Below are positions 1 through 64,000 of a DNA stretch of 64,000 nucleotides, piece by piece. A program made the position numbers and the translations under genes. The stretch comes from Amphiscolops sp. MND2022 (taxonomy: Eukaryota), in contig OZ076409.1 of assembly GCA_964187785.1 (NCBI GenBank), positions 16,122,001 through 16,186,000 on the forward strand, given 5' to 3'. The notes below the pieces were generated by a model, which ran no database searches, was not told where the DNA came from, and was given only the letters and a program-made list of their open reading frames with translations. Position 1 is the stretch's first letter; the number at the start of each line of letters is the position of its first letter.

Positions 1-143
1 GACCCGGACAACTCGTTGGTCCGCCGACCCGGACGAATCGTTGGTGGACGACCCGGACTAGAAGAAGAAGACGACTCGCTGGTGGACAACTGAGAAGATT
101 GCCCAAGAAGAACAAGTGTCTGGATCTTGGAGTTGCTGATTTT

Positions 144-455
144 GTGTCTCTGGGAGATTGGGCTACTGTGTCTCTGGGAGATTGGGCTATTGTGTCTCTG
201 GGAGATTGGGCTACTGTGTCTCTGGGAGATTGGGCTATTGTGTCTCTGGGAGATTGGGCTACTGTGTCTCTGGGAGATTGGGCTATTGTGTCTCTGGGAG
301 ATTGGGCTACTGTGTCTTTGGGAAATTGGGCTATTGTGTCTCTGGGAGATTGGGCTACTGTGTCTCTGGGAGATTGGGCTATTGTGTCTCTGGGAGATTG
401 GGCTACTGTGTCTCTGGGAGATTGGGCTATTGTGTCTCTGGGAGTTTGGGCTATT
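144..455 (+). repeat. 24-bp tandem repeat (13 copies) in the 5' leader of the BEL/Pao element
   Basis: Unit GTGTCTCTGGGAGATTGGGCTA(C/T)T; the C and T variants alternate, giving a 48-bp higher-order period. Confidence 0.95.
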
Positions 456-492
456 GTGACTTTGGAACTAAACTCAATCGACAATAGAAGAG

Positions 493-3400
493 ATGGCAGA
501 ACCAAAACGGTTCGATATCAACAAAATTGAAAACTTTCTGAAGAACTCTGCTGACAAAGCCCAAACGTTGAGTTATTGGACTGCAGCTGTTGAACACGGT
601 AAGACTGTCAAAGAAATTGATGAGAACCTAGCTAGAAATGTTGACGACAAGCAGATAGCAGATTTACTGCTAAGACGAACAGATGCCATAAACAGGAGGG
701 ATCGGCTCATTAAGGCAGTCGAAAACGCGATCAAAGTCAAGTATCAACCGCAGATACCCGAAATCTTCTCAACAGTGAACAAAGAAATGCAGAGCCGATT
801 GGCTGAGTTGCAGCAGCAAAGCTCTAGCGTTGGAAGGGTACAAATGCTGATGTCAGCATTGCAAGACGAAAATCAGATACTAAATTACTTGGATCTTGAC
901 GAAAAGAAACGTGCTATTGATAGACTAATGGATAGCAACAAAAAGTTGCGGGAAGATTCAATCGCAAATGGCAAAATTGTCGACGAAGAAGATTATGCTG
1001 CAGCATGTCAAGAATTGCTGCAGAAACGGTCTGACATTAAAACGAAAATTGAAGATCTGCTGAAGACAGGAGAAGGAGGAGCCATTTTGCGAAGCCTTGA
1101 AGACGCAGAACAAAGACTAGCAGACGTTCGCGCAAGCGTAGCCGCAGACAAATCAAGAAAAAATGGCACTTCACCACAAAAGGAGCCGCAACCAGACGAT
1201 GAGCAAAAGGAACATGATGGTCACAACGCGGAAGACAGCCAAGAGCCAAGAAATGGAGCTAGATCATTGCCAATAGAAGAATTGAGCATACATTCGCGAA
1301 GTGAAAGAGCCAAAAGCAACAAGACGTCTGTGATTTCAAAAACATCAAGCGCAAGACGAGTTCTACACTTGGAGCTAAAAGCTCTGAAGGAGCAAGAAGA
1401 ACTGCAATCCCGCCTGGAGAAACTGGGAAGAGAAACAAAACAAAAGGAAATGGAAATAGCAGACTTGCAAGGTGAGGTCGCCCGCAAGGCCAGAATTGCA
1501 GAAAAGGAAATAGAACTGGCGAAATTTTCAAGTAGTTGTGGCACCAGCTTGCGAAGTATTTCACCAGTCGAGTCACCAGACGACAATCTGACGAAAGTCT
1601 CAGATTGGATGGACAAGACCGAAGAAGCTGAAAACGTGGCATCGCCGAATAACGTGCCATCTGTATACCAGCAAACGTCCGCCTCAGCACCAGTGATTAC
1701 AGTACGATCAACTCATGAAGGACAACGCTCCGGGCTAGTGGGGGACTTGAAACTCTCCGTGAAACCGACCATATCCACAGAAGCCGCTGTGCGAGGCATT
1801 GGAAAGGACAGAACAAAGACTGTCATAGATGTTATCAGTCAAAGAGCAACAGCACAACCAGAAGTGAAATTCGCCTCATCGAAGCCGTCGATGACTCTCA
1901 GTGCAGAACAGATTGGGTTACCGCCTACGTCAGGAGGCATCCCGAGTGGTGCATTTCAAGTGCCACAGCTTGAGAACACGCAGAAGCCGTATCTGCCTCG
2001 TCAAGGGCATAACATAGTGTCAAATGCGAGAGATGACTATTTCATCAGATCCAGCTTGCCAAAATTGAAGCTGGCAGAGTTTTCAGGTGACCCATTGGAG
2101 TGGCCAGAGTGGTCACAACTGTTTCAAGCAACCGTCCACGCAGCAAACATGGACGACAGTGTAAAGATGAATCACCTGAAAACAATGGTCACGGGCAAAG
2201 CCAAAGAGGCGATTGCTGGCCTTGGGTACACCGCGGAGATGTACAATGTGGCGTGGAACGTTCTAGTTCGAAACTTTGGAAAACCTCAAATGGTTGTGAA
2301 TGCTCAACTAAAGAGAATTTACTCCTTTCCACCGATGAAACCTTATGATGGAGCCGCATTGATCAAGTTTGCGAGAATAGTGTCGAGTTGCGTGAATGTT
2401 TTGACACAATTCAACTACGTGGGAGACCTAAACTCAGAAGGAGTTCTGGGCAGTGCCACAAGGAAGTTAACACTGGACATGAAAACGAAGTGGCTCACTT
2501 ATGTCAAGCAAATGAACCTGTGTCAACCTGGACTCGCTGTGTTCAGTGAATGGCTCAATGATATAGCAGATGTTCAAGACGAATTGCTTTTGTCTTCAAA
2601 CCCGAATGCTGATCGCGCGAAGTCAAACCACAAGGAAAAGGCCAAAGGCTCCACGTTTGCCACATCAACAACAAACACAACCAGTGACAACTCAAAATAC
2701 CAGCGAGAGTGTGCGCTGAAAGATGGCAAACATCCAATATGGAAATGTGAGAAGTTCAAGAAGATGAACGTCGAAGAAAGGGGACAAAAGGCGAAAGAGC
2801 TGAAATTGTGCTTCAAATGCTTGTCAGACGCACATCAGATGAGAAATTGCCTTGGTAGACTCTGCGATGTGAATGGTTGCGGAAAACCTCATCACAGATT
2901 GCTACACAGAACATACAAGAACGTGGAACAAAAGAAAAATGTTGAAAATGTCGATGAGGTCTCCAACCTGTCCTCAATGAGATGCAGTGGAGTGCTTCCA
3001 GTCATTCCAGTATTGATAGGGAGTGGGAGCAAAACTGTGAAAACGTTCGCTTTGTGCGACTCTGGAGCAAGCCTGTCCTTTGTGGACGACAGCCTGATGA
3101 AAGCGCTAAATCTGACGGGACAGCCAGTGGATTTGAATGTTGCAGGGATCCATGGAACGTCAGATATTAGTAGCAAACGACTTCGAGTCAGGATTGGAGA
3201 TCAGGACGGAAAAGTCGAAGAAGAAATCATGGCCTATAGTCATCCCGACGTAAATGCAGGAAATCGAACGTACAACCTCAAGAAATTGAAGGAAGAATAT
3301 CCACACCTGTCAGTGCTGAAAGATTCTACCATCAACCTGAAAGATGTGAAAGTCATCTTGGGCCAAGATTGCTACCACTTGCATAGAGCAATCGACTATA

Positions 3401-3900
3401 GAAAGTGTGGAAACGCCAAGCCCTGGGCAGTGCGAACGAAGCTGGGATGGATGCTCAGTGGACCATTGCCTCAGCAAGAGACAGCAAAGCTCGCAACTGA
3501 AAGTCTAGTTGCAGCAGAAGTGGACCCGTTAGCGGATCAAGTGAAGTCTTGGTGGAGCATGGAATCGTATGCTTCCAATTGCAGCGTATCCGGAAGGTCC
3601 AAGGAAGACGAGCGAGCCCTCGAAATGCTCAAAGCGACCACGAAGTTCGACGGAAAGAAATACGAGGTCGGGCTACTTTGGAAAAATGCAAAGCCGCATT
3701 TGCCAAACAATTACAGTTCGGCAGTAAGTCAATTGAAGTCTCTCGAGCTCCGACTGGAAAAGGATGCGAACTTGAAACAACGCTACAAAGAGACAATTGA
3801 TGTGGACGTACAAAAGGGCTTTGTGCGAGTTTGGACGAAGCAGAGCTTGAAAACACTAATTCAGACCTTCAGTGGTATGTTCCGCATCTCCCTGTGCTGA
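493..3900 (+). CDS. BEL/Pao Gag + aspartic protease (N-terminal part of the polyprotein)
   Basis: LPKLKLAEFSGDPLEWPEW (DUF1759-like); Cys/His knuckles including CFKCLSDAHQMRNC; protease motif ALCDSGAS. Confidence 0.92.
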   Translation: MAEPKRFDINKIENFLKNSADKAQTLSYWTAAVEHGKTVKEIDENLARNVDDKQIADLLLRRTDAINRRDRLIKAVENAIKVKYQPQIPEIFSTVNKEMQSRLAELQQQSSSVGRVQMLMSALQDENQILNYLDLDEKKRAIDRLMDSNKKLREDSIANGKIVDEEDYAAACQELLQKRSDIKTKIEDLLKTGEGGAILRSLEDAEQRLADVRASVAADKSRKNGTSPQKEPQPDDEQKEHDGHNAEDSQEPRNGARSLPIEELSIHSRSERAKSNKTSVISKTSSARRVLHLELKALKEQEELQSRLEKLGRETKQKEMEIADLQGEVARKARIAEKEIELAKFSSSCGTSLRSISPVESPDDNLTKVSDWMDKTEEAENVASPNNVPSVYQQTSASAPVITVRSTHEGQRSGLVGDLKLSVKPTISTEAAVRGIGKDRTKTVIDVISQRATAQPEVKFASSKPSMTLSAEQIGLPPTSGGIPSGAFQVPQLENTQKPYLPRQGHNIVSNARDDYFIRSSLPKLKLAEFSGDPLEWPEWSQLFQATVHAANMDDSVKMNHLKTMVTGKAKEAIAGLGYTAEMYNVAWNVLVRNFGKPQMVVNAQLKRIYSFPPMKPYDGAALIKFARIVSSCVNVLTQFNYVGDLNSEGVLGSATRKLTLDMKTKWLTYVKQMNLCQPGLAVFSEWLNDIADVQDELLLSSNPNADRAKSNHKEKAKGSTFATSTTNTTSDNSKYQRECALKDGKHPIWKCEKFKKMNVEERGQKAKELKLCFKCLSDAHQMRNCLGRLCDVNGCGKPHHRLLHRTYKNVEQKKNVENVDEVSNLSSMRCSGVLPVIPVLIGSGSKTVKTFALCDSGASLSFVDDSLMKALNLTGQPVDLNVAGIHGTSDISSKRLRVRIGDQDGKVEEEIMAYSHPDVNAGNRTYNLKKLKEEYPHLSVLKDSTINLKDVKVILGQDCYHLHRAIDYRKCGNAKPWAVRTKLGWMLSGPLPQQETAKLATESLVAAEVDPLADQVKSWWSMESYASNCSVSGRSKEDERALEMLKATTKFDGKKYEVGLLWKNAKPHLPNNYSSAVSQLKSLELRLEKDANLKQRYKETIDVDVQKGFVRVWTKQSLKTLIQTFSGMFRISLC

Positions 3901-6884
3901 ACCCGAACAAGCCGGACAAAGTGAGACGAGTGTGCAACGCTGCCTCAAAGTTCGGAGGTGTTTCGCTGAATGATAACTTGATGGCCGGTCCAGACCTCCT
4001 ACAATCGCTGATAGGAATTATCTTCAGATTCAGGGAAAAGGAAATCGCCCTGACAGCAGACGTCGAAGCAATGTTTCTCCAAGTGAAAGTACCCCCTACT
4101 GATTGCAGAGTACTGAGATTTTTGTGGAGAGAAAACCACACTGACCCTATCTCTGTGTATGAATATGGAAGACACATTTTTGGAGCTAAGAGTTCGCCAA
4201 CATGTGTCAACTACGCTTTGCAACAAGTCGGACGAGACAGCAGAGATGACAATGGGATGGTTGCAAAGTTGATCAACAGAAACTTCTATATGGACGATTT
4301 TGTGAAGTCAGTAGCTTCGAGGGAAGAAGCTGTGGAAGCGTATAAGTGCTTGCGAAAATCCTTAGCGGATCGTGGCTTTCAACTAACGAAATGGATCTGC
4401 AACTCAGAGAAAGTAATGGAAGAAATTCCTTCTGAAGATAGATCAGACGCGCTAAGTAAAACATTCGAAGCTGAACCCTTGGCACCCTCTATCTTGGGAC
4501 TCCAGTGGAATGTGGAGTCAGACAGTCTTGAGATTTGCCGCGGTACGGGAAAAGAGGTGCCTGTCAAGATCACTCAGAGAATTGTTCTATCTCACGTATC
4601 CTCTGTGTTTGACCCGTTGGGATTGTTTTCCCCCTTCACAGTGAGAATGAGATTGTTGCTCAAAGGAATTTGGAAGAAGCATGGGCAATCGTGGGACGAA
4701 CAAGTTTCTCCAGAAGACGAGAGGGCTTTCAAGGATTGGGCATCGGAGTTGAGTCACATGAATGAAATGGCTATCAAAAGAAAATATCTATCGAAAAATG
4801 CTGAAGTAGTGGACTTGCATATTTTCGCCGATGCATCCCTGGAAGCCATGTGCATAGTTGCCTACTTTCGAGATCAACAAACTGGAGAGCTTGCCTATGT
4901 GTTAGGGAAATGCCGAGTAGCGCCAATGAAGCAACAATCAATTCCCCGACTAGAGCTACAAGCAGCTAGGTATGGAACCCGATTAAAACAACTGATCGTA
5001 GACGAACACGACATTCAAGTTGAACGAACTTTCTTTTGGACGGATTCGACAACCGTTTTGCAATGGTTGCATGGAGCTGACAAGAAACAACCGGTGTTTG
5101 TAGCGAATGGAGTCGCTGAAATCCTTGACAGTTCAACTATTGATCAGTGGAGACATGTCGAAGGAATCTTAAACCCTGCCGACATCGGAACAAGAGGAAA
5201 ATCTGTCCATGAATTAGAAAAGAGCGAGTGGTTCACAGGGCCGGCATGGCTTCGAGAGAAAGAAGATGCTTGGCCACAAACCTCACCACAGTTGTTTCAG
5301 CAGAAAACAGAAGACATAGAGCAAGTCTTTGAAGTCGTGCCAGAAGAAAAGAACATTGATTGGGAGAAGTTCGGTTCTTTCAGAAGAATGACCCGGATCT
5401 TCGCCTATTGCCTTCGGTTCAAATCAAAAATCAAAGGAAAGGTGGTGATAACAGAAGAAATGCAGCAAGTGATCCGACTGTTACTGCGGAAGAGCCAGAT
5501 GGAAAGTTTTGGTCCAACATATCAAGCATTGGCCGCAGGTAAACCAATAACTGCATCTGATCACTTGAACAAACTATCACCATTTATGGACGAACAGAAC
5601 CTCATGCGATTAAGAGGACGACTGCGTCACGCTGATGCGAGTTATGAAAGGAAACATCCAATTTTGCTATCTGCGAAGCATCCAATAGTGAGAAAATTGA
5701 TTGAAGATGCGCATGAAAATAACTATCACGAAGGAACAGAGTATGTTCGCAGTATTTTGCAGCAAAATTACTGGATAATTGGACTCCGAAACGCGCTCAG
5801 AAATGTGAAATTGAAGTGTGTTAAGTGCAGAAAGCAACAAGTTGGAGGAGTTCAACCTTTCATGGCAGACCTACCTAAAGAAAGATTGGAAGAAAGAGTT
5901 TTCCCTTTTGCCAATACTGGAGTAGACTATTTTGGACCATTCGAAGTGAAATTCATGAGGAAATCAATGGAACGATGGTGTTGTCTATTCACATGTTTAA
6001 CAACAAGAGCTGTGCATATTGAAGTCGTGCCCAGCCTGGAAGCCGACGCATGTCTTGCTGCAATTACGAGATTCATGGCACGAAGAGGAAAACCCAACGT
6101 CATTCTAAGTGACAATGGAACAAATTTCGTGGGCGCAGCAAGAGAAATGCGAGAATGGATAGAAGCTTGGAATCAATCAGATATTGAGCAGTCTTTGGCT
6201 CTAAAGCAAATAAAATGGAAGTTCAACCCCCCAGGTGCGCCGCATTTTGGAGGTGTTTGGGAGCGAATGGTTAGAAGCTGTGAGAAAACTATGATGGCAA
6301 TAGTCGGAAACAGAACACTGACAGATGATGTATTATTCACAACAATGTGCCTGGTCGAGCAGATATTGAATTCGAGACCTCTGACTAGTGTCAGTGATGA
6401 TCCTGAAGATTTGGAAGCTTTGACTCCAAACCACTTCCTGCTAGGACGCGCAAGTCCAGCAACCCCATTTATTCCTGACGCTCAGCGATATACAGATCTG
6501 AGAAGAGTATTCAGAGTATCACAAGCATACGCAGATATGATCTGGAGCAGATGGAATAGAGAATATTTACCCCAATGGAACGAGAGATCTAAATGGAATA
6601 AAGAAGAAGTTAGACAACTTGAAGTCAATGATTTGGTTTGGATAGTGGATGAGAATGTGAAAAGAGCACACTACAAGATGGGCAGAGTGTTGGAAGTCTA
6701 TCATGGAAGCGATGGGCGAGTGAGATCAGCGCTGGTGAAAACGGAAGATGGAAAACTCAAAAGACCAGTAGTGAAACTGGCACCCATGTTCTACGAAAGT
6801 GTTTTTCGGGAGAAAAACATGGCCGGCAATGTTGGCGCCAGTCATCAGAAAGCAGAGAAAGTCGATTTGGAACATGCTGGTTGA
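3831..6884 (+). CDS. BEL/Pao Pol (RT, RNase H, integrase), frameshifted from Gag-PR at ~3830
   Basis: RT NFYMDD; RNase H HIFADAS, IPRLEL, FWTDS; integrase HHCC, GVDYFGP, SDNGTNF, GGVWERMV. Confidence 0.95.
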   Translation: MDEAELENTNSDLQWYVPHLPVLNPNKPDKVRRVCNAASKFGGVSLNDNLMAGPDLLQSLIGIIFRFREKEIALTADVEAMFLQVKVPPTDCRVLRFLWRENHTDPISVYEYGRHIFGAKSSPTCVNYALQQVGRDSRDDNGMVAKLINRNFYMDDFVKSVASREEAVEAYKCLRKSLADRGFQLTKWICNSEKVMEEIPSEDRSDALSKTFEAEPLAPSILGLQWNVESDSLEICRGTGKEVPVKITQRIVLSHVSSVFDPLGLFSPFTVRMRLLLKGIWKKHGQSWDEQVSPEDERAFKDWASELSHMNEMAIKRKYLSKNAEVVDLHIFADASLEAMCIVAYFRDQQTGELAYVLGKCRVAPMKQQSIPRLELQAARYGTRLKQLIVDEHDIQVERTFFWTDSTTVLQWLHGADKKQPVFVANGVAEILDSSTIDQWRHVEGILNPADIGTRGKSVHELEKSEWFTGPAWLREKEDAWPQTSPQLFQQKTEDIEQVFEVVPEEKNIDWEKFGSFRRMTRIFAYCLRFKSKIKGKVVITEEMQQVIRLLLRKSQMESFGPTYQALAAGKPITASDHLNKLSPFMDEQNLMRLRGRLRHADASYERKHPILLSAKHPIVRKLIEDAHENNYHEGTEYVRSILQQNYWIIGLRNALRNVKLKCVKCRKQQVGGVQPFMADLPKERLEERVFPFANTGVDYFGPFEVKFMRKSMERWCCLFTCLTTRAVHIEVVPSLEADACLAAITRFMARRGKPNVILSDNGTNFVGAAREMREWIEAWNQSDIEQSLALKQIKWKFNPPGAPHFGGVWERMVRSCEKTMMAIVGNRTLTDDVLFTTMCLVEQILNSRPLTSVSDDPEDLEALTPNHFLLGRASPATPFIPDAQRYTDLRRVFRVSQAYADMIWSRWNREYLPQWNERSKWNKEEVRQLEVNDLVWIVDENVKRAHYKMGRVLEVYHGSDGRVRSALVKTEDGKLKRPVVKLAPMFYESVFREKNMAGNVGASHQKAEKVDLEHAG

Positions 6885-8892
6885 GAAACAAGAACTTAAA
6901 ACTCTTCGAAACTTAGATGAAAATTTGAACGAAAACCTCACCATGCTAAATCGAAAACCCCCCCCAGTCGGGATTTTCTCTACAACTATTAACCATAGAG
7001 ACTTGAAACTTGGTACACATATGCAAGTACATAATACGGACACACCGGCTAAGTTTCAAGGTCATTCCCCCATTATAACCCCCGTTACCCCTCACATGTG
7101 TAGTATTCAAGGTCATTGAGACAAAAATGTAAACATTGCTATTTACCCTTCTGACCACATTAGAATGCAGCTCTGTTGACATTGATGATATTTACATAGT
7201 GTAAACATGCTTCTGAGCCCACCTGACCAACATGCCAAAACCACCACATTCTCTGTTTACATAGCCAATAACTTTAATAATTCACTTAGATGTCATTTAT
7301 TTATACAACATATTTCAACTTATATTTGCTTATATTTACTGTAGAATTGTAAACCACATTTATACCATTATTAGATAGAGATTTTCTCCACTGAATAGCT
7401 ATAGAATAGTTGGGTCTTAGGACCAAGAGACTAATTAATCAACTTCTCAATCTTCACAACTTTTCGCTAGAGTCAGAGCGACTAAGTAGCTACTCTCATA
7501 GTTGGAGAGCCGGAGCGCGTGAAGATACTGTGAGGGAAGTGTGTGCAGGATCACATCGGATCCAATTCAGTGCAAAGAGGAATCGCAGGAGATTCCACGG
7601 GTCACATCGGACCCGCCAGCCAAAAGATACAGTCCTTTAAACAAGAAAACCAGGATTTGTTTAGTGACGGTCCACAGCACTAAGCAACGGATCAGGGCGG
7701 CGTAAAGCTTGTCAAGCCTCAGCGCAGGATAAGGGCAAGCAGCCGTTACAGTACTATAGTACTATACTTGTTAACATAGAAGAAAAAGTTGTACTTCAAA
7801 ATTTTGGTATAAATGAAATTAAGAATTTGTCCAGAAAAAGTGCAAGACCGGCAATGATAGCAACAAAGAACCAAAAGCAGACAATGAGTTTGACTACCAT
7901 GTCTACTGAAGGCGGCATGTACAATAAAGTTCTATAAAATGTGTCAAAGAAGTTGTACAAAAATTTGTTGTATATAGGTGTATGAAAAAATGAAAGTTAT
8001 GTAAAGAAATATGTGATATATGTTATATATTTAGATTGTTATGTATTATATATTTTAATTGTTATATATTTGGATCCGTAAGAGAGTTTTAAAGGAGTTT
8101 TGTATGTTGTTTGTAGTAGAGTAGAGAGAATAAGAAAAGTATTATAATTATGTTTTGTAGAAAATATGTGTTATATAGGTGTGCCAACTTTAAAGTTGAT
8201 CCAAGCGGCTAGAACTAAAGAGATTTCTACTAGCAGGAATCGCTGGATAGCACTGTAGAAGGGCCAACACGTATCGCACGTCTGCGGTTGGAACGGAAGA
8301 AAGAGAAAAGAAGAAAGCCAACACGAATTCACTCAGAGGTGGTTGGAACGAAAAATTTAACTGACAGGAATTACAAGAAGAAACGTAGTCAGAACCAAGA
8401 AGTATGACTGACAGGAATTACGTTGAGGAACGCAGTCAGAACCATAGCAACACGGATCAATTTCAAGTAAAAATTGGTTGCAACGTTGAATTTAATAACG
8501 GTAGGCAATATTGAGAGGTGGAGAAACTGTGTGTCGAACAAAGAGATATCGAATGAGAAAGTCGAGGAAAGATGTACAACAATTGTAGATGTGTGAAATA
8601 AATGGGAGAGAAAGAAGAATTTTCGTGGTCGCACCAATTGAGCTGTTAAAAAGTTTGGTGGTTGTTTCTTTTAGAAATATTAGTACTGACATAAGAAGTC
8701 TAAGATTTTAACAGCAGTGTCGTCTTATCCTATGCTTGGTAGCTAGCTAGTTCTGAGTACAATCTATTTCTGAGATCTCAGTTCTTGGAGTGTTGGAAGA
8801 AGACTGATCGTCAGGAAGAATTCTCAATTTCTCCAAGTAGATATATTCTATTAACTAGGGTAGGTTTCATCAATTACAATGTGACAGCAACA
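6830..8892 (+). repeat. Putative ~2.06-kb 3' LTR of the BEL element
   Basis: Starts TGTTG (6830) right after a purine-rich stretch at the pol 3' end and ends CAACA (8892), an inverted TG..CA pair; no second LTR in the window to confirm. Confidence 0.55.
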
Positions 8893-9599
8893 GGATGAAT
8901 TGGGGAAGCTTGGTACAGGATATATTAAATGAAGTTTCTTCTAGAATAATTGGTTTCTAGATTCAATTAGATTTACTAATTTCTTTTGTTAAGAGTCAGA
9001 ATATTTCAGATTTATAAAATCGTTGAGGACATGCATCATGGCATCACAAGACGACGTTTCGACGAGAAAGACGTTTCGACGACAGTGTTGTTGCGAAACG
9101 TCCGCCGCCATATTGTCGCCGAAACGTCCGGATTCGATTGGTAATAATTGGCAATTGTTCATTGGCTGAGAGACCAATGATCATTTAATCGTTCTATGAA
9201 AATCCAGAACCAATTGTAACATCCAAATCATTTATGGGTGCCTCTCTAATCCTTAAAGCCTAACATAACTTTATTCAATCATCAATGCTTTTTATGACGT
9301 TTCATACGAAAAATATCCCGCAAATTGAGGATTTTATAACAAATTGCTCGTTAACTCTGTTGTTTGCTGCCGATGAAAGGTTAAAACACACATCGGTACT
9401 GTGCATCCCCAGGCGGCAACCCACACAGTGGAGTCTACCATCTTTGATACCCTTGCAGGTTTTGCAATTCGCAATTTCAAATATGAAATTGGGTTGGTAA
9501 CTTTCATCTACCGTGCGAAAAACATCTGAGGACTGTTATGCATCCTCGTAGTATTAGCCACTTCGGTACCTTGCCTTTATTGGTATGAATGTCTCAGTT

Positions 9600-11740
9600 C
9601 ACTCTCAAAAGATCTTCGACAAGTCAAAAAAAAGCTGGAACTGCGCGAAAACGACAGCCACTGGGCTCAGTATATGAGACTTAAAGAACTCTTCAAAGTG
9701 GACCTTAACCGCTCACTCAACACCTTGCTACAAGACAACTTAAAAACGCTGAACAATACAACAGGGCCAGACTTCTGGAAGAAATACCAACGATTCATTG
9801 TGGAGAGAAATAAAACAACTTTAGGGGTTCTTAAAAACGATGAAGGAAAACTTGTCTCTTTCGCAAAAGAAGGAATGGAATCTATAAAAAGATATTTCTT
9901 CACCAGGGAGCACCTTATAAGCCAGAATTTCAGTGATACCGATCGACTGCAAGCTGTGATCATCAAAACTAAACTTCTCAGCAAAGACGCACTAGATGAA
10001 AAAAGCTGCTTTCTCAAGGAACCCCAAAAAATAGCAAAAAAGATTATCTAGAGGCAAAAAGTTTCCGGCCAATAACACTATTAAGTGTCATCGGAAAGCT
10101 TTTGAATCAATTATCACAACTAGAATTACCTGGATACTAACTAGAAATACTGCTCTTGATGACAATCAGGAAGGTTTTCGAAGCGGACGAGAAACATCGC
10201 GAATGCTGTACAAAATTTTCAGCGACATCAGTGGTATCAACTAACAAACACGCCGAGCTGTCCTAGTTGGGATTGACTTTGAAAAAGTCTTTGACAGTGT
10301 TTACGTGAACCTGGGGACTATTAAACTTATAAACGTTGGAGTTGTCGGAAAACTTGCCCGACTTATTCATGATTATCTTTCCTCCCGGGTTATCCGTATT
10401 CAAACCGATGACACCGTATCGCCGCAGTTTAATTGTGAACTTGGCCTCCCGCAAGCAAGTATTCTATCCCCACTACTCTTTATCATTGTTAGAATCGATA
10501 TAGTTAGCGACCCCACACTTACCCACTACATATTTGCCGATGACACTACACTCTTAGTCGAGTCCAATACAGCATCAGATTCGCTTCTGAAAGCGTCTGA
10601 ACCCATCAAACAGGTCACGAAATGGTGCTTCCGGAATAGAATTATGATCAACGTCTCCAAAAGAAAAATTGGAACAAGCTCAAAATTTCACCCATCATCT
10701 GCTTCTTCCCATCAACTTCTCCAAAGAGAAATTGGAACAAGCTCAAAATTTCACCCACAAGGGCACGAAGGTAGTCAAAGAAAGACTGGCTGTCACGGGA
10801 ATAGAAATTGGCGCTGTCAACGAAACCATCATGACCGCAACAAGAAAAAGCTTGCTGAATGAGCCAAACTCAAGCAATTTTGTCAGATAACAAACTGTTT
10901 GAATTGCAAAACAACCAATAAACTATACAGATGCGTTATCCAACCAAAAGTCTTTTACGGTCTTCCGGCCTCGAATAATGAAAACCTCAGTAAAATTAGG
11001 GAATTACAAAACACTGTCGTTCACACAGCCACCGGAGGCTACAGCAAAACAGCTGTCAGGATTCTGGAACTGATGACAGTGGTCAAACCTGTAGACATCC
11101 AAATTCAAATAAATACTGACAATCAACTTCTTTCGAAAGTTCTCAGCACAAATGACTACATGACAAAATACATTCTTGAAAATGCTGACACAAACCCGAA
11201 AGTTAGACGCGACATTAAGATCCTTAAATGTTTTTGGCATGGAATTTCAACTCAAGAACAAATTGACATAAATGAATTGACAGCCTACACCCTTACATAC
11301 TACCTTGCTGAAATGGGAAATTATGAATTAGGACTTTGGCAGATACACTGGAGCCACTAATGCGAGACCCCTCCAGTTCCACTCAACCACAAAATTCAAA
11401 TGCAGTTCAGATTTTCTCGGAAAGAAGAAGTAGACACCTTCAGACTAATATCAGGCCACTGCAAATTAAACGGGTTTCTCTACAAAATCTGGCAAGCACC
11501 CTCTCCAAGATGCTCTTTTGGCTTTATTGAAGAAACAGTGGAACATTTCCTACTCTTCTGCAACTTGTTCAATGAGACTAGAGAAAAATGGCAAATTCTA
11601 AGCTCCCTGTCGGAAGCTCTCCAAAACAAAAACTTGACTGATTTTATCAAAGAAACAGAAAGGTTTAATTGAGCTCATCAGAACTTGCGTCATCTCATCT
11701 TGTTTGAACAACTAAGATTGGTAACTGCTCGAAAAAAAGA
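9600..11740 (+). pseudogene. Decayed non-LTR retrotransposon ORF2 with C-terminal CCHC knuckle (I/R1/Tad1-like group)
   Basis: RT remnants GIDFEKVFDSV, GLPQASILSPLLF, IFADDTT; C-terminal GHCKLN...C..EETVEHFLLFC; short A tail at ~11732; many stops and frameshifts. Confidence 0.85.
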
Positions 11741-12175
11741 GCTATTAGAATTATATACCTCCTCTTTCACGAATCGAAAATATGTTTTTTAAAGTTAAAG
11801 TTTAAAATTCAGTGTAAAATTTTAGTTCAAAGAATTAAATTAAATTTAGTCTTTTGTTAGGTTTTTTGAACTCGATTTTCCAGGCAGCGACGCAATGATC
11901 TACTGAAATCTTTTCACGGTAAAGTTTTTGTCGAAAGCTGAGTCTAACCACTTCCCGGAAGTGGGCACAAACTACGATCTAAGGAATAAGATTGAAACGC
12001 ACTTCTGTAACTATGATCTATAGAACTGAGATCCAAATGTCATTTTCCGTAACCAAGATCTAGAGAATACCAGCTCCCGAATAGTAACTAAAGCTTAAGT
12101 TTTGGACGTCATTCCTGATTTTTAGATGTTATTCCCGATTTGGAATTGATTTGAAGTGTAAAACGTGCATCGGAT

Positions 12176-12653
12176 GGTAAATGGTCACTTGGCTTAATGC
12201 CATTTGGCCTAAAGTCATTTGGCTTAATACATTTGGTCACTTGGCCTAATTTGTTTAAGCTAAGTGTCTCGGGTATTGGTCACTTGGCTTAAAGTCATTT
12301 GACTTAAAACCACGTAGTTGGAAACACGTGGCAGATATTGTCGAATTTATCTGTATAACGTAGTCAGCGTATTATTATAACATGTCATATTTATCAAGTA
12401 CCCTTCGGGAAAAACATAGCGGGAACGAAGATCGCGAAGCGATCGTAGTGGGAGCTGGTCTTTGCCACAGTTTGGCGAGCGTGCATACACCGCATATGCC
12501 CCACATTATGATATTTCCGGGAGTTGACATATTTATTCCTTGAGTTGGAATGGAGTTGGCCTAATTTTGTGGTCACTTGGTTCAAAACTTTTAGGCCAAA
12601 TGACTCGACGGAAAAATTAAGCCAAATGGTTTTACGCCAAGTGACTGGTAACC
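12176..12653. mobile_element. Non-autonomous DNA transposon (MITE) with 8-bp TSD and GG termini (Merlin-like)
   Basis: TSD CATCGGAT at 12168-12175 and 12654-12661; imperfect TIRs GGTAAATGGTCACTTGGC / GGTTACCAGTCACTTGGC; internal CATTTGGC(C/T)TAA repeats. Confidence 0.8.
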
Positions 12654-14852
12654 CATCGGATATGTCCCGATTTCCTCTAGTGCGGGTGGGCGGAGTATAG
12701 GTCGAAGGAACGGGACTGAAAATCAGAGTTAGTCCTCAGGTCGACGTACCAAATTTTTGAAAGGAATCGAAACGACTCGGATCGATATTTTTGTAACGTA
12801 GTCAGATATGTTCACATACCCCTAGTGCCCTGAATGCAGGAGCGAAGCGGAGCGACGTGCCATATGGCCATGCCTCAATGTTGCTACTTGGCGAAGAGAG
12901 CGAAGCGACCGAGCCATACAACAAATACGATAAAATTCGACCGCATTCTATTCGATTCCTGCAATTTGATCAAAAGGTTCGACCTCTGTCGTTTCGACCA
13001 GACAAATTCGACCTATTTACAGCCACCCCTCTAGTGCCCCGTGTTTCCTTGGTGCCGCTTACGTTCCCATCTTGCTAAGTGAGGTCGAACAGGACCAAAG
13101 ACTTATGTGAACCAATCGTAGTGGGTGCTGGTCTTAGCGACTTTTTTCACAAATCTTGGTTGGAATGTCTACTCTCATTTTACAATCAGAATTTTTGATC
13201 GACTTTTGTTTTGTTGGACTCAGAGGCTTTTCTGTCAAAGTGGATACCTAATGGTCCACTTTTTGGCTCAAGTAGTAGTAGTAGTAATAGGCTTCAATTT
13301 ACCCCTTGGGGAGTTTATACAAGGAGAGATACAGATTTACAGATGGAGAGATAAATAAAAAGAAATCAAAGAAACTCTCAGGATACACAAAAAGAACATT
13401 TACATTTTACATGCCAAGTACAGGTTCTGTTCAAGTCATACTTAGTTCGAGTTAAAAGTAGAAAGTACTGTCGAAGTTGATCTTTGAAGTTATGCGAAAA
13501 AGTGATCAAGTCGGTTTCAGTAGAGTCATGAAGATCATTGACCAGTTGAGTTACTCTTGGGAAAAACGACTGAAGAACTATTTTTCTTTTGAATGTCGGC
13601 GCGACGAGTTTGGGTTTCACATTACTTCGCAAGGATCTGTTGTCACATTGTCGGTAAAATGGTCATGGAAATTTATGCATGTGGCTCCAGAGGAGATGCC
13701 GGCAAAGAAGCGCAAGTCTCGTTCTCTTTTCTGATAAGCGATGGGCATTGTTGCTGATGCATGGAGAACACTGCTGTAGGAATCATTGCCAAAGCACCAC
13801 TTCAGACCTTTGTGGTTCAAAGATTCCATTTTGCGGGTAAGACTAATATTTGCCGACCAAGAAAAAGAACAGTATAAAATGATGGAAACAACACACGATT
13901 GGAAGAGGTTGAGTTTTACTCTCGAAGGAACTTGATGGCGCACAGAGTGTCGCAAAAAATTACATTTAAACTTTTAGTCGCATTGACAAGTTCGAGCATT
14001 CTGGCTTAGATCATTCAATATTGTGACATCTAGATTGACCGCCCTTGACTTTTCCTGCAAAATTTGATGTCCAAGAACTAAATGATAAGCTTTCGTTTTC
14101 TGAAAATGCAAGTAGCAGCATTTGTCTTTATGAAATGTCATTTGGTTGTCATAAGCCCAGAGAAAGACTGTGCTCAGATCTGACTGGAGCTTTTCAGGAT
14201 CAACACTTGAGCAGATTTTAGTATCGTCAGCGAAGCAGTAGCAGTGGGAGAATTTTGGAAGAGCGAGCATGTCATCTATGTAAAGTAAATAGAAGAGAGG
14301 TCCCACAACACTGCCCTGAGGATCTCCACTAGATACTTCACCAACAGTTGATAGTGGGTCGTCAATTCTAACTCTTTGTTTCCTACATGTCAGATATGAG
14401 TGAATGAGTCGGAGAAGGCTGTCATCGAAACCAAATTTTGAGAGTTTGTCAAGGAGGGTTGCATGAGATACTGAGTCGAAAGCCTTTTGAATATCTAAGT
14501 AAACGACTATTTGCTCCTCATTGATGTCAGAATTCTGATACAGCTCATCCAAGAAATCGATCAGCTGAGTACCAGTGGGTTTACCACGTTGGAAACCATG
14601 CTGGCGATAGTTTATTTTGTTTCGGAGTTTCCTGTAAATCAAGTCGAATAGCAGTTTTTCGAATATCAACGAGAGCCTGGGTAGAATCGAGATTGGTCTG
14701 TAATTTTGAATATCACTACGACTTACTTTTTTGTGAACTGGTGTAACAAAGGCGCATTTCCAGATATCGGGCCAACTGAGTGTTGACGTTATGTAGGTAA
14801 AAAGTAGGTACACAAACGGAGCAAGATGTTCAGACTTGGTATTTAGAAGTAC

Positions 14853-16633
14853 AGTCAAGGAATGCGCTCTTGAGCTGCAGTCCAATGGAGCCAATATTTT
14901 GACTGCAAAGAAGGTTGTACTGTTTTTACGTGCAAAAATGCGGAATATGTCGCCATCAGTAAAGGCTGTTTTTGAGAATGGATAGACGGTAACAGTATCC
15001 TCGAAGCAGTTTTGAAGCGTCGATGTGTATTTTATGATGAGGTAAAGGAACGTTTGCTGTACAACGAAGCCACTGATGTTGACCACACCTACAATATGGA
15101 ATCAAATATTTGGTTTGCAGATTTTTCAAGAAAGGTAACGGACGATGATTTTCATATTGAAGATTACATGAAGATCTTTCGCCCCGCCAGTGTTGACCCG
15201 GAGCGTTTGTTTTTATTATGCAGGTACTCTAAAAAGTTTTTCAATGCCGACTTACAGCGGACAACCACAGTCGTAATGTTTTTATCAATAAAAACGAACG
15301 GTTTTTACAATTGTTCTAAAGTTGTGAATTTAAAAGTGCGAATAAAACTTGTTTTAATGCGAAATACGTTACCAAAACGAAGATTTTTTTTAAAATTAGG
15401 CCTTAGTTAGATTAGAACAAATGAAATTACCAGTGACGAACAGATTACACCAACATCATATTAAGTTATGCGAAACTGTGCAAAAGCATAAATAGACCCC
15501 TCGAAAAAATATGGGATCAATACCAAAATTGATTATTGGTATTGACCAGGGTTTTCAGACGTTTGAAGCAACATGGTTTGAAGTTTGAATGTTTGAACCC
15601 AAACAGCTTGAGTTTGAGTTTGATTTGATTTTAGAGTTTGAGTTTGAGGTTGGTAGTTTGAAAATTGTTCAATAGTTTGAAATTTAGCCAAACACGTAAC
15701 AAACTGTTATGAATAATGAACGAACACCTCTTGTAACTTGCATAAAACGCATTGTTTTAACAAAAAATGTTTTACAAATGTTTTAACAAAAACGTTCAAC
15801 AAAAAAAGGAATTTCAACAAATGTTTTAACAAAAAATATGGAATGGCACATGGCACATGGTTTCAATTGTCAATTACAATTGGAGTTAGCACCTTTGGCG
15901 CGGCAGTCTTCATACTAACAACCAAAATTAGCTCCTCAGTCATCTTCAGAAAGACGTTACGAGTAAAATTCTCTGGATCCATGCGAGATTTTAGAATTGT
16001 AAACTAGACGCTGTGCTAGATTATATTTTCTGCTCTTTCCAGAAAGAAACTTTAACAATGATTGATTCTCTTCCATAACGGGACTTGATCCAACACAGGT
16101 ATCAACATAACGCAATAAGGGTGACGTGACTCCGTTTTTGCACCGAATATCCAAATTACAAGCTATGCATCTTCTCAAATTAGTTTTCTTCTTATCTATA
16201 TAACCGCACAAAAACTTTCTCCTGAGCCGCGGAGTTTTGGTTGCAAATGGACGCCAGTCTTCCTTCGGAGACGACTTGCCCATACCATACGATCTAAAAA
16301 TAAAATTTTTGAATCACCTTGTTAAAATTTTAATAAAAATGAAAAAATTATAGCCTTCTGCGTTGTATTAAGAAAAAGTCAAACAACTCAAACTGTTAGA
16401 ACTTTTTTCGTGAGCTTGAGTTTGGGTTTGAGTTTGACAATATAATGAAGTTTTGTTTGATATTGAGTTTGAAACCTAAAAGTTTGAAAGTTTGAGTTTG
16501 AGTTTGAGTTTGAGAACCCTGGTATTGACCCAATACCAATACCAATATCTGACCCAGGTATTGGTCAAAACTTCAATACCAATACCAAATGTCTCAATAC
16601 CAATACCACTTTTCGCAGGTATTGAAATCCCTG
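14853..16633 (+). mobile_element. 5'-truncated hAT transposon (outer element)
   Basis: Dimerisation-domain-like remnant RPASVDPERLF...(frameshift)RLTADNHSRNVFINKN at ~15170-15300; right TIR GGTATTGAAATCCCTG ending at 16633; AATACC subterminal repeats. Confidence 0.65.
15547..16521 (-). mobile_element. Internally deleted hAT element (inner) with BED-finger remnant
   Basis: Perfect 8-bp TSD GTATTGAC (15539-15546, 16522-16529); TIRs CAGGGTT(T/C)TCA; GAGTTT subterminal repeats; ORF 15957-16283 has CIAC...GVTSPLLR, BED-like. Confidence 0.88.
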
Positions 16634-17629
16634 GTACAGGAGGTATTCCATCGGCAGCTGGTTTGTTTGATCGGGGAACATTTTCAAGATGTTTTTGTAT
16701 GATTTCCACTGAAAAGCATAAATCACTCAAGAAAATTGAGGGATTATCAGCTTGGGGAAGGACAGTTTCCTCATTGGATTCGATATACACCGAGCAGAAG
16801 TGATTTCATATTCAACTTGTTCAGTGATTTCATATTGTCGTGAAGGAAGTCTAACATGTATAAAGGACCGTATTGCAATGCTTGGAAAAAAGCAAAACCT
16901 TTGAAGTTTCTTTCCGCTGTGCGACTTTTCGAACTTTTTTTAGTTTCCTCAAGAAGTCCCCCTTTTGGCTTTTTCACATTTTGAGATGCGAAAAAAAACT
17001 TTTCAAGTTAGAACGCTGTTTTTCGCCACCTAGAAAAATATCCCCGAATTTTCAGTGAAAACAGTCCTTCAGTATATTTGAAAGGCTGCAGTTTTAGAGT
17101 CTCAGGCGAGCGCTGAAATGTTTTCGTCTTGTTTTTCATTGTTCTAGGCGAACCAATTCTTGGCGTGTTTTAATACTGATCACTTTCAAACAAAAAATAA
17201 AAAGGACCGTGGGAACTGGAACCATGGTAAAAGCGTCTTTTGAAATGGAATTAGCCCGAGTTGAAGCATGGGCAGTCAGAAAAAGATAAGCTAGGTGCCA
17301 GAACGCTGCAAGCTGCAGAGCCTCCTTACAGTGGAAATAATGGTCCCCTGAATGAAACAGGCATCAAGTGGAGGAAAAATTTATAAATTAGGGCATCGTA
17401 TCATAATTTCAAAAACATCAACTGTAAATTTATCGCAGGAATCACCAAATTAGGATCGTCGAGGTAAGTCACGACAACCTTCCCTCTTCAACCATTGCAG
17501 AGATAGATGATTTGTCAGTTTGACGGCGAGTAGATAGAGACCCTCTAAGGCATAGCACGGAACTGCGTAGCAAAGCGAAGCTAATTTACGTCCTGATGTA
17601 TCCTATGGCGTTTGATCACTTTTATAATA

Positions 17630-17802
17630 CAGTGGATCCCGGATATAATCAACGTCTGGGGAACGCTATTGGTGTTTCTTATAATCGAACTTTCTTATAT
17701 CCGGGTTCTAAAAGGAATGAAGTTGCCAGTCGGGGCCAAGATACGCATTGACTATAAGTGGCTATTTCTTATAAGCGAGTTTCTTATATCCGGGATCTAC
17801 TG
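17630..17802. mobile_element. Tc1/mariner-pogo type MITE
   Basis: TA on both flanks; TIRs CAGT(G/A)GATCCCGGATATAA. Confidence 0.9.
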
Positions 17803-17905
17803 TACTGATGATCATACTGATCACTTTTATGATAGACAAATGTTCATTTGACAGTGAAACTTGCGATCGAAGTCTGGAGAGTTATTTTTTTAGTCTTACT
17901 TGATT

Positions 17906-19075
17906 ATGACAGAGGAAGTAAAATACAACGCACCGGGTAAGATAATCCTAAGTGGCGAGCATTCCGTTGCCCATGGAAAAGCCGCAATTGCTGCTGCCAT
18001 TGATATTCGTTGTCATGTATCTTTCTCTTCCTGGGAAAATCTTGGAGGTGCTGCATCAACAACTCTATCATTCCAACTTGACTGTTTTCACAAATTATGT
18101 TTTGTTAATGGTGAAATTCTAGAATTGTTTCCTGTATACTTTTCAAATGGCAAAGATGAGGTTATCAGTCTACCTTCAAAGGATCATATTGAAGTTTTAG
18201 CAAAATTTGTATCGAAGCATACTTCTGAGAAGTTTCTTGCATTAGCAGCCCAGTGCTTCTTGCACTGCTTATTATTTACTTGCGCCAGCCAACACTGTCT
18301 TGAAGTCCTGAAGAACAGGAATTTTCGTGTTTCTATAATATCAGATGTTCCTTTGGGTGCTGGACTGGGTTCATCAGCAGCTTTCAACACAGCCACTGCT
18401 GCTTGTATTTTGGATTTATTTGGAGGGCTGAATTCCCCTCGAGGAAGCAGCTTAGTGCCTGAGGATCAGAAAAAGGTTAATGAGCTAGCGTTTGCTGCCG
18501 AGCATATTGTTCACGGCAAACCATCCGGAGTTGATACTTACGTTAGCTGTTATGGTCGCCCTATTTTATTCGATAAGCAGTCTTTTCAGGAACAAATTTC
18601 AATGCCTGCATTCCAAATTTTAGTAGTTAACACCAAAGAGGAGCGAAACACTCGTGTGCTGGTTGATAAGGTTGGAAAATTGAAAGAAGACAGCGCTGAA
18701 GTTTTCCATACTCTTATCGACCAAATGGACGCTTGTACTAAAACAATTTCATCCATTTTGAAATCTGCAGATAGCGATTTAAGTAAAGTTTGGAAAGATT
18801 TCACCGAGCAAATTGCTGTAAACCACGACCTTCTGGGGAAACTTGGTGTTTCCACGGAAAAACTGAACAAAATAGTTGAGATAGCAGGAAGTGAAGGCTG
18901 TCCTGCAAAGTTGACCGGAGCTGGAGGCGGCGGATGTGCAATAGTTATTCTACCTCCAAATTGGGAGAACGATCTACCAGAGCTCAAACAGAGCCTGTAT
19001 AAAAAATTTGCCGTGTTGGGTTGTGATGTTCTTCCTGCCACTCTATCTTCTGAAGGGGTTAAACGGGCTCACTAG
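17906..19075 (+). CDS. MVK: Mevalonate kinase (intronless CDS)
   Basis: GHMP motifs APGKIILSGEHSV, PLGAGLGSSAA, HGKPSGVD, KLTGAGGGG; first ATG at 17906 after a tttttttag acceptor; AATAAA at ~19220. Confidence 0.95.
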   Translation: MTEEVKYNAPGKIILSGEHSVAHGKAAIAAAIDIRCHVSFSSWENLGGAASTTLSFQLDCFHKLCFVNGEILELFPVYFSNGKDEVISLPSKDHIEVLAKFVSKHTSEKFLALAAQCFLHCLLFTCASQHCLEVLKNRNFRVSIISDVPLGAGLGSSAAFNTATAACILDLFGGLNSPRGSSLVPEDQKKVNELAFAAEHIVHGKPSGVDTYVSCYGRPILFDKQSFQEQISMPAFQILVVNTKEERNTRVLVDKVGKLKEDSAEVFHTLIDQMDACTKTISSILKSADSDLSKVWKDFTEQIAVNHDLLGKLGVSTEKLNKIVEIAGSEGCPAKLTGAGGGGCAIVILPPNWENDLPELKQSLYKKFAVLGCDVLPATLSSEGVKRAH

Positions 19076-19660
19076 CTTCTTCGTGTTCAGACTCACTCGT
19101 TCGATCGGTCATTTGAGAATTTCTTATTCCATTCCATTGAAAGGGTGGTTTTTGACGTTTTGCTTGAGGTCGGTGCTAAAATTTTGTACTTAATTTTATC
19201 ACTTCATTAAATTTGTGCAAATAAAATAATTCACGTTTCTAGTATAAAATACATTCTATGTTGTATGTTGTTCGATGAATCTGAAATACAGATAACCGGT
19301 CAATAAAAAATGTGTTAACAAATTGATGTTTCAAATGATATTCTTGAAGCGGATGCCCATTGCGTTTTACTTTTAAGTCTCCGACAATACGGATTGCTAC
19401 TACTGTAACAGAATTTCAAGAATCAAATCGTATATATGGATGAATTAGACGAATGTTAAAGGTGCTGTGGCTTCACTCTTTATTTTAACTATTTATTCTT
19501 CAATTTTTAAAATAGTTTTTAATGTGCTTTGTCTTTTCCAGATGTTATTTTGATGGTATGCTGTGTCGCTGAGTCATCTCCACGGGTCTTCAGTGGAACC
19601 CCGCATCAGCCACCGGAAAGTGAAACAGTAATCAGCATATGTAAGTTATCAGTCGGAGCC

Positions 19661-22600
19661 ATGTACACTGCACCTGCCCCTCCTAACGTTGAGAACTCCT
19701 CCAATGTTCACAACTCCGAACCTTTCCACGTTTCTTCGTCTGCAAGTGGGAGTATGCCTGGGAGCCATCGTCCTCATAACTTCATTGCCTATCGAATTTT
19801 GTCCGATCCCATGCTCACTGAAGGTTGCAGATTGTCGTACAGATATGATGGGAAAGAACCCGGAGATTCAAGTGGAAATTCTAGCTTACCGGGAACATCG
19901 TTTGGAATTGTTCACGATCCTCGTAATGCATTCATACGGCTTTTCTCTGGTGAAATTGCTGACTTACCTTTGCCAAAGTTCACAGTAGACGACTATTATG
20001 TTGGCAATCCACCGCCTCGTGAAATAACAATTTGCAATTTGAATGACAATATCAACGTAGAATTTTTACAGGAAATGTTTTCCGTTTTTGGGACCCTAGA
20101 GAAATACAAAATCTACACCAATCCGAAAACCAAGAAACATTTAGGTTTAGGTAGAGTTGTTTTCCATTCTGTTGGATCCTGTAAGGCGGCTTATCACGCG
20201 TTGCATCAGAAGCCACGAATGGGAAACATTCTGTATCTTCTTATAGATTCTCGAGGAACCATGTTACAGGAAGCATATGAACTTGCAATTCAAAATAAGT
20301 TGTTGTTTGATTCTCAAACTGGAAAACCGAATCTCACTTATAGAAGTAACAATGTCAAAAGTAGCAAACCATCTAATGCTTCTCGGCCCATTGAGCATCA
20401 TCGCAGCAGTTCCAATTATAACAATAGTGGTGCTTCCAATGAAATCAGCAGTTACCGCTCTTCAGACGTTCTTAACAAAATACCATCAGACAATCCAGTA
20501 GCCAACCCTTATCAAAAACATATGCCACCCAAAGTATCACCTACCAAAGAAACAATTGACCCGAGAATACACCCGGCAACTTTAAACATGCCTTCCAAAA
20601 TAGAAAAGTTGGACCAATTGGTGAAGTCCATAGCACCAAAAGATACTAGACCCATAACTGATAAGGATATACCGGATTCAAACCTACTGTCCTCTGAACG
20701 ATCCCCTTCAGATGTTGAGAAAGAAGACTCTCGATTAAAAGAGCCCCTTGATCAAAGCAGTACAGACACCAACGATGAACAATCAGAAAGCGAGGACGAA
20801 GATGAAGAGCCGAATGCAGAACAAGAGATATCTGTTACTGTCCAACAAAATCAGAAAAGTCTGGACGACAGAATCAACGAACTTTTAGGTAAAACCGTGA
20901 AGCCTTCGGATGACTACGACGAATTCTCATCAGACGATGAGCTACTGGATAGTGAAGCTACTACACAACCTCCTCCACCACCCCCTGCTATCGCAAACGA
21001 TATGCACCAATTGCAGATGCAGCCGGGCATCCTTCAGGTCAACATGGTTCCTCATAACACAAACCTGCAGATGGTTGCAGCCTCTAATCTGGTCCATACA
21101 TCTAATGGACAGCCCGTGGCACTGCCAGTGCCTAATGGAATTGTGCAATCAGCTCTCACGATACCACAACCCGTCCAAAATCAACCCGAAGATGATAACA
21201 TGTTGCTGTCTCCACTCAGCGATGATGGCCTTCAGAAAAATGGCAATATTTACATTCAACCTCATACTTATCATCCCACTACTTTACCTCCAAATATTCC
21301 TCAATTTCCCAGCGCGTGTCAGTCACATTTTTTGCCTACTCATTGTGCGCCGTCGGAAGTAATGCCACCCAATTCCGGGATGATGCAAGCGTTCGGCACT
21401 GATGGAACTCCTCTGCTTTCTCATGTACCAATCAACAACTTCGCTCCGATGCCTTTTAAACCTCCTATGAAAGACAAAATTGAAGTTCTCACGAACGAGT
21501 CCGTGAGAAAGTTATTAAAAGATATCCGAACAACGTTAAAACGTGATATACATAAACGTATGGTCGAAGGTGTTGCTTTTCGAGAACTTGATTTTTGGTT
21601 TGACGACGAAACTGAAAAGTTGAAGCGTTTACAGGAACAAGCTGTCAAGATGACAAAAGAAGATCAGGAAAACAAGAAACCTTCCACTGCCTTCAAAGAA
21701 CCTGAAACATTAGCACCGCTTTTAGATTTGTCCTCTCTCATGAATGGAAGAACTACTGGTAGTATTCCAGGATTTGGACTGAAAGGCAGTGTGATGTCTA
21801 GTTTTAGAATTCGTAAGAAACCGCAAGCTTTGCAAAATACAGAAAATATCAGCAATAATAATCAACGATTGAATCACGACATAAAACCTCTCTTTAGCAA
21901 TCTGAAGAATTTAGCAGAAGCCAAAAGTTTGGACGATGACAAGTCTCCTTGTAAGAAAGACATCGAGGATGAACCGTTACATGATCCTAAGAAAATTTAT
22001 TCCTCAGATAGCGAAGAGGAAGAAGAAATTGTCGTTAAAGGTCGAAAAACAGTGGATAGTGATAATAGTGATTCTGAGAGTGAAAGTTCTGACGAATCAA
22101 GCTCAGAAGAAGAACAGGAAGAAGAGCCAGAACCGGTCGTAACAAAGCCGAGAATGGGCTTGAAAGATGTCCTGAAGCCTCGGCCTCAGCCAGAAGCCTC
22201 AACAGTCGATTCTACCGAAGATGAGGAGCCAGAACCTCAAAAAGTGGATGATGAAGAGTCTGAGACAGCTTCTGCTGATGAGCAAAAAGATGCTGATGAA
22301 AAAGAAGAACCGGAAGAAGTTTCTAGTGATGAAAGAACAGCAAACATAGAAAACAATCAAGAAACAGGGTTATTCGATAAGCTGGAATTCTCCAAGCTCG
22401 AGGAGGAATCTGCTATTGAAGAAAATCAAGAAAACGTCAATGAAAACACTGACACTTTCGTTTCCAGTATCCCTGTTGATCATTGTTACGCTGCTGTAAC
22501 TTTAGAAATAAAACAAGCGCCCAAGGAAGACAGCGAAGAAAACTTGAATGCATCATTGTTTTTAAACCGCAAGCGTGCGGCTCCTCAGGAAACTGCCCCT

Positions 22601-23692
22601 ATAGTTGACGAGCGCTCTGAGAGAAGTCTCGAACAACCGAAACAAAAACGACGAAAGACTGCAATAGAGAGACTGATAGAGGAAACCTTTGATCAGGCGT
22701 CTCGAATGGGCAAGGAAACAAGTTTTGGAACTAATTCGAGTAGTACTTTGGAACCTCTATCACAACCCAATATACCAGACGATGAAGAAATTCTCAGAAA
22801 CTTCATCAAAGTAGGATTAGACATAGAAGATTGGAACTTTTTGAGGAAAGCGTTCTTTGAATTGGAATCTAACCCTGAGCTACACGGTGCACTTTGGACT
22901 GATTCTGCGTGCATACCCATAGCATCTCCTGAAAGATCCCACAAAAGAAGACAGCGCAACAATGTACAAAACGAAGAGAGTGCTCTTTCAGGTACCTGCT
23001 CAAGGTGTCGCATCTATGACAAGGGTAAGAAAACGTCGGGAAAAGGTAAAGCCACAGCTCCAAGGTCAACTTCCAAATCAGCCAGTCTGCAAGTGAGACA
23101 GGTGGACTATTCCAGTGAAAACGAAAGCAGACTTTCCCTCGCCTCTTCTACTTCCTCGACTGCGAAGTCACGTGGTGCTAGATTGGAACAAAGGCAGCTC
23201 ATGTCCATATCACACGCTGCTGAGTACGACTCGGAACTCATGAAATATAATCAGCTACACTTCAGGAAAAAGAAACTCACTTTCGGACGCAGCCGAATCC
23301 ACAACTGGGGATTATTCGCTTTGGAGGCAATTCCAGCAGACGAAATGGTTATCGAGTATGTGGGTCAAGTTATAAGACAGCAAGTAGCTGATAATCGAGA
23401 GAAAACTTACGAGAAAATTGGAATCGGCAGCAGTTATTTGTTCCGCATCGACAGTGACACCATTGTGGATGCGACTAAGTGTGGCAACTTTGGTCGATTC
23501 ATCAATCATTCTTGTACTCCAAATTGCACGGCCAAGATCCTCACTGTTGAAGACACCAAACGAATTGTCATATATTCCAAAGAGGACATTCCCGCCGGCG
23601 GTGAAATTACCTACGACTACAAATTCCCCATTGAGGACGACAAAATACCTTGCTTATGTGGCAGTCCTTTCTGTAGAGGATCTTTGAATTAG
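19661..23692 (+). CDS. SETD1: SET1/COMPASS histone H3K4 methyltransferase (intronless CDS)
   Basis: N-terminal YRILSDP...YRYDG, RRM, acidic linker, WIN-like CSRCR, SET ([23 protein letters not shown]) and post-[19 protein letters not shown] start inferred. Confidence 0.95.
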
Positions 23693-24439
23693 TCCAAACT
23701 TGCTTCTAATTATGTTCCTCTTGTGACTCACAATATGCCAAACATTACGGCCTAATTTCGACGTTTGGAAAGAAAGATCCCAGATTCCGGAAACCCATCA
23801 CTTCCAAATTTAACAGACCAGCTATTCGTTCTTCTGATGGAAACTGGATGGTGTGTGTTGACGTTGAATTACGACTTGAAACTTGCCCATTTTAGAGATA
23901 ATATATAGACTTACTGGAAAAATGTAATTGTATCACAAGAAGGTTCAAAACGGGTCTAAATTAATTCAATATTGATATTTTCCAAATAGTACTTCAGTTT
24001 TGTTCTATATTTTGTTACCTGTCCATTTGTTCAATAATAAAATCGAATCTATGCAAAAATCATTTTTTTCTGGTCTCAAGAGTATCCTTTGCAGAGTTTT
24101 TTTTGTATCGCCGCTTACAATATAACACTAGGTGTTGAATTCCATCTTCAACTGCATTTTTTTGATTTTCCTGGGGGTATCACGTCCAGTTATCATAGAA
24201 TAATATTAAAATGTTAAAGATCTCCAGAAGTTTTTCGGGATTATAAAACGATCAACAGCAATACGTGTTGAGCATGATGACCAAAGTTTCGAAATAGAAA
24301 ATCAACCTCATTTTTAGTCGTAGAAAAACGAAGACTATAGTAGTGACTTTTCTTTTTTTAAGACCAACCAAGTGACAGATTTTATAAGCTTTATAAGCTG
24401 GCTTCCACTAACTGCAACACTTTGAGGATTTTTTTAGGT

Positions 24440-24787
24440 CTGCCAAGCAGAAGGACGTGGGTTCGAGTCTCGCCCTTGACCAAAAAATTTTTGTGCAGGT
24501 TATTTCGGCTTTGTGAGACTTTTTTTCACAAATTTTCTCAATGTCTCCAAAGGGTCCCCCTTCGATTTTTCCTTTTTGCAAAAGAATGGATGTTCAAAAA
24601 CCCCCAAAGGGCCCCCTTCTACATTTTTCGGCACTATGCGACTTACCGGTGACCAAAAAAATTCGGATTTTCTTTCAATTTTTTCCTCATGCGGGTACTG
24701 TAGAAGAGAATACTTGACACTTTGAAGTCCTTTTGCTATTTTTGAGCCTTATATATGGCGTCGACTTGGGCCGTTCCCAGCTTGTTC
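24440..24787 (+). mobile_element. Helentron-like non-autonomous element (HINE family), 3' part
   Basis: Ends GCGTCGACTTGGGCCGTTCCCAGCTTGTT like the other copies; CGGCACTATGCGACT internal repeat; B-box-like GGTTCGAGTC near the start. Confidence 0.65.
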
Positions 24788-24909
24788 GAATCAAGTTTTA
24801 ATATATGAATTTTGTAAGCTAAGCGTTTCATCTTGATTGAGGATGAGCTCTCGTTTTAAAAACTCATACACTTATTTCCTTGACGTTGCCTTATTGTTGT
24901 TTTCGTTAT

Positions 24910-25359
24910 CAGAGCTGGAACCGGGTCATCATTTTCTACCCAAATCCCGGCCCGAGCCCGTTTCAAAAGTCCTAACACGACCCGATATTTTTGAACATTT
25001 TTAATACCCGACGAAACTGACCGAAAACGAATTTGATACCCGAAAGTAAATTGTAAATGATAATCAGGTACAATCATCATGAGAATTCAAAAATCCCAGT
25101 TTTTACAACAGAGATCAAAAATTCAATATCAAACAGTTTTTGGCAGACATCTGGGCTCTACGAGCCTAAGACAAGCTTGACTAAAATGTTTTTCACTTTA
25201 AGCATATAAAAAGGAATCAATTTCGGAAATTATATGGCCCAGTTTAATGTATAAATTTTCGATTTATTTTCCGAATGGCCCGAAAAAGTTTAAGCTCGAA
25301 AAAGCCCGGCTATAAGCCGGCCCGGCAGACACTTAATCACGTGCTTTGTTCCAACTCTG
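24910..25359. mobile_element. hAT-like MITE remnant
   Basis: TIRs CAGAG(C/T)TGGAAC with CCCG subterminal repeats; no TSD retained. Confidence 0.45.
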
Positions 25360-25682
25360 GCCAGCACTGACACCACATTTTTGACATAGCTAAACCGCTA
25401 ATTTCCAAATCGCTATTTCGCTAAAAAACTTGTTTGAATTCAAGAATGTTTTAAAATATTAGCAATAACTTAATTCAATTTTTGCGAGAAAATATAGAAT
25501 TTTTTATACTGTGTGGGCTTTACAGATGAAAGTTGGAATTTTTCGAAATTCATTTCGAAACTGCGAGTTTTTTCCGTGGAAATTTTGTATTTGGAAAAAA
25601 ATTCTGTGCGGCAGCTAAATCGCTGATTAGCGGTGTCAGTCAAAACTCTGATTGACAGTGTCTATTTTGCAGAGTTGATTTA

Positions 25683-26435
25683 ATGAGTGGTCCCAACGCT
25701 GCATCCAACAACCAGCCACCTGGTACTGTTTCTGCTATGAATGTGTTGAGTGAGCTGAACAGCGAGTTCGTCAAATCGTGGTATGACGTCGCCTGGACCA
25801 ACTTGAACCGGTCCAATGTGATGATGTATTTCACCCAACGATCGAACCCGTTTTACGACAGAAGATCCAACAATGAACTACTGCGTCATCCTCATAACAA
25901 ACCGATCGAACTCCTCAAAACTATGGTTGGTCTTGAATATGATCTCATATACGAGGAACCACCGATTCTTTTTGTCGTGCAAAAAAGACGAAGGCAGTCT
26001 CCAACACATGTAACTCCAATAGCGAATTATTACATCATCGCCGGTGTAGTTTATCGGGCTCCCGATTTAAATCGAATCTTGAGTTCCAGAATTGCGACAG
26101 CATGTGATTACCTGAACGAAGCCTTTCAGGATTTGTCTTCTTCAGTTGCGGAAGAAAATCAATCCTCAGACTCAAATCTAAACATAGCCTCACATAATCA
26201 AACGTCCGTGGGGGGTATCAGATCTATTTCGTCAGAGGTTGAAAAGTTAGAAGAAAGGAGTCGGTTAATAACTTCGTTCCAAACATACAGAGTTGATCAT
26301 TTGTTGAATATAATGGCTCAAACGTATACCCCTTCAAGTGAAGCAGCCGTGAAAACAGAAATCAAAGAACCCACCGATCTTATGGGTCCACCTGAAAACA
26401 AAAGAGGCAGACGCGATTCTCCTTCCAGAAGTTGA
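25683..26435 (+). CDS. MED6: Mediator complex subunit 6 (intronless CDS)
   Basis: SWYD..W...NVMMYFTQRSNPFYDRRSNNE, MVGLEY, PILFVVQK, YYIIAGVVYRAPDL match the MED6 family as I recall it. Confidence 0.92.
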   Translation: MSGPNAASNNQPPGTVSAMNVLSELNSEFVKSWYDVAWTNLNRSNVMMYFTQRSNPFYDRRSNNELLRHPHNKPIELLKTMVGLEYDLIYEEPPILFVVQKRRRQSPTHVTPIANYYIIAGVVYRAPDLNRILSSRIATACDYLNEAFQDLSSSVAEENQSSDSNLNIASHNQTSVGGIRSISSEVEKLEERSRLITSFQTYRVDHLLNIMAQTYTPSSEAAVKTEIKEPTDLMGPPENKRGRRDSPSRS

Positions 26436-27067
26436 CATTCACGATTTTGAGTGCTCGGAAATGATTTTGGAAGAAAGCCGCCCAATTAGAGCGCTTGAAA
26501 TTGACACTCGAGCAGTAAAATTTAATTTATGCTGTAATGCCAAATTATAAGTTCGAGCAAATTGTTTGCCTTGATGTTTCGATGTTTGCATATATTGTCT
26601 TTCTATTGCCTTTTAGTTTAGTCCGAATTCGTCTTTTTTTTCAAACACGGAGACGACTTCCGAGATTGACATCGGAACAAGGTGTAACATTGGAGCTTGA
26701 AAATCAACGGAACTTGGAAAATTTTATACACAGATGATCTGTTCTATAAAAACTAGATGTTTCCTCAATATTTGAATAACAGTTGGGGTCGGCATAGATC
26801 AGCGCTCGCTTCAGGCTGAAAAGTATAAGGACCAAAATAGTATACTGTGATCAACAGATTATCCCCGGACCAAATTTATGTTCGATTTTCTCAATCGGTT
26901 AAAAATTTTGAAAAACAGGAATAAAAGTTTCTTTGAATTTCATCTGGTTTAAAGTATTTTTTGGAAATTTTTGACGAATTAGAATTGACTAATTTTGAGA
27001 AAAATTGGGGCTTTTTGCAGTTTTTTTCCGATTTTAGTCAGTTCTATCCAAGATTCTATCTACAGTA

Positions 27068-27674
27068 CTGTGATTAAGAAAACGTCCCCCGGGGCGATTT
27101 TAGGCTCGATTTTCTCGAAATCTGTTGAGAATTTTGAAAAACATAAATAAAAGTCTTAGAATTTCATCTAGTTTACATTAGTGTTTTTTTAATTTTTCTG
27201 GGACAAAAATTGAGAAAGTTACACTTAACTGATTTTGAGCAAATTTGGGGCTTTTTTCCGTTTTACCAATTTTTGACCGTTTTATCCACAGTTTTTTCGG
27301 CAAGTTTTATGCTCAAATAACTCGCACAAATCTACTGAATCTATGGATATTTTTCGATTTCAAAAATTATCAACCGTTTTTGCAATATCAATGAACGTTT
27401 CGCGGCGAAAAACTGCGATAATTCTTTCATTTAGAATGTTTTTGGAACAAAAACTATATCAGTGAATTCTATACAATCTGCAGAATTCGATGAATTTAAA
27501 ATTTTCAGAAAAATATTTCAAAAACCTGCCTAAAACTGGGAAAATAGCAGAAGTGTTCTTTCTGCGCCGGAGATTTCACTGATGCGCCAATCAGAATTGA
27601 AAGAGAGCAAATACGCAATTCTAATTGGTTGATAACGACGCTTAGCGCATAGGGGGACGATTTCTTAATCACAG
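27068..27674. mobile_element. Tc1/mariner-type MITE, preceded by a diverged partial copy at ~26845-27050
   Basis: TA flanks; 23-bp TIRs CTGTGATTAAGAAA(A/T)CGTCCCCC. Confidence 0.85.
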
Positions 27675-27714
27675 TATTGTATTCAAGGTACAGTACTGTA
27701 CTCTCAGAGAACAC

Positions 27715-29100
27715 TTGAGAGCCGGGTCTGCGTTTTTTTTGCGGCAGATCGTAAAAAACCTTTCAGCAAAAGTCATCGGAATGTTGACTTCAATAGTGTC
27801 GTTTTTACGGAAAACAGTTGTTACACTTGCGATAAGTAAGTGTTATGGGAAAGTGCGGGTGCTTTTTTTTCCGCGCGACAACTCTCTGATTTCACGCGGC
27901 AACTCGCACGTTTCACGCGTTCGTGGTCTAGTGGTAAGATGCTTGCTTTTCAACCCAGAGGTTTCGTGTTCGAACCCGTGGGTATGCGCTGATTTTTTTC
28001 AAGTATTGCGAAGCACAAGGTTCTGACTTTTTTCGGCACTATGAGACTTTTCGGCTTTGTGAGACTTTTTTCGGCTTTGTGAGACTTTTTTTTCGAAATT
28101 TTTCAAATGTCCCCAAAGAGTCCTCCTCTCAGTTTTTTTGATATTTTGCAAGAGAACGAATGTTAAAAATTCCCAAAGGGTCCCTTTTTTCAGAATTTTC
28201 GGCACTGTGCGACTGTTCAAGATTCTAATTTTTTTCAAAAATTTTTTAGACTCCCTTATTTTTTCAAAAATTTTTTAATGTCTCCAAAGCGTCTTCCTTT
28301 CAATTTTTTGATATCTTGCAACAGAACGAATGTTATAAAATCCTAAAGGGTCCCTTTTTACATTTTTCGGCACTATGCGACTTAGCGGAAACTTCAAAAA
28401 AATTCGGAAAATTTTTCTGAATTTTTAGTTTTAAAAGACCGTTTTTTTAAAGACCGATCTTTTTTCTATGCGACTTTTTTTAAAATTTGTTTTCACCGAC
28501 GCTCCTGCTCAATTTTTACAAGAAACGAAACGTTTTGCGAGAGGACTGCTCAAGGCTTTGCGACTTACCGGAGACCATCAAAAATGTTTTCGAAAAATTT
28601 TGAATTTTTTTCTATTTTCTGTAAGGTTTTCCGTTGAGAAAGTGGGTTTTTTGCTGTTTTCAGTTGGGGAAGAATGGTTTTCGAGGCTTACGCGTATCCC
28701 TTCGGGTATTTTTTGGCGCTGTAAAATTGATGAAATTTTAATCTCCTTTTACCCTTGGTTTTCCGTATGATATTGCTTATTTGGTTTTCAAAAGTTCGCA
28801 AGTGTTTGCGAAGCACGGCTTCGCCTCTGTGTTTAAATGGGTCGCCAGTTTCTGCAAATGCCAGCGGCAAGTTTTCTTGACCATTCATCTAGCACTCGGC
28901 TTTCTTTTTAAAGAAATTTCCCTCGTCTTTCGCATGATTTTTTTCTTCGTAACGTCCCAGGAGATGAAATCTGGCATGGGCTATTTTCGCCGCCGCTCCA
29001 AGAGCAGGTTTTCAAAGCAAGTTTTTGGCAATTTGGGACCCAAGAAAACAAAGTATGGTTTCTTAAGTAACTACCTGATAAACAACTTATGGTGATAAGT
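27715..29100 (+). repeat. Long member of the CGGCACT(A/G)TGCGACT interspersed repeat family
   Basis: Multiple ~150-170-bp internal units shared with the HINE copies; ends not resolved. Confidence 0.6.
27917..27988 (+). pseudogene. tRNA-derived (Glu-like) sequence embedded in a repeat
   Basis: A box TGGTCTAGTGG, TTC at the anticodon position, B box GTTCGAACC; stems poorly paired. Confidence 0.55.
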
Positions 29101-30832
29101 TCGAAGTTTTTGTCATGCTACTACTAAGCGAACCATAAAAAGCTGAACGGAAACTTTTCTTTGAGCTCTCAAAGTTTCAAATATTTGTCAACAAATATAT
29201 CAAAACAACACTCAATATTGCACTTCAGCTTGTAAGTCATCCAAAATGACACCTTTTCTCCGAAGGAAATAAATTTTCCCATCAAAAGTGTGAACGAAAG
29301 ACATCTAGACCTTTTCCGAAGATTCGTCTTATTCTTTGGTAAAATGTTGATTACGTAATGAGGAGATGACTGACAAAGAAAGTGAACTATTTTCGGTGTC
29401 TCGTTACCAATATTACAATTTTGAATATTTTGTGAGTTCCGTTTTTTGGTTCACCTAGTGATAGCTTGATCGGAATTCACACTGAGCTGCTAATTCTGTT
29501 TCTTAGCCGAGATTAATTTAGAAATGCTTAAAATTGCGTTAACAAGATTCTTTTTATCGACAAAGATTTAACGATAATCGAAAACAACAAGATTACCGGA
29601 AAAAAATCAAAACCAAGGCGACAGACAACACAGAATTTACCCAACATGGAGACGTGGATTTATTTTACTTCAATGGACACCAAAAATACAAGCAGTTTAG
29701 CGGGAACTCCAACAATTTCGTTCTCAACTTGTTGGAAAAAGTAGAAATAATAATCTCTAGAACCATCAATCAAAATATACCAATGAATTAAAGCAGTACA
29801 GCACAAGACTTAAGCGTTGGTAAGACAGGTCAACGCACTTAATGTTTCAATGGAACATCGCTGAAAACTATCTGAAGTCCCTAATTATCGAAGTAGACAA
29901 AATGACACTGCAAGAAACCTACGAAAGACGAAGGGTAAGTATGGAACATATCAACGGAACATCTCGAAATTAAGTTGTAATCGCGGAACGCTGAGCTGAA
30001 AGGGAACACACCAACCAAGTAGTAGCTAGACTGCGCGAAAAATGTCAAAAAACCAAACGCCAACGAGGCAATATTCAAGAGAACAATTTGGTTCAACTGT
30101 AGGCAATCTGTGAACCCTTACATATTTTCAGAGAAAGACAAAAAAGCCTAGAAAGTGTCACATGGTTCATGCGATCGATATGACCTCTACCGCGGTTCAG
30201 TCAGACAACACTTGCTAGTTGTTGGTATACAAGAAGAAAGTAAAGATATAAAACCTATAACATTTTATGTTCGTTGGGTTTAGATTTTAGATACAAAGCT
30301 GCAATACTAATTTTAGAATTATTTCTGTTTTGTGAGAATACAACTCTCAGCGTCTGTTGGGATAAAGTAATAAATTGACCCAACCCGAAAATTGAGCGAA
30401 AGTAAGACAAATTTGCGAGGACTAATCTGAGTACCGAAAAGACTCGATAAAAGAGGGAAAGAAGAAATCCTCGCGAACAACAATCTTCTACGATAGTAGA
30501 ATAGGACGTGATAAAACTTAGGGGCTTTGAATTAAGTTTTCTTTTATTCATCATTGGGCTCATTTAGAGTGGTTCAGATTGATTGATAAGTCTAAAGTAT
30601 CAATAGCAAAAGCGAAGAAAAAGAAAAGATATACCATCCCGATCAATCTGGGTCTATCCGTTTGTATTTAAAGGAAATCTTTTGACAACTGTTGTTAATT
30701 TCAACCTAATGGTTTGAATGAGGTAAAACGTCAGATGAAGTTTGCATTCGATAACAGTTCGTCAGTTTTCGTTTTCAAAGTTTTCATGCCAAAAACGAAA
30801 TCGAAAGTGGGTGATTTCAGGCTTTCTGTTGA

Positions 30833-31186
30833 AGTAGTAGGAGAAATCCCGATTCGGGCCAACAAAACTCCAAAAATGAAAAGTCCCCAAAACCATTGAT
30901 TTTAAGCACTTTTTAGAAAACAGATCATTAAAATCAGGGGTTTTTCGATTCGGGCCAACCAACAAAAATTTCAAAAGCCTGCAAAGCTTCGCCAATACCC
31001 CCCTTAGAGACGGTGTTCCATACATTCTTCCAAAAACAAATCAGCGCGATAGCTACCGCAGCTTTGCACAAAATTGGCGTTTTTTACCATGAAGCATGAG
31101 ATTCTAACCTCTATGCTAAAACCAATGCAACGCTGGCTTCGCAATGCATTTTCTAATGCAATGTAAGAGCAATGCAATGTAAAAGC
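30833..31186 (+). repeat. Polinton left TIR (~354 bp)
   Basis: Near-identical reverse complement of 45409-45840. Confidence 0.95.
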
Positions 31187-31198
31187 GTCCAAGTAGAA

Positions 31199-31281
31199 CC
31201 AACGTTAATGTACAACCAACGTTAATGTACGGCCAACGTTAATTTACAGCCAACGTTAATGTACAACCAACGTTAATGTAC
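31199..31281 (+). repeat. 17-bp tandem repeat x5 next to the left TIR
   Basis: Unit CCAACGTTAATGTAC(A/G)(A/G). Confidence 0.95.
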
Positions 31282-31380
31282 CGGACTGTGTGCGTAGCTT
31301 CGCGTAATGCAAAATGAATTTCTACCATGCAAAATTCACTTCCGTTCGGAATTAATACAAGTAAAACTAACATTGATTCG

Positions 31381-31640
31381 TCTCCTATAGCTTAGTGGTT
31401 ATAGCATTGACTAAAGTTAAGGCTTCGGCCGGAGTGTTTGGGGTTCACTTCTAACCAACGTCCCCCTGTCTTTGTTATACCTTACATGCTATGGGAGAAC
31501 AATCACCAATGGCACAGTTCTTAAAAAGGATAATCCCTGCTGTGGAAACTCTTAGTGGAACGGACTCCCGATGGGCTTTGAGTTTACCATAGGCATGTCA
31601 ATGCGCGAAGCTGCGGGCATGCCTATGGGTTTTGTATTTT
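31381..31640 (+). ncRNA. Candidate structured, Pol III-type small RNA of the Polinton
   Basis: A-box TAGCTTAGTGG at +8; 11-bp closing stem 31381-31391/31488-31498; C(TTCG)G tetraloop; perfect 11-bp hairpin 31587-31628 followed by T runs. Confidence 0.4.
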
Positions 31641-31661
31641 TCAACTTTTTCATCTTAGTAA

Positions 31662-32465
31662 ATGTATGAAACTCCGTCTCTTCATAAGTTTGGTTATTCT
31701 AGTGAACAGCTAAAACTGAGGGAATATCAGGAGCTAAAAGATATGTTAAAAAGTCAAGAAAAATTAGCCCAAATAACCCATTCCAAATTAAAAGAAGATT
31801 TGCAACGCGAATTTGAAAATGACATAGAAAATCAAGTAGAAGAAAAAATGCTAGACGCGAAGCTGCACCAAACACTAGACCCACAGGAAGTTCAAAATGT
31901 TTTATTAAACACAAAGTTAATGAACGATATTTGTTCCCAGTTTTCAGACCTTTCAAAAACCATAAATAAGTTAGAACAAAGTATGAAAAAATCTTTCGCC
32001 GAACAAAGAACTGCTTTAGTAAATGAGGTACTAAATTTGATACACAACAATAGTTTTGAAATGTTAACACTCCGTAACCTAAAGTTTATGTCAACTCCGG
32101 GTCAAGCTGGAATGATTTTAAATGAAGATGAAATGTATAAACCTTTTAATGGTCTGCACGAGAATAAAATTACTATAACTAAAAACATAATTCAACTACT
32201 TTATGATAAAGGGTTATTTGATTCTTTTCCCAATAAAGATCAAGCATTTGAACAATACCTCACTTTCAGTGAAACCTATATAAAGGAAAAGTATGGAAAA
32301 ATAATACCTACTTCAGATGGTGAATATTACCTGTCTGATTTAGAATTTTCTGCCAGACAATCAATTCTGGAGTCATTGAAAAAAGATTCCTATAAAGACC
32401 TTGTTGATATGAAACATAGAATGAAATTAACACCAATGGAAATAAAATTCATTTTATATGATTAA
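31662..32465 (+). CDS. Polinton hypothetical protein (267 aa, N-terminal coiled coil)
   Basis: Intact ORF with TAAATG start; no recognisable family. Confidence 0.75.
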   Translation: MYETPSLHKFGYSSEQLKLREYQELKDMLKSQEKLAQITHSKLKEDLQREFENDIENQVEEKMLDAKLHQTLDPQEVQNVLLNTKLMNDICSQFSDLSKTINKLEQSMKKSFAEQRTALVNEVLNLIHNNSFEMLTLRNLKFMSTPGQAGMILNEDEMYKPFNGLHENKITITKNIIQLLYDKGLFDSFPNKDQAFEQYLTFSETYIKEKYGKIIPTSDGEYYLSDLEFSARQSILESLKKDSYKDLVDMKHRMKLTPMEIKFILYD

Positions 32466-32477
32466 TATGATTAATAA

Positions 32478-33170
32478 ATGGAACAAAAACTCTATCCCCC
32501 AACAGCTTCACTAATGACCCCCTCCGCACCATATGATGTAGAATCAATGATAAATAAGCAATTGCAAAACGAATTACAAAAAGTAAATAGTTTCAATAAT
32601 TCTATTCAAAACATTAGTCTAATGATGAAATATTATGAATTGGAAGAAAATAAATATAAGAAAAAATACACCAAATACAAGCTAATAAATAACCTAATTA
32701 ACTCCCTCGATGGCATTATAGTGATTGGAACAACTTCAGCATCCGTTACACTAAGTATTACTGGTGTGGGCATGATAGTTGTTCCAATCACTGCAGGAGT
32801 TGGTTGTGCAACTGGTATTCTTGTTAAAATTTGTTCCAGTTATTTGAAGAAAAAAGAGCAAAATTATAAACTTAAGTACGCTCTTATTCAGAAGACACTT
32901 GATGACTTTAGACAACTTTATATCACTAGCCTAAAAGATAATCATATAGATGAAAAAGAATACCAACGATTTGTGACTCAATTTGAAAATTATCGCGTAG
33001 CTTCGCACACAGCTTCACAGGCAGCTTCTCGTGCGACAGCTAACACCAGTTCACAAATTCAAGTAACAAACAAGCGTGATAACATGCGTGATAACAGGCG
33101 TGATAACTTGCGTGAAAACATACGTGATACACCAAAACCAAACAGTTTTTTTATTCAATTTGAACATTAA
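32478..33170 (+). CDS. Polinton membrane-active protein (adintovirus GasderminX-like)
   Basis: Lys-rich helix, hydrophobic Gly-rich hairpin (SVTLSITGVGMIVVPITAGVGCATGILV), then SLKDNHIDEKEY; family assigned from memory. Confidence 0.65.
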   Translation: MEQKLYPPTASLMTPSAPYDVESMINKQLQNELQKVNSFNNSIQNISLMMKYYELEENKYKKKYTKYKLINNLINSLDGIIVIGTTSASVTLSITGVGMIVVPITAGVGCATGILVKICSSYLKKKEQNYKLKYALIQKTLDDFRQLYITSLKDNHIDEKEYQRFVTQFENYRVASHTASQAASRATANTSSQIQVTNKRDNMRDNRRDNLRENIRDTPKPNSFFIQFEH

Positions 33171-33287
33171 TTTGAACATGAATTTTAACATAAAAAAGTA
33201 AAACTTAAACCATAAAATTAAATGAAAAATAACTCCAATTTTAAAGAAATATAAATGCTATTGAATTAATTTTTTTATAATAAAAGA

Positions 33288-36200
33288 ATGGACAACTGTA
33301 GTATTTGCAATTCTGATTATAAAAAAGCTTTCAAGTCTGATCATCTAAAAACAGTAAAACATTTACAAAAATTAAATCAATATTCTTGAAAAAAATGTAA
33401 TACTTTTATGCCATTGTCTGACAAGTCTAGACATCTAAATTCAGATGAACATAAAAACAAAACCAAACAACAACACATTTGGTGTGAAGATTTTGGTAAA
33501 TATATAAGTAATTCAAGACATTTCCAAAGTGAAATTCACACGTTAAGAAGTCAAAACCACCAAATTAATAAAATGCGCGAAGCGTGCCAGCTTTCGCCTT
33601 CAGTACGCAGTCTGGTGTAGACATAATTGTGAATGAAAAAACATACATTAAACTGAGAGTAAATCCAACAAATCATCTTGAAGAACAGATTAATGATTTA
33701 CTAAATAAAAATTACTTTCCCCGATACAAGTTCCAATTGAGTTATTTAGCTAAGTTTTCGAAATATGGTGAAGAAGAAGAAGTTGTATTTCACAAATGGG
33801 TTAAATCAGATTTAAATTACAATCACACAAACCTAAATGTTCATAATTCATTAATGCAGAAATTAGATGATGAACAATTAGAAGGATCAGGTTTTGTGTT
33901 AAACGGTATTGTCAATGTTATATAGAAATATATAAAGTCAATGATATTCAAGCTTCTTCGTGGGTTGAGTAGCCAATAAAATATAAGAATATTAAATCAA
34001 TTATAAATATAAAAAATGATCAATTTTGTTTTCTATGGTGCGTCCTAGCACACCTTTTTCCCGTTGAGGATCATAAAAATAGAACATCAAGTTATTCAAT
34101 GCGCACAAACAAACTCATTTTAAATGGTTTAGAATTCCCCTCGAACGTTAAAGATATTCCCAAGTTTGAAAACTTAGATAATTTAAACGTAAATGTTTTT
34201 GAACTCACAAATAGTGTGCTAACACCAATTCATTTTAATAAAGATTACTTACAACCACAAATTGACTTGCTGCTATTTGAAAATCATAATTGCGTAATAA
34301 CAAAGTTGCATTGCCTACTAAAAAAAGATTCACACATGAAATGGGTGTGTAGAAGTTGTCTAACAGCATTTAGTTCTGAGGATATTCTCAATCAACACAT
34401 TGACCGTTGTCAAAAACAGCAACCAACTAATATCACATTCAGTTGGAAGGATCATTTAAAGTTCGAAGATTATCATATAAAAGTTCCCGTACCAATAAGA
34501 GTATATGCAGATTTCGAATGTATTAATCAACCCGCAGAGCTTCGCACAGATATCCCCAAAGGTGACCGCAAAGCTGCGCCCAAAGTATTATATAAACAAA
34601 TTCCAATTGCAGTAGGATTTTATCTAATTTCACCATTTGGCAATAATAACAGCTCATACTTTGGAGTATATTGTGTAACATGGTTTGTGAATGAAATGTT
34701 GACTTTAGAAGAATTGGCATCGGAATATTTCGAAACTAATATTCCTCTTGAAATAACCCCCGAAGAAGAAGAATCATTTCAACAATCCAAAGTGTGTTGG
34801 ATGTGTGAGAATCCACTCGGTGATGGCGAAGCTACGCGCGAAGCTACGCAAAAAGTTAGAGACCACGATCTTCTTACAGGCAAGTACCGAGGAGCAGCTC
34901 ACAACAAATGCAATCGAAATTGTAAACAAAAGTCAAGTTTGTTTGTTCCCATATTTTTCCACAATTTTAGTGGTTATGATTGCCACCTAATTTTTGAAGA
35001 ACTCTTAACACAAGCTTACAAAATGGGGTGTGAACCAAAAATTATCCCAAAGTCAATGGAAGTCTATATAAGTGTGCAAGTAGGTTGTTTAAGGTTTTTG
35101 GACTCATACCGTTTTCTAAATAGTAGTTTGGACAAACTAATGAAGAGTATGCAAAGCGGTGCAAATAATTTTCCCATCATGACACTAGAAGGGATGAGTG
35201 ATGAATTATTTAAAAAGAAATTGGCTTATCCTTATGAATACTTTACACACAATAATTTTCAAGAACCATTAAATCTAAGTCCACAAGACTTTTGGTCAAC
35301 ACTAAAACAAACAACTCCAAGTCTTGAAGAAATTAACCGAACACAATAAATTATTAAAAAGTTTAACGTAAAGAACGGACAAGAATTAACGGAATTGTAC
35401 CTCAAAATGGATTATCTACAATTAGCTGAATTATTCGAAAACTTTTTCGAGAAGGCTACACTTGAATACAACATTAATCCTTTGTACTCCTTTTCTCTAC
35501 CTGGGTATACATGGAAAGCTGGTTTAAAACCTACTATCATTAAATTAGATTTCATAAAAGATAAAGACCTACTATTACTACTTGAAAATAATATTCGTGG
35601 AGGAATTTCAAGTGTAATGGGACCTCGTTACATTGAGTCAGACACCAACACTAAATTACTGTACATTGATGCAAATAATCTTTATGGATGGGCAATGAGT
35701 CAATACCTTCCTACTGGAGACTTTAAAAAGATGCGGAGCTTCGCAAAGTTCGGTTGTGACAATGATGAATTACTTATAGATGAAATTAAAGAAGACATTT
35801 TGAATACACCAGATGACTGTGCTTATGGATACTTTATAGAATGTGATTTAGAAAATCCAGCAGAAATTAAAGAAAAAACTGAAAACTTTCCACTTTGTCC
35901 TTATCAAACAAAAGCAGATCCAGACTTATCCTCAGGTTATATGAACAGTGTAAAACAACCCAACTACAAACCAACCAAGAAACTTTTGTGTGACCTAACA
36001 AACAAATATAATTATATGATGCACTACAGGATGTTCAAGTTTTACACGAATTTGGGGATGAAAGTAACACACATTCGTACAATCTACAGATTCAAACAAT
36101 CACTTTGGTTAGAAAAATACATTAATCATAACACACAAAAACGCACCAAAGCAAAAACAAACTTCGAAAAAGATCTGTACAAATTGATGAACAACGCTTT

Positions 36201-37119
36201 CTTTGGTAGGACTATGGAAAATGTAAGAGAAAGAGTTAACTTAGAGATTATCCCCCACACCAATATTGATCAAATAATTAAAAGACAATCCAAGTTAAGC
36301 TTTAAAGGTATTGTAAATCATTACTCCGAATTCAGCGTTTATGAATATGAAAAAGAAAAGACAGTCTTTGATAAACCAATTTACTTGGGATTCTCTGTTT
36401 TAGAACTGAGTAAATTGTTAATATATGAGTTTTATTGTCACAAATTACAACCATACCACAGTTCGAGTGTCAAACTGCATTACATGGATACAGACTCATT
36501 CATTCTAAGTATTAAAACTGGAGACCTTATAAATGATTTGGAATACTTCAAAGATGATTTTGATTTCAGCGAGCTCGACGAAAATCATGAGTTGTATGAT
36601 ACTATTAACAAGAAAGTTATAGATAAAATGAAAATAGAAACATCACCAATTATTGAATTAGACAACTTCGTAGCTTTGAGATCTAAATCATATTCTTTTA
36701 GTTACAAAAATGCGCAAAATACAGTTCAGAAGTCAAAACAAAAAGGAATACAAAATACACCACCCTACACACAGTTTTTAAATTCATTATTTAATTCTGA
36801 AACGACAACTGCAACTAATTATTCTATCCGTTCGGATGCTCACAGTTTAACTGTTCAGAAACAAAACAACCTAGCTTTGAATTCTTTTGGTGACAAGCGT
36901 GTGTACTTAAATCCAATACAAAGTTTATCATGGGATAAACACGTACAAAGTGGTGATTGTCCTTGTATATATTGTTTGAAATTAGTGAGTTTGTATTATA
37001 AAGAATTAAATGATGGATTGAGTGATGAAGAAATATACTATAACATTTGGACTCTGAAACAAAAATTGAATCATCAACAGCTTTTAAATCTGATAATTGA
37101 TCGGGCACATCTTTTATAA
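33288..37119 (+). pseudogene. Protein-primed family B DNA polymerase (pPolB), disrupted
   Basis: Exo YADFE, FHNFSGYD, YLKMD; Pol YIDANNLYG, KLMNNAFFG, YMDTDSF; endonuclease VII-like RDHD..TGKYRGAAHNKCN; lesions at ~33387, ~33600, ~33925, ~33970 and 35347. Confidence 0.93.
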
Positions 37120-37277
37120 TTATAATTTGTGTGAAATCAATATTTAGATACTTTATTATTATCATCATTTCATAAAAGGATAGTCTTAAAAATTTATCAT
37201 TTTATAGAAAGACAGTATTATAAATATCATCATTATTTTATAAATTTATTATTACATTCAGTATTATAAAATGAGTA

Positions 37278-38530
37278 TTATAGAAGGTCAAAATGCCTTT
37301 GTCCATCACTACTAATACTTATTAGTTTTGGGGTTAGAACTAGTGCATAAGCTATATAGTCTGCTACATCAATGGCAGCACTAAATTTAAATTCTAAACG
37401 GATTGGTTGACTGGCAATATGATCTTTTTGTTTGGATAGGTCAAATATATAAAAATTATAATTTGTTCTGAAGTTGTGCAAATCAATAAATGGATTGAGT
37501 AAGTTAGTTTCAGTTTTTAACTGTTAAAAGTTTTCAATTTCACTGTATGCTTGATCATATTTGTCGCAGTGGTAGTCACATTCTATTCCATCATCGGGAT
37601 ATTTTTCTGATCCTATTTTACAAACAGCATTTGAAATCGGAAGTCTATCAAACACTGCATTATCATGTGTTTGTGAATCAAGTTTATTTCTAGCTTGAAA
37701 TCCGACAATAACGAATGTTGGTGTCGATTGCGCAGCTTCACCACCCGAGTTACCTAATTCAAATGTCCATGAATTATTCGTGTTAACATCTTTTCTAAAG
37801 ACTGTACGTTTGGTATAAAACAACTCGGTTGGATCTTCATTCAGGAGCTGATCCATGACAAGTTGTTGGTTTTCTAAGCTAGGAACATAGTGTGGAAAGT
37901 ACCAAGAAATGTCTTTAATATCTATTTTTGCAGCATCCACCCCATTCCCCCTGAAAATCGCGTCATTGTTGTTGTTACGTTTTAGAGTTAAGGTATAGCC
38001 CAACCCATAAGTTATTTTTTCTTGATCAGCAGATCCAAACAAGTCTTTTAGTTTTATTCTCACAAAAAAGGTTCCTTTCTCATTTTTGTTGTTTGTTAGT
38101 TCTTGTCTTCTGATGGTAGTACTTTCATCAAACCCATACAATAACTGGGAAGTTTGACCACCACTTGTCAAAAGTTTATACATTAAACTAATTGGGTGCA
38201 AGTTGTCAACTTTTTCCAGGTGTTTACCCGAACTTGTAGTTAATTTGGCTTCACTAAACAAAGCAACGGGCCCAAAATTAACCAAGCCTATTTCATCGTT
38301 GTTGGCATATCTTGTATTATTGTTTTTAAGTACTTCAATTTCTAGACTAATGTATGATTTTGTAAACATATGTATGCATCTTCTCTTGGCAAACTGATAC
38401 TTACATTCGAGTTTGCGTTATTGATTGTCGCTAAACTACTGGGACTATATTTTATAAAATCAATTTTATGAATAGGTTTCTCAAGAGTGTATTTATTTTT
38501 CAAAGAAAACATTGTATCATTGAAAATCAT
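37278..38530 (-). pseudogene. Polinton major capsid protein (double jelly-roll), disrupted
   Basis: Three ORF pieces (frameshift ~38355, in-frame stop at 37524); PTFVIVGFQ, NAVCKIGSEKYP, FYIFDLSKQ typical of Polinton MCP. Confidence 0.85.
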
Positions 38531-38554
38531 TTATAATAAAAAATTTTTGGAAAA

Positions 38555-39454
38555 TTACTCCATTTTGAAGAAAACATTCATACTTTCTAACGTTTTGTTG
38601 TTAGAGTCAAAGTTGAATATGCTTCTTAAAAGTTCTTGTTCATTGTATTTTCCTTGATTAATTTCTCCGTTTTCATCATTTAGAGTGTATGTTACAGTGT
38701 TCGTTGAATTAATGCTGTGTATTTTGAAAAGTTCTCTATTCCAATTTGTTGTATAACCTTTTGAATAAATGTTTCGTTTGTCAGGAACTCTTACAAATTC
38801 TCCCACTTGGAAATTGGCGAAGCTGCGGTAGCTATCGCGCGGAATTTTTTTGTTATTATTAATTTTATTGCTAGGAAGTAAACTGTTATTACTGGCTTCA
38901 ATTGGTGTCATTTTTGTTGTACCATGCACCCTATTATTATACTTATCCAAAGCATTATTAGTGTGATTCAACCAGTTACCTTTACCTTCAATGTACATTG
39001 GTTCTTTAATTAAGTCCAGAAGTGTTCTATTGAAACGTTCAACAAAAACAGCCTTCAAATCTGAATTAGTTGACTAAATTTGAATGTTTTGCTCTTTTAA
39101 ATAGTGTAAAAATGTTGTGTTGTAAAACTCTTTACCTCTATCCGACCAAATTTTATGAGGTTTTCTTTTACTAGTTTCCAATAAATTCTTGAATGCAGCA
39201 GTTGTACTTTTTCCTGATTTATCTTTGAGAGGAATCGCCCATGCATATTTGGTATGATTGTCAATTATTGTGAAAATAAACCTGTAGTTTTTGTTGTTTT
39301 TGCTTAAGCTTGAGCGATCAATTAAATCGATACTCCAACACTCATCTTTATAGTGAGTTTGTATTTGAATTCTTTGAAACTTTTTGATTACAGGAGAGAA
39401 TATTTCTTTAGCAATCTGCTCTTTGCGAAGCTCCGCCTTTTGATTCATGTTCAT
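38555..39454 (-). pseudogene. Retroviral-like (rve) integrase with one in-frame stop
   Basis: DDE motifs WSIDLID, IWSDRGKEF, VERFNRT; C-terminal FQVGEFVR...KGYTTNW; TAG at 39074-39076. Confidence 0.93.
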
Positions 39455-39477
39455 TTATAACAATTTTTTATAAATAA

Positions 39478-39660
39478 ATGAATAATGAATATAGCTTGAA
39501 AGATGATGGCGAGAGCTGGCACAGGGCCTCCGGGCAAAGCTGCGCCAAGGCCGCCAACAAACTGCACTGGTTTCAGAAAACACGAATCTATAAAGTAATC
39601 ACAAATCCAATGTTTATTGTATGTTTAATTTTATTTATATGTATTGTTGTTGCAATATAG
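39478..39660 (+). CDS. Small membrane protein (60 aa), possibly a frameshifted N-terminus of ATPase 1
   Basis: TAAATG start; C-terminal hydrophobic MFIVCLILFICIVVAI; overlaps the ATPase ORF in another frame. Confidence 0.55.
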   Translation: MNNEYSLKDDGESWHRASGQSCAKAANKLHWFQKTRIYKVITNPMFIVCLILFICIVVAI

Positions 39661-40651
39661 GAATTATATTCGCCCTAGACAGTTTAAAACAATTTATAAA
39701 AAACTACTACAATTTGCAGGGTTCAAATACTCTCATCTGACAAACCAGGAAATTAAAGAATCCCGTTTTGATATGGGATTGGGACTTCCCAAAGATGCGC
39801 ATAGCAACTCTCATTTCATAATCTATGGCAGTAGTGGCTCTGGGAAGACATCTTTTTTAAAGCATTATTTAGCACACACTCCACGCACTTACGTAGTTTT
39901 CGGGCGAGATATACGTGAGTTTCCCTCTCAAAATTTTGTACCTTTACTGCAGTTGGAGAATGTTAGTATTGAACAACTTGCTAATAAGATTGTTATACTG
40001 GATGATGCAGGTGCATACAAAAGTCTCAAAACAAAAGTAGAAGACTTATTTAGATATGGTAGACATCACCAGATTCAAGTAATTTATCTCGCTCACTATG
40101 CAAAGGATGTTCTTCCAATCGTGAGGGAAAACTGTCACAAAATATTTCTAACAATTAATAACCCAGATAACTTCTTCGAGTCAATTGTACAAACTTATGC
40201 TATATCTCCCGCAGTTAAGGACGGGCTTAATTGGAAATACTACCGGGATCAGTTAGAATATGGCATATTTGAATTTGACACAAGGTGTCAGAAGTACAAG
40301 GTATTAAACAACAAATACATAATAATTTATGATTCTAGTAAACAGAATAAGTGGGGCCCAGAACAACTCGTTGCTTATGAATGTTACTTTTTCACTGGTG
40401 ATGAATACAACAGATTGAAAATATTTTTAGAGGAAATGTCCGACCAGACAATTGAAACAACACCACTCAACATAGCTTATTATTATGTAGCCTATTGCAA
40501 ACAAAAGAATATTAAAGTGAATGAATCCAAAATAGACAACTACGTTGAGCGTATGCAACAACCACTAATTAGTGACTCAGTTAAAGAGGACTTCAAGAAA
40601 ATTATATATGATCATGCAAAAATTTTTACTAAAAATAAACTGAGTAATTAA
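39644..40651 (+). CDS. A32/FtsK-like packaging ATPase 1 (start uncertain; first ATG at 39773)
   Basis: Walker A GSSGSGKT, Walker B IVILDD, RYGRH motif, VREN. Confidence 0.88.
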   Translation: MLLQYRNYIRPRQFKTIYKKLLQFAGFKYSHLTNQEIKESRFDMGLGLPKDAHSNSHFIIYGSSGSGKTSFLKHYLAHTPRTYVVFGRDIREFPSQNFVPLLQLENVSIEQLANKIVILDDAGAYKSLKTKVEDLFRYGRHHQIQVIYLAHYAKDVLPIVRENCHKIFLTINNPDNFFESIVQTYAISPAVKDGLNWKYYRDQLEYGIFEFDTRCQKYKVLNNKYIIIYDSSKQNKWGPEQLVAYECYFFTGDEYNRLKIFLEEMSDQTIETTPLNIAYYYVAYCKQKNIKVNESKIDNYVERMQQPLISDSVKEDFKKIIYDHAKIFTKNKLSN

Positions 40652-40695
40652 CAAGAAATTAGCGAGAAATTAACAACAAATTAACGAAAAAAATG

Positions 40696-40955
40696 TAGTG
40701 ATTCTTAGAGGAATTTAGTGATTCTTAGTGATGAAATTCTTAGTGATTCTTAGTGATTCTTAGTGATTTTTAGAGATTCAATAATTTCTCTAAGAATTAA
40801 TAAGAGACCCCTTCTTAGAGAAATTTAGAGAAGTTAGTGATTCTTAACACACTTAAAGAGACTTAGTGATTCTTAGAGATTTAACTTTGTGGTTCTTAGT
40901 GATTCTTAGTGATGAGATTCTTGGTGATTCTTAGTGATTCTTAGAGGAATTTAAA
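40696..40955 (+). repeat. 10-bp minisatellite (TTAGTGATTC)n between the two ATPases
   Basis: More than a dozen exact or degenerate units. Confidence 0.9.
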
Positions 40956-40972
40956 GATTTTTCTCTAAATAA

Positions 40973-42021
40973 ATGAAGTGCATAATTTGTAATGAAAGTT
41001 GTGAAAAATCATTATGTGATGATTGCTCTAGTAAAAAAAGATGTAAAGAGTGTAATAAAATGAAGACAGATTCCAATACAAATTTTTATAAGTATAAAAA
41101 CGGTAAAATGTACAGTACATGTATAGAATGTTTTAATAAGAAGGTGAGGTGTGAATTTTGTAATAAGGAATTAAATAAAAGTTATTCAAGGTCACATATC
41201 AAAAAGCAACATGTGCAGCGTCATATGCAGCGCCATGTTCAATATGCTCCGCCACAGCACTTACAGGGCTACGCGCAGGGCTTCCCGCAGAGCTATGCGC
41301 GGGGCTCCGCACAGGGCCATGCACAAGATTATATTAATATTAAAGATTCTTTCAAATGTGCTACCAATGATATCACCAACCCCAATGATGATGATGCGGA
41401 AGCTAACGCTAATGATGTATTACAACATTATAGTACATTATTAGTTGGTCCACCATTTTGTGGTAAAACTCATTTGTTATTAAACAAATTACAATTAATT
41501 CGATTGAGTGATAGTGAAAAACAAATACATATCTTTACGAGAAGTCCTGAACAATATAAAGATGTGGGGATGAAACTGGATGTTTGGGATTTAGTAGTGG
41601 AAGAAGATTTAGGTGATAAAAGTATTCAAGACTTTCAAAATTGTTGTGTTGTGTTTGATGACATGTTAGACTCCAATCAGAATCTAATAGATCCATTTTT
41701 AATAGAGGAAGACACAAGTTGTGATGTTCATTATTTAAGTCAGAGTTACTTTGAGGTACCCAAAAGAATAATCAGAAACAATTCAAATACAATAATCCTA
41801 TTTCAACAAACCTTGTAAGATGTTGAACACATTTAAAGAGATATTGCTGGTTTTGATATGTCTTATGATGAATTCAAAAGTTTGTGTAGAAAGGCATGGA
41901 AAGAAAAATACAACTACTTAATAATAAATAGGTTAGAAGATAAAAATGGGAGTAAACACCAGGTGTGCAATGAATCTAATCCAAATTACATGATCTTCAA
42001 TCCACAAGCGGATCCTTTCTA
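40973..42021 (+). pseudogene. Zinc-finger-fused A32/FtsK-like ATPase 2, disrupted
   Basis: N-terminal CxxC pairs and C2H2; Walker A GPPFCGKT, Walker B VVFDD; RGRH in a shifted frame at ~41704; SQSYF..PKRIIRNN; stops at 41816 and ~41833. Confidence 0.85.
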
Positions 42022-42027
42022 AATAAT

Positions 42028-43206
42028 TCATACATTGCATGCTGTGATAAGGTTGCTCTGCGTGGAACTTCGTATATTTTGGTGTTGAGAAGGTGATATG
42101 CATTCATACTCCAGGAGTTTATCTATAATTGCAACAATTTGTTCATTAATCGGAAAACTATCATTTCCTCCAACTTTTTCAAAATAAAGTAGTTTCAATT
42201 GATCCACTAATTCGTCTGGATCAGATGGGAGGAAGTTGTACTGTTGTGTGGAGCTTCGCGCGTGGCTTCGCGCACACCCCTGCGCAGCTACGCGCAATCC
42301 ACTTCCCAATTGGCTTCCTGATTGGCTTCCCAACTGGTTTCCTTGTGTGTTGTCCATAGAGCTTTGTGGATAGCCATGTGAAGACCCCTGTGTATAGTCC
42401 TGTGGAGGCTCTTGCGAAGCTACGCGCGAAGGCTCCTGCACATAACCCTGTGAATCATGTGCCTGCAATTGATAGCGAGAGTATAATTCTTCAATAAATT
42501 GATATCTGGTTGATTTTTGATCTCCACAATTTAGATCATATTTCATATCATTTAGGAAGTTATAAATTGGGCTCCAGTTATTTATTGGTTTGTCAAATTG
42601 TGTATTAGTTATAAAATATTGAAGATCTGGGTGATTTAAATTGCATGAATTCCCATTCTCGAAAGTCATTGTTGAACCTTTGATTAGTACTTGTTGTGGG
42701 TTATGGGGATTAATTGTGAATAAATTTGCAGAGCTGCGCGCGGAGCTACGCGGATAACCTTCTATGGGTTCTAAACTAAATTGACTTTTGTTTTTGTCAT
42801 TAAGTAAATTAGAAACTGTTTTTACAATACTAGAATCAACCTGGTCGGAATTAACAAGGCTCGTAAGAAGCTGATTGCGAAGCTCCGCATTATGATTTAT
42901 ACTTTCATTATATTGTTTTATTCCTTCTTTAATAGAATTTTGAAGAGTATTATTATTGCGTTCTATTGCTCTTGTCTGATTTTCAAGTGCCTGTGTAACC
43001 CCTTGGGTTTGTTTGTCAATGGCTTGTAGTTGCTTTTCATTTGATTCCACCTGCTTTGTAGTAACAGGTTCAAAAACTTCTTCCATATCGTAATGAAAGT
43101 CTTGCTTCCCTAGTTTCTCTTTTAATCTTTCTTTGCGCAGTAAAGATTTTGTTTCTTGTATTTTTTTTAATTTTTCCAAGTCATCCCGATTATGAATTGA
43201 ATACAT
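42028..43206 (-). CDS. Conserved Polinton hypothetical protein (392 aa)
   Basis: C-terminal LPSDPDELVDQLKLL...GGN...NEQIVAIIDKLLE, a motif I recall from Polinton ORFs; internal 4-aa repeats. Confidence 0.75.
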   Translation of the reverse strand: MYSIHNRDDLEKLKKIQETKSLLRKERLKEKLGKQDFHYDMEEVFEPVTTKQVESNEKQLQAIDKQTQGVTQALENQTRAIERNNNTLQNSIKEGIKQYNESINHNAELRNQLLTSLVNSDQVDSSIVKTVSNLLNDKNKSQFSLEPIEGYPRSSARSSANLFTINPHNPQQVLIKGSTMTFENGNSCNLNHPDLQYFITNTQFDKPINNWSPIYNFLNDMKYDLNCGDQKSTRYQFIEELYSRYQLQAHDSQGYVQEPSRVASQEPPQDYTQGSSHGYPQSSMDNTQGNQLGSQSGSQLGSGLRVAAQGCARSHARSSTQQYNFLPSDPDELVDQLKLLYFEKVGGNDSFPINEQIVAIIDKLLEYECISPSQHQNIRSSTQSNLITACNV

Positions 43207-43232
43207 TTATTGAATTTATTTAATGAATAAAA

Positions 43233-43691
43233 CTAATGGATTTTCCTCAGATACAGGCCTTTACCCCCTTTACTTGCTTTGCCTGCTTTGCTGCCTGCGT
43301 TGCCCGACAAACCTTCAGCTTTGTATAACCCCTTCCCTTGATGTACAAATTTAATGACTTCGGGTGCAGTTGCAGCAATGAGTTTTGGATTTTTACTTGC
43401 TGCTGCAGTTCCAATATTTGCTGCTATTTCCAATGCACGGCCTGGATTATTGAGTATTTTCTTTACGATACTCTTGGCAGCTTTGCGCAAGTTTTTGAAT
43501 AAGTCGTCCAATCCTTCCCCATTTATTGTTCGATCTGATACAATAAGACTTTTATTTCTGCTACACATCATACAGGTGCCCCGTAACTTTTTTACATTAT
43601 TGTTTCTAATATCTCCATGAATATTTGTGGTGGGGGAATAATGTTTTCCACCAACACAATATGAATTATTCATAAGTTTATTATACCTCAT
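43233..43691 (-). CDS. Small basic protein with Cys motif and amphipathic helix (Cupiennin/adenovirus protein VI-like)
   Basis: YC...GTCMMC, then GEGLDDLFKNLRKAAKSIVKKIL; xGxG motifs resembling adenain cleavage sites. Confidence 0.6.
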   Translation of the reverse strand: MRYNKLMNNSYCVGGKHYSPTTNIHGDIRNNNVKKLRGTCMMCSRNKSLIVSDRTINGEGLDDLFKNLRKAAKSIVKKILNNPGRALEIAANIGTAAASKNPKLIAATAPEVIKFVHQGKGLYKAEGLSGNAGSKAGKASKGGKGLYLRKIH

Positions 43692-43730
43692 TTATTATTA
43701 TTAAATCTAAGTTAATTAATTTTAAATTAA

Positions 43731-44737
43731 TTAAATCTCGATAATTTGAATTGTGAAGGTGAGTGTCTCCCCGTTGAAATCAACTGGGTTGTGGTTAGAG
43801 TCCTCAAGGAAAAATTGAATGGTGTCCAGTCGTGTTTTGTTTATCAGCTTGTACAAAACAGTTGTGGGTTCTTTTATAATTTTATATCCGGGAGGTGCGC
43901 TTAAATTGAAAGAAAATAAAATTTGTTCTCGTATACCATTAACATTTGAACCATTTACGCAGTCGCACTTCAGATGAACTTTGTCGGTGGTTGTTATCAT
44001 GACTGGTTTTTCTGAAGTGTGAGTTCCGGATGGGTAATCACGTTGTGTAAAACCCAGGACTTTGTTAAGTTCGGAGTTAAAATGAATAGGGTTTGAGGTT
44101 GTTAAAATTGATTTCATTGATACTGTGTCGGGTATTATGTTGAATTTAAAATCAGAATCAGTAGTTCTTTGTTTTACGGAAGCATTGATACCAACTAATT
44201 CATTTGCTCCTGGTACTAACTGTATTCCAAAGGAATCATGTTCAATTTCAAAGTCAGGATTATGTATTTGTTGATCAGGATAGTTAAAAACTTCAATTAA
44301 TTCCTTGAGTTGGTTAAAGTCTTTTCTAGTAAGTTTTTTTTCTTTTTAATATAACTATTAGTTATAAGTGCATTAGTTTTTTCTATAAATTTATCATCAG
44401 ATGTTTCATACAAGAGATGTATATTTGGCACTAATTCAGTGTCAACTCTATGCTCTTCGAGTTGTTGTTTTGTTAGAAGAATTTCAAGTTTGTTATTCTT
44501 TTCAGTAATGTTATATACAGTGTTGTATACTTCCAAACTTGTTACTCCCATCATCCATTTTTCAGGTAATTCCAATGAAACATCAAATGAGAAAGATTCT
44601 TTTTGCTTAGTCATTTTAAATTCTAGTGTTTCTTGTGATTTAGAATGAGTATTTTCAACAATTTCTTGATTAGATTTTGCAATACTTAAAAGAAGAGATT
44701 CTTTTTTATCATATGTTACGAAGGTTGATAGTTCCAT
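43731..44737 (-). pseudogene. Polinton minor capsid protein (penton), frameshifted at the A-run near 44335
   Basis: GVTSLEVYNTVYNITEKNN, LVPGANEL, VHLKCDCVNGS, ILFSFNLSAPPGYKIIKEP, NPVDFNGE. Confidence 0.85.
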
Positions 44738-44781
44738 TTATTAGAAAAAAATCTTTTTTCTAAGCTGCGTGGAGCTCCGCA

Positions 44782-44970
44782 TTATACTTGAAATTGTTTA
44801 AATCCACTAGCGGAAATGTTATTCAAAAATTCTTGCCTATCTTTTGATAATGTTTTCTTATGTGGCTTTGCTGTATTTTTTCCATGATTTTGATTTTGAT
44901 TGTGAAGCTGTTCTGCGAAGCTGTGCGAGATAATTTTATATTGAGCTGAATAATTATTAATTTTCTTCAT
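44782..44970 (-). CDS. Small Polinton hypothetical protein (62 aa)
   Basis: TAAATG start; lies between the protease and penton genes. Confidence 0.5.
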   Translation of the reverse strand: MKKINNYSAQYKIISHSFAEQLHNQNQNHGKNTAKPHKKTLSKDRQEFLNNISASGFKQFQV

Positions 44971-44977
44971 TTATTAT

Positions 44978-45369
44978 TCATAAATTTTGGTAGTATAAAT
45001 TTAGTACTGCATTTTTGAACCCTAAAATTTGTGTGAGATACAGTGTGTATAAACAATACGCCGCGCAATAACTGTCGTTGGTCTGAATTTGATGTTTTGA
45101 ATAAATACCATTATTAATGTGATTAAGTATATTAGTTGGGGGTGGGCATCCATATGAATCAAAATAATTTTGATTTGTAAACATAACCCAATGTGTTCCT
45201 TTAATTGGATGTAAGTTAACTATACCACTGTAGTGTTAAACTTATCATCTCTCGTGTATATTGCACACGGAATATTTGATTCAGTAAGTATTTTTTTTAT
45301 TTTTTTAGAAGTTGCTTCGTTTTTTAGTCCGTTTTTTTCAACAAATTCTTTGAATGATAAACAATTCAT
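44978..45369 (-). pseudogene. Adenain-like cysteine protease, frameshifted
   Basis: Catalytic motifs GTHWV (His), FDSYG (Asp), IQ...YCAAYCL (Gln, Cys); ATG at 45369. Confidence 0.88.
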
Positions 45370-45408
45370 TTATTAGTTATTTCTCATTGTTATGTGTGAA
45401 TACTCATT

Positions 45409-45840
45409 GCTTTTACATTGCATTGCTCTTACATTGCATTAGAAAATGCATTGCGAAGCCAGCTTTGCATTGTTTTCAGCATAGAGGTTAGAATCTCATG
45501 CTTCATGGTAAAAAACGCCAATTTTGTGCAAAGCTGCGGTAGCTATCGTGCTGATTTGTTTTTGGAAGAATGTATGAAACTCCGTCTCTAAAGGGGGGGT
45601 ATTGGCGAAGCTTTGCAGGCTTTTGAAACTTTTGTTGGTTGGCCCGAATCGAAAAACCCCTGATTTTAATGATCTGTTTTCTAAAAAGTGGATTAAATCA
45701 ATGGTTTTGGGGACTTAGCCCGAATCGAAAAACCCCTGATTTTAATGATCTGTTTTCTAAAAAGTGCTTAAACTCAATGGTTTTGGGGACTTTTCATTTT
45801 TGGAGTTTTGTTGGCCCGAATCGGGATTTCTCCTACTACT
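45409..45840 (-). repeat. Polinton right TIR (~432 bp, includes a ~76-bp tandem duplication)
   Basis: Mirror of the left TIR; 45642-45716 is repeated at 45718-45792. Confidence 0.95.
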
Positions 45841-46244
45841 TGTTGATGCAAAATGTTCTTCACGACTTCCGTTGTTGAAGAACAAATTGAAAGAGATTAC
45901 AGGACGAGAGTCAACTTGTCGAAATTTCCAGGGATGAACCCTCCTAAGAGCAATTTTCCAAACATGAAAATAGCTTTGTTTCACGGAGACAACTTTGTAG
46001 ATTTAAGAAACTAACAAACAACCAGAAAAGAGCATCACTACATCCATTCAAACCATGGATGTAGATGTGGCAGCTAGAGAAGCCAAAAGAGAGCAACAGA
46101 AAACCGAAATTCAGAAAAAAATAACACTTTCAAGCAGACAGTGCCGCGAACGCACGGAATTTGGGATGAAATCCTCACAGACATAAAAAACGGAACACTG
46201 AAAATGATTCAGAACGTTGATGAAACGAAAGCTGACTACGAAAC

Positions 46245-46354
46245 CAGAGATGCAAGCGGGTCAATGGGTCACTTTTTCTCGTGGGTCAGGTGGGTCCTGG
46301 GTCAGAGCCCCGATGGGGCATGGGTCGAACATAAGTGACCCACTTGCATCTCTG
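46245..46354. mobile_element. 110-bp hAT-type MITE
   Basis: TIRs CAGAGATGCAAG(C/T)GGGTCA; degenerate TSD TACGAAAC/TCCCAAAC; GGGTC repeats. Confidence 0.8.
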
Positions 46355-47568
46355 TCCCAAACAATCATAGAAAAAGCAGCAAAAAGGTTAGAAGAGGAAT
46401 TTGATGATGAATGAGACGAAAGTCAATTTGAAGCACATGATGAAGCACAGATTTGAAGCCCTCAAATGGTACGTTCCCATACACACTCAACGCGAACTGG
46501 CGCTCGAATCATCATCAATAGTCCGATAGTCAAAACCAAGAAATAGGAGAGAAAAATGCCGGTGGTGTAAAACGTCCGTCCAACCGAGAATTCAAACCCA
46601 CATCAAAAAATGGCAGAGTAATAAATACAAAAATAATCTGGACCTAGATGATTTTAACGAAAATTTCTATTTCAACAGACTCGTCTGTTTCGATGAACCA
46701 AAAAAATCCGCACTGTTAGTCAGCAGTCGATCAAAGGGGTGTAATTCAAGTGCAGTTTAAAAGTGAAGTAGTTAAATGTCAAACCTAGAAAGGACGGGGA
46801 GCTTTATACGGCGATAACTGGTTTCCGAATCTATTCAGTTGAAAAGGCCTGAAACTTCATTTTAACCAGACTTTTGTTACTGTAACTCACAAACTTTAAT
46901 AACAGAATATAATATAATGTAGATCATAGTTTAGAGATCGATCAGAATTTACAGTAAACTCCCAATCCTTATTTTTAGCCGAAATAAGAATAAAAATCTT
47001 AAGTATCACTACTGCACTGTTCAGGACAGAATTCCCACAAATAGGGAAAACTGTTGAATTTTAGACAGCATGAAATCGGACAATTGTTTGTCTCTGATTA
47101 AAAGCTAACCCGAAGGTTATTGCTATGTTTTAAATGCATCACAGTTTCAAATATAATTTTTAGATGTCCAAATTATGTCCAAAATTTTAGTAAGCTTCAT
47201 TTCTGCTCAACTAGTTTGTGTTTTGCTCGATTCGGGTTTTGAGATATAAATGATACTTCAAGATTTTTGTTTTACATGAGATGGCTGTTTTGAGCTTCTT
47301 CACTCACGAAGTAATTCAGTTGAACAATGCAGCTAAATATTCTTCATACAAACCATGCCAGATGAAAGTTTCACGTGTAGCATAATTTGTACAGTCATAA
47401 ACCTTTTTTTGCGGTTGGTCTTACAATTCATTACAAGTCAAATCCGATGAGTATAAAATTATGCTGATTATCTATGCTTTTGATGAAATGCTTCTCAAAT
47501 AGATAGCCAATTTGTATATTACTTTTCCTACTACATATTATCGAAGGTCAAATTGCACCCCGAAAACA

Positions 47569-49164
47569 ATGAGTACATCAAAGTCAAACTTGGACAAGTT
47601 ACTGAAACAAGCGGCTGCCAAAAAACAGGCCACTGAAGCCAATGAGGGTAAGTTTTTAGTTTCTTTGTTCTTAGTTTCAGTAGTTTATGATAGACAATAG
47701 ATTTTTTAGCAATGGATTCAAATTGAATTGGAAATTAAAATTTCGACTTAGAAATTGAAATATTTCATTTTGCGTCTTGATCTTACGTGTGATGGAAAAG
47801 GAATTAACCCGATGTAGAAAAATTATATGAAGAGTTGAAACTAGGGTCAAAAGATTATGATGAGATGCTGGGCGAAGTTCCCATGTGATATATCTTTTGT
47901 CATATTTCAATAGCTCTATTATAGCTCAATATATAATTCGGAAAACGAAAGAAAACGATTTTTTTCAGGTCAAGGCACTCCGCAACCAGCCCATGCACCC
48001 ACCGCTGAAGACAGATACAAAGATTTGGCTATGAGAGGTTAGAGACATGTCGCAACCAACAGAACATTTTAATGAATGAAGAACAAGACGAGAACGTCTA
48101 AGTCGGCGCTATATCTAAGGCTCAAAAAGCGCAAAACATTTTTTTTGGAAAAAAATTTTCGAAAATTTTTCTCTTTCGGAAAATGTCGCACAGTGCCGAA
48201 AAATGTAAAGAGGGGACCCTTTTTGATTTATAAACATGCATTCCGTTGCAAAATAACAAAAAACTCAAAGGGGGGACCCTTTGGGACATTCAAAAATTTT
48301 CGAAAAAAGTCGCACAGTGCCGAAAAAAATCAAAAGGGAGGACCCTTTAGTCTCGGCCGGTTTTGTAGTTACGTTAAAAAAAGTAAAAAATGAAAGGAGG
48401 GACCCTTTGGAGACAGAAAAAATTTCGAAAAAAAGTCGCACAGTGCCGAAAAAAAAGTCGAAAGGGGGGACTCTTTAGTCCCGTCCGGTTTTGTAGGTTA
48501 CCTTGAAAAAGTAAAAAACGAAAGGGCGACCCTTTGCACTAAGTTTGCCTTGGCCCCTTGGCCGGACTTGGCCATTTTATCCTGCATGCATGCCTGCAGC
48601 ATGTAAAAAATTCCAGTAGTCTCAACTAGCGATACTTTTAGACTAAGTTAGAGTATGGGAAAGTCATTGGCAAATATTTCGTGTTTTTTTCTCGTTATTC
48701 AGTTCGTGACTTATTGCACAAATGGACATGAAAGCTTTGATGAGGATTATTGCACCTCGTAAAAACAGTTAATGATGTTTGCTGTTTAAGATTTGAGTTC
48801 CGCCTATCCGATATACTTTTTCATATGATGAGCTTTCGTATGTATAGTTCAATTAACTCTCATATGAACAAAAAGGTGTATGTTCTCAATTGAAGACAAA
48901 ATCACTGTTAAATAGAGAAGTTGCAGAAGTTATCAGTCCATTACTAAATAGAGAAACAGTTTTGAGGCTTCGTGCTTCGTTTCAGCCCGAGTTCTGAGTG
49001 CAGTGTTGGATCCAAAAGACAAGAAAAAGAAAAAGCGAGGCAGTGCTACCTTCGCAGTAGAGGACGAACTGGTGCCAGCCGAAGTGAGTCCGGCCTCTCA
49101 GTTGCAGGCAGGAGCCGATTTCGACAATGACAAGAAACTTCAACAGACGGAACAGCAACTTAAA
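47569..49164 (+). CDS. Putative 5' coding exons (47569-47647, 47969-48037, 48986-49164) of the coiled-coil gene
   Basis: ATG plus GT/AG sites with compatible phases (1, 1, 0); spliced frame reads MSTSKSNLDK...GQGTPQP...ARVLSAVLDPKDKKK...QQLK. Confidence 0.6.
48082..48580 (-). mobile_element. HINE-family copy (3' end at 48082)
   Basis: AACAAG..AAGTCGGCGC end and AAAGTCGCACAGTGCCG internal repeats. Confidence 0.7.
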
Positions 49165-49878
49165 GTAGGAAATGAATTGCACGCAGTTCTGTTGATTTTA
49201 CCATTTGGGGGAACAAAACGGAAACGTCTCAAAGGCTCAAAAGGAGCAAACTTTTAAAGATATGCTCAGGACTTTTTTAAATGAAAAACTCAAAAAAAAC
49301 ACTCAAAGGGTTCCTTTAATGCTCGGAAAACGCATCAGTAGTTCGGATATAGCGTCCTGAGACAGATGCGAGTGCTTTGTTTTCGAACCACTGCCTCCTC
49401 CTTAGTAAAAGGCAATATGGTTCGGATACAACTTCAAAAATTCGCATATGCCGCATAATTTTCGAAACTCCACCACCTCCAAAATTCGGATAGTATTGCA
49501 AAAATTATCGTTGGATATTCATTGAGAAAACCTAATATCAGACAAAAAATGATAAGGTCAAAAAAATGTAAAAGGGGGACCATTTGGGATTCTTTAACAT
49601 CCTTCCTGTTGCAAAATATTAAAACAAACCTTTCGAAACATTGTAAAGTTTCCGGGAAAAAACGAAAATTGAGAATATTAAACAGTGTCACAGTGCCAAA
49701 AAATGTAAAAGGGGAGACCCTATGGGTCTTTTTACTATCCACATTCTAATGCAAAATATCAAAAAATTGAAGGGGTACCCTTTGGTGCAATCAGAAAGAT
49801 TCCGAAAAAAGTCTCATAGATTCCGAAAATAGTCTCATAGTACCGAAAAAGTTCGCAGTTCAAGTTGATCAAATGAAT

Positions 49879-50405
49879 AACAAGGCGGGACCGGCCCAAG
49901 TCGGCGCCATATCCAAGGCTCAAAAATAGCAAAAGGACTTCCAAGTGTCAATTCACAGTACTCGAAAATCGAAAAGCCAAAAAAACGGAACGAGTGGCGC
50001 GCCGGGGCCCGCTAGCGCGAGCCCCTGGCGCGCTAAAGAGAAAAAATTGTTAGAAAAAAAATCTCACAATGCCGAAAAAAATTGAAAGGGGGGACCCTTT
50101 GGGATTTTTCAACATCTATTCTGTCGCAAAAGAGCAAAAAAAATTGAAGGGGGGACCCCTTGGGAAAATTTTTTTCCCGAAAAAAGTCTCGCAATGCCGA
50201 AAAAAATTGAAAGGGGGTCTCGCCCGGTATGGTATGTTACGGGGGAAAACGGGAAAAACCTTTTTGGTTCAGTTCGCTAGACCAAATAGTGCAATTTGGT
50301 GCAATAATATTTTGTAGAACTTTTAAGAACTATTTTGGCCAGTTCGTGTGGATTGAAAAAAAGCCACTATAATAGTCGCGTTTCACTTCATGAAGCGCCG
50401 ACTAA
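49879..50405 (-). mobile_element. Complete HINE-family copy, inside a related element (~49220-50483)
   Basis: Asymmetric subterminal inverted repeats AGTCGGCGC/GCGCCGACT; a second GTGCCGACTAA end at ~50473-50483. Confidence 0.75.
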
Positions 50406-50489
50406 AAAGTGGCTAAAAACTATACAGGGCTAAAAAACTACCCACTGTAAGAGTCGGGAATTTTCTTCAAAAGTGCCGACTAAAAAATG

Positions 50490-51830
50490 CCTAGTAAGAT
50501 ACCTTGAGAAACTTTCAATACTAACGGAAAATCATTTTGGATTTAGAAAAAGAGAGGAAATACTGTTCAAATTGCAACTTCCCTATGAAAGACAATGATA
50601 TCAGATTGGGATAATAAAAACCTAATGAACATTATTCTCGATTTTCGGACAAAGTTTTACTGTAAAAACTGAATAGCCTTGGTGTCCGTGGAAACGTTCA
50701 TGCACCAATAGCTAGCTGTTTAACAGATAGAAAAACGTTGGTGAATATCAACTCTGAAAATTCCAACTTTTACCTTGTTGTATGAGGGGTTTCTCAAAGA
50801 TCTATTCTCAGGCCACTTCCATTATTCGTGTACATAAACGATATTGGGTCAAACAGAAATCATCAAATAGAAAATCAAAGGCAATTTCACACCCCGCTTG
50901 TTGAAAATTCATTTTCGGAGACTGGGAATCTGAATCATATACAAACTCGGTTAGCATCAAATGGATCAATACGAATTATGCGAGATCAAAATTTGTAGTT
51001 TTCGAGAAGCGAGCAAATTTGTATCAAAATATTATTCTTGATGAACAAATCATAGCTTCTTGTGAGCGTTATAACTACTTGGGAAATTGTTTGATGAGAA
51101 AATGTGATTTTTGATGTACATATCGCAATGTCATCGAGAATCTTTCAAAATAATGTGGAATTGTCTATAAACTTAAGGAAACCTTCAAAAAACCTCAGTC
51201 ACTTGCTTACATAAAAGCGTAGGTGTCACTGGTTGTCCAATATGACATGCTTTTGTATGGCCTTGGAAGAAAGACAACTGTTCAATAGATTTTCGTTGTT
51301 CAGAGAAAATGGTCAGCATAGCACTCCGTGTACGACTGTCATAAAGATCTAGTGTAGGAAATTTTAAGTACTACAAAATAAGCACTGTATTTGAATTACA
51401 TAAATACGAGCTTCTTAAATATTTCTTATTCCTTGAACTCAAATATGAAAAAACCTGATGTATGGTCTCAACAGAAAGATGCCAGAAATAAGAAATATAA
51501 CATCTGGAACTTTACGACAAAAAATGGTTTGCTGGATTTTCGCGCCCATAAATTGAAAATGCATTAGGAAGATGGGGAAGTCTTTCCCAGCGATCATGAA
51601 GTAAATGAGATGAAAGATAAGAAATTAACGAATTTTCTAACACAAAGTTACAAAATTTTCGTTAACGGTGAACTGTTCGACTGAACTTTTCATCATCGTT
51701 GCAAAAACCACCTCTACATAACAACAGAATGTAAAAAAAGGATTAACACACTGGAGGAAAACTGCTTGTGGAAACTCAGGTTCTAAGGAATCTACGGTTC
51801 GTTGCCTCAACGGCTGAAAGCTTGCCAAAA
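50490..51830 (+). pseudogene. Heavily decayed CR1/L2-like LINE
   Basis: Remnants NHFGFRK, GVRGNVH...LTDRK, GVSQRSILRPL, VYINDI. Confidence 0.7.
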
Positions 51831-51869
51831 AATAGAATATTGGACCTTGGAAAATGAACTATTATTGAT

Positions 51870-52325
51870 ACCAAGCAGGAACGGCATAAGTCGGCGCCAT
51901 ATCTAAGGCTCAAAAATAGCAAAAGGACTTCAAAAAGTCAAGTATTCTTTTACAGTACCAGAAAAACCCAAAAGTCGGATGAAATTGGCGCGCTAAAAGT
52001 GGGGACCCTTCGGATTTTCAACATCCCTTGTTACAAATCATCAATAAATTGAAGTTGGAACCCTTTGAGGAAAAAAAATTCTCGAAAAGGAAGTCTCACA
52101 ACGCCAAAAAAAAATTGAAAGGGGGACCCTTTCGTCTCGCCCGGTATTGTATGTTACGTGGAAAAACAGGAAAAACCTTTTTGGTTGAGTTCGCTAGGCC
52201 AAATGGATCAATTTGACACCATAAAATTTCGCAGAACTTTTGTAGAACTATTTTGGTCAGTTCGTATGAATTGAATAAAAGAGTCACTATAATAGTCTCG
52301 TTTCACTTCATGAAGCGCCGCCTAA
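51870..52325 (-). mobile_element. Complete HINE-family copy
   Basis: Same two termini as 49879-50405. Confidence 0.75.
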
Positions 52326-53741
52326 AAACACATAGGATGATTGAGATTATACTGCATGAAATGAAAAAAGTCTTGTCAGCATATCCAATGTGTTCAAGAG
52401 AGAAACAGACTTTTTTGGAAGAATTTGGGATGCTATGCTTTCGTAAAGAGCGTCAAACATTTCTGGTACAGCATTTTTTGTTTTGATAGCGAAAACTGTT
52501 CCATTTCATGGAAAATGTATTGAGAAGCTTTACGCAATTTGAAGCCAATTATCCGACTCTTGCTATCAAAATAGATACCAATGATCTCAAACTGTGATCA
52601 TGCAATTAGGTAACTAGAATATTTTGAGCATTGAAAATCTAAAGCAGGTCAATTCTAAATTAGAGCTTTCTGGCGTTGCAAGACAATTTTTCTCAAGACC
52701 ATACATTGGATTCGAGCTATGGAAACGATCTGGTTTAGGGACCAAAAGTAGTGAAATGAGATATGATCCAACATGGATTTCGCACCAACACAAGCCTTTT
52801 TCTCCAACATTTTTAGTTTCTCTGAACATTTTTAGTTCAATTTACATGCTTCTATGATTTAAAACTCGTTATTTGCAGTTTATCGTTCCGAACAAACTTG
52901 TGTTGAATGTCCTAAGTTAATTGTTATGTTTTTAAATTTTTCTTATCCTCATACCGATAGAAACAATGCTAAACTATACAACACTTGCATGAAACCTTCA
53001 AATGTTGAAAAGTTTGAACGTTTTTGTTTGATGCTAAGCATACTCCCAATAATTATTTCTGTACAAAACTGTGCTAAGCAGCTGAATGTTTTTACACTCT
53101 GTGGACAGTCGTAACCACAGAAACATCCAAAACGTTGACAAAGATGCAAAAAATGGACGGAAATTAAAAAAAAACTTGTGTCCTTTTAAGTTTTGTTTTG
53201 CAAAACACGAGATGCTAATTTTGCTAATGAACTTGTTGGTTTTTCATTGTCTGAGAAGTATGCAATGCTTTCACAACAGAACATAAATCTTCGAAAATTG
53301 GCGCTTGTTTGTAATTTTTCAAACTCTGTGACTTTTCATACCGGGAAAATAGTTATCTGTAAGAAAGTGAGGTAAAATGGTCGAAACTTGAGAAATTTTT
53401 GCCGTCTCCTTCTTGAAGTGAAATGGATAGCTAATTTACTATTCGTCAAAATTTGATTTTCTAAACCACGAAGACATTTGAAACCTCAGGAACAAGTTGT
53501 CAAAATTTCGAAGATTTTTGAATTTTCGATTTTTTAGAGTCGTTCCGAGGTACGTTTTTAACCCCAATTAACCCGACCGTGATATTTTTCAAGGTATTTT
53601 TAATACAGAATTTTGAATGTGTGCGTGAGCTAGCTTTTTCAACGAATCTGGAAAGTAACTTTACCTAATGTATTCTGTTTCTCTGATATCGATTGGCTGC
53701 TTTAAAGCATCTTCAGGTCATTCGTGTGAACTTTGCTGAGT

Positions 53742-55978
53742 TTAGTCTGGTTTATAAAAAACGCATTGAATCGAATATTCAAGTTTAATTTGTGTGAAAA
53801 TTAAGAAACATGATTTTTCAGATACACAAAGGTGTAAATTACACTTCACGCATATAGTTTTGATCTGGCTGGTGCATCCTGGAAGCTTGCACTTTCCTCG
53901 ATTTGAAGCCGTTTTTGGTAAATGGTCGATCCCATCGCGCCTGACTTCTTCAGGTCGAAGGTTTTCAACATTTCCTTTTCGTTTTTTATCGAGAAATTCG
54001 CATTGCACGCTCGAAAACGTTCGACGTTTAGCTAGAACATTTTTTCTGGTTACAGTTTCAGCGATTTCCAGTTTGAAATCCCACAGCGTCACCCAGTCTT
54101 TTTTCGGCAACTCTGTGTCCTCGCACGCTCTTCTATATTCCAGCCAGGAATTTACCACAGCAGCATCTAGGAAGTGGAAGAAAATTTTGAAACAGAACCG
54201 TTTGTTACTTTGGATCCGCGAACGATAAAGGGCGATATAACTGTCGAAAGCGTCGACGCCGCCCATAAAACTGTTGTACTCTCGAACACAAGCAGGTGTT
54301 GATACTTGTATATACTGTCTAGTTTTTCGATCGACTCTTCTAAAGAAACCAATTAGCTCTGCCCCGCAGAAATCGCTCAGAAAGTGAACTGGCCTATTGT
54401 CTACCCCACTGGATCGCTACTATATCATTATCGTTTCCGGGCATTGATGCAGTTTTCACCTGTATTGTACCTCTAATCCACTTTTCTATCTCATTGGAGA
54501 AGGTTAGACCACCAAAGCGGTTGCTACGGTAGGTGCTGAGAGATCTGAACCCTCTCGTATTTAGTTCTTCAATGAGATTGCTACTGGTAAACCAATTATC
54601 GAAAAATAGCTTCAGTTTTTTCCCCTCGCGCAGAACATCAATCAAACGTAAAACAACAGAACCTGCTACCTCAACGCGGGATGAGTTTTCTTTCTTTGCC
54701 TTGATGTAAAATTCAACTTTGTGTATCAGACCTTCTGTTGACGTCAGTGCAAACACCTTGTAGCCCCATTTTTTAGGTTTCTTAGGATTATACTGACATA
54801 ATTTCTGGGACGATTTTTCGGTCTGCATGGGAATTATTTGCTCATCAATTGAAAATCTATCACCAAACGGTAGTTGGCAGGCAACCGAATTGAAGTTGTC
54901 GATGATCGCGGCGAATTTGAAACTTTGCTGTTGTTGTTTCCCGAAAATCGTTGTTGCAAAAGTGCGAGTTGTTTTTGATTGCTTCGAAGTCATTCCGGCT
55001 CATTACATCAGCCACTTGTTTGACATAGATTTTGCTGGATCAAAAATTGCGGATATTCGTAATCCCAAAAAGAGACATGTAAACACTACAGCCCATGAAA
55101 TTTTCAAGTTTCCTGATGTCCAGAGAAAAGGTTGTATTAGGATTTTTCTCTGTACTGTACTGATTGGTCTCTCTACAGATGTAGCCCAACCAGTTTTTGC
55201 TGATATATGGCCTAAAATATACCATCGGCGATTTAACTAATGTCTCAAGTGTTATTACATGCGAACTATCCGAGTCAGAAAAGTCAGGGTCTTTCGTATT
55301 CCAAATTTGCCTGCTCTCTTCGCGAGGAATCAAGTCTGTCAAGGGCTCGTCGTCTTGAGAAGAGTCCGAATCCGTATCCTCTGTGATTTGCCTTTCTTCG
55401 TTGGCTATCGAATTTTCTGAGCCTTCACTGTCATCGGTTATTTCGCTCAATATATATCCTTTATTGGCCTTTTGCCTCAGATCATATTTGAATGCTGCTT
55501 TTTCTACGCGACTTGTTGATCCCGTGACTGGCGTCAGAGTTAAGTCCATATTTATCAAGTCTTCAACCTCAGGAATCTCAGAAAAAAACAAATTCGAAAA
55601 CGTACTTCCTGCTGACTGGCGAAGAATAGTTTCATTGTTTTCAGGAAAGTGGTTCGAAGGAGTAATCGTTTCACTTTCGTTTGGGCTGGAACTGTGAATT
55701 TCTGAATATTCTGATGAAGAACTGTCCGGCGTTTGGTCATTGACGGATGCGTATGCTTCGGCATCGATTATTTGACCAGTATTTGGATTTATCATGTCTT
55801 CTTTGCGTGGACGAATACACGAAGACTTCGTATGAGTGGTCCAGTCGGAATATCCTTCGAGTTTAACTTTGTAGGTCCTGGTAAATTGTTTCAAAATGAT
55901 GGCCGGCCAATAATGAACCCATTTTGTCTCTGGGTCCAGCCAAAGAACGTTCACCCGGTCGCCTATTTCGTAACTCAT
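53742..55978 (-). pseudogene. piggyBac transposase with N-terminal Tudor-like domain, frameshifted
   Basis: FSIDEQ, KPKKWGYK, FFDNWFTS, YNSFMGGVD; Cys-rich C-terminus CKLPGC...CVKCNLHLC. Confidence 0.92.
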
Positions 55979-56031
55979 TTGTTTTCTGAAAAAAAATCGA
56001 ACAGATAATCAATTCTTCAGAGAAATGCAAG

Positions 56032-56213
56032 CAGTTTTCCGTCAAATTTCGGAGTGCAAAGGAAATTGGAGAGTTTTATAATAAATGTTTTGAAGAGAAA
56101 TGAATATGAATAAACCTATGATATCATAGGTTTGTTCATATTCATTTCTCTTCATAACATTTATTATAAAACTCTACAATTTCCTTTGCACTCCGAAATT
56201 TGACGGAAAACTG
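56032..56213. repeat. Spacerless palindrome with 91-bp arms
   Basis: Centre CCTATGAT|ATCATAGG at 56122/56123; 3 mismatches. Confidence 0.97.
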
Positions 56214-56730
56214 TGATATTTCAAAGCAAATTTTAGTCATTCCAATTGCGCCGAATTTAACTTGTGACTGCTTTAAAGCAGCCGTCTGTGAAATCAAATT
56301 TGAAGCATTTCAAAACTGAATAGTTTTTAATGAAGTTGGTGAATGAACGGAGCCCTGTTTGGCTTATAATTTCCGCAAACTGAAGTACCCACCAGTTATT
56401 CCAGTGCGGACCATGAGCTGACTGAATCGACTATCTTTTGATAACACAGTCAGCTGTCGGTGTTTACCGCCGTTTGTAGAAGTAAAGAAAAATTTTATAT
56501 TGATATACCCTCAGCATCACTGCATGGTTTATTTAATCTTTTGTATTGTGAATGTAGTGGTCATTGTTTGAAGCGAAGCACAGTCTGGTTATAAAATGAA
56601 TGACGTTATTGACAATTCTCACTACGCTGCTTTAAACCAGTCGCAGGTTCATTGGGGTAAAACAAAGATTGTATCTTCGTAAGAGAAAACCAGAGAGCTG
56701 GTTTGTTAGTCGTTGTACGCTTTGGATATT

Positions 56731-57266
56731 CCCGGGTTGGCAACCAATCGCAGTCCACCGGTGGTCACCGATGATTCACCGAAGTCCCACCGGTGAACCA
56801 CTGAGGTGGCATCCGCAACTTTTGCGGTGGCCACCGGTGGAAACATTTTATGTTGTTACAAAATATTTCAAAAATCATGACGCGAACCTGAAATCATTTT
56901 GTTAACAGTGCAGCATATAACTCTGCTCTATCAGCTCTTATATTTTATTTGTTTTGCCTTAGCTATATTCGTTCAGCAGCATTGTCTGAATCGCGGCTTG
57001 CGGAAACGCGGTGCCAAAAATGTCTTTATTGCTGCAGATTAAGTTTTTGAAAAGTTAAATAACCTCCAGAATCCATAATGAAATAATGGCAATCAGTAAC
57101 TTTTCTTCAGTAATTTTCCAGAATGCACAATTCATTTTTTTGAAAAAAACAACACCAGTGGCCACCGATGGAAATAGTGACTGATTATCCAAAATTGCCT
57201 CCACCGATGGTCACTGGTGCTCCACCGGTGGTCACTGATGGTTTGCGGTTATAGTGCCAGTACGGG
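56731..57266. mobile_element. Possible MITE with CACCG(G/A)TGG subterminal repeats
   Basis: CCCG...CGGG ends with weak TIR similarity; repeat clusters at both ends. Confidence 0.5.
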
Positions 57267-58202
57267 TTCTAACCTACGAAGACAATTGACAACTGTACAA
57301 AAATTGCGAATAAAAGGGCCTGCTTTGGAAATAACATTGATTAAAAGAGTCACAAAGTGGGAAAGTTGTTTAAATTTTCATTTTTTCTGGGGTCATTCTG
57401 GGGGCACGTTTTGTAGTGGTTGGAGTATCTCGGCAAATACATATAGAACGAGCCTATTTTATGGCAGTTGATTTCTTTTAAGAAAAAAGTAAAATTATTT
57501 GGATGATACAAAACAATGCACAATAGTAGATATGACGTTACACTTTTACCATCCAAAATGGACGAAGAAGGAGCATAATTGCTCTTCCAGTCCTTGCCTC
57601 GACTCGAGTCTTCGGCCTTGATTTCGAGTCTGTGACAGAAGCTCTATAATTTGGGTATAAAAATTGAACATGGCAAAATGAGGAAAGAATGCGGCATTTT
57701 GTAGCTTTCCTTTCCCACGTGGAAATATGGGCGGTAAAAAAAATGTAATTTTTGCTTTTTCGCTGGAGATCGCTCTACGTGGGAAGATCCGCAAGTACGC
57801 TCAAGCGACGTTTCCAAAATTGAACCGTATACATTTACCTCAAAAGCTTAGACATTGATGCTAAAAAATTTTGAACTCACTTTTACATGCCATGTTATTT
57901 ATATTGAATTGAATGCTTGTTTGTTGGTGAAAATCGAAAAGCTTTACAATATTTCAAACAGAATTGCATGAATCAGTTCATGAATCAAAACAAAACAGGT
58001 TAAATTTCAATCAATGAATAAAATTTTCGACCTAAATGCCCGAAAAACTTTCTTTCATTAGATCCGTACTTTGGAAGAACATGTGCACGACATTTACAGG
58101 TTCTTTTTTCTTTAAAATCAGGTTACGGATTGTATCTGGTATATCCTCTTTCTACGGACTTTTTGCCCAAGTTTTAAAGAAAACAAAATTGTCCCAAAAG
58201 CC

Positions 58203-58417
58203 CCAGCTTGATTTTCATACACTTTCAGTCGGCGCTTCATGAAGTGAAATGCCACTATATATAGTGGCATTTCACTTCATGAAGCGCCGACTGAAAGTGT
58301 ATGAGAATCAAGCTGGATAGAACTTTTTTGGTCAGTTCGTGTGGATTGAAAAAAGAGCAGCTATTATAAAAGCTGCTCTTTTTTCAATCCACACGAACTG
58401 ACCAAAAAAGTTCTATC
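58203..58417. repeat. Two abutting palindromes (57-bp and ~50-bp arms)
   Basis: 58203-58316 centred on CTATA|TATAG; 58316-58417 centred on CAGCTATTATAAAAGCTG. Confidence 0.95.
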
Positions 58418-58776
58418 AAAAGTTCTACAAAATGCTAAGACTCCAAATTGTACCATTTGGCCCATGGAACGGAACTGTAATACTTATTCCTTTTTTAGCA
58501 CAACATACAAAACCGGACGAGACTGAAGGGTCCTCTTTTTGATTTTTCCGGCACTGATACTTTTTTCGAAAATTTTTAATGATTCCAAAGTGTCCCCCTT
58601 CAATTTTGCAACAAAATGGAAGTCAAAAACCCCAAAGGGTCCCCCCTTTTAGCGCGCCAGTTCGGTCCCCTCTGGGTTTTTCGGGCACTGTGGAATAGAA
58701 TATTTGACGCTTTGAAGTCCTTTTGCTATTTTAGAGCCTTAAGCGGGGCGCCGACTTTTGCCATTCCCGGCTAGGT
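58224..58776 (+). mobile_element. HINE-family copy with a rearranged 5' end
   Basis: AGTCGGCGCTTCATGAAG start and GCGCCGACT...CCATTCCCGGCTAGGT end. Confidence 0.7.
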
Positions 58777-59033
58777 AATTTAATTGCAGTCACGTGAGAC
58801 CAACTGCCCCCTTTGGATATTTTTCGGTATTGTTGGATTTTAGATAACTGTTATTTTAAAGCCTTAAGGAGGGGCCGACTTGTGACGTTCATATCTTGTT
58901 GGTCATGAAACATTTTTCCGAAGTTACCAGAAAGTTTTCGATGTTGAGTGACTTTTGCTTATTCTAAAGGTTTTTCAACTAGTGTGTGAGAAAGAGTACC
59001 CACACATTGCGTAACTTTTTGCGTGCTTTTTAG

Positions 59034-62000
59034 GACAAAGAAGACGAACTGTCTCGATTAATGGCTGACACCAGGGCTGCGGAAGCGGACAAAGAGGCGT
59101 TGAAAAATGACCTTGATGATTTGCAGATCCAACTTGAGCACCAAGCGGAAGAAGCGCGTAATATGAAGAGAGAGGTCGGAAACCTAAACGATTTCCTCGA
59201 AAAACAGAAAAATGAAAACGAGAAACTGAAGCGACAGATGGAAAAAGAAGCCGCTCTGAAGCATAAAAAGCTGCAAGATTTGGAAGGGGAGTTGAAACGA
59301 CAGAAAAACGAAGCTGCTCTTGACCAGCAAAAGTTGAAGGGTGAAATTGAAAATGCGAAACAACAGGCGCAAGACGCTGTTCGGGAAAAAGAAAAGCAGT
59401 TGAAGGAGAAAGAAGATCAACTGTTGAATTTGCAAAAGGAGAAAGAACTGGAAATGGAAAATGCGAAAAGACACCAGAATGAACTGGAGAAAAAAATTCG
59501 CGAGATGAATGCGGCTAATTCGAAAGCGGAGGCTGATAAAAATTTGGAAATCGAGAAATTGAAACATGAGATAGAACGCTTGAAAAAAGACCAGGAAAAA
59601 GACAGAGTTGATTTCAGTGAAAGTTTGGAAAAGTTGAGACGGGAACGAGATGAGCTCAAGGAAACAATTGTGGATTTAGATCGGCGAAATCAAGCTGAGA
59701 TTGACAAAATAATAGCTGATTACGAGAATAAGTTGCGAAACAGTCGAGAAAACTACGACAAACTCAAAGAGGAAATTTCCGACATCAAGAAAAATTACGA
59801 CTCCGAGATAATGAAGCTAAAAGAGGAAAAAGACAAAGACAAGAAAATGTATTTGGAAGATATTGACGCTGTTAAAAAAGATTTGCAACAAACGAAGGAA
59901 TCGAATTTGAAAGATGTGAGCAAACTGAAACATGACAATGAAAAACTGAAAGAAGATTTTGAAGGTCAGTTGGAAAAAGTGAAACGGACAAAAGATTACG
60001 AAATTGAATCTTTGAAATCGGCATTGGATAAAATAAAAGCCGAGTACGACCAAAGTGTTGCCGAAAAACAAGTTTTCATCGATGACTTGAAATCGAGAAA
60101 CGACGAGCTGCAAACTGAACACGAACGGGAAACGAAACGTTTGGAGGAAAAAATTGACAAAATGAGCAACGAGTATAAAAATCATGTTGAAAAACTAAAA
60201 AATGACTTTTCGGCAGAGAAAAACGCGTTGTCGAAAGAATTGAATGATCTGAAAGAGATCAATCGTGCTTTGAAAGCAGAATGTGCCCAAGAAGTTGAAA
60301 ATGCTAAAAAGCAAGTAAAAACGAAAGAAGAATGGGCGAATCAAGAAATTGAGAAAATGAAACAAGACGCCTTGGATGAGAAGAAAATTCACGAGAAAGA
60401 AATTGCTGATTTGAAATCGAAATTCTCGAAAGAATTGGAGGGACAAGAAAAATCTGTGAGCACTATAAAAGCAGAAAAAGATTTCGACATTGACAGTTTA
60501 AGAGCTGAAATCGCAGCTTTGAAAAATGAAAATGCGAAATTGCGAGATGAATCTGCATCTACATCCGATCGGCTGACCAATGAAATTCATCGAATTAACG
60601 CCAGCAAAGATGACGAAATAACTCGTATCAAATTGGAGCTCGAAGACGAAATAGTTCACTCGGATACAATGCTCAACCAATTGAAAGCAGAGAAAATCCG
60701 ATCAGAAGAACAGCTCAAAGACGAAGTCCGAGAATTGCAGGAACGGCTGCAACAAGTTACTGAAGAATCAACAGAAAATTTGGCCAAATTGATGGAAGAA
60801 AAAAACAAGGAGGTGAAAAGATTGAATGAAGAACTTGCGAAACAGTTTGTTGCGAAAGACGAAGAACTTCAACTTTTAAAGACCCAATTGGAAGAAAGAA
60901 TGGATGAAGCGGTTCAAGCCAAAGAAGCCAGAGAAAAGGCGATTGGAAAGCTGAAGAAAGATTTGATTGACCTGGAAAACAAGAAAAACCAGCAATTCCA
61001 AGAAATGAAAGAGAAAAGAGACCAAGAAATTGATGAACTGAAAACTGAAATGAAGAAAGAAATTCAACAAAGAGAAGAATTCATCAAAAAACTTTTGGAC
61101 GAAATTGAAAAACTCAAAGCTGAGCTTCAAGCGTTGAAAGATCAGTTAAAAGACAAAGAAAACAAGCATTCTAAGTTGGTTACTAGTTTACAGGAGGAGG
61201 TTGACAATTTGAAAAAAGAGCGAGACGAGCAAAAAGTTAACTTACAGAAAGAGTTGAACGACATGAAAGCCGAACGCAAAAAGGAACAAGAAAGAAATAA
61301 TGCTGAAATAGAAAAGGTTAAAAAGGAAAGAGACTTGATTCAGAACAAAGCACAACAAGAAGTTGCAGAGATGAAGAAAGAACTAGAAGGCCAAAAAATG
61401 AAACACAGGGAAGAATATGATAACTTGAAACGCCAAAGCGATGGTGAGTTGAACATTTTGAAACAAGAAATGAACAAACAAGCAGCGTACAGGGACGGAA
61501 AGCTCAAAGAATCGGCAGACGAGATATTGAAACTGAAAAACTGCCACGAAAAAGAAATCAAGGCTTTGAACGACACTTACGAGAAACAGCTTCAGAATCT
61601 GTTCCATGAGCTGGACGAGAAAACAGCAGATCTGGACGAACTTAAAGATCGAAAAGAAGCGGAGATCACGAATCTTCAGCAAGATCTTCAGAAGTTGAAG
61701 CAAGATCGGGACACAGAAGTTGGGGCTTTGAAACAAGAAGTGCATGATTTGAAACAAGACAATAAAGCAGCGTCGGAGTTGAAAAACAAAGAAATTCTGG
61801 GGCTGAAAGAAGAACTGAAAAGAGCAAAGGATAATATGGACAAGACAGAGAAAGCATTGAAAGAAGAGTTGGCAGAGATGAAGCATGAATCTGAGAAGTT
61901 CCGAAGAGAAGCTTTTGAGAAAGAGAAAAGCTTGAAAGATATTAACGAAGATCTGCTGGACGAAAAAAGAAGTTTGGAGGACGAGAAGGCGGATCTGGAA

Positions 62001-62075
62001 CACGAGCTGAAAACATGCCAGTCTTCGTTGAGTGAAGCTCTGGAAAAACATGCACGGACCAAAAAAGAGCTCGAG
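59034..62075 (+). CDS. 3,042-bp coding exon of a giant coiled-coil protein
   Basis: Acceptor tttttag at 59033 and donor GTAAGA at 62076, phase 0; continuous E/K/L-rich heptads; orthologue not recognisable. Confidence 0.88.
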
Positions 62076-62641
62076 GTAAGATTTCCTAATGATACATCAT
62101 AAAACATTATAAAAGCTATTTTTATAACTAATTATAAAAATCAAATCATCTTTCATTGAACAAGAGAAATGATCGTTTTTTTTGCATTTGCTCATTGGTA
62201 CCCTGTTTCCGGGAAAAAATCATATAGGCAGTTTCTGAAAAAAGCAATTGGTTCATTGAAATGGCTAAAATTAAACCAGTATGCTAGTATTAAGAAACAT
62301 GATCCCAGTGGCAGCGCAATATTTTTTTTGTCACTTTGCAATTTAAAATACGGGGAAACTCTGGGACTTCTTGCCCTGAAATTTTCCACAAAAATGCTCT
62401 ATTTAAGCAGTCTTCATATAAAAAAATTGAAATTAATTCTCATTTTCAATAAAAAAATTAATTGTTTGACAAGGCGGCGCTTTCAAATCAGAGAATGTTT
62501 CGTTCATTCTTAAAGACAGGTTTTTTCGCTTTTTTGATAACAAAAAAACGAAGTGAAGTTGAAACTGGTGTCTTACACGGTACTGAAACTCTCATCTCAA
62601 ACCAAACCCGAATCCTTAAAACCAAGAAAATCTGTTCTTAG

Positions 62642-62957
62642 GGAGATCGCGATTTGCTGAAAAAAGAACTTCTGGAAGTGAAAGAAGAGAAAGACCGAGA
62701 TCTGGAGAGAAAGCAAAACGAGATAGAAGATCTCTGCACTGAGATTGGCAATATTCGAGCTGAGAAAGCGAAATCAATCGAACTGCTGCAGAAACAATGT
62801 GAACAAAACATTATAGAGTCGAAAGAAATAGTGAACAGACTTCAAGATGAGATCAAGTCCGCTTTGGACAACGTGAACGCTCTCAAAAGCGAAAACTCAG
62901 ATCTGAGAAGGAAGTACCAACAAGATTTGGACAAATTGAGAGGAGAAATTGATAAAG
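62642..62957 (+). CDS. Next exon of the coiled-coil gene
   Basis: Acceptor ttcttag at 62641, phase 0 in frame; probable donor GTGAGA at 62958. Confidence 0.75.
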
Positions 62958-63794
62958 GTGAGAAAGGTGATCACGCAATTAACACGCGGAGTTCAAAATT
63001 GCAGTTATTAAAATTCTAATTGAAACGTGAGGAGTTTCAAGTTACAAAACGCCCGCTGAGCACGGCGTTTATCTTGTTTGTTTCCGCCGATTATCTTGGC
63101 CGAAAAACTTAAGCCAACAAAAAACATCGAAGATTGCTCAAAAAAAGTTCAGAAAAATTTAAATATTGACACTTCTGGGCCGTTTTAGGCTCTTATGAAA
63201 AATAAGATTTCTTCATTATGGAATCAATTGCTTTGTCGTGGAAGTTTGGAACTACCAATTGAAGTGAGAACAGCCACCTTTACCATTGTGGTAGTTTCAA
63301 TTTTAGGTTTCATTTTTTTCTCTATTAAAAGTTATGCTAAGGAGTTGATTTTTTGTTGTTGAGCTTAATGGATATTCAACCCGACAATCATTCGAAAATC
63401 ATGAAAAGTTTGTATAAAAACAACGAAAAATGTGTGGGAAGTATCCAAAATGGCACTTTTTAATTTTGGGAACTTTTTGTAAAAAAAAGTTCAGATTACT
63501 ATAAAAGTCCGAAAGCTGCGAATCTTTCTCTGTTGTTTAATTTTGTGGAAAAATCCAGTTTTTCAAGACAATTTAGTCTATGGCAAGAATGTATAAAAAA
63601 CCCGCTGACAAAGATTTGGCATATGAGCGGAAAATCAGTTATGGACATAGATTGAAAAAATCCTTGAGAACTGTGTATTTGACATCTATATGTCATTCGA
63701 AAAAGAACTCTGAACAAAAACAGAGGATGATCAGCTTTTGGTTGTGGACGTAAAGGGCACTTTTTACAGTCATTGCTGTGAGAAATAACAAATG

Positions 63795-64000
63795 GGTTCC
63801 ACCTTCAATTTTTTCTATTTTGCAAAAGAATGGATGTTCAAAAACTCCCAAAGTTTTTACATTTTTCGGCACTATGCGACTTACCGGAGACCAAAAAAAT
63901 TTGACAAAAATTCCGAAAAACTTCGGAATTTTTTTTAAAATTTTATCTTAATGCGGGTACTGTAGACGAGAACACTTGACACTTTGAAGTCCTTTTGCTA
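63795..64000 (+). mobile_element. HINE-family copy, truncated by the window end
   Basis: Closely similar to 24555-24740. Confidence 0.7.

Follow-up and report, generated by a model that had tools for sequence, protein, structure and literature searches.

Polintons, which are relatives of the adenoviruses, occur widely in the genomes of animals, and they have been annotated almost solely by their proteins. Among repeats that carry Pol III promoters, tRNA-derived SINEs join a head of tRNA type, bearing both an A and a B box, to an unrelated body of about 250 nt. The VA RNA of adenoviruses is hypothesized, in section 3.1 of PMC7589676, to stem from a tRNA gene, and the part of that article devoted to it describes binding to PKR and cutting by Dicer. 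For the TMERs of MHV68, the part of PMC4337559 on virulence describes restoration by the tRNA-like portion alone. In addition, intact tRNA genes occur in polinton-like viruses, virophages and MELD viruses (relevant parts of PMC12220804 and PMC8502044), and such captures thereby bring in Pol III promoters.

An earlier note had proposed that a structured RNA analogous to VA RNA is encoded by a Polinton in the 64-kb window, meaning the entire stretch of DNA that was analyzed. This proposal holds to the extent that the locus reads as a type 2 Pol III unit in which both the A box and the B box agree with the VA RNA I/II consensus in 10 of 11 positions, but by its defining features the predicted RNA is not a VA RNA. 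On balance, the stretch from 31380 to 31633 is probably a tRNA-derived Pol III RNA gene that belongs to the Polinton and that arose from the captured 5' half of a tRNA.

The host Polinton and its left end

The element carries AGTAGT at both termini (30833 and 45840), produced a target duplication of 6 bp, and has TIRs that are identical at 346 of 354 aligned bases. Its genes match pPolB, an rve integrase, an A32 (Pox_A32) ATPase and a double jelly-roll capsid protein. The pPolB match falls under the Pfam cut-off, yet a protein search returned 13,636 relatives. The pPolB, integrase and capsid genes are fragmented, so this copy is degraded. The (AGT)2 TIR ends and the 6-bp target duplication, along with the pPolB, rve, ATPase and DJR genes, identify the element as a Polinton/Maverick, and the TIR, (AGT)2 and duplication criteria follow those given in the relevant part of PMC8097293.

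The left end is ordered as TIR (to 31186), 17-bp repeats, 100 bp of spacer, the candidate at 31381-31634, and ORF1 from 31662 (Table 1). The candidate is located about 195 bp inward of the left TIR, which ends at 31186, and not within the TIR. The 17-bp unit is absent inside the right TIR, and the five units just inside the left TIR might constitute a promoter or origin array. Repeats of 10 bp also occupy positions 40694-40969, between the ATPase gene and the next ORF, with a hairpin of 14-bp stem at 40783-40825.

Table 1. Coordinates of the Polinton, its left-end features and the elements of the candidate RNA gene (P, predicted pairing probability)
Feature	Position	Strand	Remarks
Polinton/Maverick (adintovirus-type) element	30833..45840	.	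15,008 bp; degraded copy
Left TIR	30833..31186	+	Partner 45409-45840, itself with a ~76-bp internal duplication
Five copies of 17-bp tandem unit	31194..31281	+	Left end only
Predicted ~254-nt Pol III transcript	31380..31633	+	A and B boxes; first T4 at 31630; strand-specific z
Domain I	31381..31498	+	11-bp closing stem, 31381-91/31488-98, P 0.99
tRNA D-arm / A box	31388..31406	+	Letter-for-letter tRNA positions 8-26
Irregular stem of domain I	31397-31411/31468-31481	+	P 0.71-0.99; leads into junction
UUCG hairpin in domain I junction	31421-31430	+	P 0.78
B box	31442..31452	+	55 nt past A box; differs once from the tRNA consensus (tRNA position 58)
Hairpin, 6-bp stem	31513..31544	+	P 0.74
Hairpin, three stacked short stems	31546..31585	+	P 0.97-0.99
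3' hairpin, 13-bp stem, 16-nt loop	31587..31628	+	P 0.99
12-bp GCGAAGC-core unit	31604..31615	+	In loop of 3' hairpin; likely not RNA-specific
T4, T5 and T5 runs	31630..31658	+	Predicted Pol III terminators; runs at 31630, 31637 and 31646
ORF1	31662..32465	+	267 aa

The start methionine of ORF1 is common to all 120 of its best 120 relatives, and searches with ORF1 gave no Pfam, PHROG or Atlas match. The first 40 residues are nearly invariant in the relatives. The first 21 nt of the ORF (31661-31681) form an inverted copy of TIR sequence, matching 45569-45589 in the right TIR at 21 of 21 positions and 31006-31026 in the left TIR at 19 of 21. This copy could pair with a transcript initiated in the TIR or could be a shared protein-binding site.

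A TAAATG start is found in nine of 14 element ORFs (31662, 32478, 38530, 39454, 39478, 40973, 43206, 43691 and 44737), where 14 of the 15 element ORF starts were taken into the count. These starts, which often read AATAAATG, resemble the poxvirus late initiator or an overlapping polyadenylation signal. The candidate stretch contains eight ATGs and ORF1 has the usual TAAATG start, so the stretch need not be the leader of ORF1. None of the five short ORFs over the stretch was found in the protein collection, and the region is not considered to be coding.

Several other features of the window were recorded. Genes of the host for a GHMP kinase, a Set1-type protein and Med6 (17906-19075, 19553-23692 and 25683-26435) are single long ORFs, and two of these three have a pyrimidine tract and CAG 8-10 nt before the ATG, which suggests leader (trans-)splicing. 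The Med6 protein marks the host as an animal, its nearest matches being mammalian chains. Positions 493-6884 hold the ORFs of a BEL/Pao LTR retrotransposon, and a 24-bp tandem array lies at 77-532. Long near-perfect palindromes with arms of 91, 57 and 51 nt, which are MITE- or Helitron-like, are located at 56032-56213 and 58203-58417, and they are related to dispersed repeats at 24500-24800, 28000-28400 and 48100-52300.

Predicted promoter, terminator and fold

The tRNA-type A box noted earlier at +8 of the candidate is present at 31388 and agrees with the eukaryotic consensus TRGYNNARNNG at 11 of 11 positions. The likeness to tRNA is clearer than had been claimed, as it extends over an entire D-arm rather than the A box alone. 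Among GTDB genomes, the 19-mer of the D-arm has seven exact matches, every one located at tRNA position 8. These matches were recognized as tRNAs by ARAGORN (four), by Rfam (one), as a truncated duplicate of a called tRNA (one) or by eye (one). Furthermore, the D-arm starts exactly 7 bases past the first base of the closing stem, a distance equal to the length of an acceptor strand.

The weak B-box-like site of the earlier note is also present, at 31442. It is near-consensus, with 10 of 11 positions matching the human tRNA consensus, and the base seen at position 58 is permitted by the VA RNA I/II consensus in Table 1 of PMC12498455. At +55 the site is within the range of 40-65 nt downstream of the A box that is characteristic of type 2 promoters, but its profile score is weak and position 58 is deviant. 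This score is below those of 23 of the 25 training tRNAs, all of which are prokaryotic.

The profile for the A and B boxes was built from 25 unrelated prokaryotic tRNAs, after one of 41 was dropped for carrying the 19-mer and 15 of the remaining 40 could not be parsed. When both strands of the window were scored, position 31388 ranked first with 27.3 bits, and the runner-up (21.7 bits) was a tRNA-like locus of the host at 27924. That locus (27917-27995) scores 21.4 bits with the Rfam tRNA model, under the cut-off, is missed by ARAGORN, has a consensus B box and ends in T7. It might be a pseudogene, a divergent tRNA or a SINE head.

Shuffles of the element reached the profile score of the candidate in none of 500 trials, and reached the A-box/D-arm score alone in seven of 500. 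By a rule-based test, a D-arm with a B box arose in five of 300 shuffles, and in none of 300 once a stem in register was also required. The search rules were fixed after the candidate had been seen, and these shuffle counts are somewhat generous because the tests were designed at that stage.

The 3' stems and T runs described earlier were all located (stems at 31513/31540, 31546/31580 and 31587/31618). The first T4 past the A box is at 31630, and none is present in the preceding 242 bases. A T4-free span of that length is unremarkable alone, since shuffling the stretch gave one in 288 of 1000 trials. This T4 begins one base past the 13-bp hairpin, with two T5 runs behind it, and this register is the best for any of the 369 T4 runs in the element, just two of which have a stem of at least 9 bp upstream. 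The other of these sites, at 37326, was considered as a second unit of this type and was rejected, since the region folds at z -0.31 and no boxes there are among the top sites.

Transcription would probably start at G31380, judging by the A-box offset and a pyrimidine-purine context. A species of about 120 or 250 nt had been expected. The layout fits a length of about 254 nt, but a primary transcript of about 120 nt is not predicted because no T4 follows the stem that closes at that distance. Thus, the layout predicts a single Pol III RNA of about 254 nt rather than one of 120 nt.

The predicted secondary structure includes the terminal stem that had been proposed, with its arms starting at 31381 and 31488. 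The sequences of three inner hairpins are likewise at the reported sites, but only the UUCG hairpin is favored by the fold, whereas those at 31407-31420 (P ~0.006) and 31442-31456 (P ~0.05) are not. Instead, the closing stem is prolonged into an irregular helix for a total of about 24 pairs, which had been overlooked, and imposing the hairpins of the earlier note costs 4 kcal/mol. The B-box region pairs weakly (P ≤ ~0.3). A fold constrained to a cloverleaf is 14.7 kcal/mol worse, with a D stem of P ~0. Pairing between the 5' and 3' ends of the 254-mer was also considered and rejected, as it is 17.6 kcal/mol worse.

Folding z-scores are -3.48 for the 260-nt stretch, -3.32 for its first 120 nt and -3.34 for its last 136 nt. 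The expectation that the stretch folds better than shuffled sequence is borne out by the first of these values, but this depends on window ends set at the stem, since z becomes -0.12 when the window is moved by 8 nt. The fold is strand-specific: the plus strand, on which both boxes lie, has a z-score of -3.48, the minus strand one of -0.44, and folding as DNA gives -2.05. When the element was scanned with sliding windows, the halves of the stretch came 5th and 7th among 99 non-overlapping loci, and the 254-nt window came about 6th of 42. Several coding regions of the Polinton fold equally well or better, and folding stability alone would not pick out 31381-31634 in the element. The reading of this locus as a candidate gene for a structured RNA with a type 2 Pol III promoter is supported by the promoter, the terminator and the strand-specific folding, all in register.

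Relatives and alternative explanations

The ORF1 family comprises at least 287 clusters at E 0.001 or better, with the best 120 at 81-100% identity, a size that would suffice for testing covariation if the DNA of its members were available. Searches of the viral, metagenome and prokaryotic-genome collections with ORF1, ORF2, pPolB and DNA patterns found no DNA from close copies of the family. When the stop-free frame of the region was used in a protein search, there was one match, P0408, which is encoded on another contig. This match agrees at 24 of 27 codons across 31509-31589, after which it resembles the frame of 31619-31639, and thus the 3' half of the stretch is not private to the copy in the window. 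Its three changes are in the weakly paired segment 31524-31538, with none in the 17 codons over 31539-31589, and its last hairpin is shortened and altered. However, P0408 is a single copy picked by word match, and the sample is biased in that the gene call there needs loss of the stop codon in the hairpin. We consider this copy to be weak evidence either way.

More distant pPolB loci were also collected, 104 from scans of viral and metagenome sequences (for metagenomes, nine of 64 parts, with 80 of 340 loci kept) plus six more. These 110 loci have 29-42% protein identity, and no homologue of the candidate was found among them, which is a weak test because both TIRs are present in only two of the 110 and most lack the relevant end. 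The 104 scanned loci contain no tRNAs, none of their 14 D-arm-like sites is accompanied by a B box, and blastn never gave a match better than E 0.9. None of the 104 reaches the profile score of the candidate. The best two sites (26.2 and 24.3 bits), both at locus L109, were set aside because they are inside ORFs. The six further loci yielded one weak D-arm and B-box site, on the minus strand of L142. In loci L142-L147, pPolB genes of the Polinton type occur on contigs that binning assigned to prokaryotic genomes, probably through host or viral contamination.

The 12-bp motif reported earlier in the loop of the 3' hairpin is indeed there, but it is an element-wide variable unit and provides no argument for RNA function. 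There are 16 occurrences of GCGAAGCT in the Polinton versus one in the 49 kb outside. The motif lies inside ORFs in both orientations, and other sites include 31857, 33000, 34826-34838, 42253-42265 and 42414. Because of the two orientations, an antisense action of the loop motif on mRNAs of the element was rejected. At the motif site in ORF1, 88 of 119 parsed relatives have 3, 7 or 11 residues (37, 22 and 29 relatives, respectively), corresponding to one to three in-frame 12-bp units of four residues each. The 12-bp unit might be a very small insert that spreads by itself and is confined to this Polinton family. Its GCGAAGC core, known as an unusually stable DNA mini-hairpin, is rare in the 104 distant loci (38 in 774 kb).

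The explanation that best survives as an alternative to a Polinton RNA gene, albeit an unlikely one, is that a tRNA-derived SINE head or a tRNA pseudogene landed in an ancestor of the Polinton family and persists as a passenger with relic boxes and partly incidental folding. The D-arm and B box are at class II tRNA spacing and the B box is weak, as such a relic might show, and decayed tRNA-like sequence is present 3.4 kb away in host DNA. That the folding of the candidate is not exceptional within the element also fits. However, no second copy was found in the 49 kb of host DNA in the window, flanking duplications are no longer than 6-mers, and the tail is T-rich rather than A-rich. A relic would not be expected to have a closing stem that is in register with tRNA position 1, nor a hairpin aligned in the same way to the terminator.

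More unlikely still is that the sequence acts in cis, on ORF1 or on the end of the element. tDNA can have boundary activity, and the locus might be a tDNA-like boundary or promoter bound by TFIIIC. Alternatively, it might be a structured intron, outron or leader of ORF1 in which the T-rich tail is the 3' splice acceptor. The strand-specific fold and the hairpin-T4 register are not needed for either function, no counterpart of the locus at the right end is among the top-scoring profile sites, and the TAAATG start of ORF1 is shared with most genes of the element. These points are to be set against the fact that the candidate is on the ORF1 strand and ends 28 nt upstream of the ATG. In addition, the tail at 31630-31658 is also a pyrimidine tract with an AG three bases before this ATG, as in two of three host genes examined, and a donor-like GTAAGA is present at 31163, within the TIR. 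A Pol III RNA and a role in cis for ORF1 can coexist.

We regard it as very improbable that the RNA is a TMER-like precursor in which RNase Z would cut a 7-bp acceptor-like stem after 31499, releasing a tRNA mimic of about 119 nt and small RNAs from the 3' hairpins. The longest 3' hairpin here, at 13 bp and 42 nt, is short for a pre-miRNA. Although tRNA positions 1-7 can pair with 31492-31498 and hairpins follow, the cloverleaf penalty given above and the negligible D-stem probability argue against such a precursor, as does a broken T stem, and processing of this type is unlikely because there is no T arm. The position at the element's left end does resemble that of the MHV68 TMERs as described in part of PMC4337559. 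Least likely of all is a chance origin, as AT-rich spacer that happens to contain such motifs and hairpins, or a set of single-stranded DNA hairpins that serves replication. The well-folding coding regions, the z-score as DNA and the after-the-fact tests speak for this reading. The shuffles (0/500 and 0/300) and the preference for one strand when folded as RNA speak against it.

Proposed function and comparison with known systems

If the candidate is a Polinton RNA gene as we propose, established Pol III biology suggests that TFIIIC would bind the A and B boxes and that TFIIIB would be loaded upstream. Host Pol III would then start at about G31380 and stop at the first T run, yielding one RNA of about 254 nt, whose level should rise with Polinton copy number. 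The tRNA part would be kept as a promoter and no longer as a tRNA fold. In the predicted product, a long and irregular 5' duplex includes a small junction and is followed by three 3' hairpins and a UUU end. VA RNA, EBER and TMER suggest, by analogy, that it might act whole as an abundant dsRNA-like decoy for host defense proteins that bind dsRNA, such as Dicer. Such a function is a real possibility, if somewhat short of probable, provided that the RNA is made, and it is doubtful overall. We also entertain the broader speculation, itself rather doubtful, that the Polintons of animals carry genes for small Pol III RNAs of their own, in which captured tRNA halves have been turned into non-tRNA folds that blunt host dsRNA or RNAi defense. 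These RNAs might be independent or ancestral counterparts of VA RNA, and the locus might be a living intermediate between tRNA and VA RNA.

Earlier surveys would miss units of this kind because both ARAGORN and Rfam miss 31380-31633. In the literature covered, which lay largely outside subscription papers, a non-tRNA Pol III RNA in a Polinton has not been reported, and items S11-S12 of PMC12220804 (PLV ncRNAs) may bear on this. The text of a vertebrate Maverick survey covered by a term search (part of PMC8097293) does not mention tRNA or non-coding RNA.

Membership of the candidate in the VA RNA, tRNA, TMER and vault RNA classes was considered and rejected in each case, as it fails defining features of all four. 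A tRNA gene specifies a cloverleaf with a 7-nt anticodon loop and a T arm, whereas the candidate has a 4-nt loop at that place and disfavors the cloverleaf. Neither ARAGORN (0 calls) nor Rfam reports a tRNA gene in it. The tRNAs of polinton-like viruses, virophages and MELD viruses are detectable by ARAGORN and Rfam, but the candidate no longer has an anticodon loop or a T arm. It resembles a tRNA-derived SINE in the tRNA-type head with its two boxes and the unrelated body of about 250 nt, and differs in having no A-rich tail, no target duplication and no second copy in the 64-kb window.

Vault RNA is similar in having an A box near the 5' end, a degenerate B box and a panhandle that closes a domain of about 120 nt (relevant part of PMC8824774). 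However, the A-box flank of the candidate diverges after three bases, a T run is absent within 150 nt, and there is no match to RF00006. Other Rfam matches to the candidate are at chance level (CRISPR-DR52, E 0.79; RAGATH-11, E 0.26).

The MHV68 TMERs likewise join, within a single Pol III unit of comparable size, a tRNA-derived 5' part to 3' hairpins, and they lie at a DNA virus genome's left end (relevant parts of PMC4337559 and PMC8223928). They form a cloverleaf and number eight units, whereas the candidate is a single unit with a broken T arm and no predicted cloverleaf. The 3' stem-loops of TMERs are pre-miRNAs that yield miRNAs; hairpins exist in the candidate, but the longest is 13 bp and 42 nt.

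Comparison with VA RNA reveals points on both sides. The Rfam VA model finds no match in the candidate up to E 10. VA RNA is about 160 nt long with U4 directly past the terminal stem, whereas the candidate is about 254 nt, its stem closes at 31498, and the T4 lies 131 nt beyond. VA RNA has a central GGGU-ACCC pair; the candidate has GGGT at 31441 and 31627, and ACCC is absent from 31381-31634. Box B of VA RNA is in a long stable apical stem that has no equivalent in the weakly paired B-box region here. Three extra 3' hairpins are not found in VA RNA, and the host here is a non-model animal. On the other hand, the candidate shares with VA RNA I and II the location of both boxes inside the gene, a T4 terminator backed by further T runs and a proposed tRNA origin. 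The A box is within the terminal stem in both (here, 31388-31391 in the 11-bp stem), and both are located just upstream of a protein gene in related virus lineages. A unit that keeps an exact tRNA D-arm and yet folds as a long stem would illustrate the route from tRNA to VA RNA.

Follow-up and report, generated by a model that had tools for sequence, protein, structure and literature searches.

The genes of a Polinton/Maverick in the genome of the acoel Amphiscolops sp. MND2022 nearly all begin in TAAATG, and their starts resemble poxvirus late promoters in both elements, the TAAAT initiator and a T at the 10th nucleotide upstream of it with flanking Ts. None of the 12 ORFs of the element matches a multisubunit RNA polymerase, and a poxvirus-late signal in an element without an RNA polymerase of its own suggests that the transcription machinery of a large virus may be borrowed. 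We give about even odds (0.5) to the reading that the signal is an initiator of the poxvirus-late type and that a helper, some large DNA virus, reads it.

The element and its genes

The window, the 64,000-nt stretch of DNA analysed here, contains a decayed 15,008-bp Polinton/Maverick, one of many copies in the acoel genome; the copy number is very high, with 1466 candidates at first look in the host assembly. It has terminal inverted repeats with AGT...ACT ends and a 6-bp target-site duplication, and it encodes a protein-primed B-family DNA polymerase (pPolB; PF03175, E 1e-3, a weak score) and an rve integrase, together with a double jelly-roll (DJR) capsid protein and an A32-like ATPase. The features are as follows.

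30827..30832, + strand: left target-site duplication, 6 bp TGTTGA, identical to the hexamer at 45841-45846
30833..31186, unstranded: left terminal inverted repeat, starting AGTAGT, 95-98% complementary to the right arm
31659..32465, + strand: ORF1, 267 aa, TAAATG at 31659-64; family-A specific, coiled-coil/helical, without family match
32475..33170, + strand: ORF2, 230 aa, two-TM, TAAATG at 32475-80; conserved in relatives
33252..37119, + strand: pPolB with endonuclease VII insert, broken at several places
37278..38533, - strand: DJR major capsid protein (MCP), TAAATG at 38528-33; PF21738, E 1e-11; frameshift near 38350
38555..39457, - strand: rve integrase, TAAATG at 39452-57; PF00665, E 2e-10; broken near 39075
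39475..40651, + strand: TM/A32-like packaging ATPase 1, TAAATG at 39475-80; PF04665, E 3e-8; broken near 39660
40970..42022, + strand: zinc-finger/ATPase 2, TAAATG at 40970-75; premature stop at 41816-18
42028..43209, - strand: 392-aa conserved Polinton protein, function not assigned, TAAATG at 43204-09
43233..43694, - strand: 152-aa basic protein, TAAATG at 43689-94; weak DUF5679 match
43731..44740, - strand: probable penton, broken, TAAATG at 44735-40
44782..44973, - strand: 62-aa ORF, TAAATG at 44968-73; conserved in family A
44978..45372, - strand: presumed adenain-like protease, broken, TAAATG at 45367-72
45409..45840, unstranded: right terminal inverted repeat, closing ACTACT, pairing with the left arm
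45841..45846, + strand: right target-site duplication, 6 bp TGTTGA, matching the left hexamer

The penton and cysteine protease candidates are conserved ORFs with no Pfam or PHROG matches. The first we take to be a penton, following the preliminary description and a resemblance, and the second presumably is a protease, from its H-D-C motifs. The predicted fold of ORF1 (pLDDT 48) has no Atlas matches, and the family-B homologue of ORF2 has a weak SLATT_1 match. The element is probably of the Beta/group-1 type, a placement taken from the weak PF03175 score and not from a tree. Its capsid protein groups with Polinton-like contigs in a tree built without virophage sequences, and the virophage-type major capsid protein of the Virophaviricetes was not found in it. 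Scans of viral contigs with the MCP, as single protein and as alignment, and a phage tblastn search gave nothing. An origin from an algal symbiont was rejected, since the insertion is flanked by target-site duplications about 4 kb from the host gene MED6, and copies are present on all large contigs.

The start signal and its spacing

The preliminary description had placed 11 ATGs in an exact TAAATG, and all 11 were found there. It had also stated that ATPase 1 lacks a clear start of its own, which was wrong: position 39478 is the ATPase 1 start, and in a young copy of the same family (family A) the gene is one intact 419-aa TM+ATPase frame. With 39478 assigned to ATPase 1 the window copy has 12 Polinton genes, and TAAATG opens 11 of them, and 12 of 12 in the young copy. 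Across 23 family-A copies it is kept in 193 of 236 start alignments. TAA precedes 19 of the 536 other ATGs of the element (3.5%), so that the probability of at least 11 in 12 is 1.3e-15; internal TAAATG is not depleted in the coding sequences. Among 80 AT-rich viral control loci, 59 of 596 ORFs of at least 90 aa started in TAAATG, and no locus reached 35% of such starts with three or more of them. Host genes lack the motif, as had been claimed, with 0 of 14 starts (MVK, SETD1, MED6, eight tubulins and three histones; the first three are first-ATG calls, and three regex matches that are not gene starts were left out). This is the opposite of an equally frequent TAA before host ATGs, which had been named as the outcome that would speak against the idea.

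The exception is pPolB, whose ATG at 33288 lies in AGAATG, preceded by a T-run and TAAAA; the TAAATG at 33252-57 nearby opens no more than a short frame in the window copy. The preliminary description was right about AGAATG here, but the early class that it derived from it fails at the family level: among 22 aligned copies the pPolB start is TAAATG in 10 and AGAATG in 7. AGAATG is a subfamily variant, not the mark of a family-wide early class.

Two divergent Polinton families in the same genome (B and C) have the same start signal in other gene orders. Among their loci, TAAATG was found at 14 of 18 ORFs in L058/59 and at 12 of 17 in L056/57. In L058/59 the three complete genes that lack it all have a TAAAT that ends 0-4 nt before the ATG, against 17 of 542 background ATGs, and some genes in families B and C start in TAAAT-ATG or TAAATA-ATG. 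The family-B pPolB has a profile match at E 8.5e-14, and the family-B MCP separates from that of family A in a tree made by a quick method with long branches, which we used only to show that the TAA-type loci are scattered. A TAAATG-type signal recurs in about five more lineages, and other relatives have T-A(3-6)-ATG. Taken together, the starts of the relatives are graded, T-A(2-6)-ATG (AAA 47 and TAA 30 among 113), a series that could equally be read as A-rich start contexts.

A second element lies upstream. Over families A, B and C, T is present at -12, -13 and -14 in 26, 24 and 24 of 33 starts. At -13 the 24 of 33 stand against 22 among 56 TAAATG that do not open a gene (Fisher p=0.004), the starts being not fully independent, since families B and C have some genes in common; in family A alone the figures are 9 of 12 and 6 of 26, and the integrase start lacks this T. 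In vaccinia late promoters the conserved T at the 10th nucleotide upstream of TAAAT corresponds to -13 (PMC11980589; PMC11423596, Table 1). A TATAWAW at the usual distance was found upstream of 1 of 12 starts only. Tandem genes in family A are separated by -4 to 137 nt, and the divergent ATGs of integrase and ATPase 1 are 23 nt apart in the window and 34 nt in the young copy. Judged from these sequence features, the reading of the motif as a promoter or initiator of the poxvirus-late type is better supported than was known when it was first proposed, through the -13 element, the TAAAT-ATG variants, the 23-nt divergent pair and its presence in three families.

Alternative readings

The main rival, to which we give less credence, is a core promoter private to the element that host Pol II reads in the nucleus, with host factors or with a TBP-, TFIIB- or VLTF3-like factor made by the element and acting in cis or trans, and with no helper. 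The poxvirus likeness would then reflect a common origin of Varidnaviria signals, or convergence. The high copy number and the lack of the helper markers VLTF3, D5 and NCLDV capsid in the host assembly agree with this, as does the expression of coral polintovirus genes in both heat-stressed and control colonies, reported in PMC11131425. Families B and C also have an ORF of 160-177 aa whose N-terminus carries a CxxC-x13-CxxC ribbon (Pfam Zn_Ribbon_TF, E 0.028), possibly TFIIB/VLTF3-like, at a level that is not significant. Its low-confidence model (pLDDT 45) finds cowpox VLTF3 at the top in BFVD (E 0.069) and TFIIB/Brf1 chains at the top in PDB (E 0.8-1.4, best 0.78). However, a profile of this ORF against four giant-virus VLTF3s reached a probability of 0.5% only (hhalign), and its matches are confined to the B/C loci, with no such ORF in family A. 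Furthermore, with a T at -3 and with divergent ATGs 23 nt from each other there is hardly any space for scanned Pol II leaders, and the spacing of the -13 T is exactly that of vaccinia.

A translational signal, in which an in-frame stop before the AUG insulates the start or couples termination to re-initiation in an A-rich context, seems improbable. The claim that TAA is not the stop of the neighbouring gene held in the window and in the young family-A copy, but in the unidirectional family B it is the upstream stop in 2 of 14 such starts, and at one junction in family A the neighbours share 4 nt, as this reading would allow. The signal is carried by first and divergent genes too, TAAAT-ATG and TAAATA-ATG keep the pentamer and lose the in-frame stop, TAA is the sole stop used, and the -13 T peak has no translational role. 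That composition or a functionless inherited vestige accounts for the motif is very unlikely: the element is AT-rich (GC about 33%, and about 12% in the -20 to -1 windows), but the background probability and the AT-rich viral controls given above largely refute this, and the motif outlasts altered N-termini and upstream sequences and is also found on family-specific genes. Scarcely credible is that AATAAATG, present at most family-A starts, is the poly(A) signal of the upstream gene packed against the next ATG. It is also found at ORF1, the protease and ATPase 1, which have no upstream co-directional gene, the MCP start reads TATAAATG despite having one, and AATAAA is missing at many family-B starts. 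Two further measures were uninformative. AATAAA is denser in sense coding sequence of family A (3.4/kb, 44 in 13,074 nt) than of the host (0.49/kb, 16 in 32,871 nt), with no depletion against synonymous shuffles in either (z +2.3 and +0.4), so avoidance does not discriminate; no 3' signal lies within 100 nt of 6 of 11 family-A genes, and the same holds within 250 nt for two of the three host genes.

A helper virus and related systems

In the helper reading, each gene has its own promoter of about 20 nt, a T-rich patch centred at -13 and a TAAAT initiator fused to the ATG or immediately upstream of it. Transcription may start in the AAA, with polymerase slippage giving a 5' poly(A) leader as in vaccinia and yeast pGKL, which we infer because a T at -3 allows neither an ordinary leader nor a Kozak context. 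The late machinery that reads these promoters would belong to a large cytoplasmic DNA virus present as a co-infection (Nucleocytoviricota, with a poxvirus relative as the simplest case), and the element would therefore replicate as a virophage-like hyperparasite and persist as integrated copies. Dependence on a helper virus is plausible. In the host assembly no loci were found for VLTF3 (control: 5 of 7 giant-virus bins), NCLDV capsid (control: 5 of 5), D5, VETF-large (also 0 in 5 giant-virus bins) or D13 (a search with no positive control). The large RNA polymerase subunits have only 3 loci each, and the 4 loci of DNA polymerase B and the single one of cap methyltransferase look cellular without exception. 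The missing markers are weak counter-evidence, because a lytic helper need not integrate. A search of IMG/VR with a 16-nt promoter word gave at least 123 matches, and none of the 80 examined lay at an ORF start (at least 90 aa). Against the helper reading counts that an integrated nuclear copy is out of reach of a cytoplasmic polymerase without an extra step, and that the very high copy number fits nuclear transposition. The coral expression, the graded starts of the relatives, the zinc-ribbon ORF of families B and C and the integrase start without the -13 T count on the same side.

The element resembles animal Polintons/Mavericks (Polintoviricetes, "adintoviruses") in its AGT...ACT repeats, 6-bp duplication, pPolB and rve integrase, in its DJR capsid and A32-like ATPase, and probably also in a penton and a protease. 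The searched parts of PMC8502044, PMC10748475, PMC8097293, PMC11131425 and bioRxiv 2026.06.19.733378 say nothing on promoters at gene starts; PMC8097293 goes no further than speculating on activation by giant viruses, and the virophage idea for vertebrate Mavericks is speculation there. With vaccinia and mpox late promoters (PMC11980589, PMC11423596) the signal shares both elements, equal spacing, the ATG within the initiator and TAAATA variants. Unlike there, all genes of the acoel element have the signal, those for polymerase and integrase among them, although it encodes no RNA polymerase. Both the sharing of promoters by virophages and the association of Polinton-like viruses (PLVs) with poxviruses are already in print, the latter being a point on which the preliminary description had advised a literature check: virophages share the promoters of their helpers (PMC10945749), and Maverick-clade PLVs occur in entomopoxvirus occlusion bodies (PMC11296320). 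The mavirus/EMALE provirophages and Gezel-14T (PMC10945749; bioRxiv 2022.07.28.501842) are likewise integrated small DJR viruses with a large virus's promoter word, but they have protist hosts, known helpers and other motifs, whereas the acoel element has an animal host, a Maverick-type capsid and no known helper. Among the entomopoxvirus-associated PLVs, which parasitise a poxvirus in an animal, 2 of 4 have a Maverick-clade capsid; they come from occlusion bodies, and for AHEV_PLV1 and Ca_PLV1 an integrase was looked for without success. The words "promoter", "motif" and "TAAAT" do not occur in the main text of PMC11296320. The yeast cytoplasmic elements pGKL1/2 (PMC6211774) are linear and have pPolB, a TAAAN initiator and 5' poly(A) heads made by slippage, heads that we infer for the acoel element; they differ in having a polymerase of their own and an early-type element upstream, and no capsid or integrase. 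Our literature search found no paper on a TAAATG motif in animal Polintons. New here are the T peak at -12 to -14 matching vaccinia and the same signal in two further families, with the variants TAAAT-ATG and TAAATA-ATG.

Tentatively, many animal Polintons might be provirophages and not transposons transcribed by the host, with lineage-specific start words (TAAATG in the acoel, T-A3-6-ATG elsewhere) that record different helpers; the acoel families would then be parasites of a poxvirus relative yet to be discovered in marine invertebrates, and may be an inherited antiviral reserve. The two-part acoel promoter makes it testable by what route the genes of animal Polintons are expressed and if a giant virus is required as partner. 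Its promoter word is a sequence clue toward a still undescribed large acoel virus, and such words are a possible means of sorting the lineages of Polintons according to their partners. Should Pol II be the reader instead, the signal would be an unusual, near-leaderless promoter class that bears on how the late promoters of NCLDV arose.

The element and its gene starts

The host is an acoel, and the MED6 of the window shares 68% identity with its Symsagittifera roscoffensis counterpart. The element under study belongs to family A:

30833-45840, Polinton/Maverick, 15,008 bp, with AGTAGT...ACTACT ends

Its terminal repeats are 95-98% complementary, the flanking target duplication is TGTTGA, and it encodes pPolB, an rve integrase, a DJR capsid and an A32-like ATPase. 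Two further ORFs, which we take to be the probable penton and protease, had no match in a Pfam search. The majority of the genes in this copy are broken. Searching the 1.07-Gb genome with the capsid DNA gave 1466 first-look candidates, and the 40 that were scored were 85-100% identical. The right TIR holds a tandem duplication, and the first codons of ORF1 are similar to a stretch within the TIR (both: regions 30762-31025 and 45587-45841). Elsewhere in the window, near-perfect palindromes (56032-56213 and 58203-58417; arms 91, 57 and 51 nt) adjoin a transposase-like region (53745-56008), and LTR retrotransposon-like gag and pol frames of 1142 and 1027 codons, presumably of Bel/Pao type, lie at 472-6881.

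The preliminary description had 11 ORFs starting in an exact TAAATG, and every coordinate was correct; TAA precedes 19 of the 536 other ATGs in the element (P=1.3e-15). In a young family-A copy, used solely for fixing start positions, the motif is present at 12/12 starts, and this copy places the start of ATPase 1, earlier said to have no clear one, at 39478. The motif is kept at 193 of the 236 alignable starts in 23 family-A copies. The pPolB gene, set apart before as an early function, has TAAATG in 10 of 22 copies and the AGAATG of the window in 7, which makes the supposed "early exception" a subfamily variant. Host genes do lack the motif, as had been proposed (0/14 starts, three regex matches having been dropped as non-starts), and tubulin and histone starts are A/C-rich. 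Among AT-rich viral controls, 59 of 596 ORFs start in TAAATG. The observation is real, strong and sharper than first described. The histone genes themselves lie in a tandem repeat of 3.63 kb, for which candidates number in the thousands (contigs C67, C4, C33 and others of the host assembly).

A two-part signal in three families

A genome search with distant capsids revealed two divergent families, B and C, whose gene orders differ from that of A. In one family-B copy 14 of the 18 ORFs that reach 70 aa begin with TAAATG; the other four comprise an internal fragment and three ORFs in which TAAAT ends 0-4 nt upstream of the ATG, against a background of 17/542 ATGs overall. Because of these three, the conserved unit, as read from the sequence, is TAAAT rather than a stop adjoining a start. 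T stands at -12, -13 and -14 in 26, 24 and 24 of 33 starts from the three families. At -13 this compares with 22/56 non-start TAAATG (p=0.004; some genes are common to B and C), and in family A only with 6/26, as against 9/12 starts. The protease and integrase starts have no T at -13; the ATGs of the divergent integrase/ATPase 1 pair are 23-34 nt apart. A TATA box at the usual distance lies upstream of 1/12 starts. Vaccinia late promoters, in the parts of the sources available, combine TAAAT(G) with a conserved T at the tenth nucleotide upstream, that is -13 (PMC11980589; PMC11423596, Table 1), and the acoel Polinton starts are alike in both.

TAAAT also adjoins the ATG of HNH/endonuclease-VII genes inserted in family B (L059:650-1282, plus strand). 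Family B further has tandem duplicates of tail-fibre-like and zinc-finger genes, and the B and C loci (L050-L063) share accessory modules and differ in capsid modules, being mosaic Polintons within one genome.

Relatives and earlier reports

Related capsids were taken from 82 loci, 2 viral and the best 80 of 561 metagenome matches, of which 65 gave 113 homology-confirmed starts. Before the ATG, 47 end in AAA, 30 in TAA, 2 in TAAAT variants and 34 otherwise. On a quick tree the TAA loci belong to about five capsid lineages that lie apart from one another, and these loci are not independent since many derive from one sample set. AAA-class starts are mostly T-A(3-6)-ATG, with equally AT-rich DNA upstream. 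At L070, L074, L078, L080, L082, L086, L089, L094 and L102, related Polintons from other samples, this form stands at nearly all genes, and the roughly 20 nt upstream of it are almost devoid of G and C. AT-rich starts are usual in 24 viral contigs with related pPolB, one of which (L369) has TAAATG at 5/5 ORF starts. The start words of the relatives could be lineage-specific helper words, as described for EMALE types in the available part of PMC10945749, or simply A-rich start contexts.

Maverick-clade PLVs accompany entomopoxviruses (PMC11296320); the main text of that paper contains none of "promoter", "motif" and "TAAAT". For vertebrate Mavericks, activation by giant viruses has been speculated (PMC8097293, in part). 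"Promoter" is absent from the accessible portions of PMC8502044 (including section 3.1), PMC10748475, PMC11131425 and bioRxiv 2024.03.23.586382, 2026.06.19.733378 and 2026.10.13.758929. The novelty of the motif had been left to a literature check: searches for TAAATG or TAAAT with polinton, maverick, adintovirus or polintovirus gave no report, though a prior mention may exist, because supplements and most subscription journals lay outside the search.

The polymerase behind the probable promoters

The motif very probably acts as a promoter. In the best reading, to which we give a probability of about 0.5, every gene would have its own short late-type promoter, and initiation within the AAA would be followed by slippage, leaving a poly(A) head on the transcript. 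Such initiation and slippage have been shown for vaccinia and, with TAAAN, for the yeast pGKL elements (PMC6211774, in the part available). The element has no polymerase of its own for this, and therefore a co-infecting large DNA virus would supply it. The sequence anatomy is observed directly, and we infer the initiation site, the helper and any benefit.

Virophage-like dependence on a giant virus, as first proposed, fared unevenly. Searches of the host assembly for VLTF3, NCLDV capsid (controls worked) and D5 gave no match, and RNA polymerase subunits were found at three loci each; the helper is kept as a reading with an even chance of being right. That no helper gene was found in the assembly also speaks for transcription by Pol II, as do the very high copy number and the expression of polintovirus genes in control coral colonies (PMC11131425, in part). 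Families B and C moreover encode an ORF of 160-177 aa, with an N-terminal CxxC-x13-CxxC zinc ribbon and two helical repeats:

L055:7548-8075, plus strand, zinc-ribbon ORF
L059:7307-7819, plus strand, zinc-ribbon ORF
L062:2863-3210, minus strand, zinc-ribbon ORF

A poor model ranked VLTF3 and TFIIB/Brf1 highest for it, as weak, non-significant leads; the ORF failed a profile test against four VLTF3s, and family A lacks it. On these grounds we retain Pol II as a possible but rather doubtful explanation. Tests based on poly(A) signals did not discriminate.

Under the helper-virus reading, a specifically poxvirus-like helper with an antiviral benefit to the host is less probable than a helper as such. 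Promoter sharing is already known from virophages and Gezel-14T (bioRxiv 2022.07.28.501842, in the part available).
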